From Octopus sinensis (Eukaryota), in contig NC_043018.1 of the NCBI RefSeq assembly GCF_006345805.1, positions 7,812,001 through 7,876,000 on the forward strand: a DNA stretch of 64,000 nt, read 5' to 3'. Below, piece by piece: positions 1 to 64,000 of this stretch; the stretch's first letter is position 1, and each line of letters starts with the position of its first letter. Position numbers and translations under genes: made by a program. The notes beneath the pieces were generated by a model. It saw only the letters and a program-made list of their open reading frames with translations. It did not search any database and was not told the origin of the DNA.

Positions 1-78
1 CGTCAACCGTGTTATCGATAAAATATACAGCATTAATAATACATCGCGTAAAGTCAACACACACACACACATACGCAG

Positions 79-138
<60 letters not shown>

Positions 139-145
139 TCTGTTA

Positions 146-345
146 TTCTTTACTTGTTTCAGTCATTTGACTACGGCCATGCTGGAGCACCGCCTTGAAG
201 GGTTTGTAGTTAAACAAATCTAGCTCAGGACTTATTTTTTTAAAGCCTAGCACTTATTCTATCGGTCTCTCTGGCCGAGCCCCTAAGTTACAAGAACATA
301 AACACGCCAGCGGTGAGGGGGGAACAAACACAGACACTAACACAT
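146..345 (-). mobile_element. tRNA-derived SINE (Octopus OK-type), 3' part
   Basis: ttttacttgtttcagtcatttgactacggccatgctggagcaccgcc is the reverse complement of the 3' end of the full SINE at 6195-6602. Confidence 0.8.
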
Positions 346-368
346 ACACACACATTAAACACACACAC

Positions 369-399
<31 letters not shown>

Positions 400-400
<1 letters not shown>

Positions 401-1273
401 ACAGTGAGTAGTCTAAATTATGCAAAAATGAAAATAACACCGAGATCTCATTTTAACAGATATATTTACCAAAATTACATAAAAATATTTTGAAATACAA
501 AAGAGTAAATTTATTCAATAAAATCGCCATTGGCTTCAACCACATTCTCCAGATGACCTCGGAATTTCCTGCAACTCTTCTGGACAGTTTCCTTGTTTAA
601 GTTGGTGAATGCTGCCATAACCCTTGCCTTCAGTTTATCTTTGGTGTTACAAGGAGTTTTGTTGGTCTCTTGCTCACCTGTATCCCACACATAATAACAA
701 GGGGGTTGCAGTCTGGGGAGTTTGGTGGTCAGATGTTAGGGGTGATGTGGTCGCAGAAATTGTCTGACAGCCATGACTGGGTTCTCCTGCATGTGTGGCA
801 TGGTGCAGAGTCCTGTTGCTAGACATAGGGTCTTCCTGCAGCCACCCTCTTGACCCAGGGCAGCCCTACCTCCTCCAGGCACTTGATGTAGGCCACTGTG
901 TTGAGTCTGGGGCAGTGTGGGAAGATGAATGGAGGCATAATGTCACCATCACTAGTGATCACTCTAAATACCATGATGCTGACTGAATGTTTGATTTTTA
1001 TCACTCTCAGTACTTGTTTTGGAGACACAGCAAGCTAACGGTTGCTCTTTGTGTTCACCAACTGTTCGTATTGGAGTTTCCAGCGCGAATTCCAAGCAAT
1101 ACAGCATGTCGATTCCAAATTTCTGACAGAGTGAATTGCGTCATGGTGTGGTTGTTCTCATCGACGGTGCCCAACTGACCCTACTACACTGTGTAGTCGA
1201 CAAAACGAAAAACAAACACGCGCATGCGCGAAATTAAAAATATAAAAGGGCGACATTACCTATCGCACTCTGT
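400..1273 (-). mobile_element. Decayed Tc1/mariner (maT, DD37D-type) transposon with internal deletion
   Basis: Minus strand reads MVFRVITSDGDIMPPFIFP...V*QQDSAPCHT...I*PPNSPDCNPL. There are 37 residues from the WQQD Asp to the third-Asp position, whose codon is broken by a 1-bp deletion. Both Trp codons are stops. About 400 bp of N-terminal coding present in the 32520-33500 copy is missing. Confidence 0.85.
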
Positions 1274-1283
1274 ATATATGTAC

Positions 1284-1344
<61 letters not shown>

Positions 1345-1352
1345 TGTATATG

Positions 1353-1385
<33 letters not shown>

Positions 1386-1538
1386 TATATATAATATATA
1401 TATATATACCGGAGTAAACACATAAATGTGAACAAGGTGGAAAAAAGAGTACTCAAATACCAGTGGCAGAGTAATATGCTTTATTTAAAGCAGCAGAAAA
1501 TTCAACAAAACAATTTTCTGCTGCTTTAAATAAAGCAT

Positions 1539-1575
<37 letters not shown>

Positions 1576-1888
1576 GCATATATACATATACATGCATATA
1601 TGTACATACCTACATATATATGTAAATATACATGCATATAATGGGTACAAGACATGAAAAAACACGTTGTACACAATGAGAAACGAAAACATAAAAGCAA
1701 AAACATAGAAAACAAACTTTTTTTCGAACAGCGAAAAAACAACAAACAGAGAAACGAGACATACAACATAAAGAATATTCCCCTTCTTCAGTTGTCCTTG
1801 TTTCATCTACTCCGCATTTCGAAGGCAAAGACATATATATATATATATATATATATACTTTATTTAAGAGCAGAAAATTCAACAAAAC

Positions 1889-1926
1889 ATGTTACTCTGA
1901 GTTTCCCGTTGCCGTTCATCAGACAG
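1889..1926 (-). ncRNA. Minimal type I hammerhead ribozyme motif
   Basis: Minus strand: UGU CUGAUGA ACG GCAA CGG GAAAC UCAGA GUA ACA. Confidence 0.5.
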
Positions 1927-1942
1927 TTTTTGCTAGCAAAAA

Positions 1943-1980
1943 CTGTCTGATGAACGGCAACGAGAAACTCAGAGTAACAG
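1943..1980 (+). ncRNA. Minimal type I hammerhead ribozyme motif
   Basis: CUGU CUGAUGA ACG GCAA CGA GAAAC UCAGA GUA ACAG: intact core, 4-bp helix I, GUA triplet. Confidence 0.55.
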
Positions 1981-2084
1981 ATTTTGTTGAATTTTCTGCT
2001 GCTTAAAATAAAGCATATTACTCTACCACTGGTAGTTGAGTACTCTTTTTTTCCACCTTTTTCACATTTATGTGTTTACTCCGG

Positions 2085-2135
<51 letters not shown>

Positions 2136-2400
2136 ATATATATATATATATTATATATATATTATATATGCATGTGTGTGTGTGTGTGTGTATAAGTATC
2201 GCTGATGTCCACTTTAATGCGGCTGTCCTCTAAGAGACGACGAGACTGCTATTTAACCCAAGGAAGACAGTCCTCCAACTGGTTTATTCAGTGCGTTTCT
2301 CGCACTCGCTTATTATTGCAGGCGGGGGAGTTTATCTCCTCTCCTATCTCGAACGGAGATTTTCTAACGGACTACATATATATTATAATTATATATATAT

Positions 2401-2463
<63 letters not shown>

Positions 2464-2479
2464 ATGTAGTATCATGGGG

Positions 2480-2660
2480 CCAGCAATTTTGGAAGATGGG
2501 GTAAGTCGATAACATCATCCCATGTGCTCTGCTGGTATTTATTTATCGACCTCCAAAAGGATGAAAGGCAATTTCGACTTTGGTAGCGTTTGAACTCAGA
2601 ACGATAAGTTGCTAAGCATTTTGTCCTGCGTGCAAACCAATATATACCAGCAGACCGCCT
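2480..2660 (-). mobile_element. SINE fragment with the conserved GCCTTTCATCCTTT..GGGTCGATAAA domain (MetaSINE-like, named from memory)
   Basis: atttatcgacctccaaaaggatgaaaggc...tttgaactcagaacg; related copies at ~6060-6195, 20100-20332, 21340-21510, 21590-21800, 44440-44625, 52350-52465. Confidence 0.65.
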
Positions 2661-3029
2661 TAATAATGAAAATGATGACAATTATCCTTCGGAAGACAAA
2701 TCGTTCAGTGGCCGAAATGACCAGAGATTTCTTATCATTAGATCTATAGAATTGCTTCTCTTCTTAAAAGAGAAACATTGACATTATAGCCCATCCCGTC
2801 GACATTTCCGATAAAAACTAAATGCAAACATCTTGTAGAGATATATGTGGGATTCGCTAAATCCGGAATACGAAGAAGCACACACACACACACACACGTA
2901 TGTACGTATGTATCTATTATATGTGTGTCGGTCAAAGTGAAAAGATCCGCACTTTTATTATTTTTTTTTTTCACTTCAAGCTGGTCAATAACAAGTAACA
3001 AGATTCTTTTGTTTAAATCAAGCGTTTGT

Positions 3030-3240
3030 AGTCAGTGGCTTAGTGGTTACGGTATTCGGTCTCGCGATCGTAAAGTCGTGCGTTCGATTCTCGGCGACGT
3101 ATTTGTCTCCTTGAGCAAGACGCTCGCGTTGCTCCTGGTATTCAGCTGACAAAAATGAGATGTGCCTGAATTTCAAAGGAGCCAGCCTTGTCCCATAACT
3201 ATGTCACGCTGAATTTCCATGAGAACTACGTTAAGGATAT
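3030..3240 (+). mobile_element. tRNA-derived SINE (OR-like head)
   Basis: gtggcttagtggtta (A box) ... gttcgattc (B box), followed by ccttgagcaagac body shared with 5508-5690. Confidence 0.65.
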
Positions 3241-3242
3241 GT

Positions 3243-3413
3243 GGCCATGCTGGAGCACCGCCTTTAGTCGAGCAAATCGACCCCGGGACTTATTCTTTGT
3301 AAGCATAGTACTTATTCTATTGGTCTCTTTGCCGAACCGCTAAGTTACGGGGACGTAAACACACTAGCATCGGTTGTCAAGTGATGTTGGGGGACAAACA
3401 CAGACACAGATAT

Positions 3414-3465
<52 letters not shown>

Positions 3466-3622
3466 TACGCGAGCTTCTTCAGTTCCGTCTACCAAATCCA
3501 CTCACAAGGCTTTGTCGGCCCGAGGCTTTATAGTAGAAGACACTGCCCAAGGTGCCACGCAGTAGGACTGAACCTGGAACCATGTGGCTGGTAAGCAAGC
3601 TACTTACCACACAGCTACTCCT
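3243..3622 (-). mobile_element. OK-type tRNA-derived SINE, near full length
   Basis: Reverse complement of ggagtggctgtgtggtaagtagcttgcttacc...ggcggtgctccagcatggcc with internal (TA)n. Confidence 0.85.
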
Positions 3623-3847
3623 ACATACATACATACATACATACACATATACACAGACACACACACACATGCTCTGGGTATACATAAATTGCATCTGATA
3701 GTGGAATCCTGTTTCGGCAGTTCCAAAGTTTTGAGGAATGTGAAATCACCCCTTAGACATTATTGTTCCTATGTCTGCTCTGACCTGGAGTAGTAGCATG
3801 CGTTAGGGTCTCAGCTGTGGGTTAATTCGTCGTCGCCCTCATCAAGC

Positions 3848-4131
3848 CTAGCCAGGCTCATGAGCCCGGTCTCTGTGGCACATGTGTTCCCCCCACAGCT
3901 GGACGGGACACCAGTCCATCGAAGCGTTACTCAAGAAACAGGAAGAGAGAGTGAGAGAAAGTGGTGGCGAAAGAGTACAACAGGGGTCACCACCATCCCC
4001 TGCCGGAGCATCGTGGAGCTTTTAGATGTTTTCGGTCAATAAACACACACAACGCCCGGTCTGGGAATCGAAACCGCGATCTTCTGACCGCGAGTCCGCT
4101 GCCCTAACCACTGGGCCATTGCACCTCCACA
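3848..4131 (-). mobile_element. tRNA-Arg-like SINE (OR-type)
   Basis: Reverse complement starts ggaggtgcaatggcccagtggttagggcagcggactcgcgg; same family at 13637-13945, 14491-14790 and 41948-42015. Confidence 0.8.
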
Positions 4132-4323
4132 TGGGTTAATTACTATGTAAAAAAAAAAAAAACACCGAACGTCAAGTAACCCCTAGCAGTTTTCACAGTA
4201 TTCATCTAGGAGAGGGCACACAGTCTTCACGTGGTTTCTGGTCATCTCGCTTCAGTCTGTCACTTGGTGCCAATCACGGAGACTCAGAGAATGGTACTCG
4301 AGTTGTACAAACGTTTTTCATTA

Positions 4324-4541
4324 CAAAGGGTGCTGAAACGTTCCTGGTTTTAAGGGTGTCGCGAAAGTCCTGTTTGGAGATCCAACCATCCGAGTTCTTT
4401 TCACAGGGCTTAGAAAAACTGAAGGACCGCCGCAATAAGTGTGCGAATCTGAGAGGGGAATATGTCGAATAAAATCATAATTAATCGATCCTCCTGTCCT
4501 TTTTTTTTTTTACCCAAAGCCAGGAACTTTTCAACAATCCC
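4324..4541 (+). mobile_element. Non-autonomous mariner deletion derivative
   Basis: Imperfect TIRs (..ctgaaacgttcctggttt / aaagccaggaacttttcaac..), flanking TA, internal transposase C-terminus FSQGLEKLKDRRNKCANLRGEYVE*. Confidence 0.75.
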
Positions 4542-4676
4542 TACCAAATCCACTCACAAGGCTTTGGTCGGCCCGAGGCTATAGTAGAAGACACTTGCCC
4601 AAGGTGCCACGCAGTGGGACTGAACCTGGAACCATGTGGCTGGTAAGCAAGCTACTTACCACACAGCTACTCCTAC
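4542..4676 (-). mobile_element. OK-type SINE 5' half
   Basis: accaaatccactcacaaggctttggtcggcc...cacagctactcctaca. Confidence 0.8.
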
Positions 4677-5162
4677 ATACATACATACATACATACATAC
4701 ATACATACATACACACACATGCTCAATAAATTCATTGACGCACAGATGTCTCTTTATGTTGACCTAGTTTGTCATCCGTCGTTCCCACTCCTCAAACTTC
4801 TATGGTGTTGGAAGAGCGGCGATGTGTGCGGACCAAAACAGCTGGAAGCGCAAAGTTACAAAGCAACGGGACTGAATAATCATCTAAGAGGACAGAAAGA
4901 CAGAAATACCACCGACAACGAGGAAATATAGGGAACCATGCAACCATGCGTGTATGTGTGTGTGAGAACGTCGCTCTGCTAGGTGAAGGGAGATAACTCT
5001 AACGATAAATTGTCGTCGTAACAAACCGGCTGAGTTAGTGGATGAACTCGCCGTATTTTTCAATTTTTGACCATCCTTTCAAGATTCAGATCTCGCTACG
5101 TCATCGTTCCCACCTTTAAGGAAGTTGTTGACGTAAAGATACGAACCACCTATAAATAAACA

Positions 5163-5202
<40 letters not shown>

Positions 5203-5390
5203 CAGATAAAGGGTGAAAGATAATTAATTTATAAAATCCATAAATTTCACCTAGTAGTATTTCGGTATGGAAAAGGACCATATTCGGTAAACATATATAT
5301 AATTATATATATATATCCCCAACATGGGTGCAGTGTAATCAGTGAAACAAGTAATGTATGTATGTATGGATATATGTATATATATATATA

Positions 5391-5442
<52 letters not shown>

Positions 5443-5507
5443 TATATATATATATCTATATATAATATATATTATATATATACATACATACACCCACACA
5501 CACACGT

Positions 5508-5690
5508 GAAGGCGCGTGGCTTAGTGGTTGGGATATTCAGCTTACAGTCGTAAGATCGTGAGTTCAATTCCCGGCAATGTGTTGTGTCCTGAGCAAGACA
5601 CTTTATTTCACGTTGCTCCAGTCCACTCAGCTGGCAAAAATGAGTAGTACCTGGCTTTCAAAGGGCCAGATTTGTCACACTCTGTGTCAC
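5508..5690 (+). mobile_element. tRNA-derived SINE
   Basis: ggcgcgtggcttagtggtt...gagttcaattcccgg, body gagcaagacactttatttcacgttgctccag shared with 45812-46135. Confidence 0.7.
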
Positions 5691-6194
5691 GCTTTTGTAT
5701 TCTTTGCTACACTTATGTCTCGAAAGGAAAATGGGAGAATGATCACAGCTAGAAACCTGTGATCATAGGTATGCTGGAGAAGTACTGACCTAGGGTTAAA
5801 CACCACCACCAACAACAACATCTTGAGCCAATAAAGGTCCACCTATGTAGTAATTTGACTTGCTAGAAATAACAACCAAGTCTCTAAATTACACTCAACA
5901 TCTTAAAGGATGCATACATTTTGGTCCAAGTTTTGTTGAATATAAAAAAAAATGATGGCTTGGTCATGGGTGGAATATTTTTAATCAAGACTGAACTAGG
6001 GCTAAACAAGAATCTTCTCTATTCTAGGCACAAGGCCCAAAAGTTTTGGGGAGGAGGAGGGGGGGCATTCGATTAGATCAACCCTAGTATGCAACTGGTA
6101 CTTAATTTATCAACCCCGAAAGGATGAAATGCCAAGTCAACGTTGGTAGAATTTGAACTCAGAACGTAAAGTCAGATGAAATACCACTAAGCAT

Positions 6195-6602
6195 ATAGGC
6201 GCAGGAGTGACTGTGTGGTAAGTAGCTGTTTACCAACCACATGGTTTCGGGTTCAGTCCCACTGCGTGGCACCTTGGGCAAGTGTTTTCTACTAAGCTCG
6301 GGCCAACCAATGCCTTTGTGAGTGATTTGGTAGACGGAAACTGAAGAAGCCCGTCGTATATATGTATATATATATATGTGTGCGTGTATGTTTGTTGTTT
6401 GTGTGTCTGTCCCCTAGCATTGCTGACAACCAATGCTGGTGTGTTTATGTCCCCGTCACTTAGCGGTTCGGCAAAAGAGACCGATAGAATAAGTACTGGG
6501 CTTTCAAAGAATAAGTCCTGGGGTCGAGTTGCTCGATTAAAGGCGGTGCTCCAGCATGGCCGCATTCAAATGACTGAAACAAGTAAAAGAGTAAAAGAGT
6601 AA
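6195..6602 (+). mobile_element. OK-type tRNA-derived SINE, full length
   Basis: ataggcgcaggagtgactgtgtggtaagtagc ... ggccgcattcaaatgactgaaacaagtaaaagagtaaaagagt. Confidence 0.9.
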
Positions 6603-7140
6603 GCATTTCTCCCAGCATGCTAACAAGAATATCAACAGAAGAAATATAAAACAAAAATAATGTGAATAAAAACACTAAGGTTCCAAAATTAGAAAATACA
6701 AATTTATTTTTTCCATTTAACATTATATAATTCATCCAAAAGTTAAGTTTCAAAAATTAAAATTTCCTTCCTTTAAAATTAGAATTTGACCAAAAATAGA
6801 AATATGTTATTTTTTTCATTTTTTGTGTTTGTATGTATGCACATACATGTCTTGTCAAATCTGAATAAAAAATATTAGAAACTTGGGCCAATCTATGACA
6901 AATGAAATTTAATACCTCCAAATATGTCAGGAATTGACCTTAGAAACCATAACTGGTCCCATTAGCTCAGTACCAGAAATGGTAAGACCCCGTCCGAGTA
7001 ATATTTGGTAATTAAGTAGTCAAAGTGAAAGCACATCCAAGATAAGAATGGTATAATAGAGGGTATACCTTATCTTCATGTGTTTGTGTATATACAATAC
7101 ACACACACACACACACACAGATTATATCTACATATATCGT

Positions 7141-7369
7141 CTTTATTTTAGCATTCACTTTGCTTTGCTTAAACAGACTGGACAGTGTTTTTTGAGGCCG
7201 ATTTTCTCAGGTTGGACCTGTTGTCAATGCTTACCTGTTTCCAAGAAATGTAATATTACCTTACTTGGAAACAGGTAAGGATTGACAACAGGTCCAACCT
7301 GAGAAAATCGGCATCAAAAAATACTGTTCCAGTCTGTTTAAGCAAAGAAAAGTGAATGCTAAAATAAAG
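7141..7369. mobile_element. Fold-back (MITE-like) element, ~105-bp arms
   Basis: ctttattttagcattcactt...acctgtttccaag / cttggaaacaggt...aagtgaatgctaaaataaag, spacer ~20 bp. Confidence 0.8.
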
Positions 7370-7503
7370 ACATGTTTAACCGAACATGTTTTCACAAATA
7401 ATCAGAAATTATCAGAAACAAATGACATTCATTCACAACAATCATAGGATGTAAAAACAAAGAAATACACACACACACACACACACCTACAGTAATATAT
7501 ATA

Positions 7504-7571
<68 letters not shown>

Positions 7572-7779
7572 AATATATATATTATATATATCATATATAT
7601 ATATTATAAAAGTTCAGCAAAATTTAGATTCAAATGAATATGGAACTTAATTTAGATGCACCAGATTCTGTATGGTGTTATTCATAAAAATCCGTGGGGT
7701 GATTATAATCAAAATAAGCAACAAGAATGACTCCGGTAATCGTACCAACTTACAAGTGTCATTCTTGTTGCTTATTTTG

Positions 7780-7813
<34 letters not shown>

Positions 7814-7861
7814 TATGTATGTATGTATGATATATATACATACAATACATATGTATGTATG

Positions 7862-7937
<76 letters not shown>

Positions 7938-8188
7938 GGTGTAGGCGCGGGCATGGCTGTGTGGTTAGGGAGCTTGCTTCCTAGCTATATGGTTTCGGGT
8001 TCAGTCCCACTGCGTGGCACTTTGGGTAGGTTCTTTCACTATAGCCCCGATCCGACCGGAGCTTGTGATTGAATTCGGTAGGTTGAAGTTACTGCCGTGT
8101 GTGTATGTGTGCGTATAGCTGCTCAGTGCCTCTCCGAAGAGAGAGAGAGGGATATAAAATTAATTATATACATATATGTATATAATTA

Positions 8189-8450
8189 GATTAAGGGAGC
8201 AAGGGCAAAAAACATGACCTATGTTCAAAATGCTTGAATGCCAAAGCTTTCAGATACTACCAAAAAACTCCAAAAATATACTCGGATTGTAGGCAAGCAA
8301 GTGAAAAAACATCAAAACGATTTCACGTTTTTTCCGCTTGCTCACCTACAATCCATGTATATTTTTGAAGTTTTTTGGTAGTTTTTGGTAGTTTTTTGGC
8401 ATTCAACCAAGTTGGACATAGGTCATTTTTTTTTGCTCTTGCTCCCTTAA
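8189..8450. mobile_element. Fold-back (MITE-like) element in AT microsatellite
   Basis: ttaagggagcaag...ggattgtagg / cctacaatcc...cttgctcccttaa. Confidence 0.75.
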
Positions 8451-8632
8451 TATAATTATATACATATGTATATTATTATTAATTTAATGTATAAATTACC
8501 TATAAATTTTTAATGCATGCTGACTACCTGATAAAAATAATTAACATGATTTTATCCTTATATTGTGAAAGAGAGAGAGAGAGAGATGGATGTATGAATG
8601 GATGGACAGACAGACAGACAAATATATCAAAT

Positions 8633-8888
8633 TTATTCCTCAAGGTTTGTAATTTTAAACACCCACGCCCAGTCACAGGGTAAGCTCGATATAGGGATGT
8701 TGGGTAGGTCAATTTTAAGCCCAGTCGTAGCATAGTAACTGTATGTAAATGTATTTGGATAACCAAGCATGCGGACAACTGTTCTCGATGTTGGTTTTGC
8801 AGCTCCAAGGATGAGCATGTTATTGTTTGGCCAAAGCAACGTAGTAGCATACACGACTTTTGTGTTGTTCTCCATTTTACTGGTGTAC
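8633..8888 (-). CDS. FUCA: Alpha-L-fucosidase (GH29) copy B, exon 8 (last coding exon)
   Basis: ag|G TAC ACC AGT...: YTSKMENNTKVVYATTLLWP...LPCDWAWVFKITNLEE*; 256 bp, acceptor at 8889-8890. Confidence 0.95.
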
Positions 8889-9389
8889 CTGGAGGGGAGA
8901 GAAATGGTAAGACAAGGAAAACAGATAATGGCATGGAGCAATGATGTATTCATTCATTCATATAAATGTGTGTGTGTGTGTATGGCACTCTGTCAGTTAT
9001 GATGACGAGGGTTCCAGTTGATCCGATCGACAGAACAGTCTGCTCATGGAATTAATATGCATGTGGCTGACACATGTAGCCTTAATGTAGTTCTCAGGGA
9101 GATTCAGCACGACACAGAATGTGGCAAGGCTGGTCCATTGAAATATAGGTACTACTCATTTTTGCAAGCTGAGTGAACTGGAGTAACATGAAATAAAGTG
9201 TCGTGCTCAAGGAGACAAAGCACTGCCAGGAACTGAACTCACAACTTCACAATCATAAGCCAAACACCCTAACCACTAAGCTACGTACTTTCACTTCATA
9301 TACATACAGACAGACAGATAGACTCCAGATCCAAACATGGCAAGTTCCAAGCTAGGTGAAGAATAAATAACAACACAGATGGATGTGTG

Positions 9390-9393
9390 TGTG

Positions 9394-9435
<42 letters not shown>

Positions 9436-10184
9436 CAACATATATATATATATATATATACATATAATATACATATATATATACATATATTTATATATAT
9501 TACATATATATATACATATTATATACATATATATATATATACATATATATATTATACATATATATATATACATATATATATATACATATATATATATACA
9601 TCTATATAGATACATATATAAAATACATATTTTATATAACATATATATATACATATATATATACATATATATATATATACATATATATATACATATATAT
9701 ATATACCATATATATATACATATATATATTACATATATATATATACATACTATATATACATATATATATACATATATTATATACATATATATACTATTAT
9801 ATATATACATATATATATATATACATAAATATATATATATACATACATATATATATATACCATATATATATATACATATATTATATACATACATATATAT
9901 ATACATACATATATATACATATATATATATACATACATATATATATACATACATATATATACATACTATATATACATACATATATATATACATACATATA
10001 TATATACATACATATACATACATATACATACATACATATATTATATATTACATACATATATATACATACATTATATACAACATATATATATTACATACAT
10101 ATATATACATACATATATATACAACAATATATATACATACATATATATATACATACATATATATATATATACATACATATATAC

Positions 10185-10217
<33 letters not shown>

Positions 10218-10374
10218 CATACATACATATATATATACATACATACATATATATATACATACATACATATATAATACATACATACAATATATATCATACA
10301 TACATATATACATACATACATATATATATACATACATACATATTATATACATACATACATATATACATACATAC

Positions 10375-10410
<36 letters not shown>
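9390..10410. repeat. ~1-kb compound (TA)n/(TACA)n microsatellite
   Basis: Almost only tata/taca/cata units; source of the spurious MYIYI ORFs. Confidence 0.95.
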
Positions 10411-10650
10411 ATAATTATAACAATAAGGGTTTGCAACAAGTTGCTTGACCACATACGAAAATTTTAGAAATAGCAGCAAAGGACTACTATTTCCTTTTTC
10501 TACAAAAATATGTCTCCACAGACAACAATATTTGTAAGGAGACTTATTTTTATAGAAAAAGGAAATAGTAGTCCTTTGGCTGCTATTTCTAAAATTTTTG
10601 TTATGTGGTCAAGCAACTTGTTGCAAAACCCTTATTGTTATAATTATATA
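10406..10650. mobile_element. Fold-back (MITE-like) element in (TA)n, ~110-bp arms
   Basis: ataattataacaataagggtttgcaacaagttgc...gtctcc / ggagac...gcaacttgttgcaaaacccttattgttataattat. Confidence 0.85.
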
Positions 10651-11029
10651 TAAAAAAAATTTTTGTATAAGTTTTTACCGAATATGGTCCTTTTCCATAC
10701 CGAAATACTACTAGGTGAAATTTGTTGATTTCATTAAATTAATTATCTTTCACCTTATATCTGTAATGACTATATATATACTAGAAGAAACACCTGTTGT
10801 CGACTGGGTTGAAAATAGCTGCCAAGTTTTTACTATGAGTATTGGAAGTTATTCACTTAGATTGTAGTGAACATGAGGGCCACTATGAATAACAGTGGCC
10901 GCAGGACAGGGCCCTGTGGAACACCACTCATTCATTGTGTTTTCTTGGAGGTGGTCCCACTGACCACCACAACCTGACTTCTATCTTTAAGAAAGTCATG
11001 TAGCTATTCTCCAAGTTTTCCAAATAATA

Positions 11030-12330
11030 ATATATATATATATATATAATGAAATTATTGTATACAGTGCTCAGGTGCACCACAACTTGCCAAAAGTGCA
11101 TATAAAGCATATGCAGTAATGTACACATGTCTGGGAAGCGAACAGTGTATAAGTCAGATACATGCTTGTGTGTGTATGGAGGGGAGAAAATCAGGTGTAG
11201 TGTTGGCGAATCTCAGGAAGCATGGAAGTTTTCAAGGATGCAGTGATCCAACAGCTAACAACTGATGCCAGCAGTTTGTTCCATGATTCAGTGTGTGTAT
11301 GGAGGGGAGAAAATCAGGTGTAGTATTGGCGAATCTCAGGAAGCATGGAAGTTTTCAAGGATGCAGTGCTCCAACAACTAACAACTGATGCCAGCAGTTT
11401 GTTCCATGATTCAGTGTGTGTATGGAGGGGAGAAAATCAGGTGTAGTGTTGGCGAATCTCAGGAAGCATGGAAGTTTTCAAGGATGCAGTGCTCCAACAA
11501 CTAACAACTGTTGCCGGCAGTTTGTTCAATGCTTCAGCCACTCTCAGCGTGAAAAAATGTTTCTGAAAGTCATGGGAGCTGTGCTGTTTTCTGACTTTGT
11601 AAACATGTCCATGGGTGTTAGACAGGTAGAGTTTGAAAAGGTGCTCAGAGTTATTGTTTGTACGATGGTTGATAATTTTATGGGTGTCTGCCAAGTCAGC
11701 TGCCAGATGTCGGAGTTTCAATGTATCTGTGCCCAAGGAAGTAAGGCGTTCAGAATATGGAAAATGCTTGATGGAGGGTATACTCTTTGAAGGATGTGCC
11801 AAGATTTTAGAGCTTGTGACAAATCATACTATAGTCAACTTTGTCAAAGCTTTTGCAAAGTCGAGGAATATCCTGTCCACATTTGAGTCACTGAGCAGCT
11901 GCTTTGGCACCCAGTCGTAATGCCGCAAGAGCTGTGTCAGGCAGCTTCTACCTGGTCGAAAACTATGCTGGGTCAGCAAGTCGTTCTCTTCCTTAGGACT
12001 ATTCGTTCCATGGCTTTGCTGATGTGTGAGGTCAGGGAGATAGGCCTGTAGTTTTTAGTATCCGCTCTGCTTCCTCCTCTATGGATAGGCCATATTATTC
12101 CCTCTTTTAGTTTGTCCTGGAGCTTACCATTTCCGAGGAAGCTCTAAGAAAGTCACTGCAATGGTTTTGCAAGGTCTCAATTGCATGACTTGCGAAGGAT
12201 TGCTGGGAATCCATCAGGGCCAGCAGCTGAGTTTGCGTCTATAGAATCTATTGCTAGCATTACATCCTTTTCTTCGATGTTGATGTAATCAATTCTTACT
12301 GCCTCCCGTTCAGCTTCTGTAGCAGTAAAG
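11030..12330 (-). mobile_element. CR1-clade LINE fragment (ORF2 C-terminus and 3' end, plus a fused RT N-terminal piece)
   Basis: SIKHFPYSERLTSLG...NTHGHVYKVRK...HFFTLRVAE; upstream KNYRPISLTSHISKAMER and FLDFAKAFDKVD; (AAT/TA) tail at ~11030. Confidence 0.9.
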
Positions 12331-12614
12331 AATTGTACAGGTTTGTGTATATAAACTTCTGATTTTTGACCTCTAGTGTTTCAGTCTATAAAGAAACAAA
12401 CATTGCACAGACTTTGGCTTATGTCTAGCACAAGAAAACTAAATATAAGTCCAGGAAAAAATAAAAATATATGTTCTATTATTTATTGAACTTAAGTATT
12501 ACAACAAACAAAAATACAAATAGCTTTTCTTAGATGAATGTAGTGTGACATTGACACTAAAGATTTGAAGTTATTATTCATTCTGCCAATTTAAGTTTGT
12601 TGATCCCATTCTAA

Positions 12615-13625
12615 AACCTTCCTCATAGACAATGTTTCAGGTTTTACCAGTAGGAGCAAAAACGAAAAGATTAATAATAATATAATATGAAATTATTGTA
12701 TACAGTGCTCAGGTGCACCACAACTTGTCAAAAGTGCGTATAAAGCATATGCAGTAATGTACAAATATCTGGGAAGTGAACAATGTATGAGTCAGATACA
12801 TGCTTGTGTGTGTATGGAGGGGAGAAAATCAGGTGTAGTGTTGGCGAATCTCAGGAAGCATGGAAGTTTTCAAGGATGCAGTGCTCCAACAACTAACAAC
12901 TGATGCCGGTGGTTTGTTCAGCAACTCTCAGCGTGAAAAAATGTTTCCGAAAGTCATGGGAGCTGTGCTGTTTTCTGACTTTGTAAATATGTCCACGGGT
13001 GTTAGACAGGTGGAGTTTGAAAAGGTGCTCAGAGTTATTGTTTGTAAGATGGTTGATAATTTTATGGGTGTCTGCCAAGTCAGCTGCCAGACGTCGGAGT
13101 GTCAATGTATCCATGCCCAGGGAAGTAAGGCGTTGTCCTTGCTCCCCACTCTGGAACCCCAACATATAACTGGCTGTGTGAAAAACAGCCCTCCTCTAAT
13201 TGCAAAGCAGTAACTTTCAAAGTCTGATCTTGGGACTTATTAATGGACATCGCAAAAGACGGATGTATTGGAAATTGAAGTCATTTCAACTGGAAGGGTA
13301 TATCGGAGGGCATTAAAGGGAAGTGAGGAATAAAAACATCTTCACCTTTTTCACAGATAGAAATTATTGCAACCTCTATGACATTTTTCTTTAATTTCTT
13401 CACAAATTTTATACCACTGCACAGCTTTGGTTGAGAAAAGTTCAGGCAGAGAGGCATGACCGGAGTGCCTATTTTCAATCGAAGGCATTGAGGAGGTGCT
13501 CCTTGTGACTCCAATGAATTTAAGAACTCAACCAGGTAAGTGACAATTTCTGAGTCATCAACAACAGAGGTTATAGATTTGTAAATATATTCATTTCCTG
13601 GTAAAACTTTCTTGAGTCTTTCATT
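12615..13625 (-). mobile_element. Helitron PIF1-helicase C-terminal fragment, interrupted by a CR1 insertion
   Basis: [17 protein letters not shown]...GEDVFIP...[13 protein letters not shown]...FAMSINKSQ...CFSHSQLYV..SRVGSKDN | LFVFAPTGKT*NIVYE. Confidence 0.85.
12675..13135 (-). mobile_element. 5'-truncated CR1 LINE 3' end
   Basis: RLTSLGMDTLTLRRLAADLADTHKIINHL...HFFTLRVAE; (ATT)n tail at ~12675-12690. Confidence 0.9.
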
Positions 13626-13636
13626 TAAATTATTTG

Positions 13637-13945
13637 TGGAGGCATACGGCTTAGTGGTTAGAGCAGCAGACTCGCGGTCAAGGAATTGCGGGATCGAATC
13701 TCAGACCGGGCGATGTGTGTGTTTATGAGCGAAAACACCTAAGCTCCAGGTGGCACCGGCAGAAGGTAATGGCGAACTTCTGCTGACTCTTTTGCCAAAA
13801 CTTTCTCTCACTCTTTCCTCCTGCATCATGCAGCTCACCTGCGACGGACTGGCATCCCGTCCAGGTGGGGAACCTATACGCCAATGAAGCCGGGAAACTG
13901 GCCCTTATGAGCCAGGCATGGCTCGAGAAGGAACAAACAACATTT
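13637..13945 (+). mobile_element. OR-type SINE
   Basis: ggaggcatacggcttagtggttagagcagcagactcgcgg...gagccaggcatggctcgagaaggaacaaacaac. Confidence 0.8.
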
Positions 13946-14490
13946 AAATTATTCACAGTAATGTTATTTGGTGTCAAACTTTTATTTAGTTATCTCCCTT
14001 AGACCGTTCTTTTATTCGGGAATTGTGATATGTACGTGTTGGAAAAGGGCTAGTCACTCCCTTCGGAGGGCTGCTAGAGACTTGGGACCACTTCCGTTGT
14101 CTTCGGCATAAAATTTTACCCAAGAATAAGTTTTTAGTTTTTATATAGATGTTGGAGCCTTTCTTGCCATAGATGGACACACACACACACGTACATTTTT
14201 ATTATATAGATATATAATAGAGAGAGTGAGAGAAAGATAGGGAGTGAGAAAAAGAGAGAGAGGAAGAGAAACATACAGACAGATAAATAAATATGTATGT
14301 GTGTGTGTGTGTGTAAAATAATCATAAAACTAGGTCTACTCTGAAAAACTAACCTGGGTCTGAGCAAGGACTTACACTTAAACATGCATATATGCAGACA
14401 CTCATGCACATTGATATGCACATATACACCTTCAAGATCTCTCTCTCTCTCTCTCTCTCTCTCATACATATATGTGTGTGTGTGTTTGTG

Positions 14491-14790
14491 TGGAGGCGCA
14501 ATGGCCCAGTGGTTAGGGCAGCGGACTCGTGGTTGTAGGATCGCGGTTTCGCTTCCCTGACCGGGCGCTGTGAGTGTTTATTGAGCGAAAACACCCGAAG
14601 CTCTGGCAGGGGGTGGTGGTGATCCCTGCTGAACTCTTTCGCCACAACTTTCTCTCACTCTTTCTTCTGTTGGCCTGCTCGCTTAGCCAGCGGAGTGGCA
14701 TCATTTGAAGGCTAAAACAATGCAAACGCATTGTGACCAGCGATGCGTAGCAACATCTGATAGCCTGGTTGGTCACGGCGGTGATATATA
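14491..14790 (+). mobile_element. OR-type SINE
   Basis: ggaggcgcaatggcccagtggttagggcagcggactcgtgg. Confidence 0.8.
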
Positions 14791-14872
14791 TATATAAACT
14801 GACAAAGAAATATTCTCTATGCGTGCATATACACACATTCATAGACATGCAGAAACCTATAAACACACTCAT

Positions 14873-15780
14873 GAAGGTGCATGGCTCAGTGGTTAGAGCA
14901 TCGGCTCAGAATCATGAGGTTATGAGTTCAATTCTCAGACCAAACCTTGTGTTGCATTTTTGAGCAGAACACTTTATCGCATGTTGCTCCAGTCCACTCA
15001 GCCGTAGAAATAAGTTGCAACAACACTGGTGCCAAACAATATCAGCCTTTACTTTTCCCTTGGATAACATTAGTGATGTGAAGAGGGGAAGCTGGTATGC
15101 ATGGGCCACTGCTGGTCTTCCATAAAAGACCTTGCCTGGATTTGTACCTGGGAGGGTCCAAGCAATGGAGTTGCGACATTGATGACTGATGTTCTAGAAG
15201 AAGTAGCCAAATGTTTCTACTGTCTTATAAAAAATGAAGAGCACATTGGAAGTATGCTGTGCGTGGGAAGACCCGGCAGGACAAGTGAGACCTTAACTCA
15301 TGGCCTCTACCTGGGATGTAGCTGGTCCACTTATGCATACCTTTCCTTCTTGTGACACAAACCCTACTTGTGAAGACCTGTAGGCAAGTGAAGGCAAGTG
15401 AAAATCGAAATCGAAATTGAAATCGATCAACATCAATGAAAATTGTAGCTGTGATATCAGTGCCGGTGGCACGTAAGAGAACCATCCGAACGTGGCCGTT
15501 GCCAGCGCCACCCCGACTGGCCTCCGTGCCGGTGGAACGTAAAAAGCACCATCCGATTGTGGCCATTGCCAGCCTCATCTGCCTCCCGTGCCGGTGGCAC
15601 GTAAAAAGCACCCACTACACTCTCGGAGTGGTTGGCGTTAGGAAGGGCATCCAGCTGTAGAAACACTGCCAGATCAGACTGGGCCTGGTGCAGCCTTCTG
15701 GCTTCCCAGACCCCAGTTGAACCATCCAACCCATGCCAGCATGGAAAACGGACGTTAAACGACGATGATGATGATGATGA
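14873..15780 (+). mobile_element. Composite insertion: SINE + copy of local intron + RTE-clade LINE 3' end
   Basis: Flanked by ACTCAT at 14867-14872 and 15780-15785; absent from the paralogous intron of copy A; ends ggacgttaaacgacgatgatg. Confidence 0.7.
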
Positions 15781-16008
15781 CTCATACACATATACACACA
15801 TAGATGCATAGCAAAATATTTGTGAAGTAACCCAAGCAATGGAGTCACTACATTGGTGATTGATGTTCTAGAAATAGTAGCCAAATGTATCTACTTTCTT
15901 ATAAAAAATGAAGGGCACATTGGTAAATGTTTTTCAAGGTACATGATGTCAGCAACAACATCTGAAATATTTCAGACAAATGAAGATAATGGAAGCAAAT
16001 ATTCTTAC

Positions 16009-16179
16009 CAAACTTTCTTTGTATATGTGTCGTTCTGGTGGGTCCAAGGTTTGCTGCCATAGATGGCCTCTCCATTGACTTTGAGCCACTGACCAACTTG
16101 GAGCAATCTCTCTTCAAACAGTGGATCGATACGTCCATCATGAGTGGGTCCAATGTTCATTAGAAGGTTTCCTCCACAG
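16009..16179 (-). CDS. FUCA: Alpha-L-fucosidase copy B, exon 7
   Basis: ttag|C TGT GGA GGA AAC...: [57 protein letters not shown] |gtaag; 171 bp. Confidence 0.96.
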
Positions 16180-16352
16180 CTAAGAATAAATTAGATTGGT
16201 ATATCTCATGTGAGTATGAGAAAGTAGATGTTAAAATGATGGAAACTGAAAGAAGCCCGTCATATATATGCATATATATATATATGTATTTATGTGTGTG
16301 TGTGTCTTTGTGTTTGTCCCCACCACCACCACCACCACCACCACCACTTGAC

Positions 16353-16606
16353 AAACAAGGTGGACAAAATAGTACTCAAATACCAAAGGTAGAGTAACAT
16401 GCTTTTATCAAAGCTGAAAGATTATCACAAAAAACTGTTACTCAGAGTTTCACGTTCCCATTCATCAGACAGTTTTCATCACAACTGTTCAAGAAACGGG
16501 AATTTGAAACTCTGAGTAACAGTTTTTTTTGTGATAATCTTGCAGCTTTAATAAAAGCATATCACTCTACCTTTGGTATTCGAGTACTATTTTTACCACC
16601 TTGTTT
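16353..16606. mobile_element. Fold-back element of the same family as 1403-2090
   Basis: aaacaaggtgg...agtactcaaatacc...gttactcagagtttc / gaaactctgagtaac...ggtattcgagtact...ccaccttgttt. Confidence 0.85.
16431..16476 (-). ncRNA. Complete minimal type I hammerhead ribozyme motif in FUCA-B intron 6, sense strand
   Basis: AAAACUGU CUGAUGA AUG GGAA CGU GAAAC UCUGA GUA ACAGUUUU: 8-bp helix I, intact core, 3-bp helix II with GNRA loop, GUA triplet. Confidence 0.62.
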
Positions 16607-16659
16607 TGCACTTCTGTGCTCACCCGTGTGTGTGTGTGTATGTGTGTGTGTATACTCTT

Positions 16660-17041
16660 TTAATCTTTTCCTTGTTTCAGTCATTTGACTGTGGCCATAC
16701 TGGAGCACTGCCTTTAGTCGAGCAAATCAACCCTGGGACTTATTCTTTGTAAGCCTAGTACTTATTCTATCGGTCTCTTTTGCCGAACCGCTAAGTGACG
16801 GGGACGTAAACACACCAGCATCTGTTGTCAAGCAATGCTAGGGGGACAAACACAGACACACAAACACACATATATATATATATATACATATATACGACAG
16901 GCTTCTTTCAGTTTCCGTCTACCAAATCCACTCAGAAGGCTTTGGTCGGCCCAGGGCTATAGTAGAAGACACTTCAGTGGGACTGAACCCGGAACCATGT
17001 GGTTGGTTAGCAAGCTACTTACCACACAGCCACTCCTGCGC

Positions 17042-17042
<1 letters not shown>
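16660..17042 (-). mobile_element. OK-type SINE
   Basis: Reverse complement of the 6195-6602 element. Confidence 0.88.
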
Positions 17043-17074
<32 letters not shown>

Positions 17075-17419
17075 CAAATTATAAATAGAAATAAATTGCA
17101 AACTGTTCATGTTTTTAAATTTTTTTTAAATTTCGCTATTGTTTTAAAATTATATTTAATTTTCTGTTTGGAAATAAAGGAAGTGGGGAGGATCATAATA
17201 GAGATAGCCAATTTCCAAAATTCTTCAAGGCATTTCCCATTGATTTAAGTGCTGCGCAGTGCAAAACAAAATTGGTCATAATCAGTCTGGAAGGGAGGGA
17301 AGAAGGATTAATAAATTTTCAAATATTTTCAAAATAAGCCACCACGACCCATCATTTGCAAAGATGTGGTAAAAAATAAATTTGAAAACTTCCCATAAGC
17401 GTAGGAGTGCCTAATAGGC

Positions 17420-18320
17420 ATAGGAGTGGTTGTGTGGTAAGTAGCTTGCTTACCAACCACATGGTTCCGGGTTCAGACCCACTGCATGGCACCTTGGACA
17501 AGTGTCTTCTACTATAGCCTCGGGCCGACCAAAGCCTTGTGAGTGGATTTGGTAGACGGAAACTGAAAGAAGCCCGTCGTATATATGTATATATGTATGT
17601 ATATATATAATTAGTGAATGGAAGAAATGGAGTTGAACGAAGATTGTACAGAATTCCTTTTATTACATTCTACACATGTTTCAAAGGCCACAATTTTCCA
17701 AATTCTGATTAAATAAGGATACCATATTGCAGCTTTCTCTTCAGGAAAAAGCAGGAATTACGTTGACAGAACAAAACAAAACAGAGGCGCAGCAAAGCAA
17801 TTCGAACGAGGACGCTCCTTAAGAGCCCATGGTTAAACTGTTTATCAATGTACGTTGAAATTGGGGGGTTGGTGGGGGCCGACAAAAGGTCCGTTGGAAT
17901 AATTACAGGTCAGGCCGCGGTCAAATCTAGTAGGTGAGGAATTAATGAGAACAAGGGGTGTGGAGATGTTCTGTGTGACCAAAACTAATGTTCTGAATAT
18001 TTTAAGAATACAGGGTGTATTTTAGGGGTGAGACAAAACCTACCTAAAAGCATGTATGTGTGTACTAGCCTATGTGTGCACGGCCGTATGTATATATATG
18101 TATATATATATGTATATATATGTGTGTATATGTTTGTGTGTCTGTGTATGTCTCCCAACATCGCTTGACAACCGATGCTGGTGTGTTTATGTTCTCGGCA
18201 AAAGAGACCGATAGAATAAGTACTAGGCTTACGAAGAATAAGTCCTGGGGTTGATTTGCTCAACTAAAGGTGGTGCTCCAGTATGGCCACAGTCAAATAC
18301 ATGAAACAAGTAAAAGAATA
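17420..18320 (+). mobile_element. OK-type SINE split by a ~460-bp insert (17608-18070, possibly a Penelope-like terminal remnant)
   Basis: Head at 17420-17600, tail at 18070-18320; insert carries minus-strand cCTGAAGA...GAAACATGT, a degenerate hammerhead-like motif. Confidence 0.7.
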
Positions 18321-18446
18321 AAAGAGTTTCAAAAAGGAGTACATCCAACTTATGTAGGTGTGCAATTCCAAAAGTCTGCCAAGGCATTCTTTTATCTATA
18401 AAAGATACCAAACAATTCAATAAAAGATACCAAAGTCAGTACCAAC

Positions 18447-18579
18447 CTGATGGTCTCAACTAGTAGAGATATCAGCCCTTCGATGGTATAATAGTCAGAG
18501 TAGCGAGCACGGCGCCGGTAGCCCCAGGAATATTTATCAATAGTCATGGCATTCTCCCATTTGTGATTTATCAATTTAC
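18447..18579 (-). CDS. FUCA: Alpha-L-fucosidase copy B, exon 6
   Basis: ccag|GT AAA TTG...: [44 protein letters not shown] |gttgg; 133 bp. Confidence 0.96.
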
Positions 18580-19656
18580 CTGGATGAATGACATTTGGAA
18601 GAAGAAAAAGGTTTACTGATAATTATCTCCAGATTTATCGCAGTGTATATATATGTCATGTAATAACAAATTAAATTATTTAAACTTTTTTTAAACATTT
18701 AAATCTTAAGTAGAAAACATGAGGTTAACAATCAGAATAATGTATTTTCTTTTTCATCAGTTTTCTCTCTTCAATTTTTAAAAAGATTAAGTTAAGCCAA
18801 GCTCATGCCACAGCTTACCTCTTCAACACTGAAGATCAAATTTTGTCAGCTTATTATCGTCAACAATAAAGATTAACTCAATTAGAGTTCATGTCAGTTT
18901 ATTTCTTCGATTTTGGGGGGTGAAAGCAAGTTCATGTCAAACAGATCGATTCAAACTGAATGCATGTCACAGTTTATTTCGTCAGCTTTGAACCGATAAC
19001 TGATGTGCAGTGATCCTCTTATACACGGCCTCAAATCTACTTGATTCCAATCAAGCAAAGTTGAGACTAGTTTAACAGGATCCCACACATCAGTTGTAGT
19101 TAGTAACATCTGATGCTGGGTCACAATTACTACAGTTGTAGTAATTTCCAACAGGCTGGCATCATGTATAGAAAAAGATTGGTCTCTCACCTGCTTAAAT
19201 GTCACACAAAATTCTGTTATACACCTGCCCCAGGAACTTGTGATGTTGCTTCTTTAAGTAAACCTTCAAACTTTTTGAAGCACCCTTTCATCATTTTGGC
19301 AGACAAAAACATGTTCCAAGTAGTAAATAGCTATCTTTCTATATATTGGTCATTTGGTATTTTATTTGTTAAAGTTATCTCTACAGACCTTCTATAGAAA
19401 TTAAAACCAGCACTGATTTTTGTTACACCGGTTCATATCCAAGATGCCAGATGTAAACAAACAATGAAACTAAAGATGAAATATGGCTAACAGATGTACA
19501 TGACATACTTCAGAAGACTTTGCTCTTTCATCAGCACCCATCCAACCCATTAATCAACCACAAACACACTGCTTAAATAGCATATAGCAGTGTTATATTA
19601 TTGGCTATACCAATTTACATATTAAATGCATTCCTGGAAGCTGGTATGTAAATATT

Positions 19657-20082
19657 TGTAACAGAATGAGAGGTCCCCGCACTGGATGGGTTCAGCTCGC
19701 ATCCTTTACATTAAAATATTAATCGAAGGAAAGAATCAAGACTTCCGATTAACCTCAACAGTATAAATATTTATTTCTTGATTCGCAATATATACATTTC
19801 TTCCTCTGGGCTAATCGGCAGCCTAGGAGCTTATCGCAGTAGTCAAGTGGAGTGAGCCAAATCCTCTCCGTTCAAGCATAGCGGAGATACGCCACGAGGT
19901 AGCAGCTTGAGAGAGCTGATAAAACACGATTGTCCTGTTCAGCTGCTGGCGTTTGAGAGAACGATACAAGGGAATTTCGCTGCTGCTAGATTTCTGCGCA
20001 TGCGCACAAGGGGACTTCCGGCAGGCCTCCCGGAAGAATCCAACTCTGCACATGCGTGCTGGAGATTTCCAAGATGGCGTCA
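19657..20082 (-). mobile_element. Candidate solo LTR
   Basis: TGTAACA...GTCA termini, AATAAA on minus strand (19770-19775), CpG-rich; target-site duplication not clean. Confidence 0.45.
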
Positions 20083-20099
20083 CTATATATTAATGACTT

Positions 20100-20332
20100 A
20101 AGGCAGCGAACTGGCAGAAACGTTAGCACACGGGCAAAATGCGTAGTCATATTTTGTCTGCCGTTACGTTCTGAGTTCAAATTCCGCCGAGGTCGACTTT
20201 GCCTTTCATCCTTTCGGGGTCGATAAATTAAGTACCAGTTACGCACTGGGGTTGATGTAATCGACTTAATCCGTTTATCTGTCCTTGTTTGTCCCTTCTA
20301 TGTTTAGCCCCTTGTGGGTAATCAAGAAACAT
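20100..20332 (+). mobile_element. Young SINE (MetaSINE-like domain) with 15-bp target-site duplication
   Basis: ATATATTAATGACTT at 20085-20099 and 20333-20347. Confidence 0.85.
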
Positions 20333-20649
20333 ATATATTAATGACTTGTAGGGGCAGAATATTTCATTACGCAACCATAAAATACTAGAAAGTATAAAGT
20401 ATATTGTTTGTTTACATCATGCCTCTCAGATACAAAACATCGTAACAAAATCCATGCTGGTTCTAATTTCTAGAAAAAACCTGTAGAAATAACCTTAACA
20501 AATGGTGTTAATAGCATTGCCAACACAGTTTGAACACAGTATTGACTTATAGAAATGTTTGACATACTTTATACTTTGCAGTGTATTAGGGTTGCATAGT
20601 GAAATACCGTTTCCCTAGAAGTCATTGATATTTGGTATTTTGTACTCAC

Positions 20650-20747
20650 CAGGGTTATATCTATCTTGGCAAGTGTAAAAGTCTCCATGGTGACATGAAA
20701 TTCCAATTCCCCATCGGTCATTGACCACAACAGTGTCTTTCACTGGA
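20650..20747 (-). CDS. FUCA: Alpha-L-fucosidase copy B, exon 5
   Basis: ccag|T CCA GTG...: [33 protein letters not shown] |gtgag; 98 bp. Confidence 0.96.
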
Positions 20748-21807
20748 CTGGAAGAGAAAGGCAGAGAAATGGAAGAAAATTCAAGATCGTTAAAGGTATT
20801 TTAGGTATTGAAGGATCACAATGTAAAAGATGTACTTGAAAGATAGACAGACAGACAGACAGACAGAGGGGGAGGGAAATGGTTGACTGAAGGTGGAAGC
20901 AGGGGTGGTGGTGAAATAAAGGAAGAAAGAAACATGAGAGTGAATTAGAGAGGGGTGTGTAAATTGGAGAGAAATGAGGAGTGAGCTGGAGAGAAAAAAG
21001 GGAGATTAGAGAAAGGAGAGAGAATTAAAAAGGAATTTCTGAGTCAAAGAGTGAGGTAAGAATTTCGTTTAAAATGTTTAATTTGAAATATGTGCAGAAG
21101 TCATTTTCACTTTCAGGACAAAAATGTTATGCCAATGTTGCCATGGCGCAGGAGTGGCTGTGTGGTAAGTAGCTTGCCAAACATCTCTGAAAGTTTCATC
21201 CGAATCCATCCAGCGGTTTTTAAGATATCTTGTCCATGGACCAACAAACAAATACGACTGAAAACAATACCTCCACCTTCGCTAAGGCAGAGGTAATAAT
21301 CTTTACTATTATTGGCATAAGGCCTGAAATTAGGGAGGAGGGAGTAAAGTAGATTAAATGGAAACCAGTGTTCTTAATTGTTACATATTTTACCAACCCT
21401 GAAAGGATCAAAGGCAAAGCTGACCTTGGTGGAATTTGAACTCAGAACATAAAGACAAACAAAATGTTACTAAGCATTTTGCCTAGAATGCTGATGAAAC
21501 TACCAGCTTGCTGCCTGAGGTGGAGGAGGAGGAGGAGGAGATGATGATGATGATGATGACGACGATGATGATGACATTGATAATTATATCTTTATTCCCC
21601 AAAGGGGGCTAAACAAGGACAGACAAAGGCATTAAATCAATTACATCGATGCCAGTGTGTAACTGGTACTTATTTAATCAACTCCTGAAAGGAGGAAAGG
21701 TGAAGTCAACCTCGGCGGAATTTGAACTCAGAAGGTAGCGATGGCCGAAATACCACTAAGCATTTCGCATGGCGTTCTAACAAGTCTGCCAGCTCGCCAC
21801 CTTAAAA

Positions 21808-21839
<32 letters not shown>

Positions 21840-21844
<5 letters not shown>

Positions 21845-22396
21845 GCCCTGATGCAGTACCAGGCAGTGGCTCTCATGGCTTCTGATCTTAACTGATTGCA
21901 AGTGTTATCATGTACATTGTTTTGTCTTGGTATAAAAGATGGGCTACAGCAAATATTCTGCTCAATACCACAGATTTGCTTGTCAGTTGTTTGACTTTAA
22001 CCAGTTGATCTTGTCCCTTTGTGGCTGACGATATGTGCATCTTTGTTCATGAGCAGAAGTAGTGGGGGAGCATCATAGCCATGTGTTGAGAGGAATTCTT
22101 GGAGGTTTGGATAATTCACCTTTAGAAACATGGGTGTTTCGTTCAACATCCTTAAACAATCCTTATTCAGGGACCTTTTGAGCAGGATGGGCTACTCAAC
22201 CGGAAAAAAATTCTAACTGGGTCCCACCTACAAGGTCATGTGCTGTTTATCTTGATATGAGATCACCATGTCGTGCACATATGGTTGTGATGCATGTGCC
22301 TGGTGTACCCTTATCAGACGGGTAGTCATGATGGGTATACTGGGCTTCGTATATTTTACCCGTGTCACTTTGATGGCATGCACTGCTCTCTCATTC

Positions 22397-22400
<4 letters not shown>
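21840..22400. repeat. (AAT)n-bounded interspersed repeat shared with the paralogous intron of copy A (51790-52280)
   Basis: aaaagatgggctacagcaaatattctgctcaataccacagatttgc... occurs at the same intron position in both copies. Confidence 0.7.
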
Positions 22401-22433
<33 letters not shown>

Positions 22434-22446
22434 GTACTGTACCTAC

Positions 22447-22580
22447 CTGTCATTATAGAGCCATGCAATAAACTCTGTTGAATTCCAGTATTTATCTGGC
22501 GCTTCCCAATCACCATCTGACCAAATTACATCAGGTTTGTAATTCATAACCAGTTCATACAACTCAGGCATTGTTTTCTT
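22447..22580 (-). CDS. FUCA: Alpha-L-fucosidase copy B, exon 4 (catalytic nucleophile WSD)
   Basis: ttag|AAG AAA ACA ATG: [45 protein letters not shown] |gtagg; 134 bp. Confidence 0.97.
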
Positions 22581-23227
22581 CTAATAACATATCAAAATAC
22601 ATAGTTATTTAGGACGGAAACACTGAGGTCAAGGGACGGACGGATGGACGGAGAGACAACCGGATGGACACACACACACACAGAGATAAAGAATCAAATG
22701 GAAAAGTTTTTCTTTTTTTTATGCTATTAAACAGGTAATAATTAATCATGATGAAGTTATAGGGTGGCAGGATATAGAGATTAAATGATAACTAAAAATT
22801 TTATGGTTAATTTATTGAGGTTTATCAAAATATTTAAATGTAGAACGGTATCTATGGTTACAGGAATAGCATCCAGGAATTTATTTAGAGTCATATCGGA
22901 AAAGAAAATTCATGGATTCTCTAATGCACAATTTACATACACGCATAATTGTAGGGGGGGGGGGGCTTCGCTATTACAGATCTACTAGTGCAAATCAGTC
23001 AACGTGTTGACTGAATTATATATAAAGCTACATCTTTATTTAGTTTGCTCAGAGTTGCCTCTCTTAGGTACATCTCATTGACAAGAGTCAAAAACTCGGA
23101 ACATTGATGTCTGGGATTCCTAACAGATGGTGACACTGAACGAACTGGGTGTTTTCATACCTTTTTATCATAAGGGAGATTTTTTTTCCTCCACGGTAAC
23201 TGCAGTGTATTTGCCTTTTAGCAGTTG

Positions 23228-23263
<36 letters not shown>

Positions 23264-23339
23264 TGTATGTATGTATGTATGTATGTATGTATGTATGTAT
23301 GTATGTATGTATGTATGTATGTATGTATGTATGTATGTA

Positions 23340-23630
23340 TCACTCGAGTTGCGCATGAGAAAGTAAGGAGGGATGTCAGGAAGGGCATCGCTGTTACACT
23401 TCCAGAAGGGAAGGGTCTTCCTTTGATTCTGACATGCAATGTCTGTGCAAGACCCTGCCTCAGTAAAGCTGGACTCATGAGTCATCTTCGTAGTCATAAA
23501 ACGAGACAGATGAGTGACAACCTGGCCACTGGTGGTGGTGTAACACACCATACTAATCATATCTGTCGGGCATGTGGAAGAGAGTGTAATTCGGCAGGAG
23601 GACTTAAACGACATGCAAAGGTACATGCTA
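23340..23630 (+). mobile_element. RTE-type LINE ORF2 C-terminal fragment with two C2H2 zinc fingers
   Basis: CNVCARPCLSKAGLMSHLRSH and CRACGRECNSAGGLKRHAKVH; 5' end abuts (GTAT)n. Confidence 0.6.
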
Positions 23631-23816
23631 GCATGGATTGGACAGTTCAACCGGGGTCTGTGAAGCCAGGAGGCTGCACCAGGCTCCAGTCTGATCTGGC
23701 AGTATTTCTACAGCTGGGTACTTTTTACGTGCCACCGGCACACACTATTGATAGTATTGGTAAGACAACACAAGAATGAAAGAGACCTTGATATTATGTA
23801 AATAGAGGAATTTATC

Positions 23817-24011
23817 TGTAATATTACATGTGACAATTATTTGGTTGTCATAATAAAACTCCGAGTTTCAGATGCCAGGGCGTTTCGGATATCGAGGCAA
23901 TCAAAATATGCCTCGATAACTGAAGAGATGCCGGTGCGGGTTTCTGCCCCAACATCCGAAACTTTGAGTTTTATTATGGCAACCAAATAATTGTCATATG
24001 TTATATTACAG
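23817..24011. mobile_element. Fold-back element with internal hairpin and hammerhead-like motif
   Basis: ctgtaatattacatgtgacaattatttggttgtcataataaaactc / gagttttattatggcaaccaaataattgtcatatgttatattacag. Confidence 0.75.
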
Positions 24012-24275
24012 GCCGCTTTGGCTGGCTTCCGTGCCGGCGGCACGTAAAAAGCACCAACCGATCGTGGCCGATGCCAGACTTCCCTGGCACCTGTGCCGGT
24101 GGCATGTAAAAAGCACCCACTACACTCGTGGAGTGGTTGGCATTAGGAAGGGCATCCAGCTGTAGAAATACTGCCAGATCAGACTGGAGCCTGGTGCAGC
24201 CCCTGGCTTCCCAGACCCCGGTCGAACCGTCCAACCCATGCTAGCGCGGAAAACGGACGTTAAACGATGATGATA
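24012..24275 (+). mobile_element. RTE-clade LINE 3' end ((GAT)n-tailed family)
   Basis: gtgccggtggcatgtaaaaagcacccactacac...ggacgttaaacgatgatg; same 3' end as the coding LINE at 30960-32500. Confidence 0.8.
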
Positions 24276-24279
24276 TACA

Positions 24280-24660
24280 TATATAAGTTAATCCAAACAT
24301 GAAAACACCAAGAGAAAACACAACAACGCGAGGACATGGAACAAATATAGTATTATTGGACGCTCATGAAGGAAGAGAAGTAGGAGGGTTTAACGTTTCA
24401 CGCGGAGCTCTTCGTCAGAAACATAGGAAAAGGAAAGATCCAGAGAAGGGAACACGGAGGGAAAAAAATCGCCAACGGTACACATGCAGTCACACACACA
24501 TATATATATATATATATATGTATAAAACTTATATATAAAATGTACAAAAGGGGACAAGAACGCAAACTACACAAAGAGACGACACAAAAAAACAGACAGG
24601 TCATTCGAAGCCTCTAATCTTCAGTCAGGAACCGGATCATGTTAGCAATTTCAGCTGATT
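24280..24660 (-). mobile_element. Penelope-like terminal repeat remnant (second copy at ~41690-41910)
   Basis: aagttaatccaaac...tattattggacgctca...gagctc...acatagga shared by both copies; contains a hammerhead-like core. Confidence 0.55.
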
Positions 24661-24786
24661 ACACACACACACACATACACATGCACACGCACTGAAAGAC
24701 ACACAAATTAAAAGAGAGGCACACTAACAAAAAAACAAACAGACAGGTAGACAGACAAAGGTAAGCAGGAATTGGTCGGAACTTAC

Positions 24787-24914
24787 CATGACAAAGTTTT
24801 GGGTTTTAAAACCGTTGGCTTTATCTTGCAGATAAAGAGGGTGGAACCATTCAAAGAGAGAATGGTACAAACCAAAATGTACAGGTGTCTTCCTGATGGC
24901 AGCTGCAAGTTCAC
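24787..24914 (-). CDS. FUCA: Alpha-L-fucosidase copy B, exon 3
   Basis: ttcag|GT GAA CTT...: [42 protein letters not shown] |gtaag; 128 bp. Confidence 0.96.
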
Positions 24915-24959
24915 CTGAAGGATGAGAGAAAAAGAAGTCACCTTTAATTGTTTTCTTTG

Positions 24960-25325
24960 GATGAAGATGATAGTAGTGATGATGATGATGATGAAAATGT
25001 TAATGGCAATGACAATAGTGATGATAAAGATGGTTACAGTGATGGTGCTGATTGTGATGATGATGAAGGTGATGTTGTTGACGATGATGATGATGACAAT
25101 AACAATGTCTGAAAAGATGGTGGTGGTGGTGGTGGGAGGGGTAGGAATAATGATGATGACAATGCTGCTGAGGAGGAGGAGGAGGAAGAGGAGAGGCAGA
25201 TGAAGAAGAGGAAAAGGAGGAAGAGGCACAGGAGGAGGAGGAAGAGGAAGGGGAGGAGGTGGGAGAAAAGGAAGACGGTGAAGGGGAGGAGGAGGGAGAG
25301 GCAGAGGAGGATGAGGAAGAAGAGA
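24960..25325. repeat. Purine-rich (GAT)/(GGT)/(GAG) triplet tract filling most of intron 2
   Basis: Direct inspection. Confidence 0.9.
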
Positions 25326-25348
25326 TTTTCAGGAAAATATAAACTAAC

Positions 25349-25455
25349 CAACAAGGTCTCGTTTTGGCCCCACATCTTTTGAGTTCCAATTCCAGGAGTA
25401 TTTAGATGGCCAGTTGGTGAATCCTTCATGGTGTTTGCTTGTTAGAACAACATAC
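25349..25455 (-). CDS. FUCA: Alpha-L-fucosidase copy B, exon 2
   Basis: ttag|G TAT GTT...: [36 protein letters not shown] |gttag; 107 bp. Confidence 0.97.
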
Positions 25456-25789
25456 CTAACGAAAGAATTTAGAAAAAAAAAAATTAATTAATTAACCTTT
25501 AAACAGCAGGAAAGAGTTGCATGAAGGTGTGTGCCAAACGAGCAAAAAACAAAAATAAAAACTTTTTCAAAAATTACATAGAAATTATCCAATTATTACA
25601 GTTTCTATATTTATTTTCACTTCAAATAAGTAAAAAAAATTTTCTATAATAATTGTTAGTCTCTTGCACAATAAAATTTACAATCTCGTTATTAAAAACT
25701 GCCATAAAATACTGACTTTCCTTTGATGATGGCTGAATGCATGTCAAATTTTTGAAAGATCAATTGACGATGTCAGCTATAATAAAAAT

Positions 25790-27020
25790 AATGAAATTAT
25801 TGTATACAGTGCTCAGGTGCACCACAACTTGTCAGAGTATATGCAGTAATGTACAAATGTCTGGAAAGCGAACAATGCACGAGTCAGATACATGCTTGTG
25901 TGTGTATGGAGGGGAGAAAATCAGGTGTAGTGTTGGCGAATCTCAGAAAGCATGGAAGTTTTGAAGGATGCAGTGCTCCAACAACTAACAACTGATGCCG
26001 GCAGTTTGTTCCATGCTTCAGCAACTCTCAGAGTGAAAAAAATGTTTCCTGAAGTCATGGGAGCTGTGCTGTTTTCTGACTTTGTAAATATGTCCACAGG
26101 TGTTAGATGGGTGGAGTTTGAAAAGGTGCTCAGAGTTATTGTTTGTACGATGGTTGATAATTTTATGGGTGTCTGCCAAGTCAGCTGCCAGACGTCAGAG
26201 TTTCGATGTGTTCATGCCCAGGGAATTAAGGCGTTCAGAATATGGCAAATGCCTGATGGAGGGTATTCTTTTGGTTGCACATCGCTGAACGGCTTCCAGA
26301 CGATTAATATCCTGGGCAAGACAGGGGTTCCAGACCGGTGATGTAAACTCTAGGTGAGGTCTTACCATAGCTATATAAAGCCGCAGATAGATAGAGCTGG
26401 AGAGCGGCTCATGAAGGACTTGGTGAGTGATGCCAAGACACCCTCAGCCTTCTTGACAATTTTAGCGATGTGTTTTGTCCAACACAAATCGCTGTCGACA
26501 ATAACACCCAGGTCACGTTCACATGAAGACTTTTTGAGACTAGTGTTGTGGAGGGAGTAGGTGGATGCTGGGTTTCTCCTCCCAAAATGCATGGTGGTAC
26601 ATTTGTCCACAGCCAGCTTGAGTTGCCAGTCCATGATCCACTGCTGCATTGTGTCCAGGTCTGCTTGCAATAGAGGTCTATAGTGTACAGGATCTGACCT
26701 CTTTATTTCGAGGTACAACTTGATGTCATCTGCATATGTCAGCACTGTGGCATTCTTTAAGTTAGCATCTATGTCATTAACATATGCAACAAATAAAAGG
26801 GGGCCAAGAACAGATCCCTGTGGTACACCAAATGTCATCTCATAGGGCGAAGAGTGCTGTCCTAGAACTGTGACAACCTCTTTTTGGCCGAAAATAAAGG
26901 ACTTCAACCAGTTATAGAGTTCGTCTCTTACGCCCAATGCAGAAAGCTTCACCATAAGTCTTTTGTGTGGCACAGAGTTAAAAGCCTTAGCAAAGTCCAG
27001 GTAAACAACATCCACCCAGG
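25790..27020 (-). mobile_element. 5'-truncated CR1 LINE (RT domain to 3' end)
   Basis: DVVYLDFAKAFNSVPHKRL...GVPQGSVLGPLLF...YADDIKLY...CERDLGVIVD; same 3' end as 11030 and 12675. Confidence 0.95.
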
Positions 27021-28072
27021 ATCCGTGATCAGTGATTTGGGTAACGTCCTCAAAAAACTCAATGAGTTGATTACAGCAGCTATTTAAGAGTTAATCAATT
27101 ACCATATTTTAATGTGTATAAGGAACCCCCTAATTTGGAAAAAAGGTTTTGTAAGGGATTATGATACTATCCATGTATAAGAAACTCCCATATTTTTTAA
27201 CCTAATTTCTGACAAAAAAGGGTTCCTTGTACACGTTGAAATACGGTAATTAATTACCTTCTTTTACTTGTTTCAGCCACTAACTGAACTACGACCATGC
27301 TGGAGCACTGCCTTCAAGAGTTTGTTCAACCCCAGTACTTATTTTTAATTTTTAAGTTATGTACTTATTTTTTCGCTCTATTTTACCAGACCACTAAGCT
27401 ATGGGGACATAAACAAACCAACACCAGTTCTCAAGGAAGCAATAACCTAGATGTTAGAGCTGAAAGAAAGAACAGACATATATATATATATTCTCATATA
27501 CATTTACACACATTTTTATATGCACATTCACATACACTAATATACACATATACCTACAGGAGATGAGTACAATAGATAATTATAACTTGGATAGCTAAGA
27601 CAGGTTTCGGCCAGTATAGGTCCAGGCTATGTCGAACTTAATAGCACCACCTTGTGAAGTCTTTCACCTGGGAAATAAACAACTTTCCCTTCCTCTCCCT
27701 CCTTGCATTTCTTAAGTATGTAATTAAGGAAAATAGAAACTTGAAGTAGTCTGAAAACAAAAGACAAAAATTACTAAGAATGGCTACAAGAAATAGTGAG
27801 TACAACACAGGTAGAAATTCACACATACACACGCACATACACACACATGCATTCTTTCTTACTTTCTTTTACTTGTTTCAGTCATTTGACTGCGGCCATG
27901 CTGGAGCACCGCCTTTAATCGAGCAACTCGACCCCGGGACTTATTCATTGTAAGCCCAGTACTTATTCTATCGGTCTCTTTTGCCGAACCGCTAAGTGAC
28001 GGAGACATAAACACACTATCATCGGTTGTCAAGCGATGTTGGCGGGACAAACACAGACACACAAACATACAC

Positions 28073-28104
<32 letters not shown>

Positions 28105-29010
28105 GAGGTCCAAATTGAGGTCGATCAACATCAGGGCCTCCGTGCAGGTGACACGTAAAAGTACCATCCGTTCGTAGCCGTTCGCCAGCCCTGTCTGGCC
28201 CCCGTGTAGGTGGCACGTAAAAGCACCATCCGTTCGTGTTCGTTGCCAGCCTGGCCTGGCCCCCGTGCCGGTGACACGTAAAAGTACCATCCGTTTGTGG
28301 CCGTTTGCCAGCTCTGTCTGGCCCCCGTGCCGGTGACACGTAAAAGCACCATCCGTTCGTGGCCGTTTGCCAGCTCTGTCTGGCCCCCGTGCCGGTGACA
28401 CGTAAAAGCACCATCCGTTCGTGGCCATTTGCCAGCCCTGTCTGGCCCCCATGTCGGTGACATGTAAAAGCACCATCCGTTCGTGGCCGTTGCCAGCCTC
28501 GCCTGGCCCCCGTGCCGGTGACACGTAAAAGCACCATCCATTCGTGGCCGTTTGCCAGCCCTGTCTGGCCCCCATGTCGGTGGCATGTAAAAGCACCATC
28601 CGTTCGTGCCCGTTGCCAGCCTCGCCTGGCCCCCGTGCCGGTGACACGTAAAAGCACCATCCGTTCGTGGCCGTTTGCCAGCTCTGTCTGCCCCCGTGTT
28701 GGTGGCACGTAAAAGCACCATCCGTTCGTGTCCGTTGCCAGCCTCGCCTGGCCCCCGTGCCGGTGACACGTAAAAGCACCATCCGTTCGTGCCGTTTGCC
28801 AGCTCTGTCTGGCACCTGTGCAGGTGGCACGTAAAAAGCACCCACTACACTCACGGAGTGGTTGGCGTTAGGAAGGGCATCCAGCCGTAGAAACACTGCC
28901 AGATCTGACTGGGCCTGATGAAGCCTTCCAGCTTCACAGACCCCAGTTGAACCGTCCAACCCATGCTAGCACGGAGAATGGACGCTAAATGATGATGATG
29001 ATGATGATGA
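28105..29010 (+). mobile_element. RTE 3' end carrying an expanded tandem array
   Basis: Ends ggacgctaaatgatgatgatg; array at 28140-28850. Confidence 0.85.
28140..28850 (+). repeat. Minisatellite, 11 full units of 61-62 bp plus a terminal partial unit
   Basis: Unit gtgccggtgacacgtaaaagcaccatccgttcgtggccgtt(t)gccagc(tctgtc|ctcgcc)tggcccc. Confidence 0.95.
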
Positions 29011-30337
29011 TGATATATACATATATACGACGGGCTTCTTTCAGTTTCCGTCTACCAAATCCACTCACAAGGCTTTGGTCGGCCCGAGGCTATAGTAGAA
29101 GACACTTGCCCAAGGTGCCATGCAGTGGGACTGAACCCGGAACCATGTGGTTGGTAAACAAGCTACTTACCACACAGCCACTCCTGCATGCATACATACA
29201 CACACGCAAACACAACATAACGATATAGGTGTAGGTATAGTCATGAGGTTAAGTAATGTGCTTCCCAACCATATGGTTTCAGGTTCAGTCCTACTGTGTA
29301 GCATCTCAGACAAGAGTTTTCTATTATAGCCCTGGGCCAACAAAAGCCTTGTCAGTCAATTTGGTAGGCAAAAACTGAAACAACTCCCTCATATATTTAT
29401 ACATGTGTTCCGGGTTCAGTCCCACTGCATGGCACCTTGGGCAAGTATCTTCTACTATAGCCTAGGGCTGACCAAAGCCTTGAGAGTGGATTTGGTAGAC
29501 AGAAACTGAAAGAAGCCCATTTGTTAAAGAGTATTTTCTGCAGTTGGATGCTCTTCCTGTCACCACCACTCACTCGTTTCAAAACAAGGTAATATTGCCT
29601 CATAGCCAGACATGACTTCACTGAAAATTAGAAATGAAGGACACCGCTTGCATGATGGGGACACTTGTTTACAACCATCATGTGAGGAGGAGACAGTAAT
29701 ACACATACAGACATCAGCGGTTTTGCTGGAATTCAGCAACAAGATTTGTGTCAGCCAAACCATAAAACTCTTTTGCTTTTCTCTTTTCTTTCAGATTAAA
29801 TTTTCTTTTCACTCCAATTAGAGCCAACCTACTTAGGAAGCTAAACACGAAGGAAATGGCTGCTCATTTGACTAAAAATCAATACAGTTGCCACAGGGAA
29901 TAGCTGAGCTGTTCTTAATCAATAATAAAAAGAACAGGCATGGTTCAATGCTCTAAATATGTTATAAGTCCACGTTGACAAGATTTTGCTCACTTCTTGT
30001 ATACTTTTCACCTCCTTTGTCATAGTTTTATCAGTTTAGGGCCCAGGCTAATAAACCCTTTACACTCAAGACCACTTTATCAAGATTTCATGGGTGTCAG
30101 GAAGGTCAGAATCCTGAGTATAAAAAAAAAAGCCATGCCACTGTTACCTCTTTTTGAATAGTTTACTGACAATGGTTTTGTCACATGAATTTGGACATCG
30201 ATGCCAGCGCCACCTGACTGGTGTCTGTGTGTGTCAGTGACACATAAAAGTACCAACCAATCGTGGCCGTTTGCCAGTCTCCTCTGGCCTGTATATATAC
30301 ATACATACATACATATATATATATATACATATATATA

Positions 30338-30399
<62 letters not shown>

Positions 30400-30469
30400 T
30401 GTATATATATATGTATGTATATATATATGTATATATGTATGTATATATATATGTATATATGTATGTGTG

Positions 30470-30690
30470 TGTATATGTTTGTGTGTCTGTGTTTGTCCCC
30501 CACCATCGCTTGACAACCGATGTTGGTGTGTTTACACCCTTATAACTTAGCGGTTCGACAAGAGACCGATAGAATAAGTACTAAGCTTACAAAGAATAAG
30601 TCCTGAGGTCGATTTGCTCAACTAAAGGCAGTGCTCCAGCATGGCAGCTGTCAAATGACTGAAACAAATAAAAGAATAAAAAGAATATGC
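30470..30690 (+). mobile_element. OK-type SINE 3' half
   Basis: gtgtttgtcccccaccatcgcttgacaaccgatg...caaatgactgaaacaa. Confidence 0.85.
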
Positions 30691-30959
30691 TTTAAATCTA
30701 AGCATTAGATGAGTACGGAACATTAATATAGATTATGGTATGACAAGGAAACAAGAATTATGCAATCAACTTCATTAGCTTACAGCTGTTTCTGCTGTAA
30801 AAGCAGAGCATTGACAACTGTTTCTTATAGCAGAAACAGCTAATGAAATTGATTGTGTAATTCAACTATTTCTGTTACATATGCATACTGTTTCATTTCT
30901 GCAGACATGACCTGGTGTTTCAAACTTGTTTTATTATTTTTCATTTCAGATTATAGTAT

Positions 30960-32500
30960 CATCATTCATCATCATCGTTGTTTAACGTCCGTTTTCCATG
31001 CTGGCATGAGTTGGACGGCTTCACTTGAGACTGGCAAGCCAGCAGGCTGCACCAAGCTCCCATCTGATCTGGCAAAGTTTCTACAGCAGGATGCCCTTCT
31101 TAACTCCAACCATTCTGAGAGTGTAGTGGGTGCTTTTTACATGCCACCAGCACGGGAACCAATCAAGCAACATAGGCATCATTCACATTTGGATGGTGTT
31201 TTTTAAGTCCCACTGGCACTGGAGCCAGTTGGTTGGGGACTGCACTCAATCATGTTTGGATGGTGCTTTTTACATGCCACTTGCACAGGGAGCCAGTCAG
31301 GCGGCACTGGCATCAACCACATTTGGATGGTGTTTTTAAGTGCCACCGGCACAGGAGCCAGTTGGTTGGGGACTGCACTCAATCATGTTTGGATGGTGCT
31401 TTTTACATGCCACTTGCACAGGGAGCCAGTCAGGCGGCACTGGCATCAACCACATTTGGATGGTGTTTTTAAGTGCCACCGGCACAGGAGCCAGTTGGTT
31501 GGGGACTGCACTCAATCATGTTTGGATGGTGCTTTTTACATGCCACTTGCACTGGCATCAACCCACACTTGAATGATGCTTATTATATGCTACCAGCACA
31601 GGTGCCGGTCAGGTGGCACCGGCATCGACTACAACTACAATTTTCATTTTGATTTTGATTTTATTTGACTCAATAGGTCTTCTCAAGCACAGTATATCAT
31701 CCGATGATTCAAGGGTACTTTTAAATGGACTGGTTATGCGACACTGATGTAGACAGTGATCTCGCTTTCCTTGCTGGGTCTTCTCAACCACAGCATATCT
31801 CCAGAGGTCTCGGTCTCTTGTTATTGCCTCTGTGAGGCCCAATGTTCGAAGGCCGTGCTTCACCACCTCATCCCTTGTCTTCCTGGGTCTCCCTCTTCCA
31901 TCCACTGTTAGGGTGTGACAGTTCTTCACACAGCTCTCCTCGTCCATACGCAACACATGACCATACCAACACAATCATCTTTCATGCACACCATATCTGA
32001 TGCTTCTTATGTTCAACACTTCTCTCAGGGTGCTTGCACTCTGTCGTGTGAGCACACTAACATTACACATCCAGCAGATCATACTACCTTCATTTCTTTC
32101 AAACTTGAGCAGGTCCTCAACAATCATGGCCCAGGTTTCAATGCCATGTAACATGGCTGTTCACACACAGGCATCATACAGTCTACCTTTCGCTCTGAGC
32201 AAGAGGCCCTTTGTTACCAGCAGAGGTAAAGTTTTCTGAACTTTGCCCAGGCTATTCTTATTCTAGTGGCAACACTCTCAGAGCATCCACATCCACTACA
32301 GACTTGGTCACCTAGGTAGCGGAAGCTATCAACTACTTCTAGTTTCTTCCCCTGGCGTGTGATGGAATTTGCTTTCTGAACATCTTCGGTGTTTATTACC
32401 CCTGTGCATCTGCCACACACAAAAACTATCATCCTGATTAACCTTCCTTTGATATCGCTGTTTACAGCAATTATCCTTGATGCAAACACCAGAAGCAAAA
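30960..32500 (-). mobile_element. 5'-truncated RTE-clade (RTEX-like) LINE
   Basis: FVCGRCTG...KLEVVDSFRYLGDQ...RIRIAWAKFRKL and WYGHVLRMDEESCVK...GRGRPRKT...DRDLWRYAV; (GAT)n tail at ~30960-30976. Confidence 0.9.
31189..31560. repeat. 133-bp higher-order repeat (dimer of ~66-bp units, ~3 copies) in the LINE 3' UTR
   Basis: ttggatggtgctttttac at 31256, 31389, 31522; ttggatggtgttttt at 31189, 31323, 31456. Confidence 0.9.
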
Positions 32501-32519
32501 GTGTCATTTGGTTTCTAAA

Positions 32520-33500
32520 GGTGGGCCTACTCTGGGTGAATCTAAGGTGCCAGCATAAGGTTGCACAAAAGATGTTAGGGGTGATGTGGTCGCAGAAATT
32601 GTGTGACAGCCATGACTAGGTTCTCCTTCTTGTGTGGGATGGTACATAGTCCTGTTGCCAGACACAGGGTCTTCCAGCAACCACCCTCTTGACCCAGGTC
32701 AGTACTACCTCCTCCAGGTACTTGATGTAGGCCTCCATGTTGAGTCTAAGGCTGTGTGGGAAGATGAATGGAGGCATAACATCACCATCACTAGTGATCA
32801 CTCCAAACACCATGATGTTGAATGGATGCTTCATTTTTTTCACTCTTGGTACATGTTTTGGAGATATGGCAAGCTGATGGTTGTTCTCTGTGTTCACCAT
32901 CTGATCCTGATAGAAATTCTTCTTGTCTCAGAAAAACCAAAGCATGTTCAGTTATAGGGGATACCGGAGTTTGTTCAAAAGCTTCGTAGCATGGTCTTTC
33001 CTCTTGTCCTTGATGGCTTGGGATAGAAATTGGCCCTTTCCTATCTTGTATGAGGAATACCCAATGTCATCATGCACTAACTGCCTGATAAGAAACGCAG
33101 ACACTCCCATGTCCCTGGCGACAGACCTGATTGACTTGGGGGGATCATTGTCAATCGTGGCCTGGATCTCACCATCAATTTCAGGAGTTCTTTTCAGATC
33201 TATTCAATGATCAGAGTGAGTTTACAGAGCTGCCGTATCTTCGTAATCACCATTAGACTCATCCAATTCTTTCTGAATCCTCTGCATTGTCCTCAGATTG
33301 ACACCCAAATACCTTGAAATGGGGCTTCCAGCATGGATGCCAAGCAGTACAGCATGTTGTTTCCAAATTACTGGCTGAGTGAATTGCGTCGTGGCGCTGT
33401 TTTTCTCACAGACGGTGCCCAACAGATCCAACTATACTGTGTAGCCGACAAAATCAAAAACAATGCGCATGCGCGAAATGAAAACTATAAAACATATAAC
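32520..33500 (-). mobile_element. Decayed maT-type Tc1/mariner transposon, most of the transposase present
   Basis: LGVNLRTMQRIQKEL...TPEIDGEIQATIDNDPPKSIRSVARDMGVS...MLWFF*DKKNF...IMVFGVITSDGDVMPP...VWQQD; same family as 400-1273. Confidence 0.88.
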
Positions 33501-33743
33501 TGAAAAATAAACAATGTTCCCCCCCCCCTCTCCTAGAATTCTTCTGGCTTATAATTAAGGAAACAATAATGCTAACTACAACAATAATACTAGCTTCTAC
33601 CGCTGTCCACATAACTGCTAGAAATAAAAGCCAAACAAACCTCAATTCACGCCTTAGTCTTAATAAAAACGAAGGGTACATTAGATTGTACAGATCTCCA
33701 GATACTACGGTACTATGTTTAAAAGCTGGAGGGGAAAATAAAG

Positions 33744-34015
33744 GGTACTACATAAGAAGAGTGGTCCCGGTGCGCGCACTCGCTTAGTCGCGCATCCGCG
33801 CTAGCTAGTCGCGACTAGTCGATCCTTACTTTGTATTTTTGTATTTTATTTACTTTGTTTTAAAAAAATTATTTACTTTGTGTAAAAAAATTATTATTTT
33901 GTGTTTTATTTACTTTGCTAGGTAGTCGTTGTAGGATCGACTAGTCACGACTAGCTAGCGCGGATGCGCGACTACGCGAGTGCGCGCACTGGGACCACTC
34001 TTCTTAAGTAGTACC
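33744..34015. mobile_element. CpG-rich MITE with ~93-bp terminal inverted repeats
   Basis: ggtactacataagaagagtggtcccggtgcgcgcactcgc...gatcct / aggatcgactagtc...gcgagtgcgcgcactgggaccactcttcttaagtagtacc; AT-rich spacer. Confidence 0.9.
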
Positions 34016-34140
34016 AAAAATAGGATGGTCAAGGCTGAAACATTTTTGATTGTAGGTCTAGTCGATTAGGGCTGACCTGTGGCTAAACAATAACAACTCA
34101 CAACAACAGAAGCGATAAATAAACAAAAATAAACAACAAC

Positions 34141-34568
34141 CTGGCACCGGATTTGGTAAATATTTCTGCCCACTGGTTTGGGTTGAAGAACTCTGTGGTG
34201 AACATCGGAGCAAAATCCTGGTAGGTGAAGTCTGGCCTGTAATTGTCCTTCATAAATTCCATACAAACTGGGTCCCGAACCCCATCAAGATCCCACCAGA
34301 ACCACTCAGAGCGAAAGCTGGGCACAGAAAACACACCCCAATGTAGGAAGATGCCGATTTTGGCCTCGTCGTACCATTTTGGTATGGGACGTGTGTCAAG
34401 AGATTTCCAATCGGGTTTGTATGGACCGCTAGAGATGCCTGTCCGAAATGCTGCAACGCCCCAGGGTAAACTTGTTGAAGATAGTAAAAGAACCAGGAAT
34501 AATGTCGATGACGGCCACCAAACAGACACATTTAACTCCGAAACCATCTTCTTTGTTATGGCTTGCAT
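34141..34568 (-). CDS. FUCA: Alpha-L-fucosidase copy B, first exon 1b (signal peptide + N-terminal catalytic region)
   Basis: ...[18 protein letters not shown]...[39 protein letters not shown]...SGAR, donor GCC AG|gttgt, phase 2; 428 bp. The start could also be the second Met (MVSEL). Confidence 0.93.
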
Positions 34569-34812
34569 TCAAAATCGAGGTTTATATTGCCGGTATAGTA
34601 TTAGCTATAACAGTAATTAATAAACAGTAACTGATCAACAATTAATCTTTAGTTAAAATGATTTGTGAGTGATCACAAAAATAGACGGGAAAAGCAGAAG
34701 CAAACACATGACTACTGCTGCCCCTGCTGCAACTGACCACCACTGCTGCTGCTGCTGCCGCTACTATGTATTTATATACTTAACTATATCTTGCTATTAT
34801 TGTCCCTACTGC

Positions 34813-34953
34813 GGATCTTTTCGGTTTGACCGGCAGTTTTTTAAAATAATTTCTATGTAAATAAAAAATATCAAACTTCGTATACTGGTAGAATCTGTTT
34901 ATAAAACATCTTTTTCTCTTGGCTTTATTAAGAAAATTCTGTAAAAAAGATCC
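34813..34953. mobile_element. Merlin-like MITE, internally deleted
   Basis: Begins ggatcttttcggtttgaccggcag, ends aaaaaagatcc; flanks CCTACTGC / GCTACTGC (7 of 8). Confidence 0.7.
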
Positions 34954-34995
34954 GCTACTGCAGCAACGAACTCTGCTATTAATATATTTTTTCTT

Positions 34996-35235
34996 GGATC
35001 TTTTCCTTTTGAACGGCACTTTGTAACATAATTTCTAGGTAACTAAAAAGTTTTAAACTTCGATTCATTGGTTAAAATTCGAAAAATTAAACTACGTTAA
35101 ACGAACGAATTACAATTTTATCAAGAAAGCCAAGAGAGAAAAAAATGTTTTATTTTGACACATTCTACCAGTATACGAAGTTTAAAAGTGTTTTAGTTAA
35201 CTAGAAATTGTGTGCCGTTCAAAAGGAAAAGATCC
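34996..35235. mobile_element. Merlin-like MITE
   Basis: TIR ggatcttttccttttgaacggcac / gtgccgttcaaaaggaaaagatcc; flanks TTTTTCTT / CTTTTCTT (7 of 8). Confidence 0.75.
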
Positions 35236-35964
35236 CTTTTCTTTGTAACACACGCCCACACGGCCTAGAATTTTGGAGGAAGACGAATTTTCCACTAAAT
35301 CGACTCCAGTACTTGACTGATACTTTATGTTATGATGCCACCACCACCACGAGAGATGTGAAAGGTAAAGTCACGTTCGGTGTCATTACAGGTGTGTGAA
35401 GCAAAGTCATGCTCAGTGTCAATAACACTTTATGTACCTTATAACAACATTTTCAGGTCGTGCAATTTACAGAAATTATTGCAAGCTACCACTGAGCTAA
35501 ATTAAAATAACTACTAATCAACTACATCATTTAAATCGAGCCAGTGCCCTTTCATATTCCACCGTTTCATAACTTTTGATTTTTCTTACGAATCTTCGAC
35601 ATTTATTAGATATTTTAAAGATTTGGCTTTAATTTTTTCTGTTTCCTTTCTTACACTTCCTTAATTTATATAACTTTCCGATCGAAAGTTTACCGGTTCG
35701 TTGCATAAGCTTATCTCTATGACAACACCGGCAACGGGGCTTTTTGATTGGTTAAAATTACATTAATTTAAATGTTTGAAACTTCTTCATTATTTATTTC
35801 TAAAAAAAAAATTAGTTTAATGCAATTTCCGTCATCAGCATTTTTTGAAAATAATCTGCTGACAATTTGTAAAACTTCACCTCTTCCTACAATTATTTCC
35901 TTTCTTCACGTTCTCTCTCCGTCCTGATATTAACTGTATCTTATTCAATTCCTATATCTAAATC

Positions 35965-36371
35965 GGATCTTTTCGGTTTGAACGGCAGTTTTTTAAAATA
36001 ATTTCCACGTAACTAAGCACTTTTAAACTTCGTATACTGGTAGAATGTGTTTATAAAACATCTTTTTCTCTTGGCTTTCTGAAGAAAATTCTATAGTTTG
36101 TAAGATATTTGTTGTTTTTTTTCTGCAATTTCAACCAATCAATGACGTCCATTGAGGTAAAAAAAAAAACATTCTGTGCCGTATGAATATGTCCCTCGTT
36201 TAAGAAACAGATTGGGTTTATTTACATTTGTGAAGAAAAAAAATACCCTTCCCCCCAACCCTAACCCTAAAACAGATTGAAATGCAATAGATCGATACTA
36301 GGGTCATAATTATGGGTGACAATTTCATATGACACTACTAGAAAAAACTGCCGTTCAAACCAAAAAGACCC
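35965..36371. mobile_element. Merlin-like MITE with perfect 8-bp target-site duplication
   Basis: 29-bp TIRs (27 of 29 match) starting GG; TCTAAATC at 35957-35964 and 36372-36379. Confidence 0.85.
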
Positions 36372-36594
36372 TCTAAATCATCTATCATACCCTTTTCCCT
36401 CCAGTATACTTATGTGCAATCTACCCACTCGTTTTTTCTGTTCCTCCAACCCATGACCTTTGGGGACCCATATAAGATTTCATTGTTAAAGCTTATGAGC
36501 AATAATTTGATTATGCTTTTAGAAATATACACAAAATATTTTAACAGCTTGAAGTACAATTCCTAAAATATTTAATTATATGAATATCATATCT

Positions 36595-36810
36595 GTTAAG
36601 ACCTACCAAAAACTGAGCAAGTATAAAGATCTTGAAATAGAAATTAGCAAAATGTGGAACGTGAAGACTAAAACAATACCTGTTGTCATAGGTGCCCTAG
36701 GAATGATAACAAAAGAGGCTGATTGCTACCTAGCTCAGATATAAGGAAACCCCAGAATGGCAGAAATTCAAAAGATAGTGCTCATGGGAACTGCCCATAT
36801 CCTACGTAAT
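36595..36810 (+). mobile_element. R4/Dong-clade LINE 3' fragment
   Basis: KLSKYKDLEIEISKMWNVKTKTIPVVIGALG...IQKIVLMGTAHILR. Confidence 0.8.
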
Positions 36811-36933
36811 CTCAATGTAACTGGAATGAAAAAGCTGACAAACCCATGGTCATAGTTATGGCTCACTCCTGAACAAGAGATATCAACATACAATCTTTCT
36901 GAGAAATGTGATAGGTGTAGGAGTGGCTGTGTG

Positions 36934-37545
36934 CGTGCCAAGCTGTCAAGGCACGGAAGTGCTGTCTCGCCATGTCTGCGATGTGAGCAGGATAGGGAAA
37001 CCATCTTGCACACATTCATGGAGTGCCTGGAGTTATCGGGACTGATTGCTTTTGCCGAACAACTGTTGTCAGTGAGTGGAAGAGTACAGCTATCAGCAGA
37101 GACTATCATTGAGATTGTGCCACATCCTTTCCTCAGCAAGGAAGGCTTGTTTTTCTTGCGTAGTAGCCATACTGAAAGAAACAGTATGGCAGACGCGTAC
37201 GAAAGGTATAGTGACAGGTACCTTTGTATCCGGCCAGGGGTTGGTTAATTTTTTAGTTACCACCTCAGTAGTAAGATCAGGCCGGAGAAGAGGTGTCTGT
37301 CACGAGATATGTTTGTGAAAAGATGGAAGCCTGTAGCTTGCAAGCTGGGTATATTTGGCACCAGGTAAGTGTGGCCGGATCAAGAAGTAAAGGTTCTACC
37401 CAGATGGCTGGGTTCCTTGCCCTACTGTGTAATATTAAATTTGTAAACTTTATATTGTAAATACTAAAACGTTTTAAGCTACTTCACCCTATATGTTTGT
37501 ATGTCCCCTCTATGTAACGCCTTAATGGCGAATTTTCATGAAATA
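36934..37545 (+). mobile_element. L1/Tx1-clade LINE 3' fragment inserted in an OK SINE head
   Basis: CLRCEQDRETILHTFMEC zinc knuckle; SINE stops at gagtggctgtgtg (36933) and resumes aagtagcttgcttacc (~37545). Confidence 0.75.
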
Positions 37546-38419
37546 AAGTAGCTTGCTTACCAACCACATGGTTCTGAGTTCAGTCCCACTACGTGGCACT
37601 TTAGGCAAGTGTCTTCTACTATAGTCTTGGGCCAACCAAAGCCTTGTGAGTGGATTTGGTATGTGTTTGTCCCCCCAACATCGCTTGACAACCGATGCTG
37701 GTGTGTCTATGTCTCCATAACTTAGCGGTTCAGCAAAAGAGATCGATAGAATAAGTATTAGGCTTACAAAGAATAAGTCCTGTGGTCAATTTGCTCGACT
37801 AAAGGCGGTGCTCCAGCACGGCCACAGTCAAATGACTGAAACAAGTAAAAGAGTAATAATAATAACATAGGTACATAGGTTACAAGAACAGACACATATG
37901 GAGACACGGATCCACACATATAAAGATGCACATCCATACATACAAACAAGGTACATAGATGCATAACACACACACACACACACAGACATGCACACACAAG
38001 GAGACAGAGGTGCATACATATACAAACACACGCTCACACACACACATACATAGAAAATACACAAACACGGACGGGCAAGCACATAAAGATGCAGGATGCG
38101 TACTTACAGATGCACACACATACATACATATATACATACATGCATGTATAGGCACACACACACTGACCCACACACATGCGCACAAACAAACAAAAGGGAA
38201 CGCAGTGTAAATAAGGGACAGAGTCAAGACTATTGAAAAGGTTGCAAGACGCAACGAAAGTTTTGGGAAAATAAAAATAAGAAATAAGTGGAAATTTTAC
38301 CGGTGAGTGTGTTAAATTATAAGGCACTAAAAGAAAATGACCCTCCCCAGACACAACAGAATATGCTTCAACACACAAACTCATATAAAGAATCTTGCAA
38401 ACCAAATCCCCAAAACGAA

Positions 38420-38870
38420 AAACAACAATAACATTGAAACTCCGATGTCTGGCAGCTGACTTGGCAGACACCCATAAAATTATCAACCATCTTACAAACA
38501 ATAACTCTGAGCACCTTTTCAAACTCCACCCGTCTAACACCCGTGGACATGTTTACAAAGTCAGAAAACAGCACAGCTCCCATTACTTTCAGAAACATTT
38601 TTTCACGCTGAGAGTTGCTGAAGTATGGAACAAACTGCCGGCATCAGTTGTTAGTTGTCGGAGCACTGCATCCTTCAAAACTTCCATGCTTTCTGAGATT
38701 CGCCAACACTACACCTGATTTTCTCCCCTCCATACACACACAAGCATGTATCTGACTCATACATTGTTCGCTTCCCAGACATTTGTACATTACTGCATAT
38801 GCTTTATACGCACTTTTTGACAAGTTGTGGTGCACCTGAGCACTGCATAAAATAATTTCATTATTATTAT
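38420..38870 (+). mobile_element. CR1 LINE 3' end
   Basis: LKLRCLAADLADTHKIINHL...HFFTLRVAEVWNKLPASVVSC; (ATT)n tail. Confidence 0.9.
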
Positions 38871-38916
38871 AAAGTTTTTTTTTATAAATCCTTAAAGGAA
38901 AAAAAAAAAAACTCAC

Positions 38917-39287
38917 TGTGCCCCAGAAGCTCCAAATGTATTTGCCCAGACATCAGGGTTGAAGAATTCAGCAGTAAACCTTGGTGCAAAGTCAGCATAG
39001 GTGAAGTCAGGTCGGTAGTTTTTGTTCATGAAATCAATATAAGCAGGAATTTTTTTACCTTGCCAGTTCCACCAAAACCATTCTGAACCATAACTTGGCA
39101 CAGAAAACACCCCCCAGTGAAGGAAGATACCAATCTTGGCGTCATCATACCATTTTGGTATTGGTCGAGTGTCCAAAGAAGTCCAATTGGGGGAGTAACG
39201 CAATTGTCTAGATCCATGTGAGCCCTTCTGGAAAGAAACCAAAACAGCAAGTAAAAGGAGAGCAAGAATTGTCTTGGAGATTCTCAT
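38917..39287 (-). CDS. FUCA: Alpha-L-fucosidase first exon 1a (signal peptide + N-terminal catalytic region), no body of its own
   Basis: [25 protein letters not shown]...[39 protein letters not shown]...SGAQ, donor GCA CA|gtgagt, phase 2; 371 bp, no stops. Confidence 0.92.
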
Positions 39288-39779
39288 GATTCTTTGGTTT
39301 GGTTTGATTTGATTTGTATTTCTTTTGGAAGCACAAAAGTGGAATTGTTTAGTTTGTTTAGCTAAATGGTTGCTTGCTTTCTCTGTCTAAAGTCTGTCTC
39401 TTCCCAACTATCTCTATATATATATATGTGTGTGTGCGCATGTGTGAGTGTGTGTGCACGTGTGTATATGTGCTCACATGCATGTGTGTACCATGTCAAA
39501 ATATTACCCCTTCCTCTATACACTTTGACACAAATACCTGTTTCTCTAATGATAAACAAAATTGTTTCATTTCATTTGTTGTTTTAATTGTTGTTGTTGT
39601 TGATGTTTTGGTCTTTGCCCCAAAATGTAAAAATAGAAGCCACATGATGTTAGATTTTTGTTTATTTTGGTCCAACTTGACACAATTTATCTGTGGTGAG
39701 GGGTGGCCATGGCCATGTTAAAGCTTGTCTTCCATTGGCAGCAAGCTCAATTTATCAGATATGGTTTAAGAGGGTTAAA

Positions 39780-40110
39780 GTGCATGTCACCCACCAACAC
39801 CAATACCATTACCACCATCGACACCACCCCTACTCCCAAACCACCACCACCACCACCTTCAACATCCATTATCACTATCACTGCTACCATCCTTGTTTTT
39901 CATCAGCAGCAGCATCATCATCACCATTATCCTAACTGTCATCTCTAAACTCTTCATTCACTGTTATTACCTCCTCACCACCATCATAATCATCACCATC
40001 ACCATTACTACTACCAAGTCTACCACGACCACTATCATCATCATCATCGTCATCAGCAGCGCTCCCACCACCACCACCACCTTCCAACACTCTCTCCAGC
40101 ACTGATATAA
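39780..40110. repeat. (CAC)/(CAT) low-complexity tract
   Basis: Direct inspection. Confidence 0.85.
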
Positions 40111-40397
40111 ATAACAATCGCCATTATCACAAACAATTGTCCAGGTGATTGTCTGATAGATCTGATAAAAGGGTATCTGAGTTCAAATAACATTCAAGTT
40201 GGCTTTCCATTTTTATTCCTTCCGGGGGTGGGGGGAAGGATGCAGATTGAAACAAAGTACTATTTCTATATTAATGTCAACAATATATTCAACATTGTCA
40301 AAAATACTGTCTGGCAGTGGTTTAACAGATCAAAGAATTTCAGAGTGTAAAAATTTTGGACATAGTTTGTGTGTGTGTGTATGCATATATATATATA

Positions 40398-41638
40398 TCT
40401 TTATATATACAAAACTGAGAATGTGTGTGTGTCTGTCTCTGTGTTTCCCTAAAACTTGAGAACTACACAACCAATTTCATTCAAATTTTACACATGCCTT
40501 ACTTAGTGTCCGGGGAATGTCATCGGCAAAAATGTTCAACTTCTTGTCTAGAGCGAGCCAATAGCAATATCATATCTTAGCAATTTAACTTTTTGCCTAG
40601 GGCGAGCCCACAGCAATATCATATCTTCTCCACTACAATTCCCTAAAACTTGAGAACTTCACAACCAATTTCATTCAAATTTTACATATGCCTTACTTAG
40701 GGTCCATGTAGTTTCATGGGCAAAAAAAATGTTCAACTTCTTGCCTAGAGCGAGCTGATAGCAATATCATATCTTCTCCACTATTTCAGTATTACGTGTT
40801 AAAAGTGAAACAAAAACATTTCTCTATTTTATGTCAGATACTTTCACTTTAACAATAAAAATAATAATAACAATTGAATTATATGTAGTAAGTAATAATT
40901 AAAATCAAACTAAAGTATAATATAACCGTAACATAACAAAAGTAAAAATAGCAATTGGTATAAAATTGCATCAATGACTTGAACTTGAATAAGTGATTTC
41001 ACATGAATGGGAATAAATTAAAAATAAAATTAGCATGCAGAAATGGAATAGTCCAGATGGATAATAAAAAAATTAAATTAAAGAAAAGACTATTGTCTAT
41101 AAAGTATACAATATAGAGAAAAAAGAATTTTTGAACATATGGAGGAAAGCACCTCCGAAAAGTGTCTTGGTGCGACTATGAAAGGTATCTAATCAGAAGC
41201 GGTAAATTCGCCACAATAGAAGCAAGGTTCGAGTCAACTGAGCATGCAAGGGAGTACACGACTCGAACTTGCAAAGTGGAAATATTTTATTTTTACCTTT
41301 ATATCTGGGACGTAGGATGTCCTGGAAAAAAATTTTAAATGCCCCCCCTCCCCCAGAAGTAGAGGTAGGCTGGATTGTAGCCACACTTCTATACAAGAGG
41401 GAGGACAAGATACAATTGATCGAAATTACAAGAGACGGGCTAACAATTCCAGTCTGTTATATATTTTGAGTATTGTTATCACTAGCGATATCGAGATATA
41501 ACTTTGTATTTTGTATTTTATGTGTAGATGTATATATATAGATGTACATGTAATATGTACACATATATATACACATACATACATGCACTAGCACTATGAC
41601 CCAGCAACAACGGGTCTTTAATGCTAGTATATATAAAA

Positions 41639-41669
<31 letters not shown>

Positions 41670-42966
41670 TATATATGTATGTATATATATATATATATAT
41701 AAAGTTAATCCAAACAAGAAAACAAAAAGACAACAACGCAAGGATGTGGAACAAATAAAGTATTATTGGACGCTCAGGAAAGAAGGGAAGAAGGAGGGTT
41801 TGACGTTTCGAGCGGAGCTCTTTGTCGGGAACATAGGAGAAAGAAAGATCCCGAGACGGGAGGACAGAGGAAAAAAAATTGCAGGTAGTATTCACGAGGT
41901 CACATACTAAAAGACGGAAGTGGTAAAAAAGGAGGAAAATGTTTTTGAGGCGCAATGGCCCAGTGGTTAGGGCAGCGGACTCGTGGTTGTAGGATCGCGG
42001 TTTCGATTCCCTGACCCCAATGTTTGTTTTTCTGTCCTTGTATCGTTCCCTCTTTTTCTCAACCTTATGGCGAATAAAGAAATTCTCTCTCTCTCTCTCT
42101 TTGTCTCACTCACTCTCTTTCTTAGTCTCACTCATACTGCAGACAAATATATTTATGAGGCATCAGGCTTCGCTTTGATACAGCTAGCCTCATTCCAAGC
42201 TACACTGTAGAAACGGTCTCAGTTCCTACCAGCTTTCAGTCAAAGACACGTCTTCTCTGTAGCTCCACACACAAGCTCCCTCATGCAACTCACATGTCTA
42301 TTCACCTCGGCACAAGATATATGGTTCGTAAATGAAAAGATTTTATCACACACACATTCTCAAAATAACTTCTCATTACACACATGCATACATACTGTAA
42401 TACAAATATCACCAGCTGACACTTGACGATATATCGAAGAGGCCAGGGAACAGAAGAAAGAAGACATGCACCCAACACCAGAGCTGAAGACACCTCCGAA
42501 AGGGGGTGCCCCGCCACATCAAAACGGTAGAGGAGTAGGGGCCGAAACCGGACGTGGTTCCTCCTGATGATGTCTTGAGCTAACTGGATCCTATAAAGGA
42601 GCTGTTGTGGCAGCAGACCACGAAACACGGTTGTAATTCCTCCTGTTACTTCTGTCAGTGCAAAAGCATAAATCAAAAGTTTCTTTGTATGTAAACACGC
42701 ATGTTTTTGTGTCATACTCCATGCTTCCACCACAAAAGGTGAACACAGAATAATCAATATATTTTTACACCAAAATGTCTTATGGTGATTCATACTGTTT
42801 TTTCCATTTAATAACATGAAGCACGTGAACAGTCAACGACAGCTGTTATAATGTTTTTTATGAGTATGTGCGAGCGTCCAAGAATTGATACATGTAGAAA
42901 ATTTCAATAAAAATATATTTACTTTCTGAAAGTTATGAGGAAGCAAAACCAGGCGGGACACACTAG
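40398..42966 (+). mobile_element. Possible non-autonomous Helitron-like element with nested inserts
   Basis: Starts a|TCtttatatatacaaaa + (GT)n, ends ggcgggacacaCTAG|t; internal ~190-bp tandem duplication (40445 vs 40640). That both ends belong to one element is inferred. Confidence 0.45.
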
Positions 42967-43419
42967 TGTCACTGTTGTTCTCTTATCTCCCCTTTCATAC
43001 AACCTACAGAAAAGTCATCAGGTGATAAAACATTAATCATCAAATGGATTAATTAATTAATTAAAATTAATTAATTAAAAGTGAGTGATATTTTAATTAC
43101 TTGATACAAAAATATGGCACAATGAATCATTATTGTTTAGCCTTGATCAAATAGATCTCATATGGAAAGCATTCCGGCCATGACCATCCTGTCTTTTTTG
43201 TATTTCAGTGACTGACTTTATTGTCCAATGTATTTGTCTGGAGATAGCAGCTCTGATGTTAGATAACAGAAATATATGAGTAAGAGATAAAAATTGTCCA
43301 GCAGTGGTGGCGGTCAGAATGTTAGATGTATGGGATGAATACAGCAGTTAATTTGGCTTTTTGTGATGTATTTGCATTAAGTATGATATACAAGTGACGG
43401 TCGAGTACGAGATTCAAGC

Positions 43420-43935
43420 CTATTCTCCTTATCTCCTCAAAGACATACATCATCTCGAAAGAGTCCAGAAGCTGGCTACCCGCGTGGTTCTTGGTCTCAA
43501 GCATTTGTCTTATGAAGAAAGGCTGAAGACACTCTAGAAAAACAACAATGCGGAAAGGCTGAAGACACTCGACCTTTATTCTCTAGAAAAACAACATAAG
43601 CGGAAAGTGTAACCCCTCGAAAGAGCTGTTCTTCACTCCTGCTCCAGAGTGTCGGCTGCGGGGTCACTCCGAAAAGCTCTATCTGCGACGATTTCATCTC
43701 AATCGAAGGAGAGGGGCTTTCTCCGTCCGGGTTGCGGATCTGTTGAATAAGCTGCCGGACAAGATAGTGAAGATGCCGACGACCGCTCGGTTCAAAGTCT
43801 CTCTTGACCAGAAATGGCCTGAACTCTTTGCATGAACACCCTCCCTGTACATAACTCCATGTCCCCCTACATGGCCTTGCTTTTTGCTTTTTGAGCCAAA
43901 AAATTAACTTAACTTAACTATTTAACTCTTTAACT
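43420..43935 (+). mobile_element. CR1-clade LINE 3' end (second family)
   Basis: QKLATRVVLGLKHLSYEERLKTL...RGHSEKL...LNKLPDKIV...FKVSLD; (TTAAC)n tail. Confidence 0.8.
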
Positions 43936-44084
43936 GTGAAATTAAATTCTGTGGTTATTCCAGTATTTATGTTAAATATCTTACCAAAATATAGAATTGG
44001 AATTTTCAGTAAGTCATATTGTGTCAATAAACTTGACATATCTTATTCTTTTATATGTTTCAGTATTGAGGCTGCAGCCATGCT

Positions 44085-44430
44085 GGGGCTCCACCAGTGT
44101 AATCACCTTTTAATTGGCCAATTCCATTGGTTTGGCTCTTGGTCAAGGAAGGAGTTCAATACCGCTGCCCTCTTTTGAGTTACCTGCCTTGATATTGGTT
44201 CGTCTGGGATCTTGGATAGCAAGAAGTCAAGTTGTTTCTTGAAAACATCTCCTCCCACTCCATGGAGATCCTTCAGATGTTTTAGCAAGGAGTTAAATAG
44301 CTATTGCAGTACATGGCCTTCACCTTAGATGAGACAGCTGGGGCTTTTGGAACAGTGCAGTGACGTCCATTTCGAGGTCTGGTATAACTCTCAATTCCAA
44401 AGTTTGGTGCCAGACCCTCCAGTATCTTCC
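44085..44430 (-). mobile_element. Non-LTR retrotransposon ORF2 C-terminal fragment (CR1-like)
   Basis: IYVWKILEGLAPN...RNGRHC and GGDVFKKQLDFLLSKIPDEP. Confidence 0.75.
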
Positions 44431-45059
44431 ATACATATATCTGTTTCTTTATTACCCACAAGGGGCTAAACATAGAGGGGACATACAAGGACAGACAAAT
44501 GGATTAAGTTGGTCACATCGACCGCAGTGCGTAACTGGTACTTAATTTATCGACCCCGAAAGGATGAAAGGCAAAGTCGACCGCGGTGGAATTTGAACAC
44601 AGAACATAACAGCAGACGAAATACGACCAGGCCCCTGATGTTTAACAAGAATACTGGTCTGACATGTAGGGTGTTGGTGGTGGCCACTGGTCTGACATGC
44701 ACAGAGGTGTTAGAGGAGGCCACCCTAGATCCTTTGTTGTTTGAGGTGGTTGTGGGTGCTGGAAAGTGTTCCTCATACTGGATGTCTGGTGAAGCCAGGT
44801 TAGTTGCTGTACAATCTTTTGTGCAACCTCCAAAAAAGCCTGTTGTTCAACAGCCACTGTCTGCACTGCATCGACAGTTTGTTCCTCCTAGGAGCAGTGC
44901 TTGCACCATCCACACACTTCCATGGTGGTGGCATTGTATCTTGTGTTGTTGGAGGCTGTTCTTCCTGGTCTTCAAGGGAGTGGAATGAGCACTGCTCATA
45001 TGGAATTTGGGATGAGCAAATCTGCAGCCTGTCCCAATGTCACCATGCCAACAGGTACC

Positions 45060-45375
45060 CTTTACAGACTCTGAGCTGAGAAAGAATGGAACTTGTTTCA
45101 ACCACCTTCTCTTCATGGATGATTTAAAACTGTTTGCAAAAACAGAGCCTGAAATGGAGAGGCTGGTTGAGACTGTGCATACGTGCAGCAAGGACATGGG
45201 GATGGAATTCGGTATCTCAAAGTGTGCAGTGCTTACTTTGAAGTGGGGGAAAAGAGTAAATTGTAGGGGCATAGAATTGCCAAACAGAGAGAGGGAATAG
45301 AAAACCCGAATGATAATGGGTACATGTACCTTGGGATCCAGGAGCTGGACAATATCTTTCACAAAGACAAGATCA
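45060..45375 (+). mobile_element. R4/Dong-clade RT fragment
   Basis: NHLLFMDDLKLFAK...DMGMEFGISKCAVL...GIELP. Confidence 0.85.
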
Positions 45376-45811
45376 TCACTGCTTATTTCAAGCACTTCAA
45401 ACTTGCAGACTGGTTTGGTTTCCTTTTTACCAGAGCCATCACCTTTGCAGGTTCTATTTCGTTTTCCTTGTGAACCCACCTTGGGCCAACATCCATCCTC
45501 AGCCCACTGTCCACTGGAGTTTTTGTTTTTATTTCTTTCTCCTGATTTACTTTGCTGCTGTTTTTCTCCTCAATGCATGTCTTCACCTTTGGTTTCTCCT
45601 GGAGAACTTTGGCATCCTTCTTAGACTCACAGTTGTCCAGGGTGTTGCTGTCTCCTTTGTTTTGTTCCTTACTTTCAGCCTTATCCTGACCCTTCTCAGA
45701 TTCTATGGAGTCACTAACTTCCTTTTCTTTTTCACCCTTTTGTACCTTCACCTATACTTTAAATATTTTCTCTAATAAGTCCAAGTGTGGTTGTGAAAGC
45801 GCATGGCTCAG

Positions 45812-46135
45812 TGGTTAGAGCATCGAGCTTACGACCACGAGGTTGTGAGTTTGAATCCCAGACCATGCTGCGTGTTGTGTTCGTGAGCAAGACACTTTAT
45901 TTCACGTTGCTCCAGTTCACTCAGCTGTAGAAATGAGTTGCGACGTCACAGGTACCAAGCTGTATCGGCCTTTGCCTTTCCTTGGACGACATCGGTGTCA
46001 AGGAGAGGGGAAGCTGGTATGCATGGGCAACTGCTGGCCTTCCACAAACAACCTTGCCTGGACTTGTGCCTCGGAGGGTAACTTTCTAGGTGCAATCCCA
46101 TCGTCATTCGTGACCGAAGGGGCTCTCCGGTTGCA
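45812..46135 (+). mobile_element. tRNA-derived SINE
   Basis: gcgcatggctcagtggttagagc...gagtttgaatccc; same family as 14873-15157. Confidence 0.8.
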
Positions 46136-47080
46136 TTAATGTACATGAGCGAATGAGTTCATTCTTTTTCCTCTCAATTTGAGCTATGGTTCAATGAAAA
46201 CCAAAGCTCTTCAGGGCCTCTGCAATAAGAGTGTTTGACAATGTTCCTTCTGCCAGGTTCCATGCATAAAATAATTCTGTTCATGACATTCCTCAACAAA
46301 AGATTGGTATGTAAAACTGCTTTCTGCAGTTAAAGGTAATCAAATTTTGAGTGGCTCAGATCTCTGCAGTAAAATGGTTAAGATGAAGATGGAAATGTCA
46401 TTTGAGGGAGGTTTGGTTGGTATTTCTTGCAGGGGGATTGAATACATAGAAGCTCCCATTGCCTGTACATGGTTGCCTGGCCTGTTAGAAATAGCAACCG
46501 AATTGTCCTCAAATCACAATAAAGAAGGACACTGGATTTTGTATTCCTTGCTACACTTATATCACAAAAGAAAAATATAGGAGAATGATTACAGCTACAA
46601 ACCTGTGATCATAGGTATGCTGGAGAAGTACTGGCCTAGGGTTAAACACCACCACCACAAACAACATCTTGAGCCAATAAAGGTCCATCTATGTGGTTAC
46701 TTGACTTGCTAGAAATAACAACCAAGTTTCCAAGTTACACTCTACATCTTAAAAGATACATACATTTTGGTCCAAGTTTTGTTGAATATAAAAAAAAATG
46801 ATGGCTTGGTCATGGGTGGAATATTTTTGATCAGGACTGAACTAGGGCTAAACAAGAATACCAGCAGAAGAAATAAAAGAGAAAAATAATGTGAATAAAA
46901 ACACTAAGATTCCAAAATTAGAAAATACAAATTTATTTTTCCATTTAACATAATAAAATTCATCCAAAAGTTAAGTTTCAGTAATTAAATTTTTCTTCCT
47001 TTAAAATTAGAATTTGACCAAAAATAGAAATATGCTTATGTTTTTTCTAAGAGAGAGAGAGAGAGAAAGAGAGAGTAAAT

Positions 47081-47336
47081 TTATTCCTCAAGGTTTGTAA
47101 TTTTAAACACCCATGCCCAGTCACATGGTAAGCTCGATATAGGGATGTTGGGTAGGTCAATTTGAAACCCAGTCGTAGCATAGTAACTGTATCCAATTGG
47201 CTTTGGATAACCAAGCATGTGGACAACTGTTCTTGACGTTGGTTTTACAGCTCCAAGGATGACAATATTAGTATTTGGCCAAAACAACATCGCAGCATAC
47301 ACGACTTTTGTGTTGTTCTCCATTTTACTGGTGTAC
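47081..47336 (-). CDS. FUCA: Alpha-L-fucosidase copy A, exon 8 (last coding exon)
   Basis: ag|G TAC ACC AGT: YTSKMENNTKVVYAAMLFWP...LPCDWAWVFKITNLEE*; 256 bp. Confidence 0.95.
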
Positions 47337-48005
47337 CTGGAGGGGAGAGAAATGGTAAAACAAGAAAACCAGATAATGGCATGGAGCAATGATCTATTCA
47401 TACATATATGCATATGTATATAGTTTACAGAGAAGAAAGTAAATTTTGAATGCAGTAAAGCTGTAAGAACAGCAGAGGAAGATTGAGTATTTACCCCTTA
47501 TAAAAAAGAGAAAAAAAGTTGCTAGCAGGCAGTTATGGGAGTCGAACCTGTATCCCTCAGATACTAGCTGAGAGCTTCTACCATTAAGCCAAATGACCCT
47601 TGACAAGAATTACCACCAATTTTTAATGCTAAATTACAGTTTTTTTTAAATGTGACAACATTTTATAACAAACTTTGCAAGCGTCGAATGTGGGTGGTGA
47701 TGTAGACAGACAGATAGACACACCCTGTATACATGCATACACACACATGCAGAGATATGCAGATACCTATATGCACACTCATACACATATACATACATAG
47801 ACGCCAAGTAAACTATTTGTGAAGTGATCCAAACAAGGGAGTCACTACATTGGTGATTGATGTTCTAGAAATAGTAGCCAAATGTATCTACTTTCTTATA
47901 AAAAATGAAGGGCACATTGGTAAATGTTTTTCAAGGTACACGATGTCAGCAACAACATCTGAAATATTTCAGACAAACGAAGATAATGGAAGCAAATATT
48001 CTTAC

Positions 48006-48176
48006 CAAACTTTCTTTGTATATGTGTCGTTCTGGTAGGTCCAAGGTCTGCTGGCATAGATGGCCTCTCCATTGACTTTGAGCCACTGACCAACTTGGAG
48101 CAATCTCTCTTCAAACAGCGGATCAATCCGTCCATCATGGGTGGGTCCAACGTTCATTAGAAGGTTTCCTCCGCAA
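48006..48176 (-). CDS. FUCA: Alpha-L-fucosidase copy A, exon 7
   Basis: [57 protein letters not shown]; ttag / gtaag; 171 bp. Confidence 0.96.
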
Positions 48177-48269
48177 CTAAGAATCAATTAATTGATACAA
48201 TCAATCAGCAATAACAGCATTAGTAAGTAAAGTACCAGTAATAATAATAATAATAATAATAAGGGGTTG

Positions 48270-48375
48270 ATCGCTACCTAACTCAGATACCAGGAAACCC
48301 CAAAATGGCAGAAATTCAAAAGATAGTGCTCATGGGAACTGCTCATATCCTACGCAAAATACTTTCTATGTAATC
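48270..48375 (+). mobile_element. R4/Dong 3' end next to (AAT)n
   Basis: PGNPKMAEIQKIVLMGTAHILRKILSM*. Confidence 0.75.
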
Positions 48376-48649
48376 TCAAGGTTTAAAACAAACATAATTT
48401 TCGTTTTTTTTTTTTTAGACATTCACTAGTACAACACTAAATACAAAACCAAATATATGGCACCCTAGGCATAACAACATCACAAACTTCCAACCTGTTG
48501 TCTCTTGAGGTCTCTAGGTGAGACTTGGAGCCAACTTGTACAAATATAAAGCAAAAGTCAAACATAGAATAATAATAATATGTAGGATTAAAAACAAAAC
48601 CTGGCAAAGCGCAGAGGAACTTAAAAGAGTCAATGGCCATTCCGAAAAC

Positions 48650-49130
48650 AGGTAGACAGAACTTGTGAGCCTTGGTTGGCAGTCTGTCAAGGAGAAGGAA
48701 TACTCTGATTTAAAAATTAGGGTAGATAGGACTCCTTAGTCACAGTGGCGACAACCTGTCTCCTGACAGTCAAGCCTGGCTCCTTCACGAAATGAACAAA
48801 AGTGTGAGAAAAGACGAGTATCTGGCACTTCCAAATAACCAGTGCTCTGGGTAGGCTGCACTCATTAGCCTAGGAGAAGGAATACTCCAAGCCCCAAACC
48901 AGGGGAGCAAGGACCCTGCCGCTTTGGCAGACTACCTTATTGGTCTATACAGGTGGGTGGGTTAGGGGTAACATTGCTTACAGCAATGATTTAAACCACC
49001 TTGAACTAACCTTACAGCCAGATGAACTAGGTCAAGGCAGGTCATGTACGGAAGTGTGCACTGTTGCAGCTTGTTACTGCATCCACCAATCCTTGATCGC
49101 TTCAAGCAAGAACGTAGAACAACAAACTAA
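48650..49130 (+). repeat. Interspersed repeat, possibly a LINE 5' region
   Basis: Two ggagaaggaatactc motifs; 48836-49058 recurs at 52946-53167. Confidence 0.45.
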
Positions 49131-49144
49131 AATCTTGTTTTTTT

Positions 49145-49435
49145 AAGTGGCCGTTGCCAGCCTCGCCTGGCCCCCGTGCCGGTGGCACGTAAAAAGCACC
49201 GTCCGATCATGGCCGTTTGCCAGCCTCATCTGGCACCTGTGCCAGTGGCACGTAAAAAGCACCCACTACACTCACAGAGTGGTTGGCGTTGGGAAGGGCA
49301 TCCAGCCATAGAAACATTGCCAGATCAGACTGGAGCCTGGTGCAGCCTTCTGGCTTCCCAGACCCCAGTTGAACCGTCCAACCCATGCTAGCATGGAAAG
49401 CGGACGCTAAACGATGATGATGATGATGATGATGA
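49145..49435 (+). mobile_element. RTE 3' end ((GAT)n tail)
   Basis: gtgccggtggcacgtaaaaagcacc...ggacgctaaacgatgatg. Confidence 0.85.
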
Positions 49436-49666
49436 AACACAAGGCTTTTAATAACGGTGGTGGGAATAGCTGATTAAATCAACCCCAGTGCTTAACTGGT
49501 ACTTTAATTCCTTTCACCCTTGAAACTGATGTAAAATAAACTGTATTTGAATTCAAAAGAAACAGGGTATATAACAGACTAGTGTTAGGCATTCTGAGTG
49601 ATCCCCCCACAAATCTTTCAATCCACAAAAATACAATAAAAGATACCAAACAAAGTTAGTACTAAC

Positions 49667-49799
49667 CTGACAGTCTCAACCAGTAGAGATATCAGCCCTT
49701 CAATGGAATAATAGTCAGAGTAGCGAGCACGGCGCCGGTAGCCCCAGGAATGCTTATCAATAGTCATGGCATTCTCCCATTTGTGATTTACCAATTTAC
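49667..49799 (-). CDS. FUCA: Alpha-L-fucosidase copy A, exon 6
   Basis: [44 protein letters not shown]; ccag / gttag; 133 bp. Confidence 0.96.
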
Positions 49800-50624
49800 C
49801 TGGATGAACAACATTTGGAAGAAGAAAAAGGTTTACTGATAATTATCTCCAGATCAATGTAAATTAATGTATCTTCTCTTTTTTGTGATGATACATTGGG
49901 GTTTAAAGCAGACTTGTTCAAGGAACTGGGCTGAGGCATCTTCCATTGGCTCACCACTGGTAGGGTAGTTTTAGTAGGGTATATGTGGGTGTGGTATTGT
50001 TGTGGTGGTGTCAGCATTTATATATGGCATGAAATAATAAATGGAGGATAATGAAATTATTTAAACCTTTTTTTAACTCTGAAATCTTGTTTTAAGCTTT
50101 AAGTAGAAAACATGAGGTTAACAATCAGAATAATGTATTTTCTTTTTCATCAGTTTTCTCTCTTCAATTTTGGAGAAGATTAAGTTAAGCCAAGCTCATG
50201 TCACAGCTTACCTCTTCAACACTGAAGATCAAATTTTGTCAGCTTATTATCGTCAACAATAAAGATTGACTCAATTAGAGTTCATGTCAGTTTATTTCTT
50301 CGATTTTGGGGGGTGAAAGCAAGTTCATGTCAAACAGATCGATTCAAACTGAATGCATGTCACAGTTTATTTCGTCAGCTTTGAACCGATAACTGATGTG
50401 CAGTGATCCTGTTATACACGGCCTCAAATCTACACAGGATCCCACACACATCAGTTGTAGTTAATAACATCTGATGCTGGGTCACAATTACTACAGTTGT
50501 AGTAATTTCCAACAGGCTGGTATCATATACAGAAAAAGATTGGTCTCTCACCTGCTTAAATGTCTCACAAAATGCTGTTATATACCTGCCCTGGAAACCA
50601 TGTTGCTTAAAGAATTAACCTTAA

Positions 50625-50844
50625 CCCTTTAGTGTTCGCATTATTCTGCCAAAATTAATACTTTTTCATCTACATTGTTTTGAGTAAATCTGCTTTATCT
50701 TGTAGCTTTGAGATTTTGATGAGGTAGCTGTTAATTTTTAAAATGATATTGTAGGGTTGGTGTGAGAGACCAGATATGGCCAGTTTGAACATAAAACAGG
50801 CAGAATATTTTTGGCTGGATATGGCCAGTTTAAATGCTAAAGGG
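50625..50844. mobile_element. piggyBac-type MITE, copy-A-specific
   Basis: TTAA|CCCTTTAG ... CTAAAGGG|TTAA; absent at the matching point of copy B intron 5. Confidence 0.85.
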
Positions 50845-50952
50845 TTAAAAACTTTTTCAAGCACCATCTCACCATTTTAACAGACAAAAACATGTTCCAA
50901 GTAGCATATAACTATCTTTCTATATATCTATCATTTGGTATTTTGTACTCAC

Positions 50953-51050
50953 CAGGATTATATCTATCATGGCATGTGTAAAAGTCTCCATGGTGACAAG
51001 AAATTCCAGCTCCCCATCGGTCATTTACCACAACAGTGTCTTTCACTGGA
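50953..51050 (-). CDS. FUCA: Alpha-L-fucosidase copy A, exon 5
   Basis: [33 protein letters not shown]; ccag / gtgag; 98 bp. Confidence 0.96.
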
Positions 51051-52291
51051 CTGGAAGAGAAAGACAGAGAAATGGAAGAAAATTTAAGATCGTTAAAGGT
51101 ATTTTAGATATCAAAGAATCACGTAAAAGAAGATGCACTTGAGAGGTAGGGAATGGTTCAATTAAGGTGGAAGCAGGGATGGTGGTGGAATAGAGCAAGA
51201 GAGAAAGATGAGGGTGAATTAGAGGCAGGGTGGATAGAAACGGGGGTGGGGTTTAGCTAGAGAGTGAAAGAAGATTAAAGAAAGAGGAGAGAATTAAAAA
51301 GGAATTTCAGAATCAATGAGTGAGGTAAGAATTCGGTTAAAAATATTTAATTCGAAATACATACAGAAATTATTTTCACTTTCAGGACAAAAATATTATG
51401 CCAATGTTGTCATGGAAATAAGAAAAAAATTTCCTGAAATTTCTATAAAACCTAGAATTTCCCACTGCATATTGTTTATCCCATCACACCAAAAACAGGT
51501 TACATTCCTCGCAATTCCAAACAATTCTAAGCACTCAATAATCCTTGAATGTGGAATCAAATCATAAGCTTTCCGATAATCAATCCATCATTTTCCGATA
51601 TGGATGTTTATGTTTAAATTTACAGATAACAACACTCTATTCACAACAAACAAACCTTAACAACTACAATTCAACAATTTCAAATAATTAATCCCCAGGT
51701 TGGCCCATACAACTATGCATACATTTTTTTAATAATACCTTTACCCATACCCTTACATATATTTTTTAATAATAATAATAATAATAATAATATTAAAATT
51801 GTCTTGGTACAAAAGATGGGCTACAGCAAATATTCTGCTCAATACCACAGATTTGCTTGTCAGTTGTTTGACCTTAACCAGTTGAGCATGTCCCTTAGTG
51901 GCTGGCGATATGTGCATCTCTGATCGTGAGCAGAAGTAGTGAGGGAGCGTCATAACCATGTGTTGAGAGAGATTCTTTGGGGTTTGAATAATTCACCTCA
52001 GGAAATTTGGGTGTTTCGTTCAACGTCCTTAAACAACCCTTATTCAAGGACCTTTTGAGTGGGATGGGTTACTCGACCAGAAGATAATTCTAACTGGGCC
52101 CCACCTGCAAGGTCATATGCTGTTTATCTTGATATGAGATCACCATGTCATGCACATATGGTTGTGATGCATGTGCCTAGTTTGCCCTTATCAGATGGGT
52201 AGTCATGATGGGTATACTGGGCTTCGTATATTTTACCCCAGTGTCACTTTGATGGCATGCGCTGCTCTCTCACTCAATAATAATAATAATG

Positions 52292-52336
<45 letters not shown>

Positions 52337-52609
52337 GTTTCAGATTTAGCCACAAGGGCAGCAATTTTTGGTGGGAGGGGATGGGTCGATTACATCAACC
52401 TCAGTGTTTTACTGGTATTTATTTTATTGACCCTGAAAGGATGAAAGGCAAAGTCAACCTTGCAGGAATAATAATGATGATGATGATGATAATGGTGGTG
52501 GTGGTGGATTGATCATCGCAAAGCTTATGATATGATTCCACATTCAAGGATCCAAGATTCTTGGATGATTCCACATTCAAGGATTCAAGAATATGATTCC
52601 ACATTCAAA

Positions 52610-55315
52610 TGCTTAGATTTGCTTGGAATTGCAAGGAATGTAACCTGATTTTCTGAAGAGAAGTATGGTGGGGTGGAAAACTGAGCTGACAGCCTATGGA
52701 CATAGTTTGGGCACCCTGGGTATCAGGAGAGGGATTTTCCAAGGCAATGGCTTATCTCCGTTGCTTTTTGTTCTCTGCATGATCCTGCTGAGCTTGGTAC
52801 TTAGGAAAATGAACCTGAGATATAAGCTAAAGGGAAAACCTCAATCAACCAACCACATCCTCTTCATGGATGATTTGAAGCTGTATGGCAAAATGAGTTC
52901 TTTGGTGAACACAGTTCACAGTTTTAGTACTGATATTAGAACAGATAACCAGTGCTCTGGGTAGGCTGTACTAATTAGCCTAGGAGAAGGAATACTCCAA
53001 GCCCCAAACCAGGGGAGCAAGGACCCTGCCGCCCTAGCAGACTACCCTATTGGTCTATATAGGTGGGTGGGTTAGGGGTAACATTGCTTACAGCAAGGAT
53101 TTAAACCACCTTGAACTAACCTTACAGCCAGATGAACTAGGTCAAGGCAGGTCATGTACGGAAGTGTAGTGGAATGAAGTGTAGTGGAATGTACCTGAAA
53201 AGAGGCAAGGTACAGTCCCTAGCAGGGACAGAATTAGAGAACTGATTAAGCAAATTGAAGTGGAAGGCTACAAATGTCTTGGCATTCAAGAATTCAATGA
53301 GATAATGGGAAAGGAAATGAAAGAACAACTTTGAATGGAATATTTCTGGTACAGTCCCTGGCAGGGATAGAATTACCTAATAGAGAACTGATTAAACAAA
53401 TTGAAATGGAAGGCTGCAGATCTCTTGGTATACTGCAGTTCAATGAAATCATGGAGAAGGAAATGAAAGAAAAATTGTGGACGGAATATTTCTGAAGACT
53501 AAGATTAGTTTTTGCACTCCAAACTGACCAGATGGAATAAAATCCAGACAGTGAATACATGGGTGATAGCATCACTTTGGAATGAAAATGGAATTGTCAA
53601 CTAGCAAAAAAAACAAAAAAACTGATGAACATGGATATGAAGATGAGAAAAATATTGACAATGCACAGAGCCTTCCACCCTGTGAGTGACACCAATGGGC
53701 TGTACTTGTCCAGAAGAAAGGGTGAGAGAGGTTAGATCAGTTGTCAGGACTGTATCGAAGCAGAGGAAAACAGCTTAGAGTGGTATGTAAAAAATACTGT
53801 GGAACCATTGCTGAAATATGTGAAGAAGTCCAGTATCATCAAAATTGATAATTGTGTAAAGAAAGAAAAATTTAAAGAGGAAAAAGACACAAAAATGAAA
53901 CATGGAAGGAGAAAAAAAACACGTGGTCAGTTTGCAAAAGATATGAAGACAGATACAGAAGATCAGTGGCTGTGGAAGAGGAGGAGTGACCTGAATATAG
54001 AGACAGAAGTACTTATATGTGCAGCTCAAGAACAAGCGTTAAGGACTAACTATGTGAAGTGCAGAATCAACAACACTACTGACAGCAACAAATACAGAAT
54101 GTGTGGTGAGAGGGGTGAAATGGTATGGCACATCGTTAGCAAATGCCTGAAATTGGCACAATGCGATTACAAAAGACGATATGACAATGTAGCAAGGATG
54201 ACCCATTGGGGAAATCACAGCCAACAAAGAGTAAAGATATGGTATGAGAAAACCCCAGAAGGAGTTGCCAAGAATGTAGATTGCAAAGTGAGACATGGTT
54301 ATGGTTGCAGAAAGGAATGCTGAAAAGGGAGACAGAAACTTTGTTAGTAGCAGCACAAGATCAAGCATTAAGAACTAATTGGATAAAAGTTAAGATAGAC
54401 AAAAACCATGTAGATTCCCAATATAGAATGAAGATCCTGTGGGATGCAATGATTCAGAGTGATCACCTGACCAGACATCAGAAACTGGATATTGTGGTGA
54501 ATGAAAAAGAAAGAACATGCATGATAATCGACATAGCATGTCTTGGTGACACAGGATCAAAGAGAAAGAAGAAGAAAAACTAAACAAATGTGATGATTTG
54601 AAGTGGGGAAATATGAAGGTTGTGTTCAATGAGGAAAGTAGACGTGATGTCTGTAGTAATTAGCATGTTTGGAAGTATCGGCATTCAACTACCAGCATGG
54701 CTCAAAAAGACTGGAACTCCTAGAAAAATCAGCATTGCTTGGAATTGCAAGAATTCTTCACATAGGTGCAGGAGTGGCAGTGTGGTAAGTAGCTTGCTTA
54801 CCAACCACATGGTTCTGGGTTCAGTCCCACTGCGTGGCACCTTGGGCAAGTGTCTTCTACTATAGCTTCGGCCCGACCAAAGCCTTGTGAGTAGATTTGG
54901 TAGATGGAAATTGAAAGAAGCCCGTCGCATATACGTATATATGTATGTGTGTATGTTTGTGTGTCTGTGTTTGTCCCCCCAACATCGCTTGACAACTGAT
55001 GCTGGTGTGTTTACATCCCCGTAACTTAACAGTTTGGCAAAAGAGATCGATAGAATAAGTACTAGGCTTACGAAGAATAAGTCCTAGGGTCGATTTGCTT
55101 GACTAAAGGCGGTACTCCAGCATGGCCACAGTCAAATGACTGAAACAAGTAAAAGAGTAAAGAGCAAGTTTCTTGAAGCATGACCAGTATACAAGTGTCA
55201 CCTTAGTCTGCTTGTTGGGAACAGCTGACACTTTCAATCGTACCCTGCAAAATAAGCTGTGAGTTTTCATCAAACAGTAGCAGCAGCAGTGCCAACAGCA
55301 ACAACAACAACAACA
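52610..55315 (+). mobile_element. R4/Dong-clade LINE 1 (RT, zinc knuckle, restriction-like endonuclease), decayed, with nested SINE 54765-55160
   Basis: GIFQGNGLSPLLF...NHILFMDDLKLYG; AAQEQALRTN...RMCGERGEMVWHIVSKC; ILWD...KLDIVV...IIDIAC; (CAA)n tail. Confidence 0.9.
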
Positions 55316-57360
55316 ATTAGCTAAATGGTCCGAAGCTAGTGAAGGTTGTAAATACTTGGGCAGTATCATTACTTAGATACTCAGCAGCTTTTGTAGATTG
55401 GACAAAAACTGAATTAGCAAAGCTAGACAGAAGAACTAGGAAGGAATTCGATATAAAATGAGGACTCCACCTAAGAGCAGGAGTATCAAGATTATACTTA
55501 CCTAGAAAGGAAGGCAGAAGAGGGTTAATATCAGTAGAAGACTGCGTGGAGTTATCTAGAGTAGATATAGACTCCTGTGTAGGAAATATTGAAGAAAGTT
55601 TATTAAAAGCTGCTAGAATCACAGCAAGACTTAGAGAAACCAAAAACCCAAACAAAGTTAAAAACCAGAAGAAAGAACAGAAATTATCTGATGGCAGGAG
55701 AAGGCATTGTATGGTAGATTCCCAAATACAGTTGCAGCAAATAGTAGTTAGTGAGACATGGTTATGGTTGCAGAAATGAATGCTGAAAAGGGAGACAGAA
55801 AGTTTGTTAGTAGCAGCACAAGATCAAGCATTAAGAACTAATTGGATAAAAGTTAAGATAGACAAAAACCATGTAGATTCCCAATGTAGAATGAAGATCC
55901 TGTGGGATGCAATGATTCAGAGTGATCACCTGACCAGACATCAGAAACTGGATATTGTGGTGAATGAAAAAGAAAGAACATGCATGATAATCGACATAGC
56001 ATGTCTTGGTGACACAGGATCAAAGAGAAAGAAGAAGAAAAACTAAACAAATGTGATGATTTGAAGTGAGAAATACGAAGGTTGTGTTCAATGAGGAGAG
56101 TAGATGTGATGTCAGAAGTAATTAGCATGTTTGGAAGTATCAGCATTCAACTACCAACATGGCTCAAAAAGACAGGAACAAATGTAAAGATAGAACTCCT
56201 AGAAAAATCAGCATTGCTTGGAATTGCAAGAATTCTTCACATAGGTGCAGGAGTGGCAGTGTGGTAAGTAGCTTGCTTACCAACCACATGGTTCTGGGTT
56301 CAGTCCCACTGCGTGGCACCTTGGGCAAGTGTCTTCTACTATAGCTTCGGCCCGACCAAAGCCTTGTGAGTAGATTTGGTAGATGGAAATTGAAAGAAGC
56401 CCGTCGCATATACGTATATATGTATGTGTGTATGTTTGTGTGTCTGTGTTTGTCCCCCCAACATCGCTTGACAACTGATGCTGGTGTGTTTACATCCCCG
56501 TAACTTAACAGTTTGGCAAAAGAGATCGATAGAATAAGTACTAGGCTTACGAAGAATAAGTCCTAGGGTCGATTTGCTTGACTAAAGGCGGTACTCCAGC
56601 ATGGCCACAGTCAAATGACTGAAACAAGTAAAAGAGTAAAGAGCAAGTTTCTTGAAGCATGACCAGTATACAAGTGTCACCTTAGTCTGCTTGTTGGGAA
56701 CAGCTGACACTTTCAATCGTACCCTGCAAAATAAGCTGTGAGTTTTCATCAAACAGGAGCAGCAGCAGTGCCAACAGCAACAACAACAACAACAATTAGC
56801 TAAATGGTCCGAAGCTAGTGAAGGTTGTAAATACTTGGGCAGTATCATTACTTAGATACTCAGCAGCTTTTGTAGATTGGACAAAAACTGAATTAGCAAA
56901 GCTAGACAGAAGAACTAGGAAGGAATTCGATATAAAATGAGGACTCCACCTAAGAGCAGGAGTATCAAGATTATACTTACCTAGAAAGGAAGGCAGAAGA
57001 GGGTTAATATCAGTAGAAGACTGCATGGAGTTAGCTAGAGTAGATATAGACTCCTGTGTAGGAAATATTGAAGAAAGTTTATTAAAAGCTGCTAGAATTA
57101 CAGCAAGACTTAGGGAAACCAAAAACCCAAAGTTAAAAACCAGAAGAAAGAACAGAAATTATCTGATGGCAGGAGAAGGCATTGTATGGTAGATTCCCAA
57201 ATACAGTTGCAGCAAATAGTAGTTAGTGAGACATGGTTATGGTTGAAGAAATGAATGCTGAAAAGGGAGACAGAAACTTTGTTAGTAGCAGCACAAGATC
57301 AAGCATTAAGAACTAATTGGATATAAGTTAAGATAGACAAAAACCATGTAGATTCCCAAT
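54288..57360 (+). repeat. ~1.47-kb tandem duplication (two copies plus a 140-bp third start)
   Basis: gtgagacatggttatggttg at 54288, 55751 and 57226 (periods 1463 and 1475 bp). Confidence 0.95.
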
Positions 57361-58005
57361 GTGGGTTATGCAAATCAAAAGAGGAAAGTGTTACTCATAT
57401 AGTAAGTGAATGTAGCATGCTGGCACAGAAAGAATGCTAGAAAATAGATGACAATCTAGGGAGAGTAATCCACTGGGAGTTATGTAGAAAGCTAGGATTT
57501 GAACATACTGATAAATGGTATGAACATGAACCTAGCAAAGTACTAGAAAGTAAGAAATACAAGAAATTGTGGGGCTTTAACATTCAGATTGATAGAGTGA
57601 TAGAGTAATAGAAGCTAGAAGGCCTGATTTAGTAGTAGTAGATAAAGAGAATAGAAAGTGTCAGATAATTAACTTTACAGTCTCAAATGATGAAAAAATA
57701 GCAAAGTCCCTGGACCTAGCCACTGAATTACAGAGATTATGAAAAGTGCAGGCAAAATGTATCCCAGTAGTTATAGGTACATTGGGAAGTATCCTTAAAG
57801 ATTTGAGCAGATGGACAGAGGAAATAGGCATAAAAGCCAGTTTAGTACAGCTCCAAAAAACAGTGTCATTTGGGACAGTTAGGATACTAAGGAGGGTTCT
57901 TGGTGTCTAAGGTTACTTGTTGTAGCCTGATGTTAGGAATTCTTCTTTTCCAACAGTTTAATCTGTAGTGTGTATAATAACAACAACAACAATAATAATA
58001 ATAAT
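55317..58005 (+). mobile_element. R4/Dong-clade LINE 2, 5'-truncated, partly duplicated
   Basis: LYLPRKEGRRGL; CGLCKSKEESVTHIVSEC; EARRPDLVVVDKENRKCQII; IPVVIGTLG...RILRRVLGV*; (AAC/AAT)n tail. Confidence 0.9.
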
Positions 58006-58018
58006 AAATAATAAAAAC

Positions 58019-58152
58019 CTGTCATTATAGAGCCATGCAATAAACTCTGTTGAATTCCAGTATTTATCTGATGCGTGCCCTTCACCATCTGACCAAATTA
58101 CATCAGGTTTGTAATTCATAACCAGTTCATACAACTCAGGCATAGTTTTCTC
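58019..58152 (-). CDS. FUCA: Alpha-L-fucosidase copy A, exon 4 (nucleophile WSD); exons 1-3 lie beyond the window
   Basis: ttag|GAG AAA ACT ATG: [45 protein letters not shown] |gtttt; 134 bp. Confidence 0.96.
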
Positions 58153-59184
58153 CTAAGGACATATTGAAATACATAGTTATTTAGGACAGAAACACTGAGG
58201 ACAAAGACACACAGACAGACACACACACACAAAGATAAAGAATCAAATGGAAAAGTTATTTTATTGATGCTATTCAGATTGTCTCCTAAGAGAGTGATGC
58301 ACAATATTTTCCAGATGTTCCACAAAGTTATTGAAGAGAACTTCAAAGAATACCAAATATAAATTAACTTTTAACTGCATTAAGCTACAACATGGTAGGA
58401 TATTAGACTGGCTGTGAACCACCATAACTTTGTCGTGGATCACTGGTGGCCTAGGGGTACAAATATCCTGGAATAAATTTCTGAAAACTTTATCCCAAAA
58501 ACCTGAAAGCGTAGTCTGTGCTGTATCTTTATAGAAAGGTAGTCACACATCTGCTACTCATTGAAAAGTGAAAGAAATTGGAATACGATGATTACTTAAT
58601 GCACTTTATATATACACTTTATATACTTTATATACAATTTTATATACTTAATACACAGCACTCATCAAAAAAATTTTCACTTTTATTTTTCCATTTTTTC
58701 CATAAAAAAAAATATTCTGTACATATGATACAACCTTTAGTCAAACTGCATAAATTCTGCCACATAAATATTTCACAGAATTGCATTTATGCACATATGT
58801 TAAGTGATAGGTGAATAAAAAAACTTAGTTCAATTACAAAAAAAAATATACTTTCACAGTCCACTCACCACCACCAACACCACCATATCTCTCTCTCCTC
58901 CTCTCTCTGCTTTTCTTTAACCTCACCATCAGAACATCACCCCTCTGCTAATATTATATTTCTAACTCTCTTTCTCTATATCACAACCTTCAACTAACTT
59001 CTGTAACCATGTAATAAATATTATGTTCCTCCTACCACACATTATGGACACTCTTTTCCTCTCTCTGTCTTTCCTATCTCTCGCTCTTTCTGTCTCACTC
59101 TTCGCCTTGTCCTCTTTTTCTCTCTCCATTGTTTTTTCTTCCTCTTTTTCTCTAATCACATGAAAGTGTTACTAATGGGCTAAG

Positions 59185-59221
<37 letters not shown>

Positions 59222-59284
59222 ATATACACATACATATATATATATAGTGTCAATGTATCATATGTATGTATATATATATATATC

Positions 59285-59530
59285 ATCATCATCTTTTAGC
59301 GTCCGCTTTCCATGCTGGCATGGGTTGGACGGTTCAACTGGGTCTGGGAAGCCAGAAGGCTGCACCAGGCCCAGTCTGATCTGGCAATGTTTCTATGGCT
59401 GGATGCCCTTCCTAACGCCAACCACTCCATGAGTATAGTGGGTGCTTTTTACATGCCACCGGCACGGAGGTCAGGCGAGGCTGGGAAACGGCCACGATCG
59501 GATGGTGCTTTTTACGTGCCATCGGCACAG
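59285..59530 (-). mobile_element. RTE 3' end
   Basis: catcatcatc...gcgtccgctttccatgctggcatgggttggacgg. Confidence 0.85.
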
Positions 59531-59535
59531 AGGCA

Positions 59536-59567
<32 letters not shown>

Positions 59568-59769
59568 GCCCTGCAAAGTGTGGCATATAACCAGAGTTCA
59601 AGCTCAGTAATTAGATCCCACATGCCAATCATATATCCAGTGCATTACAGCATAGAGGTTCAAACCACAGCATAGGATTTGTGCAGAAAATGATCCACGT
59701 AAATGTATTAGTAAAACACAGAAAATACATATGCTAATTTGTGCTTTCTAAAATATAAACGTTGCCAGT

Positions 59770-60052
59770 ACAGCCTGACTGGCCCCCGTGCCGGTGGCGC
59801 GTAAAAAGCACCCACTACACTCTCGTCGTGGTTGGTGTTAGGAAGGGCATCTAGCTGTAAAAACCCCGCCAAATCAAGATTGGAGCCTGGTGCAGCCATC
59901 TGGTTCGCCAGCCCTCAGTCAAAATCGCCCAACCCATGCTAACATGGAAAGCGGACGTTAAACGACGACGACGACGGCGGCGGCGGCGGCTGCGACGACG
60001 GCGACGGCGGCGACGGCGACGGCGGCGACGGCGACGGCGACGACGACGACGT
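59770..60052 (+). mobile_element. RTE 3' end with a (CGA)/(CGG) tail
   Basis: ggacgttaaacgacgacgacgacggcggcggc... Confidence 0.85.
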
Positions 60053-60349
60053 TTCACTAGTTTACTGCCAGGACTATATAATTGTATACTGAAAAACTAT
60101 ATAATCTCCTTAAAACACCTCTTTTGTGTTTATAGAAAAATTACTGAAGAGGTGTTTTAACAAGACTGTATAATACTTCAAAAAGCAATTATGTATTCCT
60201 GACAGTAATTTGTCAAAACACATAACATTTTGGCAAATTATAAAGCATTAATTTCTCAACTGGCATGAAGCCATTCCCTTCAATAAAAACCCCTCCCTAC
60301 CGGTTTTTAGTCATTTTTGCCATGCAAGGTACTTGGTGACCCTGTTGGG

Positions 60350-63300
60350 GCTGGTGTCACATTAGAAGCACTGGTGCTGGTGTCACATTAGAAGCACTGG
60401 TGCTGGTGTCACATTAGAAGCACTGGTGCTAGTGTCACATTAGAGGCACTGGTGCTAGTGTCACATTAGAAGCACTGGTGCTAGTGTCACATTAGAGGCA
60501 CTGGTGCTAGTGTCACATTAGAAGCACTGGTGCTGGTGTCACATTAGAAGCACTGGTGCTGGTGTCACATTAGAAGCACTGGTGCTGGTGTCACATTAGA
60601 AGCACTGGTGCTGGTGTCACATTAGAAGCACTGGTGCTAGTGTCACATTAGAGGCACTGGTGCTAGTGTCACATTAGAAGCACTGGTGCTGGTGTCACAT
60701 TAGAAGCACTGGTGCTAGTGTCACATTAGAAGCACTGGTGCTGGTGTCACATTAGAAGCACTGGTGCTAGTGTCACATTAGAAGCACTGGTGCTGGTGTC
60801 ACATTAGAAGCACTGGTGCTAGTGTCACATTAGAGGCACTGGTGCTAGTGTCACATTAGAGGCACTGGTGCTAGTGTCACATTAGAGGCACTGGTGCTGG
60901 TGTCACATTAGAGGCACTGGTGCTAGTGTCACATTAGAGGCACTGGTGCTAGTGTCACATTAGAAGCACTGGTGCTAGTGTCACATTAGAAGCACTGGTG
61001 CTAGTGTCACATTAGAAGCACTGGTGCTAGTGTCACATTAGAAGCACTGGTGCTAGTGTCACATTAGAAGCACTGGTGCTAGTGTCACATTAGAAGCACT
61101 GGTGCTAGTGTCACATTAGAAGCACTGGTGCTGGTGTCACATTAGAAGCACTGGTGCTAGTGTCACATTAGAGGCACTGGTGCTAGTGTCACATTAGAAG
61201 CACTGGTGCTGGTGTCACATTAGAAGCACTGGTGCTGGTGTCACATTAGAAGCACTGGTGCTAGTGTCACATTAGAGGCACTGGTGCTAGTGTCACATTA
61301 GAGGCACTGGTGCTAGTGTCACATTAGAAGCACTGGTGCTAGTGTCACATTAGAAGCACTGGTGCTGGTGTCACATTAGAAGCACTGGTGCTAGTGTCAC
61401 ATTAGAGGCACTGGTGCTAGTGTCACATTAGAGGCACTGGTGCTAGTGTCACATTAGAGGCACTGGTGCTGGTGTCACATTAGAGGCACTGGTGCTAGTG
61501 TCACATTAGAGGCACTGGTGCTAGTGTCACATTAGAAGCACTGGTGCTAGTGTCACATTAGAAGCACTGGTGCTAGTGTCACATTAGAAGCACTGGTGCT
61601 AGTGTCACATTAGAAGCACTGGTGCTAGTGTCACATTAGAAGCACTGGTGCTAGTGTCACATTAGAAGCACTGGTGCTGGTGTCACATTAGAAGCACTGG
61701 TGCTAGTGTCACATTAGAGGCACTGGTGCTAGTGTCACATTAGAAGCACTGGTGCTAGTGTCACATTAGAAGCACTGGTGCTGGTGTCACATTAGAAGCA
61801 CTGGTGCTAGTGTCACATTAGAGGCACTGGTGCTAGTGTCACATTAGAAGCACTGGTGCTAGTGTCACATTAGAAGCACTGGTGCTAGTGTCACATTAGA
61901 AGCACTGGTGCTGGTGTCACATTAGAAGCACTGGTGCTGGTGTCACATTAGAAGCACTGGTGCTAGTGTCACATTAGAGGCACTGGTGCTAGTGTCACAT
62001 TAGAGGCACTGGTGCTAGTGTCACATTAGAAGCACTGGTGCTAGTGTCACATTAGAAGCACTGGTGCTGGTGTCACATTAGAAGCACTGGTGCTAGTGTC
62101 ACATTAGAGGCACTGGTGCTAGTGTCACATTAGAGGCACTGGTGCTAGTGTCACATTAGAGGCACTGGTGCTGGTGTCACATTAGAGGCACTGGTGCTAG
62201 TGTCATTAGAAGCACTGGTGCTAGTGTCACATTAGAAGCACTGGTGCTAGTGTCACATTAGAAGCACTGGTGCTGGTGTCACATTAGAAGCACTGGTGCT
62301 AGTGTCACATTAGAGGCACTGGTGCTAGTGTCACATTAGAAGCACTGGTGCTAGTGTCACATTAGAAGCACTGGTGCTGGTGTCACATTAGAAGCACTGG
62401 TGCTAGTGTCACATTAGAGGCACTGGTGCTAGTGTCACATTAGAGGCACTGGTGCTAGTGTCACATTAGAAGCACTGGTGCTAGTGTCACATTAGAAGCA
62501 CTGGTGCTAGTGTCACATTAGAAGCACTGGTGCTGGTGTCACATTAGAAGCACTGGTGCTAGTGTCACATTAGAGGCACTGGTGCTAGTGTCACATTAGA
62601 GGCACTGGTGCTAGTGTCACATTAGAGGCACTGGTGCTGGTGTCACATTAGAGGCACTGGTGCTAGTGTCACATTAGAGGCACTGGTGCTAGTGTCACAT
62701 TAGAAGCACTGGTGCTAGTGTCACATTAGAAGCACTGGTGCTGGTGTCACATTAGAGCACTGGTGCTAGTGTCACATTAGAGGCACTGGTGCTAGTGTCA
62801 CATTAGAAGCACTGGTGCTAGTGTCACATTAGAAGCACTGGTGCTGGTGTCACATTAGAAGCACTGGTGCTAGTGTCACATTAGAGGCACTGGTGCTAGT
62901 GTCACATTAGAAGCACTGGTGCTAGTGTCACATTAGAAGCACTGGTGCTAGTGTCACATTAGAAGCACTGGTGCTAGTGTCACATTAGAAGCACTGGTGC
63001 TAGTGTCACATTAGAAGCACTGGTGCTAGTGTCACATTAGAAGCACTGGTGCTAGTGTCACATTAGAAGCACTGGTGCTAGTGTCACATTAGAGGCACTG
63101 GTGCTAGTGTCACATTAGAAGCACTGGTGCTAGTGTCACATTAGAAGCACTGGTGCTAGTGTCACATTAGAAGCACTGGTGCTGGTGTCACATTAGAAGC
63201 ACTGGTGCTAGTGTCACATTAGAGGCACTGGTGCTAGTATCACATTAGAGGCACTGGTGCTAGTGTCACATTAGAAGCACTGGTGCTGGTGTCACATTAG

Positions 63301-64000
63301 AAGCACTGGTGCTAGTGTCACATTAGAGGCACTGGTGCTAGTGTCACATTAGAAGCACTGGTGCTGGTGTCACATTAGAAGCACTGGTGCTAGTGTCACA
63401 TTAGAGGCACTGGTGCTAGTGTCACATTAGAAGCACTGGTGCTAGTGTCACATTAGAAGCACTGGTGCTAGTGTCACATTAGAAGCACTGGTGCTGGTGT
63501 CACATTAGAGGCACTGGTGCTAGTGTCACATTAGAGGCACTGGTGCTAGTGTCACATTAGAGGCACTGGTGCTGGTGTCACATTAGAGGCACTGGTGCTA
63601 GTGTCACATTAGAGGCACTGGTGCTGGTGTCACATTAGAGGCACTGGTGCTGGTGTCACATTAGAGGCACTGGTGCTAGTGTCACATTAGAGGCACTGGT
63701 GCTAGTGTCACATTAGAAGCACTGGTGGTAGTGTCACATTAGAAGCACTGGTGCTGGTGTCACATTAGAGGCACTGGTGCTGGTGTCACATTAGAGGCAC
63801 TGGTGCTAGTGTCACATTAGAGGAACTGGTGCTAGTGTCACATTAGAGGCACTGGTGCTAGTGTCACATTAGAAGCACTGGTGCTAGTGTCACATTAGAA
63901 GCACTGGTGCTGGTGTCACATTAGAAGCACTGGTGCTAGTGTCACATTAGAAGCACTGGTGCTGGTGTCACATTAGAGGCACTGGTGCTAGTGTCACATT
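60350..64000. repeat. 26-bp satellite/minisatellite, ~140 units, continues past the window edge (intron 3 of copy A)
   Basis: Unit ATTAGA[A/G]GCACTGGTGCT[A/G]GTGTCAC. Confidence 0.99.

What the first reader, a model, noticed from the sequence alone, without database searches (positions are those of the whole stretch)
34141..39287. Two intact alternative first exons feeding one fucosidase body (variable exon / constant body architecture)
Seen: exon 1a (38917-39287) and exon 1b (34141-34568) each encode their own signal peptide plus the N-terminal ~94 aa of the GH29 domain. Each ends in a phase-2 GT donor and joins in frame to the only exon 2 I can find (25349-25455), giving 465 or 484 aa. No other FUCA exon is visible between them. 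They are 66/94 (70%) identical, whereas exons 4-8 of copies A and B are 234/263 (89%) identical. In the 24 codons PIPKWY..SVPS there are 11 synonymous changes and 1 replacement, so both exons look to be under purifying selection rather than one being a dead orphan. Established: UGT1A and clustered protocadherin loci use promoter choice among variable first exons spliced to shared exons; vertebrate FUCA1/2 have a single first exon. Inference: two promoters produce two enzymes with different N-termini and possibly different targeting or specificity from one body.
Basis: partly seen in the sequence, partly recalled or inferred. Interest (0 to 1): 0.85.

Follow-up and report, generated by a model that had tools for sequence, protein, structure and literature searches.

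The report
Octopus fucosidase gene, two first exons
One Octopus sinensis alpha-L-fucosidase gene has two homologous start exons that can each join the same seven downstream exons; the layout is real, shared with other octopods and already in RefSeq as isoforms X1 and X2, so it is a tidy example of a known gene design rather than a discovery.

Summary
On the minus strand, exon 1a (39287-38917) and exon 1b (34568-34141) each carry an ATG, a signal-peptide-like leader and about 94 residues of the GH29 domain. Each ends in a phase-2 GT donor and reads in frame into the only exon 2 (25455-25349). The products are 465 and 484 aa.

No exon 2-8 remnants lie between the two first exons.

The window is Octopus sinensis chromosome CM016880.1. 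RefSeq already lists both products as isoforms X2 (XP_029649578.1) and X1 (XP_029649577.1) of one gene.

The 1a-1b-body order recurs in O. bimaculoides and O. vulgaris. Argonauta hians has three intact first exons before one body. The 1a and 1b lineages are older than the Argonauta/Octopus split.

Ortholog dN/dS for the GH29 part is 0.18 for 1a and 0.26 for 1b. Exon 1b also shows gene conversion with the neighbouring paralog.

An octopus RNA contig shows a 1a-type exon spliced to a full body.

Caveats:
- I saw no junction reads from this species.
- The O. vulgaris assembly has a 1-bp deletion in exon 1a.
- Any functional difference between the two enzymes is untested.

Verdict: a new member of a known kind (UGT1A-like variable first exons), of moderate interest.

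The parts
38917..39287 (-). Exon 1a (distal first exon). It holds the ATG, a 25-residue signal-peptide-like leader and GH29 residues up to ...GASGA. The donor is CA|GTGAGT, phase 2.
   Evidence: The protein built from it is identical to XP_029649578.1. Ortholog dN/dS is 0.18.
39288..39397 (-). 5'UTR and promoter-proximal stretch of exon 1a.
   Evidence: The 5'UTR of RNA contig L001 (nt 10-110) aligns collinearly with this stretch (77% identity over the whole alignment, which runs on into the coding leader), with no splice. The region is conserved in O. bimaculoides and O. vulgaris.
34141..34568 (-). Exon 1b (proximal first exon). It holds the ATG (a second ATG at codon 8 has a better context), a long leader and GH29 residues up to ...TKSGA. 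The donor is AG|GTTGTT, phase 2.
   Evidence: The protein built from it is identical to XP_029649577.1. The same donor occurs in every 1b-type exon of three species.
34569..34810 (-). Sequence upstream of exon 1b. It is conserved among the three Octopus species and unlike the upstream region of the paralog beyond about 35 bp. It is the candidate 1b promoter and has a TATA-like AATATAAAC.
25349..25455 (-). Exon 2, the only one in the window. It is the shared acceptor for 1a and 1b and encodes [12 protein letters not shown]...
24787..24914 (-). Exon 3 (shared).
22447..22580 (-). Exon 4 (shared). It holds the nucleophile Asp in the motif IWSDGDW.
20650..20747 (-). Exon 5 (shared). It holds the acid/base Asp in the motif CQDRY.
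18447..18579 (-). Exon 6 (shared).
16009..16179 (-). Exon 7 (shared).
8633..8888 (-). Exon 8 (shared). It encodes the C-terminal beta-sandwich domain and includes the stop codon.
47081..58152 (-). Exons 4-8 of the upstream tandem paralog (XP_029649645.1): 58152-58019, 51050-50953, 49799-49667, 48176-48006 and 47336-47081. Its exons 1-3 lie beyond the window end. Its single first exon is of the 1b type.

Best explanation
This is one GH29 alpha-L-fucosidase gene of Octopus sinensis with two tandem, homologous, protein-coding first exons and one set of constant exons 2-8.

How it works. Transcription that starts upstream of 1a gives a pre-mRNA whose only usable first donor is that of 1a. That donor is spliced over 13.5 kb, skipping 1b, to exon 2 and yields the 465-aa enzyme. 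I take 1b to have no usable acceptor: each first exon has its own ATG and leader, but acceptor strength upstream of 1b was only looked at by eye, not scored. Transcription that starts just upstream of 1b uses the 1b donor and yields the 484-aa enzyme (or 477 aa if translation starts at the second ATG).

What differs between the two enzymes. They share both catalytic Asp residues (exons 4 and 5) and the C-terminal domain. They differ in the signal peptide and in 28 of the first 94 domain residues. The fucose-binding HWG and SEW motifs are kept. The stretch right after SEWFWW is recoded: [16 protein letters not shown] in 1a versus [16 protein letters not shown] in 1b.

History. The arrangement is old. 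1a-type and 1b-type exons were already distinct before Argonauta and Octopus separated. Argonauta keeps three first exons before one body. In Octopus, 1b-type-plus-body units were also copied into separate genes, and these still exchange sequence with exon 1b by gene conversion.

Shown: the anatomy, reading frames, synteny, selection, identity to the RefSeq isoforms, and a spliced 1a-type mRNA in another octopus.

Inferred: separate promoters, use of both forms in O. sinensis, and any difference in regulation or enzyme properties.
For: - Anatomy and frames.
- Single body.
- Window is 100% identical to CM016880.1 over 26,920 bases.
- Both products equal RefSeq X1 and X2, and the annotated gene starts at the 1a ATG.
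- An independent O. vulgaris annotation uses 1b joined to exon 2.
- Synteny in O. bimaculoides, with both exons intact.
- Argonauta has three intact first exons, each with an ATG, a leader and a phase-2 donor, before one body.
- Exon-1 tree: the 1b clade includes the Argonauta copies (80-100% support within it, 97% with the outgroup cephalopod). The 1a clade includes an Argonauta copy (64-99%). dS between 1a and 1b is saturated.
- Ortholog dN/dS for the GH29 part: 1a 0.18 (p = 0.0006), 1b 0.26 (p = 0.016).
- The odd donor AG|GTTGTT is the native donor of all 1b-type exons, including genes that have only that first exon.
- RNA contig from the octopus metatranscriptome SRR3401912: 1a-type exon spliced to the body, with the 5'UTR collinear with the genome.
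Against: - I saw no RNA evidence from O. sinensis itself. A RefSeq isoform model can rest partly on protein alignments.
- Exon 1a has a 1-bp deletion in an A5 run in the O. vulgaris assembly, and that annotation lacks the 1a form.
- Exon 1b is being homogenised with exon 1 of the upstream paralog. Inside the exon, 13 sites group by species against 3 by orthology; in the 3' flanking intron it is 6 orthology to 0. So its low dN/dS may be borrowed from the paralog.
- 1b differs from O. vulgaris at an intron-like rate: 15 of 428 bases, against 4 of 1027 in exons 2-8.
- No transcription start site was mapped for 1b.
Confidence: 0.75

Rival explanations
1. Exon 1a is a relic. It was the first exon of an older gene arrangement and is no longer used productively in the O. 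sinensis/O. vulgaris lineage. The working gene is 1b plus exons 2-8, and isoform X2 is an annotation product of protein homology.
For: - A 1-bp deletion in exon 1a in the O. vulgaris assembly puts its donor out of phase.
- The O. vulgaris annotation lists only the 1b form.
- The 1a form needs a 13.5-kb intron that contains another first exon.
- No RNA from this species was seen.
Against: - Ortholog dN/dS is 0.18 (p = 0.0006) for the GH29 part of 1a between O. sinensis and O. bimaculoides.
- The exon is intact in O. sinensis, O. bimaculoides and Argonauta.
- It has a strong GTGAGT/GTAAGT donor.
- 1a differs from O. vulgaris less than its flanking introns do.
- A 1a-type mRNA is expressed and spliced in another octopus.
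- The deletion lies in a homopolymer, where long-read assemblies often err.
Confidence: 0.12
2. Exon 1b of this gene is the unused copy. The gene is really the 1a gene, and 1b is a duplicated first exon sitting in intron 1. It is kept looking intact by gene conversion from the functional first exon of the upstream paralog.
For: - Gene-conversion signature restricted to the exon.
- Paralogous exons group by species in the tree.
- The donor looks weak (GTTGTT).
- The leader shows dN/dS above 1.
- Divergence from O. vulgaris is at an intron-like rate.
Against: - The same GTTGTT donor serves genes whose only first exon is of the 1b type.
- RefSeq X1 and the separate O. vulgaris annotation both join 1b to exon 2.
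- The upstream 240 bp is conserved among three Octopus species and is distinct from the paralog's.
- Two residues specific to this gene's 1b (Asp in WWDLDG, Glu in MEFM/VEFM) persist in both species despite conversion.
- Argonauta keeps two 1b-type first exons in a single-copy gene.
Confidence: 0.08
3. The arrangement is an artefact: either a mis-assembly placed 1a here, or a degraded set of exons 2-8 was overlooked between 1a and 1b, so that these are two separate genes.
For: None was found. The only prompt is that the O. bimaculoides assembly shows no exons 2-3 for this gene.
Against: - The order U gene - 1a - 1b - body is the same in three independent Octopus assemblies.
- Argonauta shows the same design.
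- Sensitive tblastn and blastn find no exon remnants in 25456-47080.
- The missing exons in O. bimaculoides coincide with runs of N: 2040 of 3489 bases.
Confidence: 0.02

Closest known systems
UGT1A locus (vertebrate UDP-glucuronosyltransferase 1 family)
   Same: It has tandem homologous first exons, each with its own start codon and leader. Each encodes the N-terminal part of the enzyme and is spliced to one shared set of downstream exons that carry the rest of the catalytic machinery. The number of first exons differs between lineages (two in Octopus, three in Argonauta).
   Different: There are only two or three cassettes here, not about nine to thirteen. The variable part is about 94 residues of a single (beta/alpha)8 barrel rather than a whole substrate-binding domain. 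The sugar-binding residues in the variable exon are unchanged. Promoter choice and different substrate preference are proven for UGT1A (established knowledge) and unproven here.
Clustered protocadherin alpha/gamma loci
   Same: Variable first exons are each spliced to constant exons. The upstream-most transcribed donor wins because variable exons lack acceptors.
   Different: Protocadherin variable exons encode the whole extracellular and transmembrane part, and promoter choice is stochastic per neuron. Nothing here suggests that. The family and function are unrelated.
Tandem duplicated exon substitution / mutually exclusive homologous exons (reviewed for human genes in PMC9741552)
   Same: The two exons arose by exon duplication and are homologous. 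They are used one at a time and have been kept for a long evolutionary time.
   Different: Those are mostly internal exons chosen by splicing. Here each copy has its own ATG, leader and, for 1a, a collinear 5'UTR. The choice is therefore most likely made at transcription start.
Vertebrate FUCA1 and FUCA2 (tissue and plasma fucosidase); human FucA1 structure 7PLS/7PM4 (PMC9548408)
   Same: The enzyme family and fold are the same: E = 3.7e-189 to 7PLS, with nucleophile and acid/base Asp conserved. Exon 1 covers the positions of the fucosidosis mutations G60D and S63L, which are conserved in both 1a and 1b.
   Different: Vertebrates obtain two enzymes from two separate genes with single first exons. 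Octopods obtain at least part of their diversity from alternative first exons on one body, plus extra tandem genes.

Membership tests
GH29 alpha-L-fucosidase (FUCA1-like) | Alpha_L_fucos (PF01120) catalytic domain plus Fucosidase_C (PF16757) above the curated cut-offs. | tested here: met
   Both isoforms score 456-458 bits for PF01120 and 85 bits for PF16757.
GH29 alpha-L-fucosidase (FUCA1-like) | Catalytic nucleophile Asp (human D225) and acid/base Asp (human D276) present. | tested here: met
   The alignment to 7PLS puts Asp224 (IWSDGDW, exon 4) and Asp275 (CQDRY, exon 5) of the 465-aa form at those positions. Residue roles are from PMC9548408.
GH29 alpha-L-fucosidase (FUCA1-like) | Sugar-binding HWG and SEW motifs of strand 1 and the following loop present in each alternative exon. 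| tested here: met
   Both 1a and 1b read [18 protein letters not shown]. The role of these motifs is from established knowledge of GH29 structures.
GH29 alpha-L-fucosidase (FUCA1-like) | Fucosidase activity of each isoform. | not testable with these tools
   This needs expression and an enzyme assay.
Variable-first-exon / constant-body locus (UGT1A type) | Two or more tandem homologous first exons, each with its own start codon and leader. | tested here: met
   Argonauta has three.
Variable-first-exon / constant-body locus (UGT1A type) | Every variable exon ends in a donor of the same phase and reads in frame into one shared exon 2, with only one set of constant exons. | tested here: met
   The products equal RefSeq X1 and X2.
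Variable-first-exon / constant-body locus (UGT1A type) | Each variable exon has its own promoter and transcription start. | tested here: inconclusive
   For 1a, the 5'UTR of an RNA contig from another octopus is collinear with the genome upstream of the ATG. For 1b there is only a conserved, paralog-distinct upstream block with a TATA-like motif. No start-site data are available.
Variable-first-exon / constant-body locus (UGT1A type) | Transcripts of each type observed in the same organism. | not testable with these tools
   Only annotation models are available for O. sinensis. There is one spliced 1a-type RNA contig from an unnamed octopus.
Mutually exclusive internal exons (splicing-chosen) | Both alternative exons are internal, each with an acceptor, downstream of a shared first exon. 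| tested here: not met
   Each exon has its own ATG and leader. The L001 5'UTR runs unspliced into 1a.
Orphan or decaying exon (pseudo-exon) | Disabling mutations or neutral evolution (dN/dS near 1). | tested here: not met
   dN/dS is 0.18 for 1a and 0.26 for 1b in the GH29 part. Both are intact in O. sinensis and O. bimaculoides. The exception is the 1-bp deletion in 1a in the O. vulgaris assembly.

The most novel reading that the evidence does not exclude
Octopods have kept, since before the Argonauta/Octopus split, a small array of promoter-linked first-exon cassettes (two in Octopus, three in Argonauta). The cassettes swap the first strand-helix unit of a GH29 fucosidase barrel while the catalytic residues are shared. 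On this reading the recoded helix next to the sugar-binding loop gives the isoforms different substrate or pH preferences, not merely different expression. That would be a UGT1A-style diversification strategy in a glycoside hydrolase.
Probability: 0.3. Interest if true: 0.55.

Novelty: new member of a known kind. Interest (0 to 1): 0.35.

Why it matters
It shows that a lysosomal or secreted glycosidase can be diversified by alternative coding first exons rather than only by whole-gene duplication. It also shows that such an exon array can persist across a deep split within octopods.

In practice it explains three confusing database entries:
- an orphan 96-aa O. bimaculoides model (A0A0L8G9Q7);
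- a partial 260-aa RefSeq model (XP_014782909.1);
- a chimeric UniProt model (A0A0L8GA35).

It also warns that exon-restricted gene conversion can mimic purifying selection in tandem families.

It does not open a long-standing question. The design is well known from UGT1A and the clustered protocadherins, and both isoforms are already in RefSeq.

Tried and rejected
1. Hidden exons 2-8 between 1a, 1b and exon 2. Sensitive tblastn (word size 2, E up to 10) and blastn (word size 7) gave only noise. Rejected.

2. Mis-assembly. Rejected by synteny in four assemblies.

3. Loss of exons 2-3 in O. bimaculoides. These turned out to be runs of N in the assembly. Rejected.

4. The GTTGTT donor of 1b as a sign of decay. 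It is the conserved donor of the whole 1b-type lineage. Rejected.

5. A duplicated promoter shared with the upstream paralog. Homology between the two genes starts only 15-35 bp upstream of the 1b ATG. Further upstream matches are dispersed repeats.

6. A 1a-type exon upstream of the two other O. sinensis paralogs. None lies within 10 kb.

7. O. bimaculoides exon-1a model A0A0L8G9Q7 as a handle for its locus. It was not on record. The locus was reached through two neighbouring models instead.

8. Literature. No paper was found on octopus fucosidase isoforms or on these accession numbers.

9. Short-query protein searches. These returned only fragments of similar length. A full-length two-sequence profile was needed to find the annotated isoforms.

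10. Structure prediction was not run. The tool returns no coordinates, so it could not show where the 28 differing residues sit.


Full report
**What is in the sequence**

All fucosidase-coding pieces lie on the minus strand.

- Exon 1a (39287-38917) translates to a 123-residue open segment starting with [17 protein letters not shown]....
- Exon 1b (34568-34141) translates to 142 residues starting with [29 protein letters not shown]....
- Both then run into the GH29 motifs [12 protein letters not shown] and SEWFWW.
- Exon 1a ends CA|GTGAGT and exon 1b ends AG|GTTGTT, both in phase 2.
- Exon 2 begins at 25455 after an acceptor ...cgttag.

A tblastn of the whole window with 47 family members found exactly two exon-1 copies and one set of exons 2-8. 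It also found exons 4-8 of a second, upstream gene, which I call U. I fixed all exon borders by eye and by script. The two joined reading frames are open and give 465 and 484 residues.

**Is there a hidden second body, or a mis-assembly?**

No. Between U's stop codon (47081) and exon 2 (25455), a deliberately permissive tblastn with eight family members gave nothing better than E = 0.7. blastn with exons plus flanks matched only simple repeats.

The window is 100% identical, over the 26,920 bases I could compare, to Octopus sinensis chromosome CM016880.1.

The order U gene - 1a - 1b - body is repeated in the independent assemblies of O. bimaculoides and O. vulgaris. In O. bimaculoides, exons 2-3 appear to be missing, but 2040 of the 3489 bases in that interval are N.

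**It is already annotated**

A profile search with both full-length models returned two RefSeq proteins: XP_029649577.1, 'alpha-L-fucosidase-like isoform X1 [Octopus sinensis]' (484 aa), and XP_029649578.1, 'isoform X2' (465 aa). Their sequences are identical to my 1b and 1a models.

In the annotation held with the assembly, the gene downstream of U starts at the position of the exon 1a ATG.

The U gene is XP_029649645.1. Its single first exon is of the 1b type, and its exons 1-3 lie beyond the window end.

A full-text search found no paper on octopus fucosidase isoforms or on these accessions.

**Comparative evidence that the design is old and maintained**

Argonauta hians has one fucosidase body preceded by three intact first exons. 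One is 1a-like (L002 10007-10395). Two are 1b-like (12071-12501 and 17853-18274). Each has an ATG, a hydrophobic leader and a phase-2 donor.

In a neighbour-joining tree of exon-1 peptides, the Octopus and Argonauta 1b-type exons form one clade (80% support; 97% with another cephalopod transcript included). The 1a-type exons of O. sinensis, O. bimaculoides, an RNA contig and Argonauta form another clade (99% without Argonauta, 64% with it). The bodies form a single octopod clade (100%).

Synonymous sites between 1a and 1b are saturated. dN between them (0.31) exceeds dN between Octopus and Argonauta within each type (0.19 and 0.23). So the 1a/1b split predates the Argonauta/Octopus split.

**Selection, tested on orthologs rather than paralogs**

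| Comparison (O. sinensis vs O. bimaculoides, GH29 part) | dN/dS | Synonymous | Replacement | p |
|---|---|---|---|---|
| Exon 1a | 0.18 | 11 | 9 | 0.0006 |
| Exon 1b | 0.26 | 7 | 8 | 0.016 |
| U first exon | 0.18 | 11 | 9 | 0.0005 |

The leaders of 1a and 1b evolve freely (dN/dS about 1.3); U's leader is less free (0.39).

There is a caution for 1b. Among the four sequences (this gene's 1b and U's exon 1, in each of the two species), 13 informative sites group the paralogs by species and 9 group them by orthology. Six of those nine lie in the 3' flanking intron. That pattern indicates gene conversion restricted to the exon. It also explains why 1b differs from O. vulgaris at 15 of 428 bases while exons 2-8 differ at 4 of 1027. 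The constraint seen on 1b may therefore be partly inherited from U.

**The weak-looking donor**

AG|GTTGTT is shared by every 1b-type exon examined. That includes U in two species and the distant paralog XP_029649350.1, both of which have no other first exon, and both Argonauta copies. It is the native donor of this lineage and not a sign of decay.

**Transcript evidence**

A 1542-nt contig from run SRR3401912 encodes a 465-aa protein made of a 1a-type exon joined to exons 2-8. [quoted passage not shown]

Its 5'UTR (nt 10-110) aligns collinearly with the O. sinensis genome directly upstream of the 1a ATG. So 1a behaves as a true first exon with a start site at least about 110 nt upstream.

For 1b, the 240 bp upstream are conserved in three Octopus species. 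They differ from U's upstream sequence beyond about 35 bp and contain AATATAAAC. I could not look at RNA from O. sinensis itself.

**How it most likely works**

The choice between two start sites decides which first exon heads the transcript. I take 1b to have no usable acceptor, so a transcript that starts at 1a can only join 1a to exon 2. This rests on each first exon having its own ATG and leader; I did not score acceptor strength upstream of 1b.

Both products are complete GH29 enzymes and very close to human FucA1 (E = 3.7e-189 to 7PLS). The nucleophile Asp and the acid/base Asp are in shared exons 4 and 5 (residue roles from PMC9548408).

The variable exon supplies the signal peptide, strand 1 with HWG, the SEW loop and the first helix. 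The 28 differing residues concentrate right after SEWFWW and at the end of the exon. The 1b version is more acidic (14 Asp+Glu against 9).

Both leaders look like ordinary secretory signals, so different targeting is not favoured. Different regulation is the safest inference. Different enzyme properties are possible but untested.

**What speaks against**

- Exon 1a carries a 1-bp deletion in an A5 run in the O. vulgaris assembly. This puts its donor out of phase, and that annotation lists only the 1b form. It may be a homopolymer error or a real recent loss.
- RefSeq isoform models are not proof of expression.

**Comparison with known systems, and verdict**

The design matches the UGT1A type of locus: tandem coding first exons on a shared body. 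It matches in anatomy, reading frames and lineage-specific cassette number. Separate promoters and co-expression remain unproven here.

It is not a case of splicing-chosen internal exons.

I rate it a new member of a known kind. It is already captured by annotation and of moderate interest, mainly for its age, for the three-cassette version in Argonauta, and for the exon-restricted gene conversion.

Noticed in passing
L002 10007-10395, 12071-12501, 17853-18274 (Argonauta hians BAAFZT010000065.1): Three intact fucosidase first exons (one 1a-type, two 1b-type with identical downstream flanks) precede a single set of exons 2-8. The gene lies between an SH2-domain gene and a Brix-domain gene.
   Followed up: partly
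L006 about 5470-5480 (O. vulgaris OX597835.1), equivalent to window about 39024-39032: There is a 1-bp deletion (A5 to A4 in AACAAAAAC) in exon 1a of the O. vulgaris assembly. The frame stays open, but the donor ends up in the wrong phase. It is either an assembly error or a real loss.
   Followed up: partly
window 34141-34568, compared with L003 10001-10428, L004 6078-6505 and L005 10001-10428: Exon-restricted gene conversion occurs between exon 1b and exon 1 of the upstream paralog. There are 13 species-grouping sites inside the exon, while the 3' flanking intron groups by orthology (6 to 0). Two residues specific to this gene (Asp in WWDLDG, Glu in M/VEFM) survive in both species.
   Followed up: yes
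L007 (O. sinensis CM016880.1 8579720-8619262): A third paralog (XP_029649350.1) lies about 700 kb away, next to a Brix-domain gene, as the Argonauta gene does. It has only a 1b-type first exon within 10 kb. The Argonauta gene may therefore be syntenic with this copy and not with the gene in the window.
   Followed up: partly
L004 6725-6927 and 7616-9452 (O. bimaculoides CM046622.1): Assembly gaps hide exons 2-3 of the orthologous gene. This explains the partial RefSeq model XP_014782909.1 (260 aa), the orphan exon-1a model A0A0L8G9Q7 (96 aa) and the chimeric model A0A0L8GA35, which joins the upstream gene's 5' end to this gene's exons 4-8.
   Followed up: partly
window 34545-34568 and 34585-34595, minus strand: The first ATG of exon 1b has a poor context (T at -3). 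The ATG at codon 8 has a good one (AAGAAGATGG). A TATA-like AATATAAAC lies about 20 nt upstream of the first ATG. Some paralog models start at the second ATG, so the real product may be 477 aa.
   Followed up: no
window 58011-58018, minus strand: Exon 4 of the upstream paralog ends in the unusual donor AG|GTTTTT, where this gene has AG|GTAGGT. The RefSeq protein still uses it.
   Followed up: no
window 26371-27015 (-), 23225-23779 (+): There are transposon remains in introns: a reverse-transcriptase fragment (RVT_1, E = 9e-26) in intron 1, and an open frame with C2H2 zinc-finger matches in intron 3.
   Followed up: partly
window 28135-28842 and 31129-31552: A GC-rich 62/123-bp minisatellite (11.5 copies) and a 133-bp repeat (3.2 copies) lie in the intron between exon 1b and exon 2. 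Related units occur in several introns of both fucosidase genes.
   Followed up: no
window 47525-47599, minus strand: There is a tRNA-Thr(AGT)-like sequence (Rfam tRNA 35.8 bits, also called by ARAGORN) in intron 7 of the upstream paralog. It could be a tRNA gene or a tRNA-derived repeat.
   Followed up: no
window 24960-25340, minus strand: Intron 2 is almost entirely CCT/CTT and CAT triplet microsatellite, which produces long spurious open frames.
   Followed up: no
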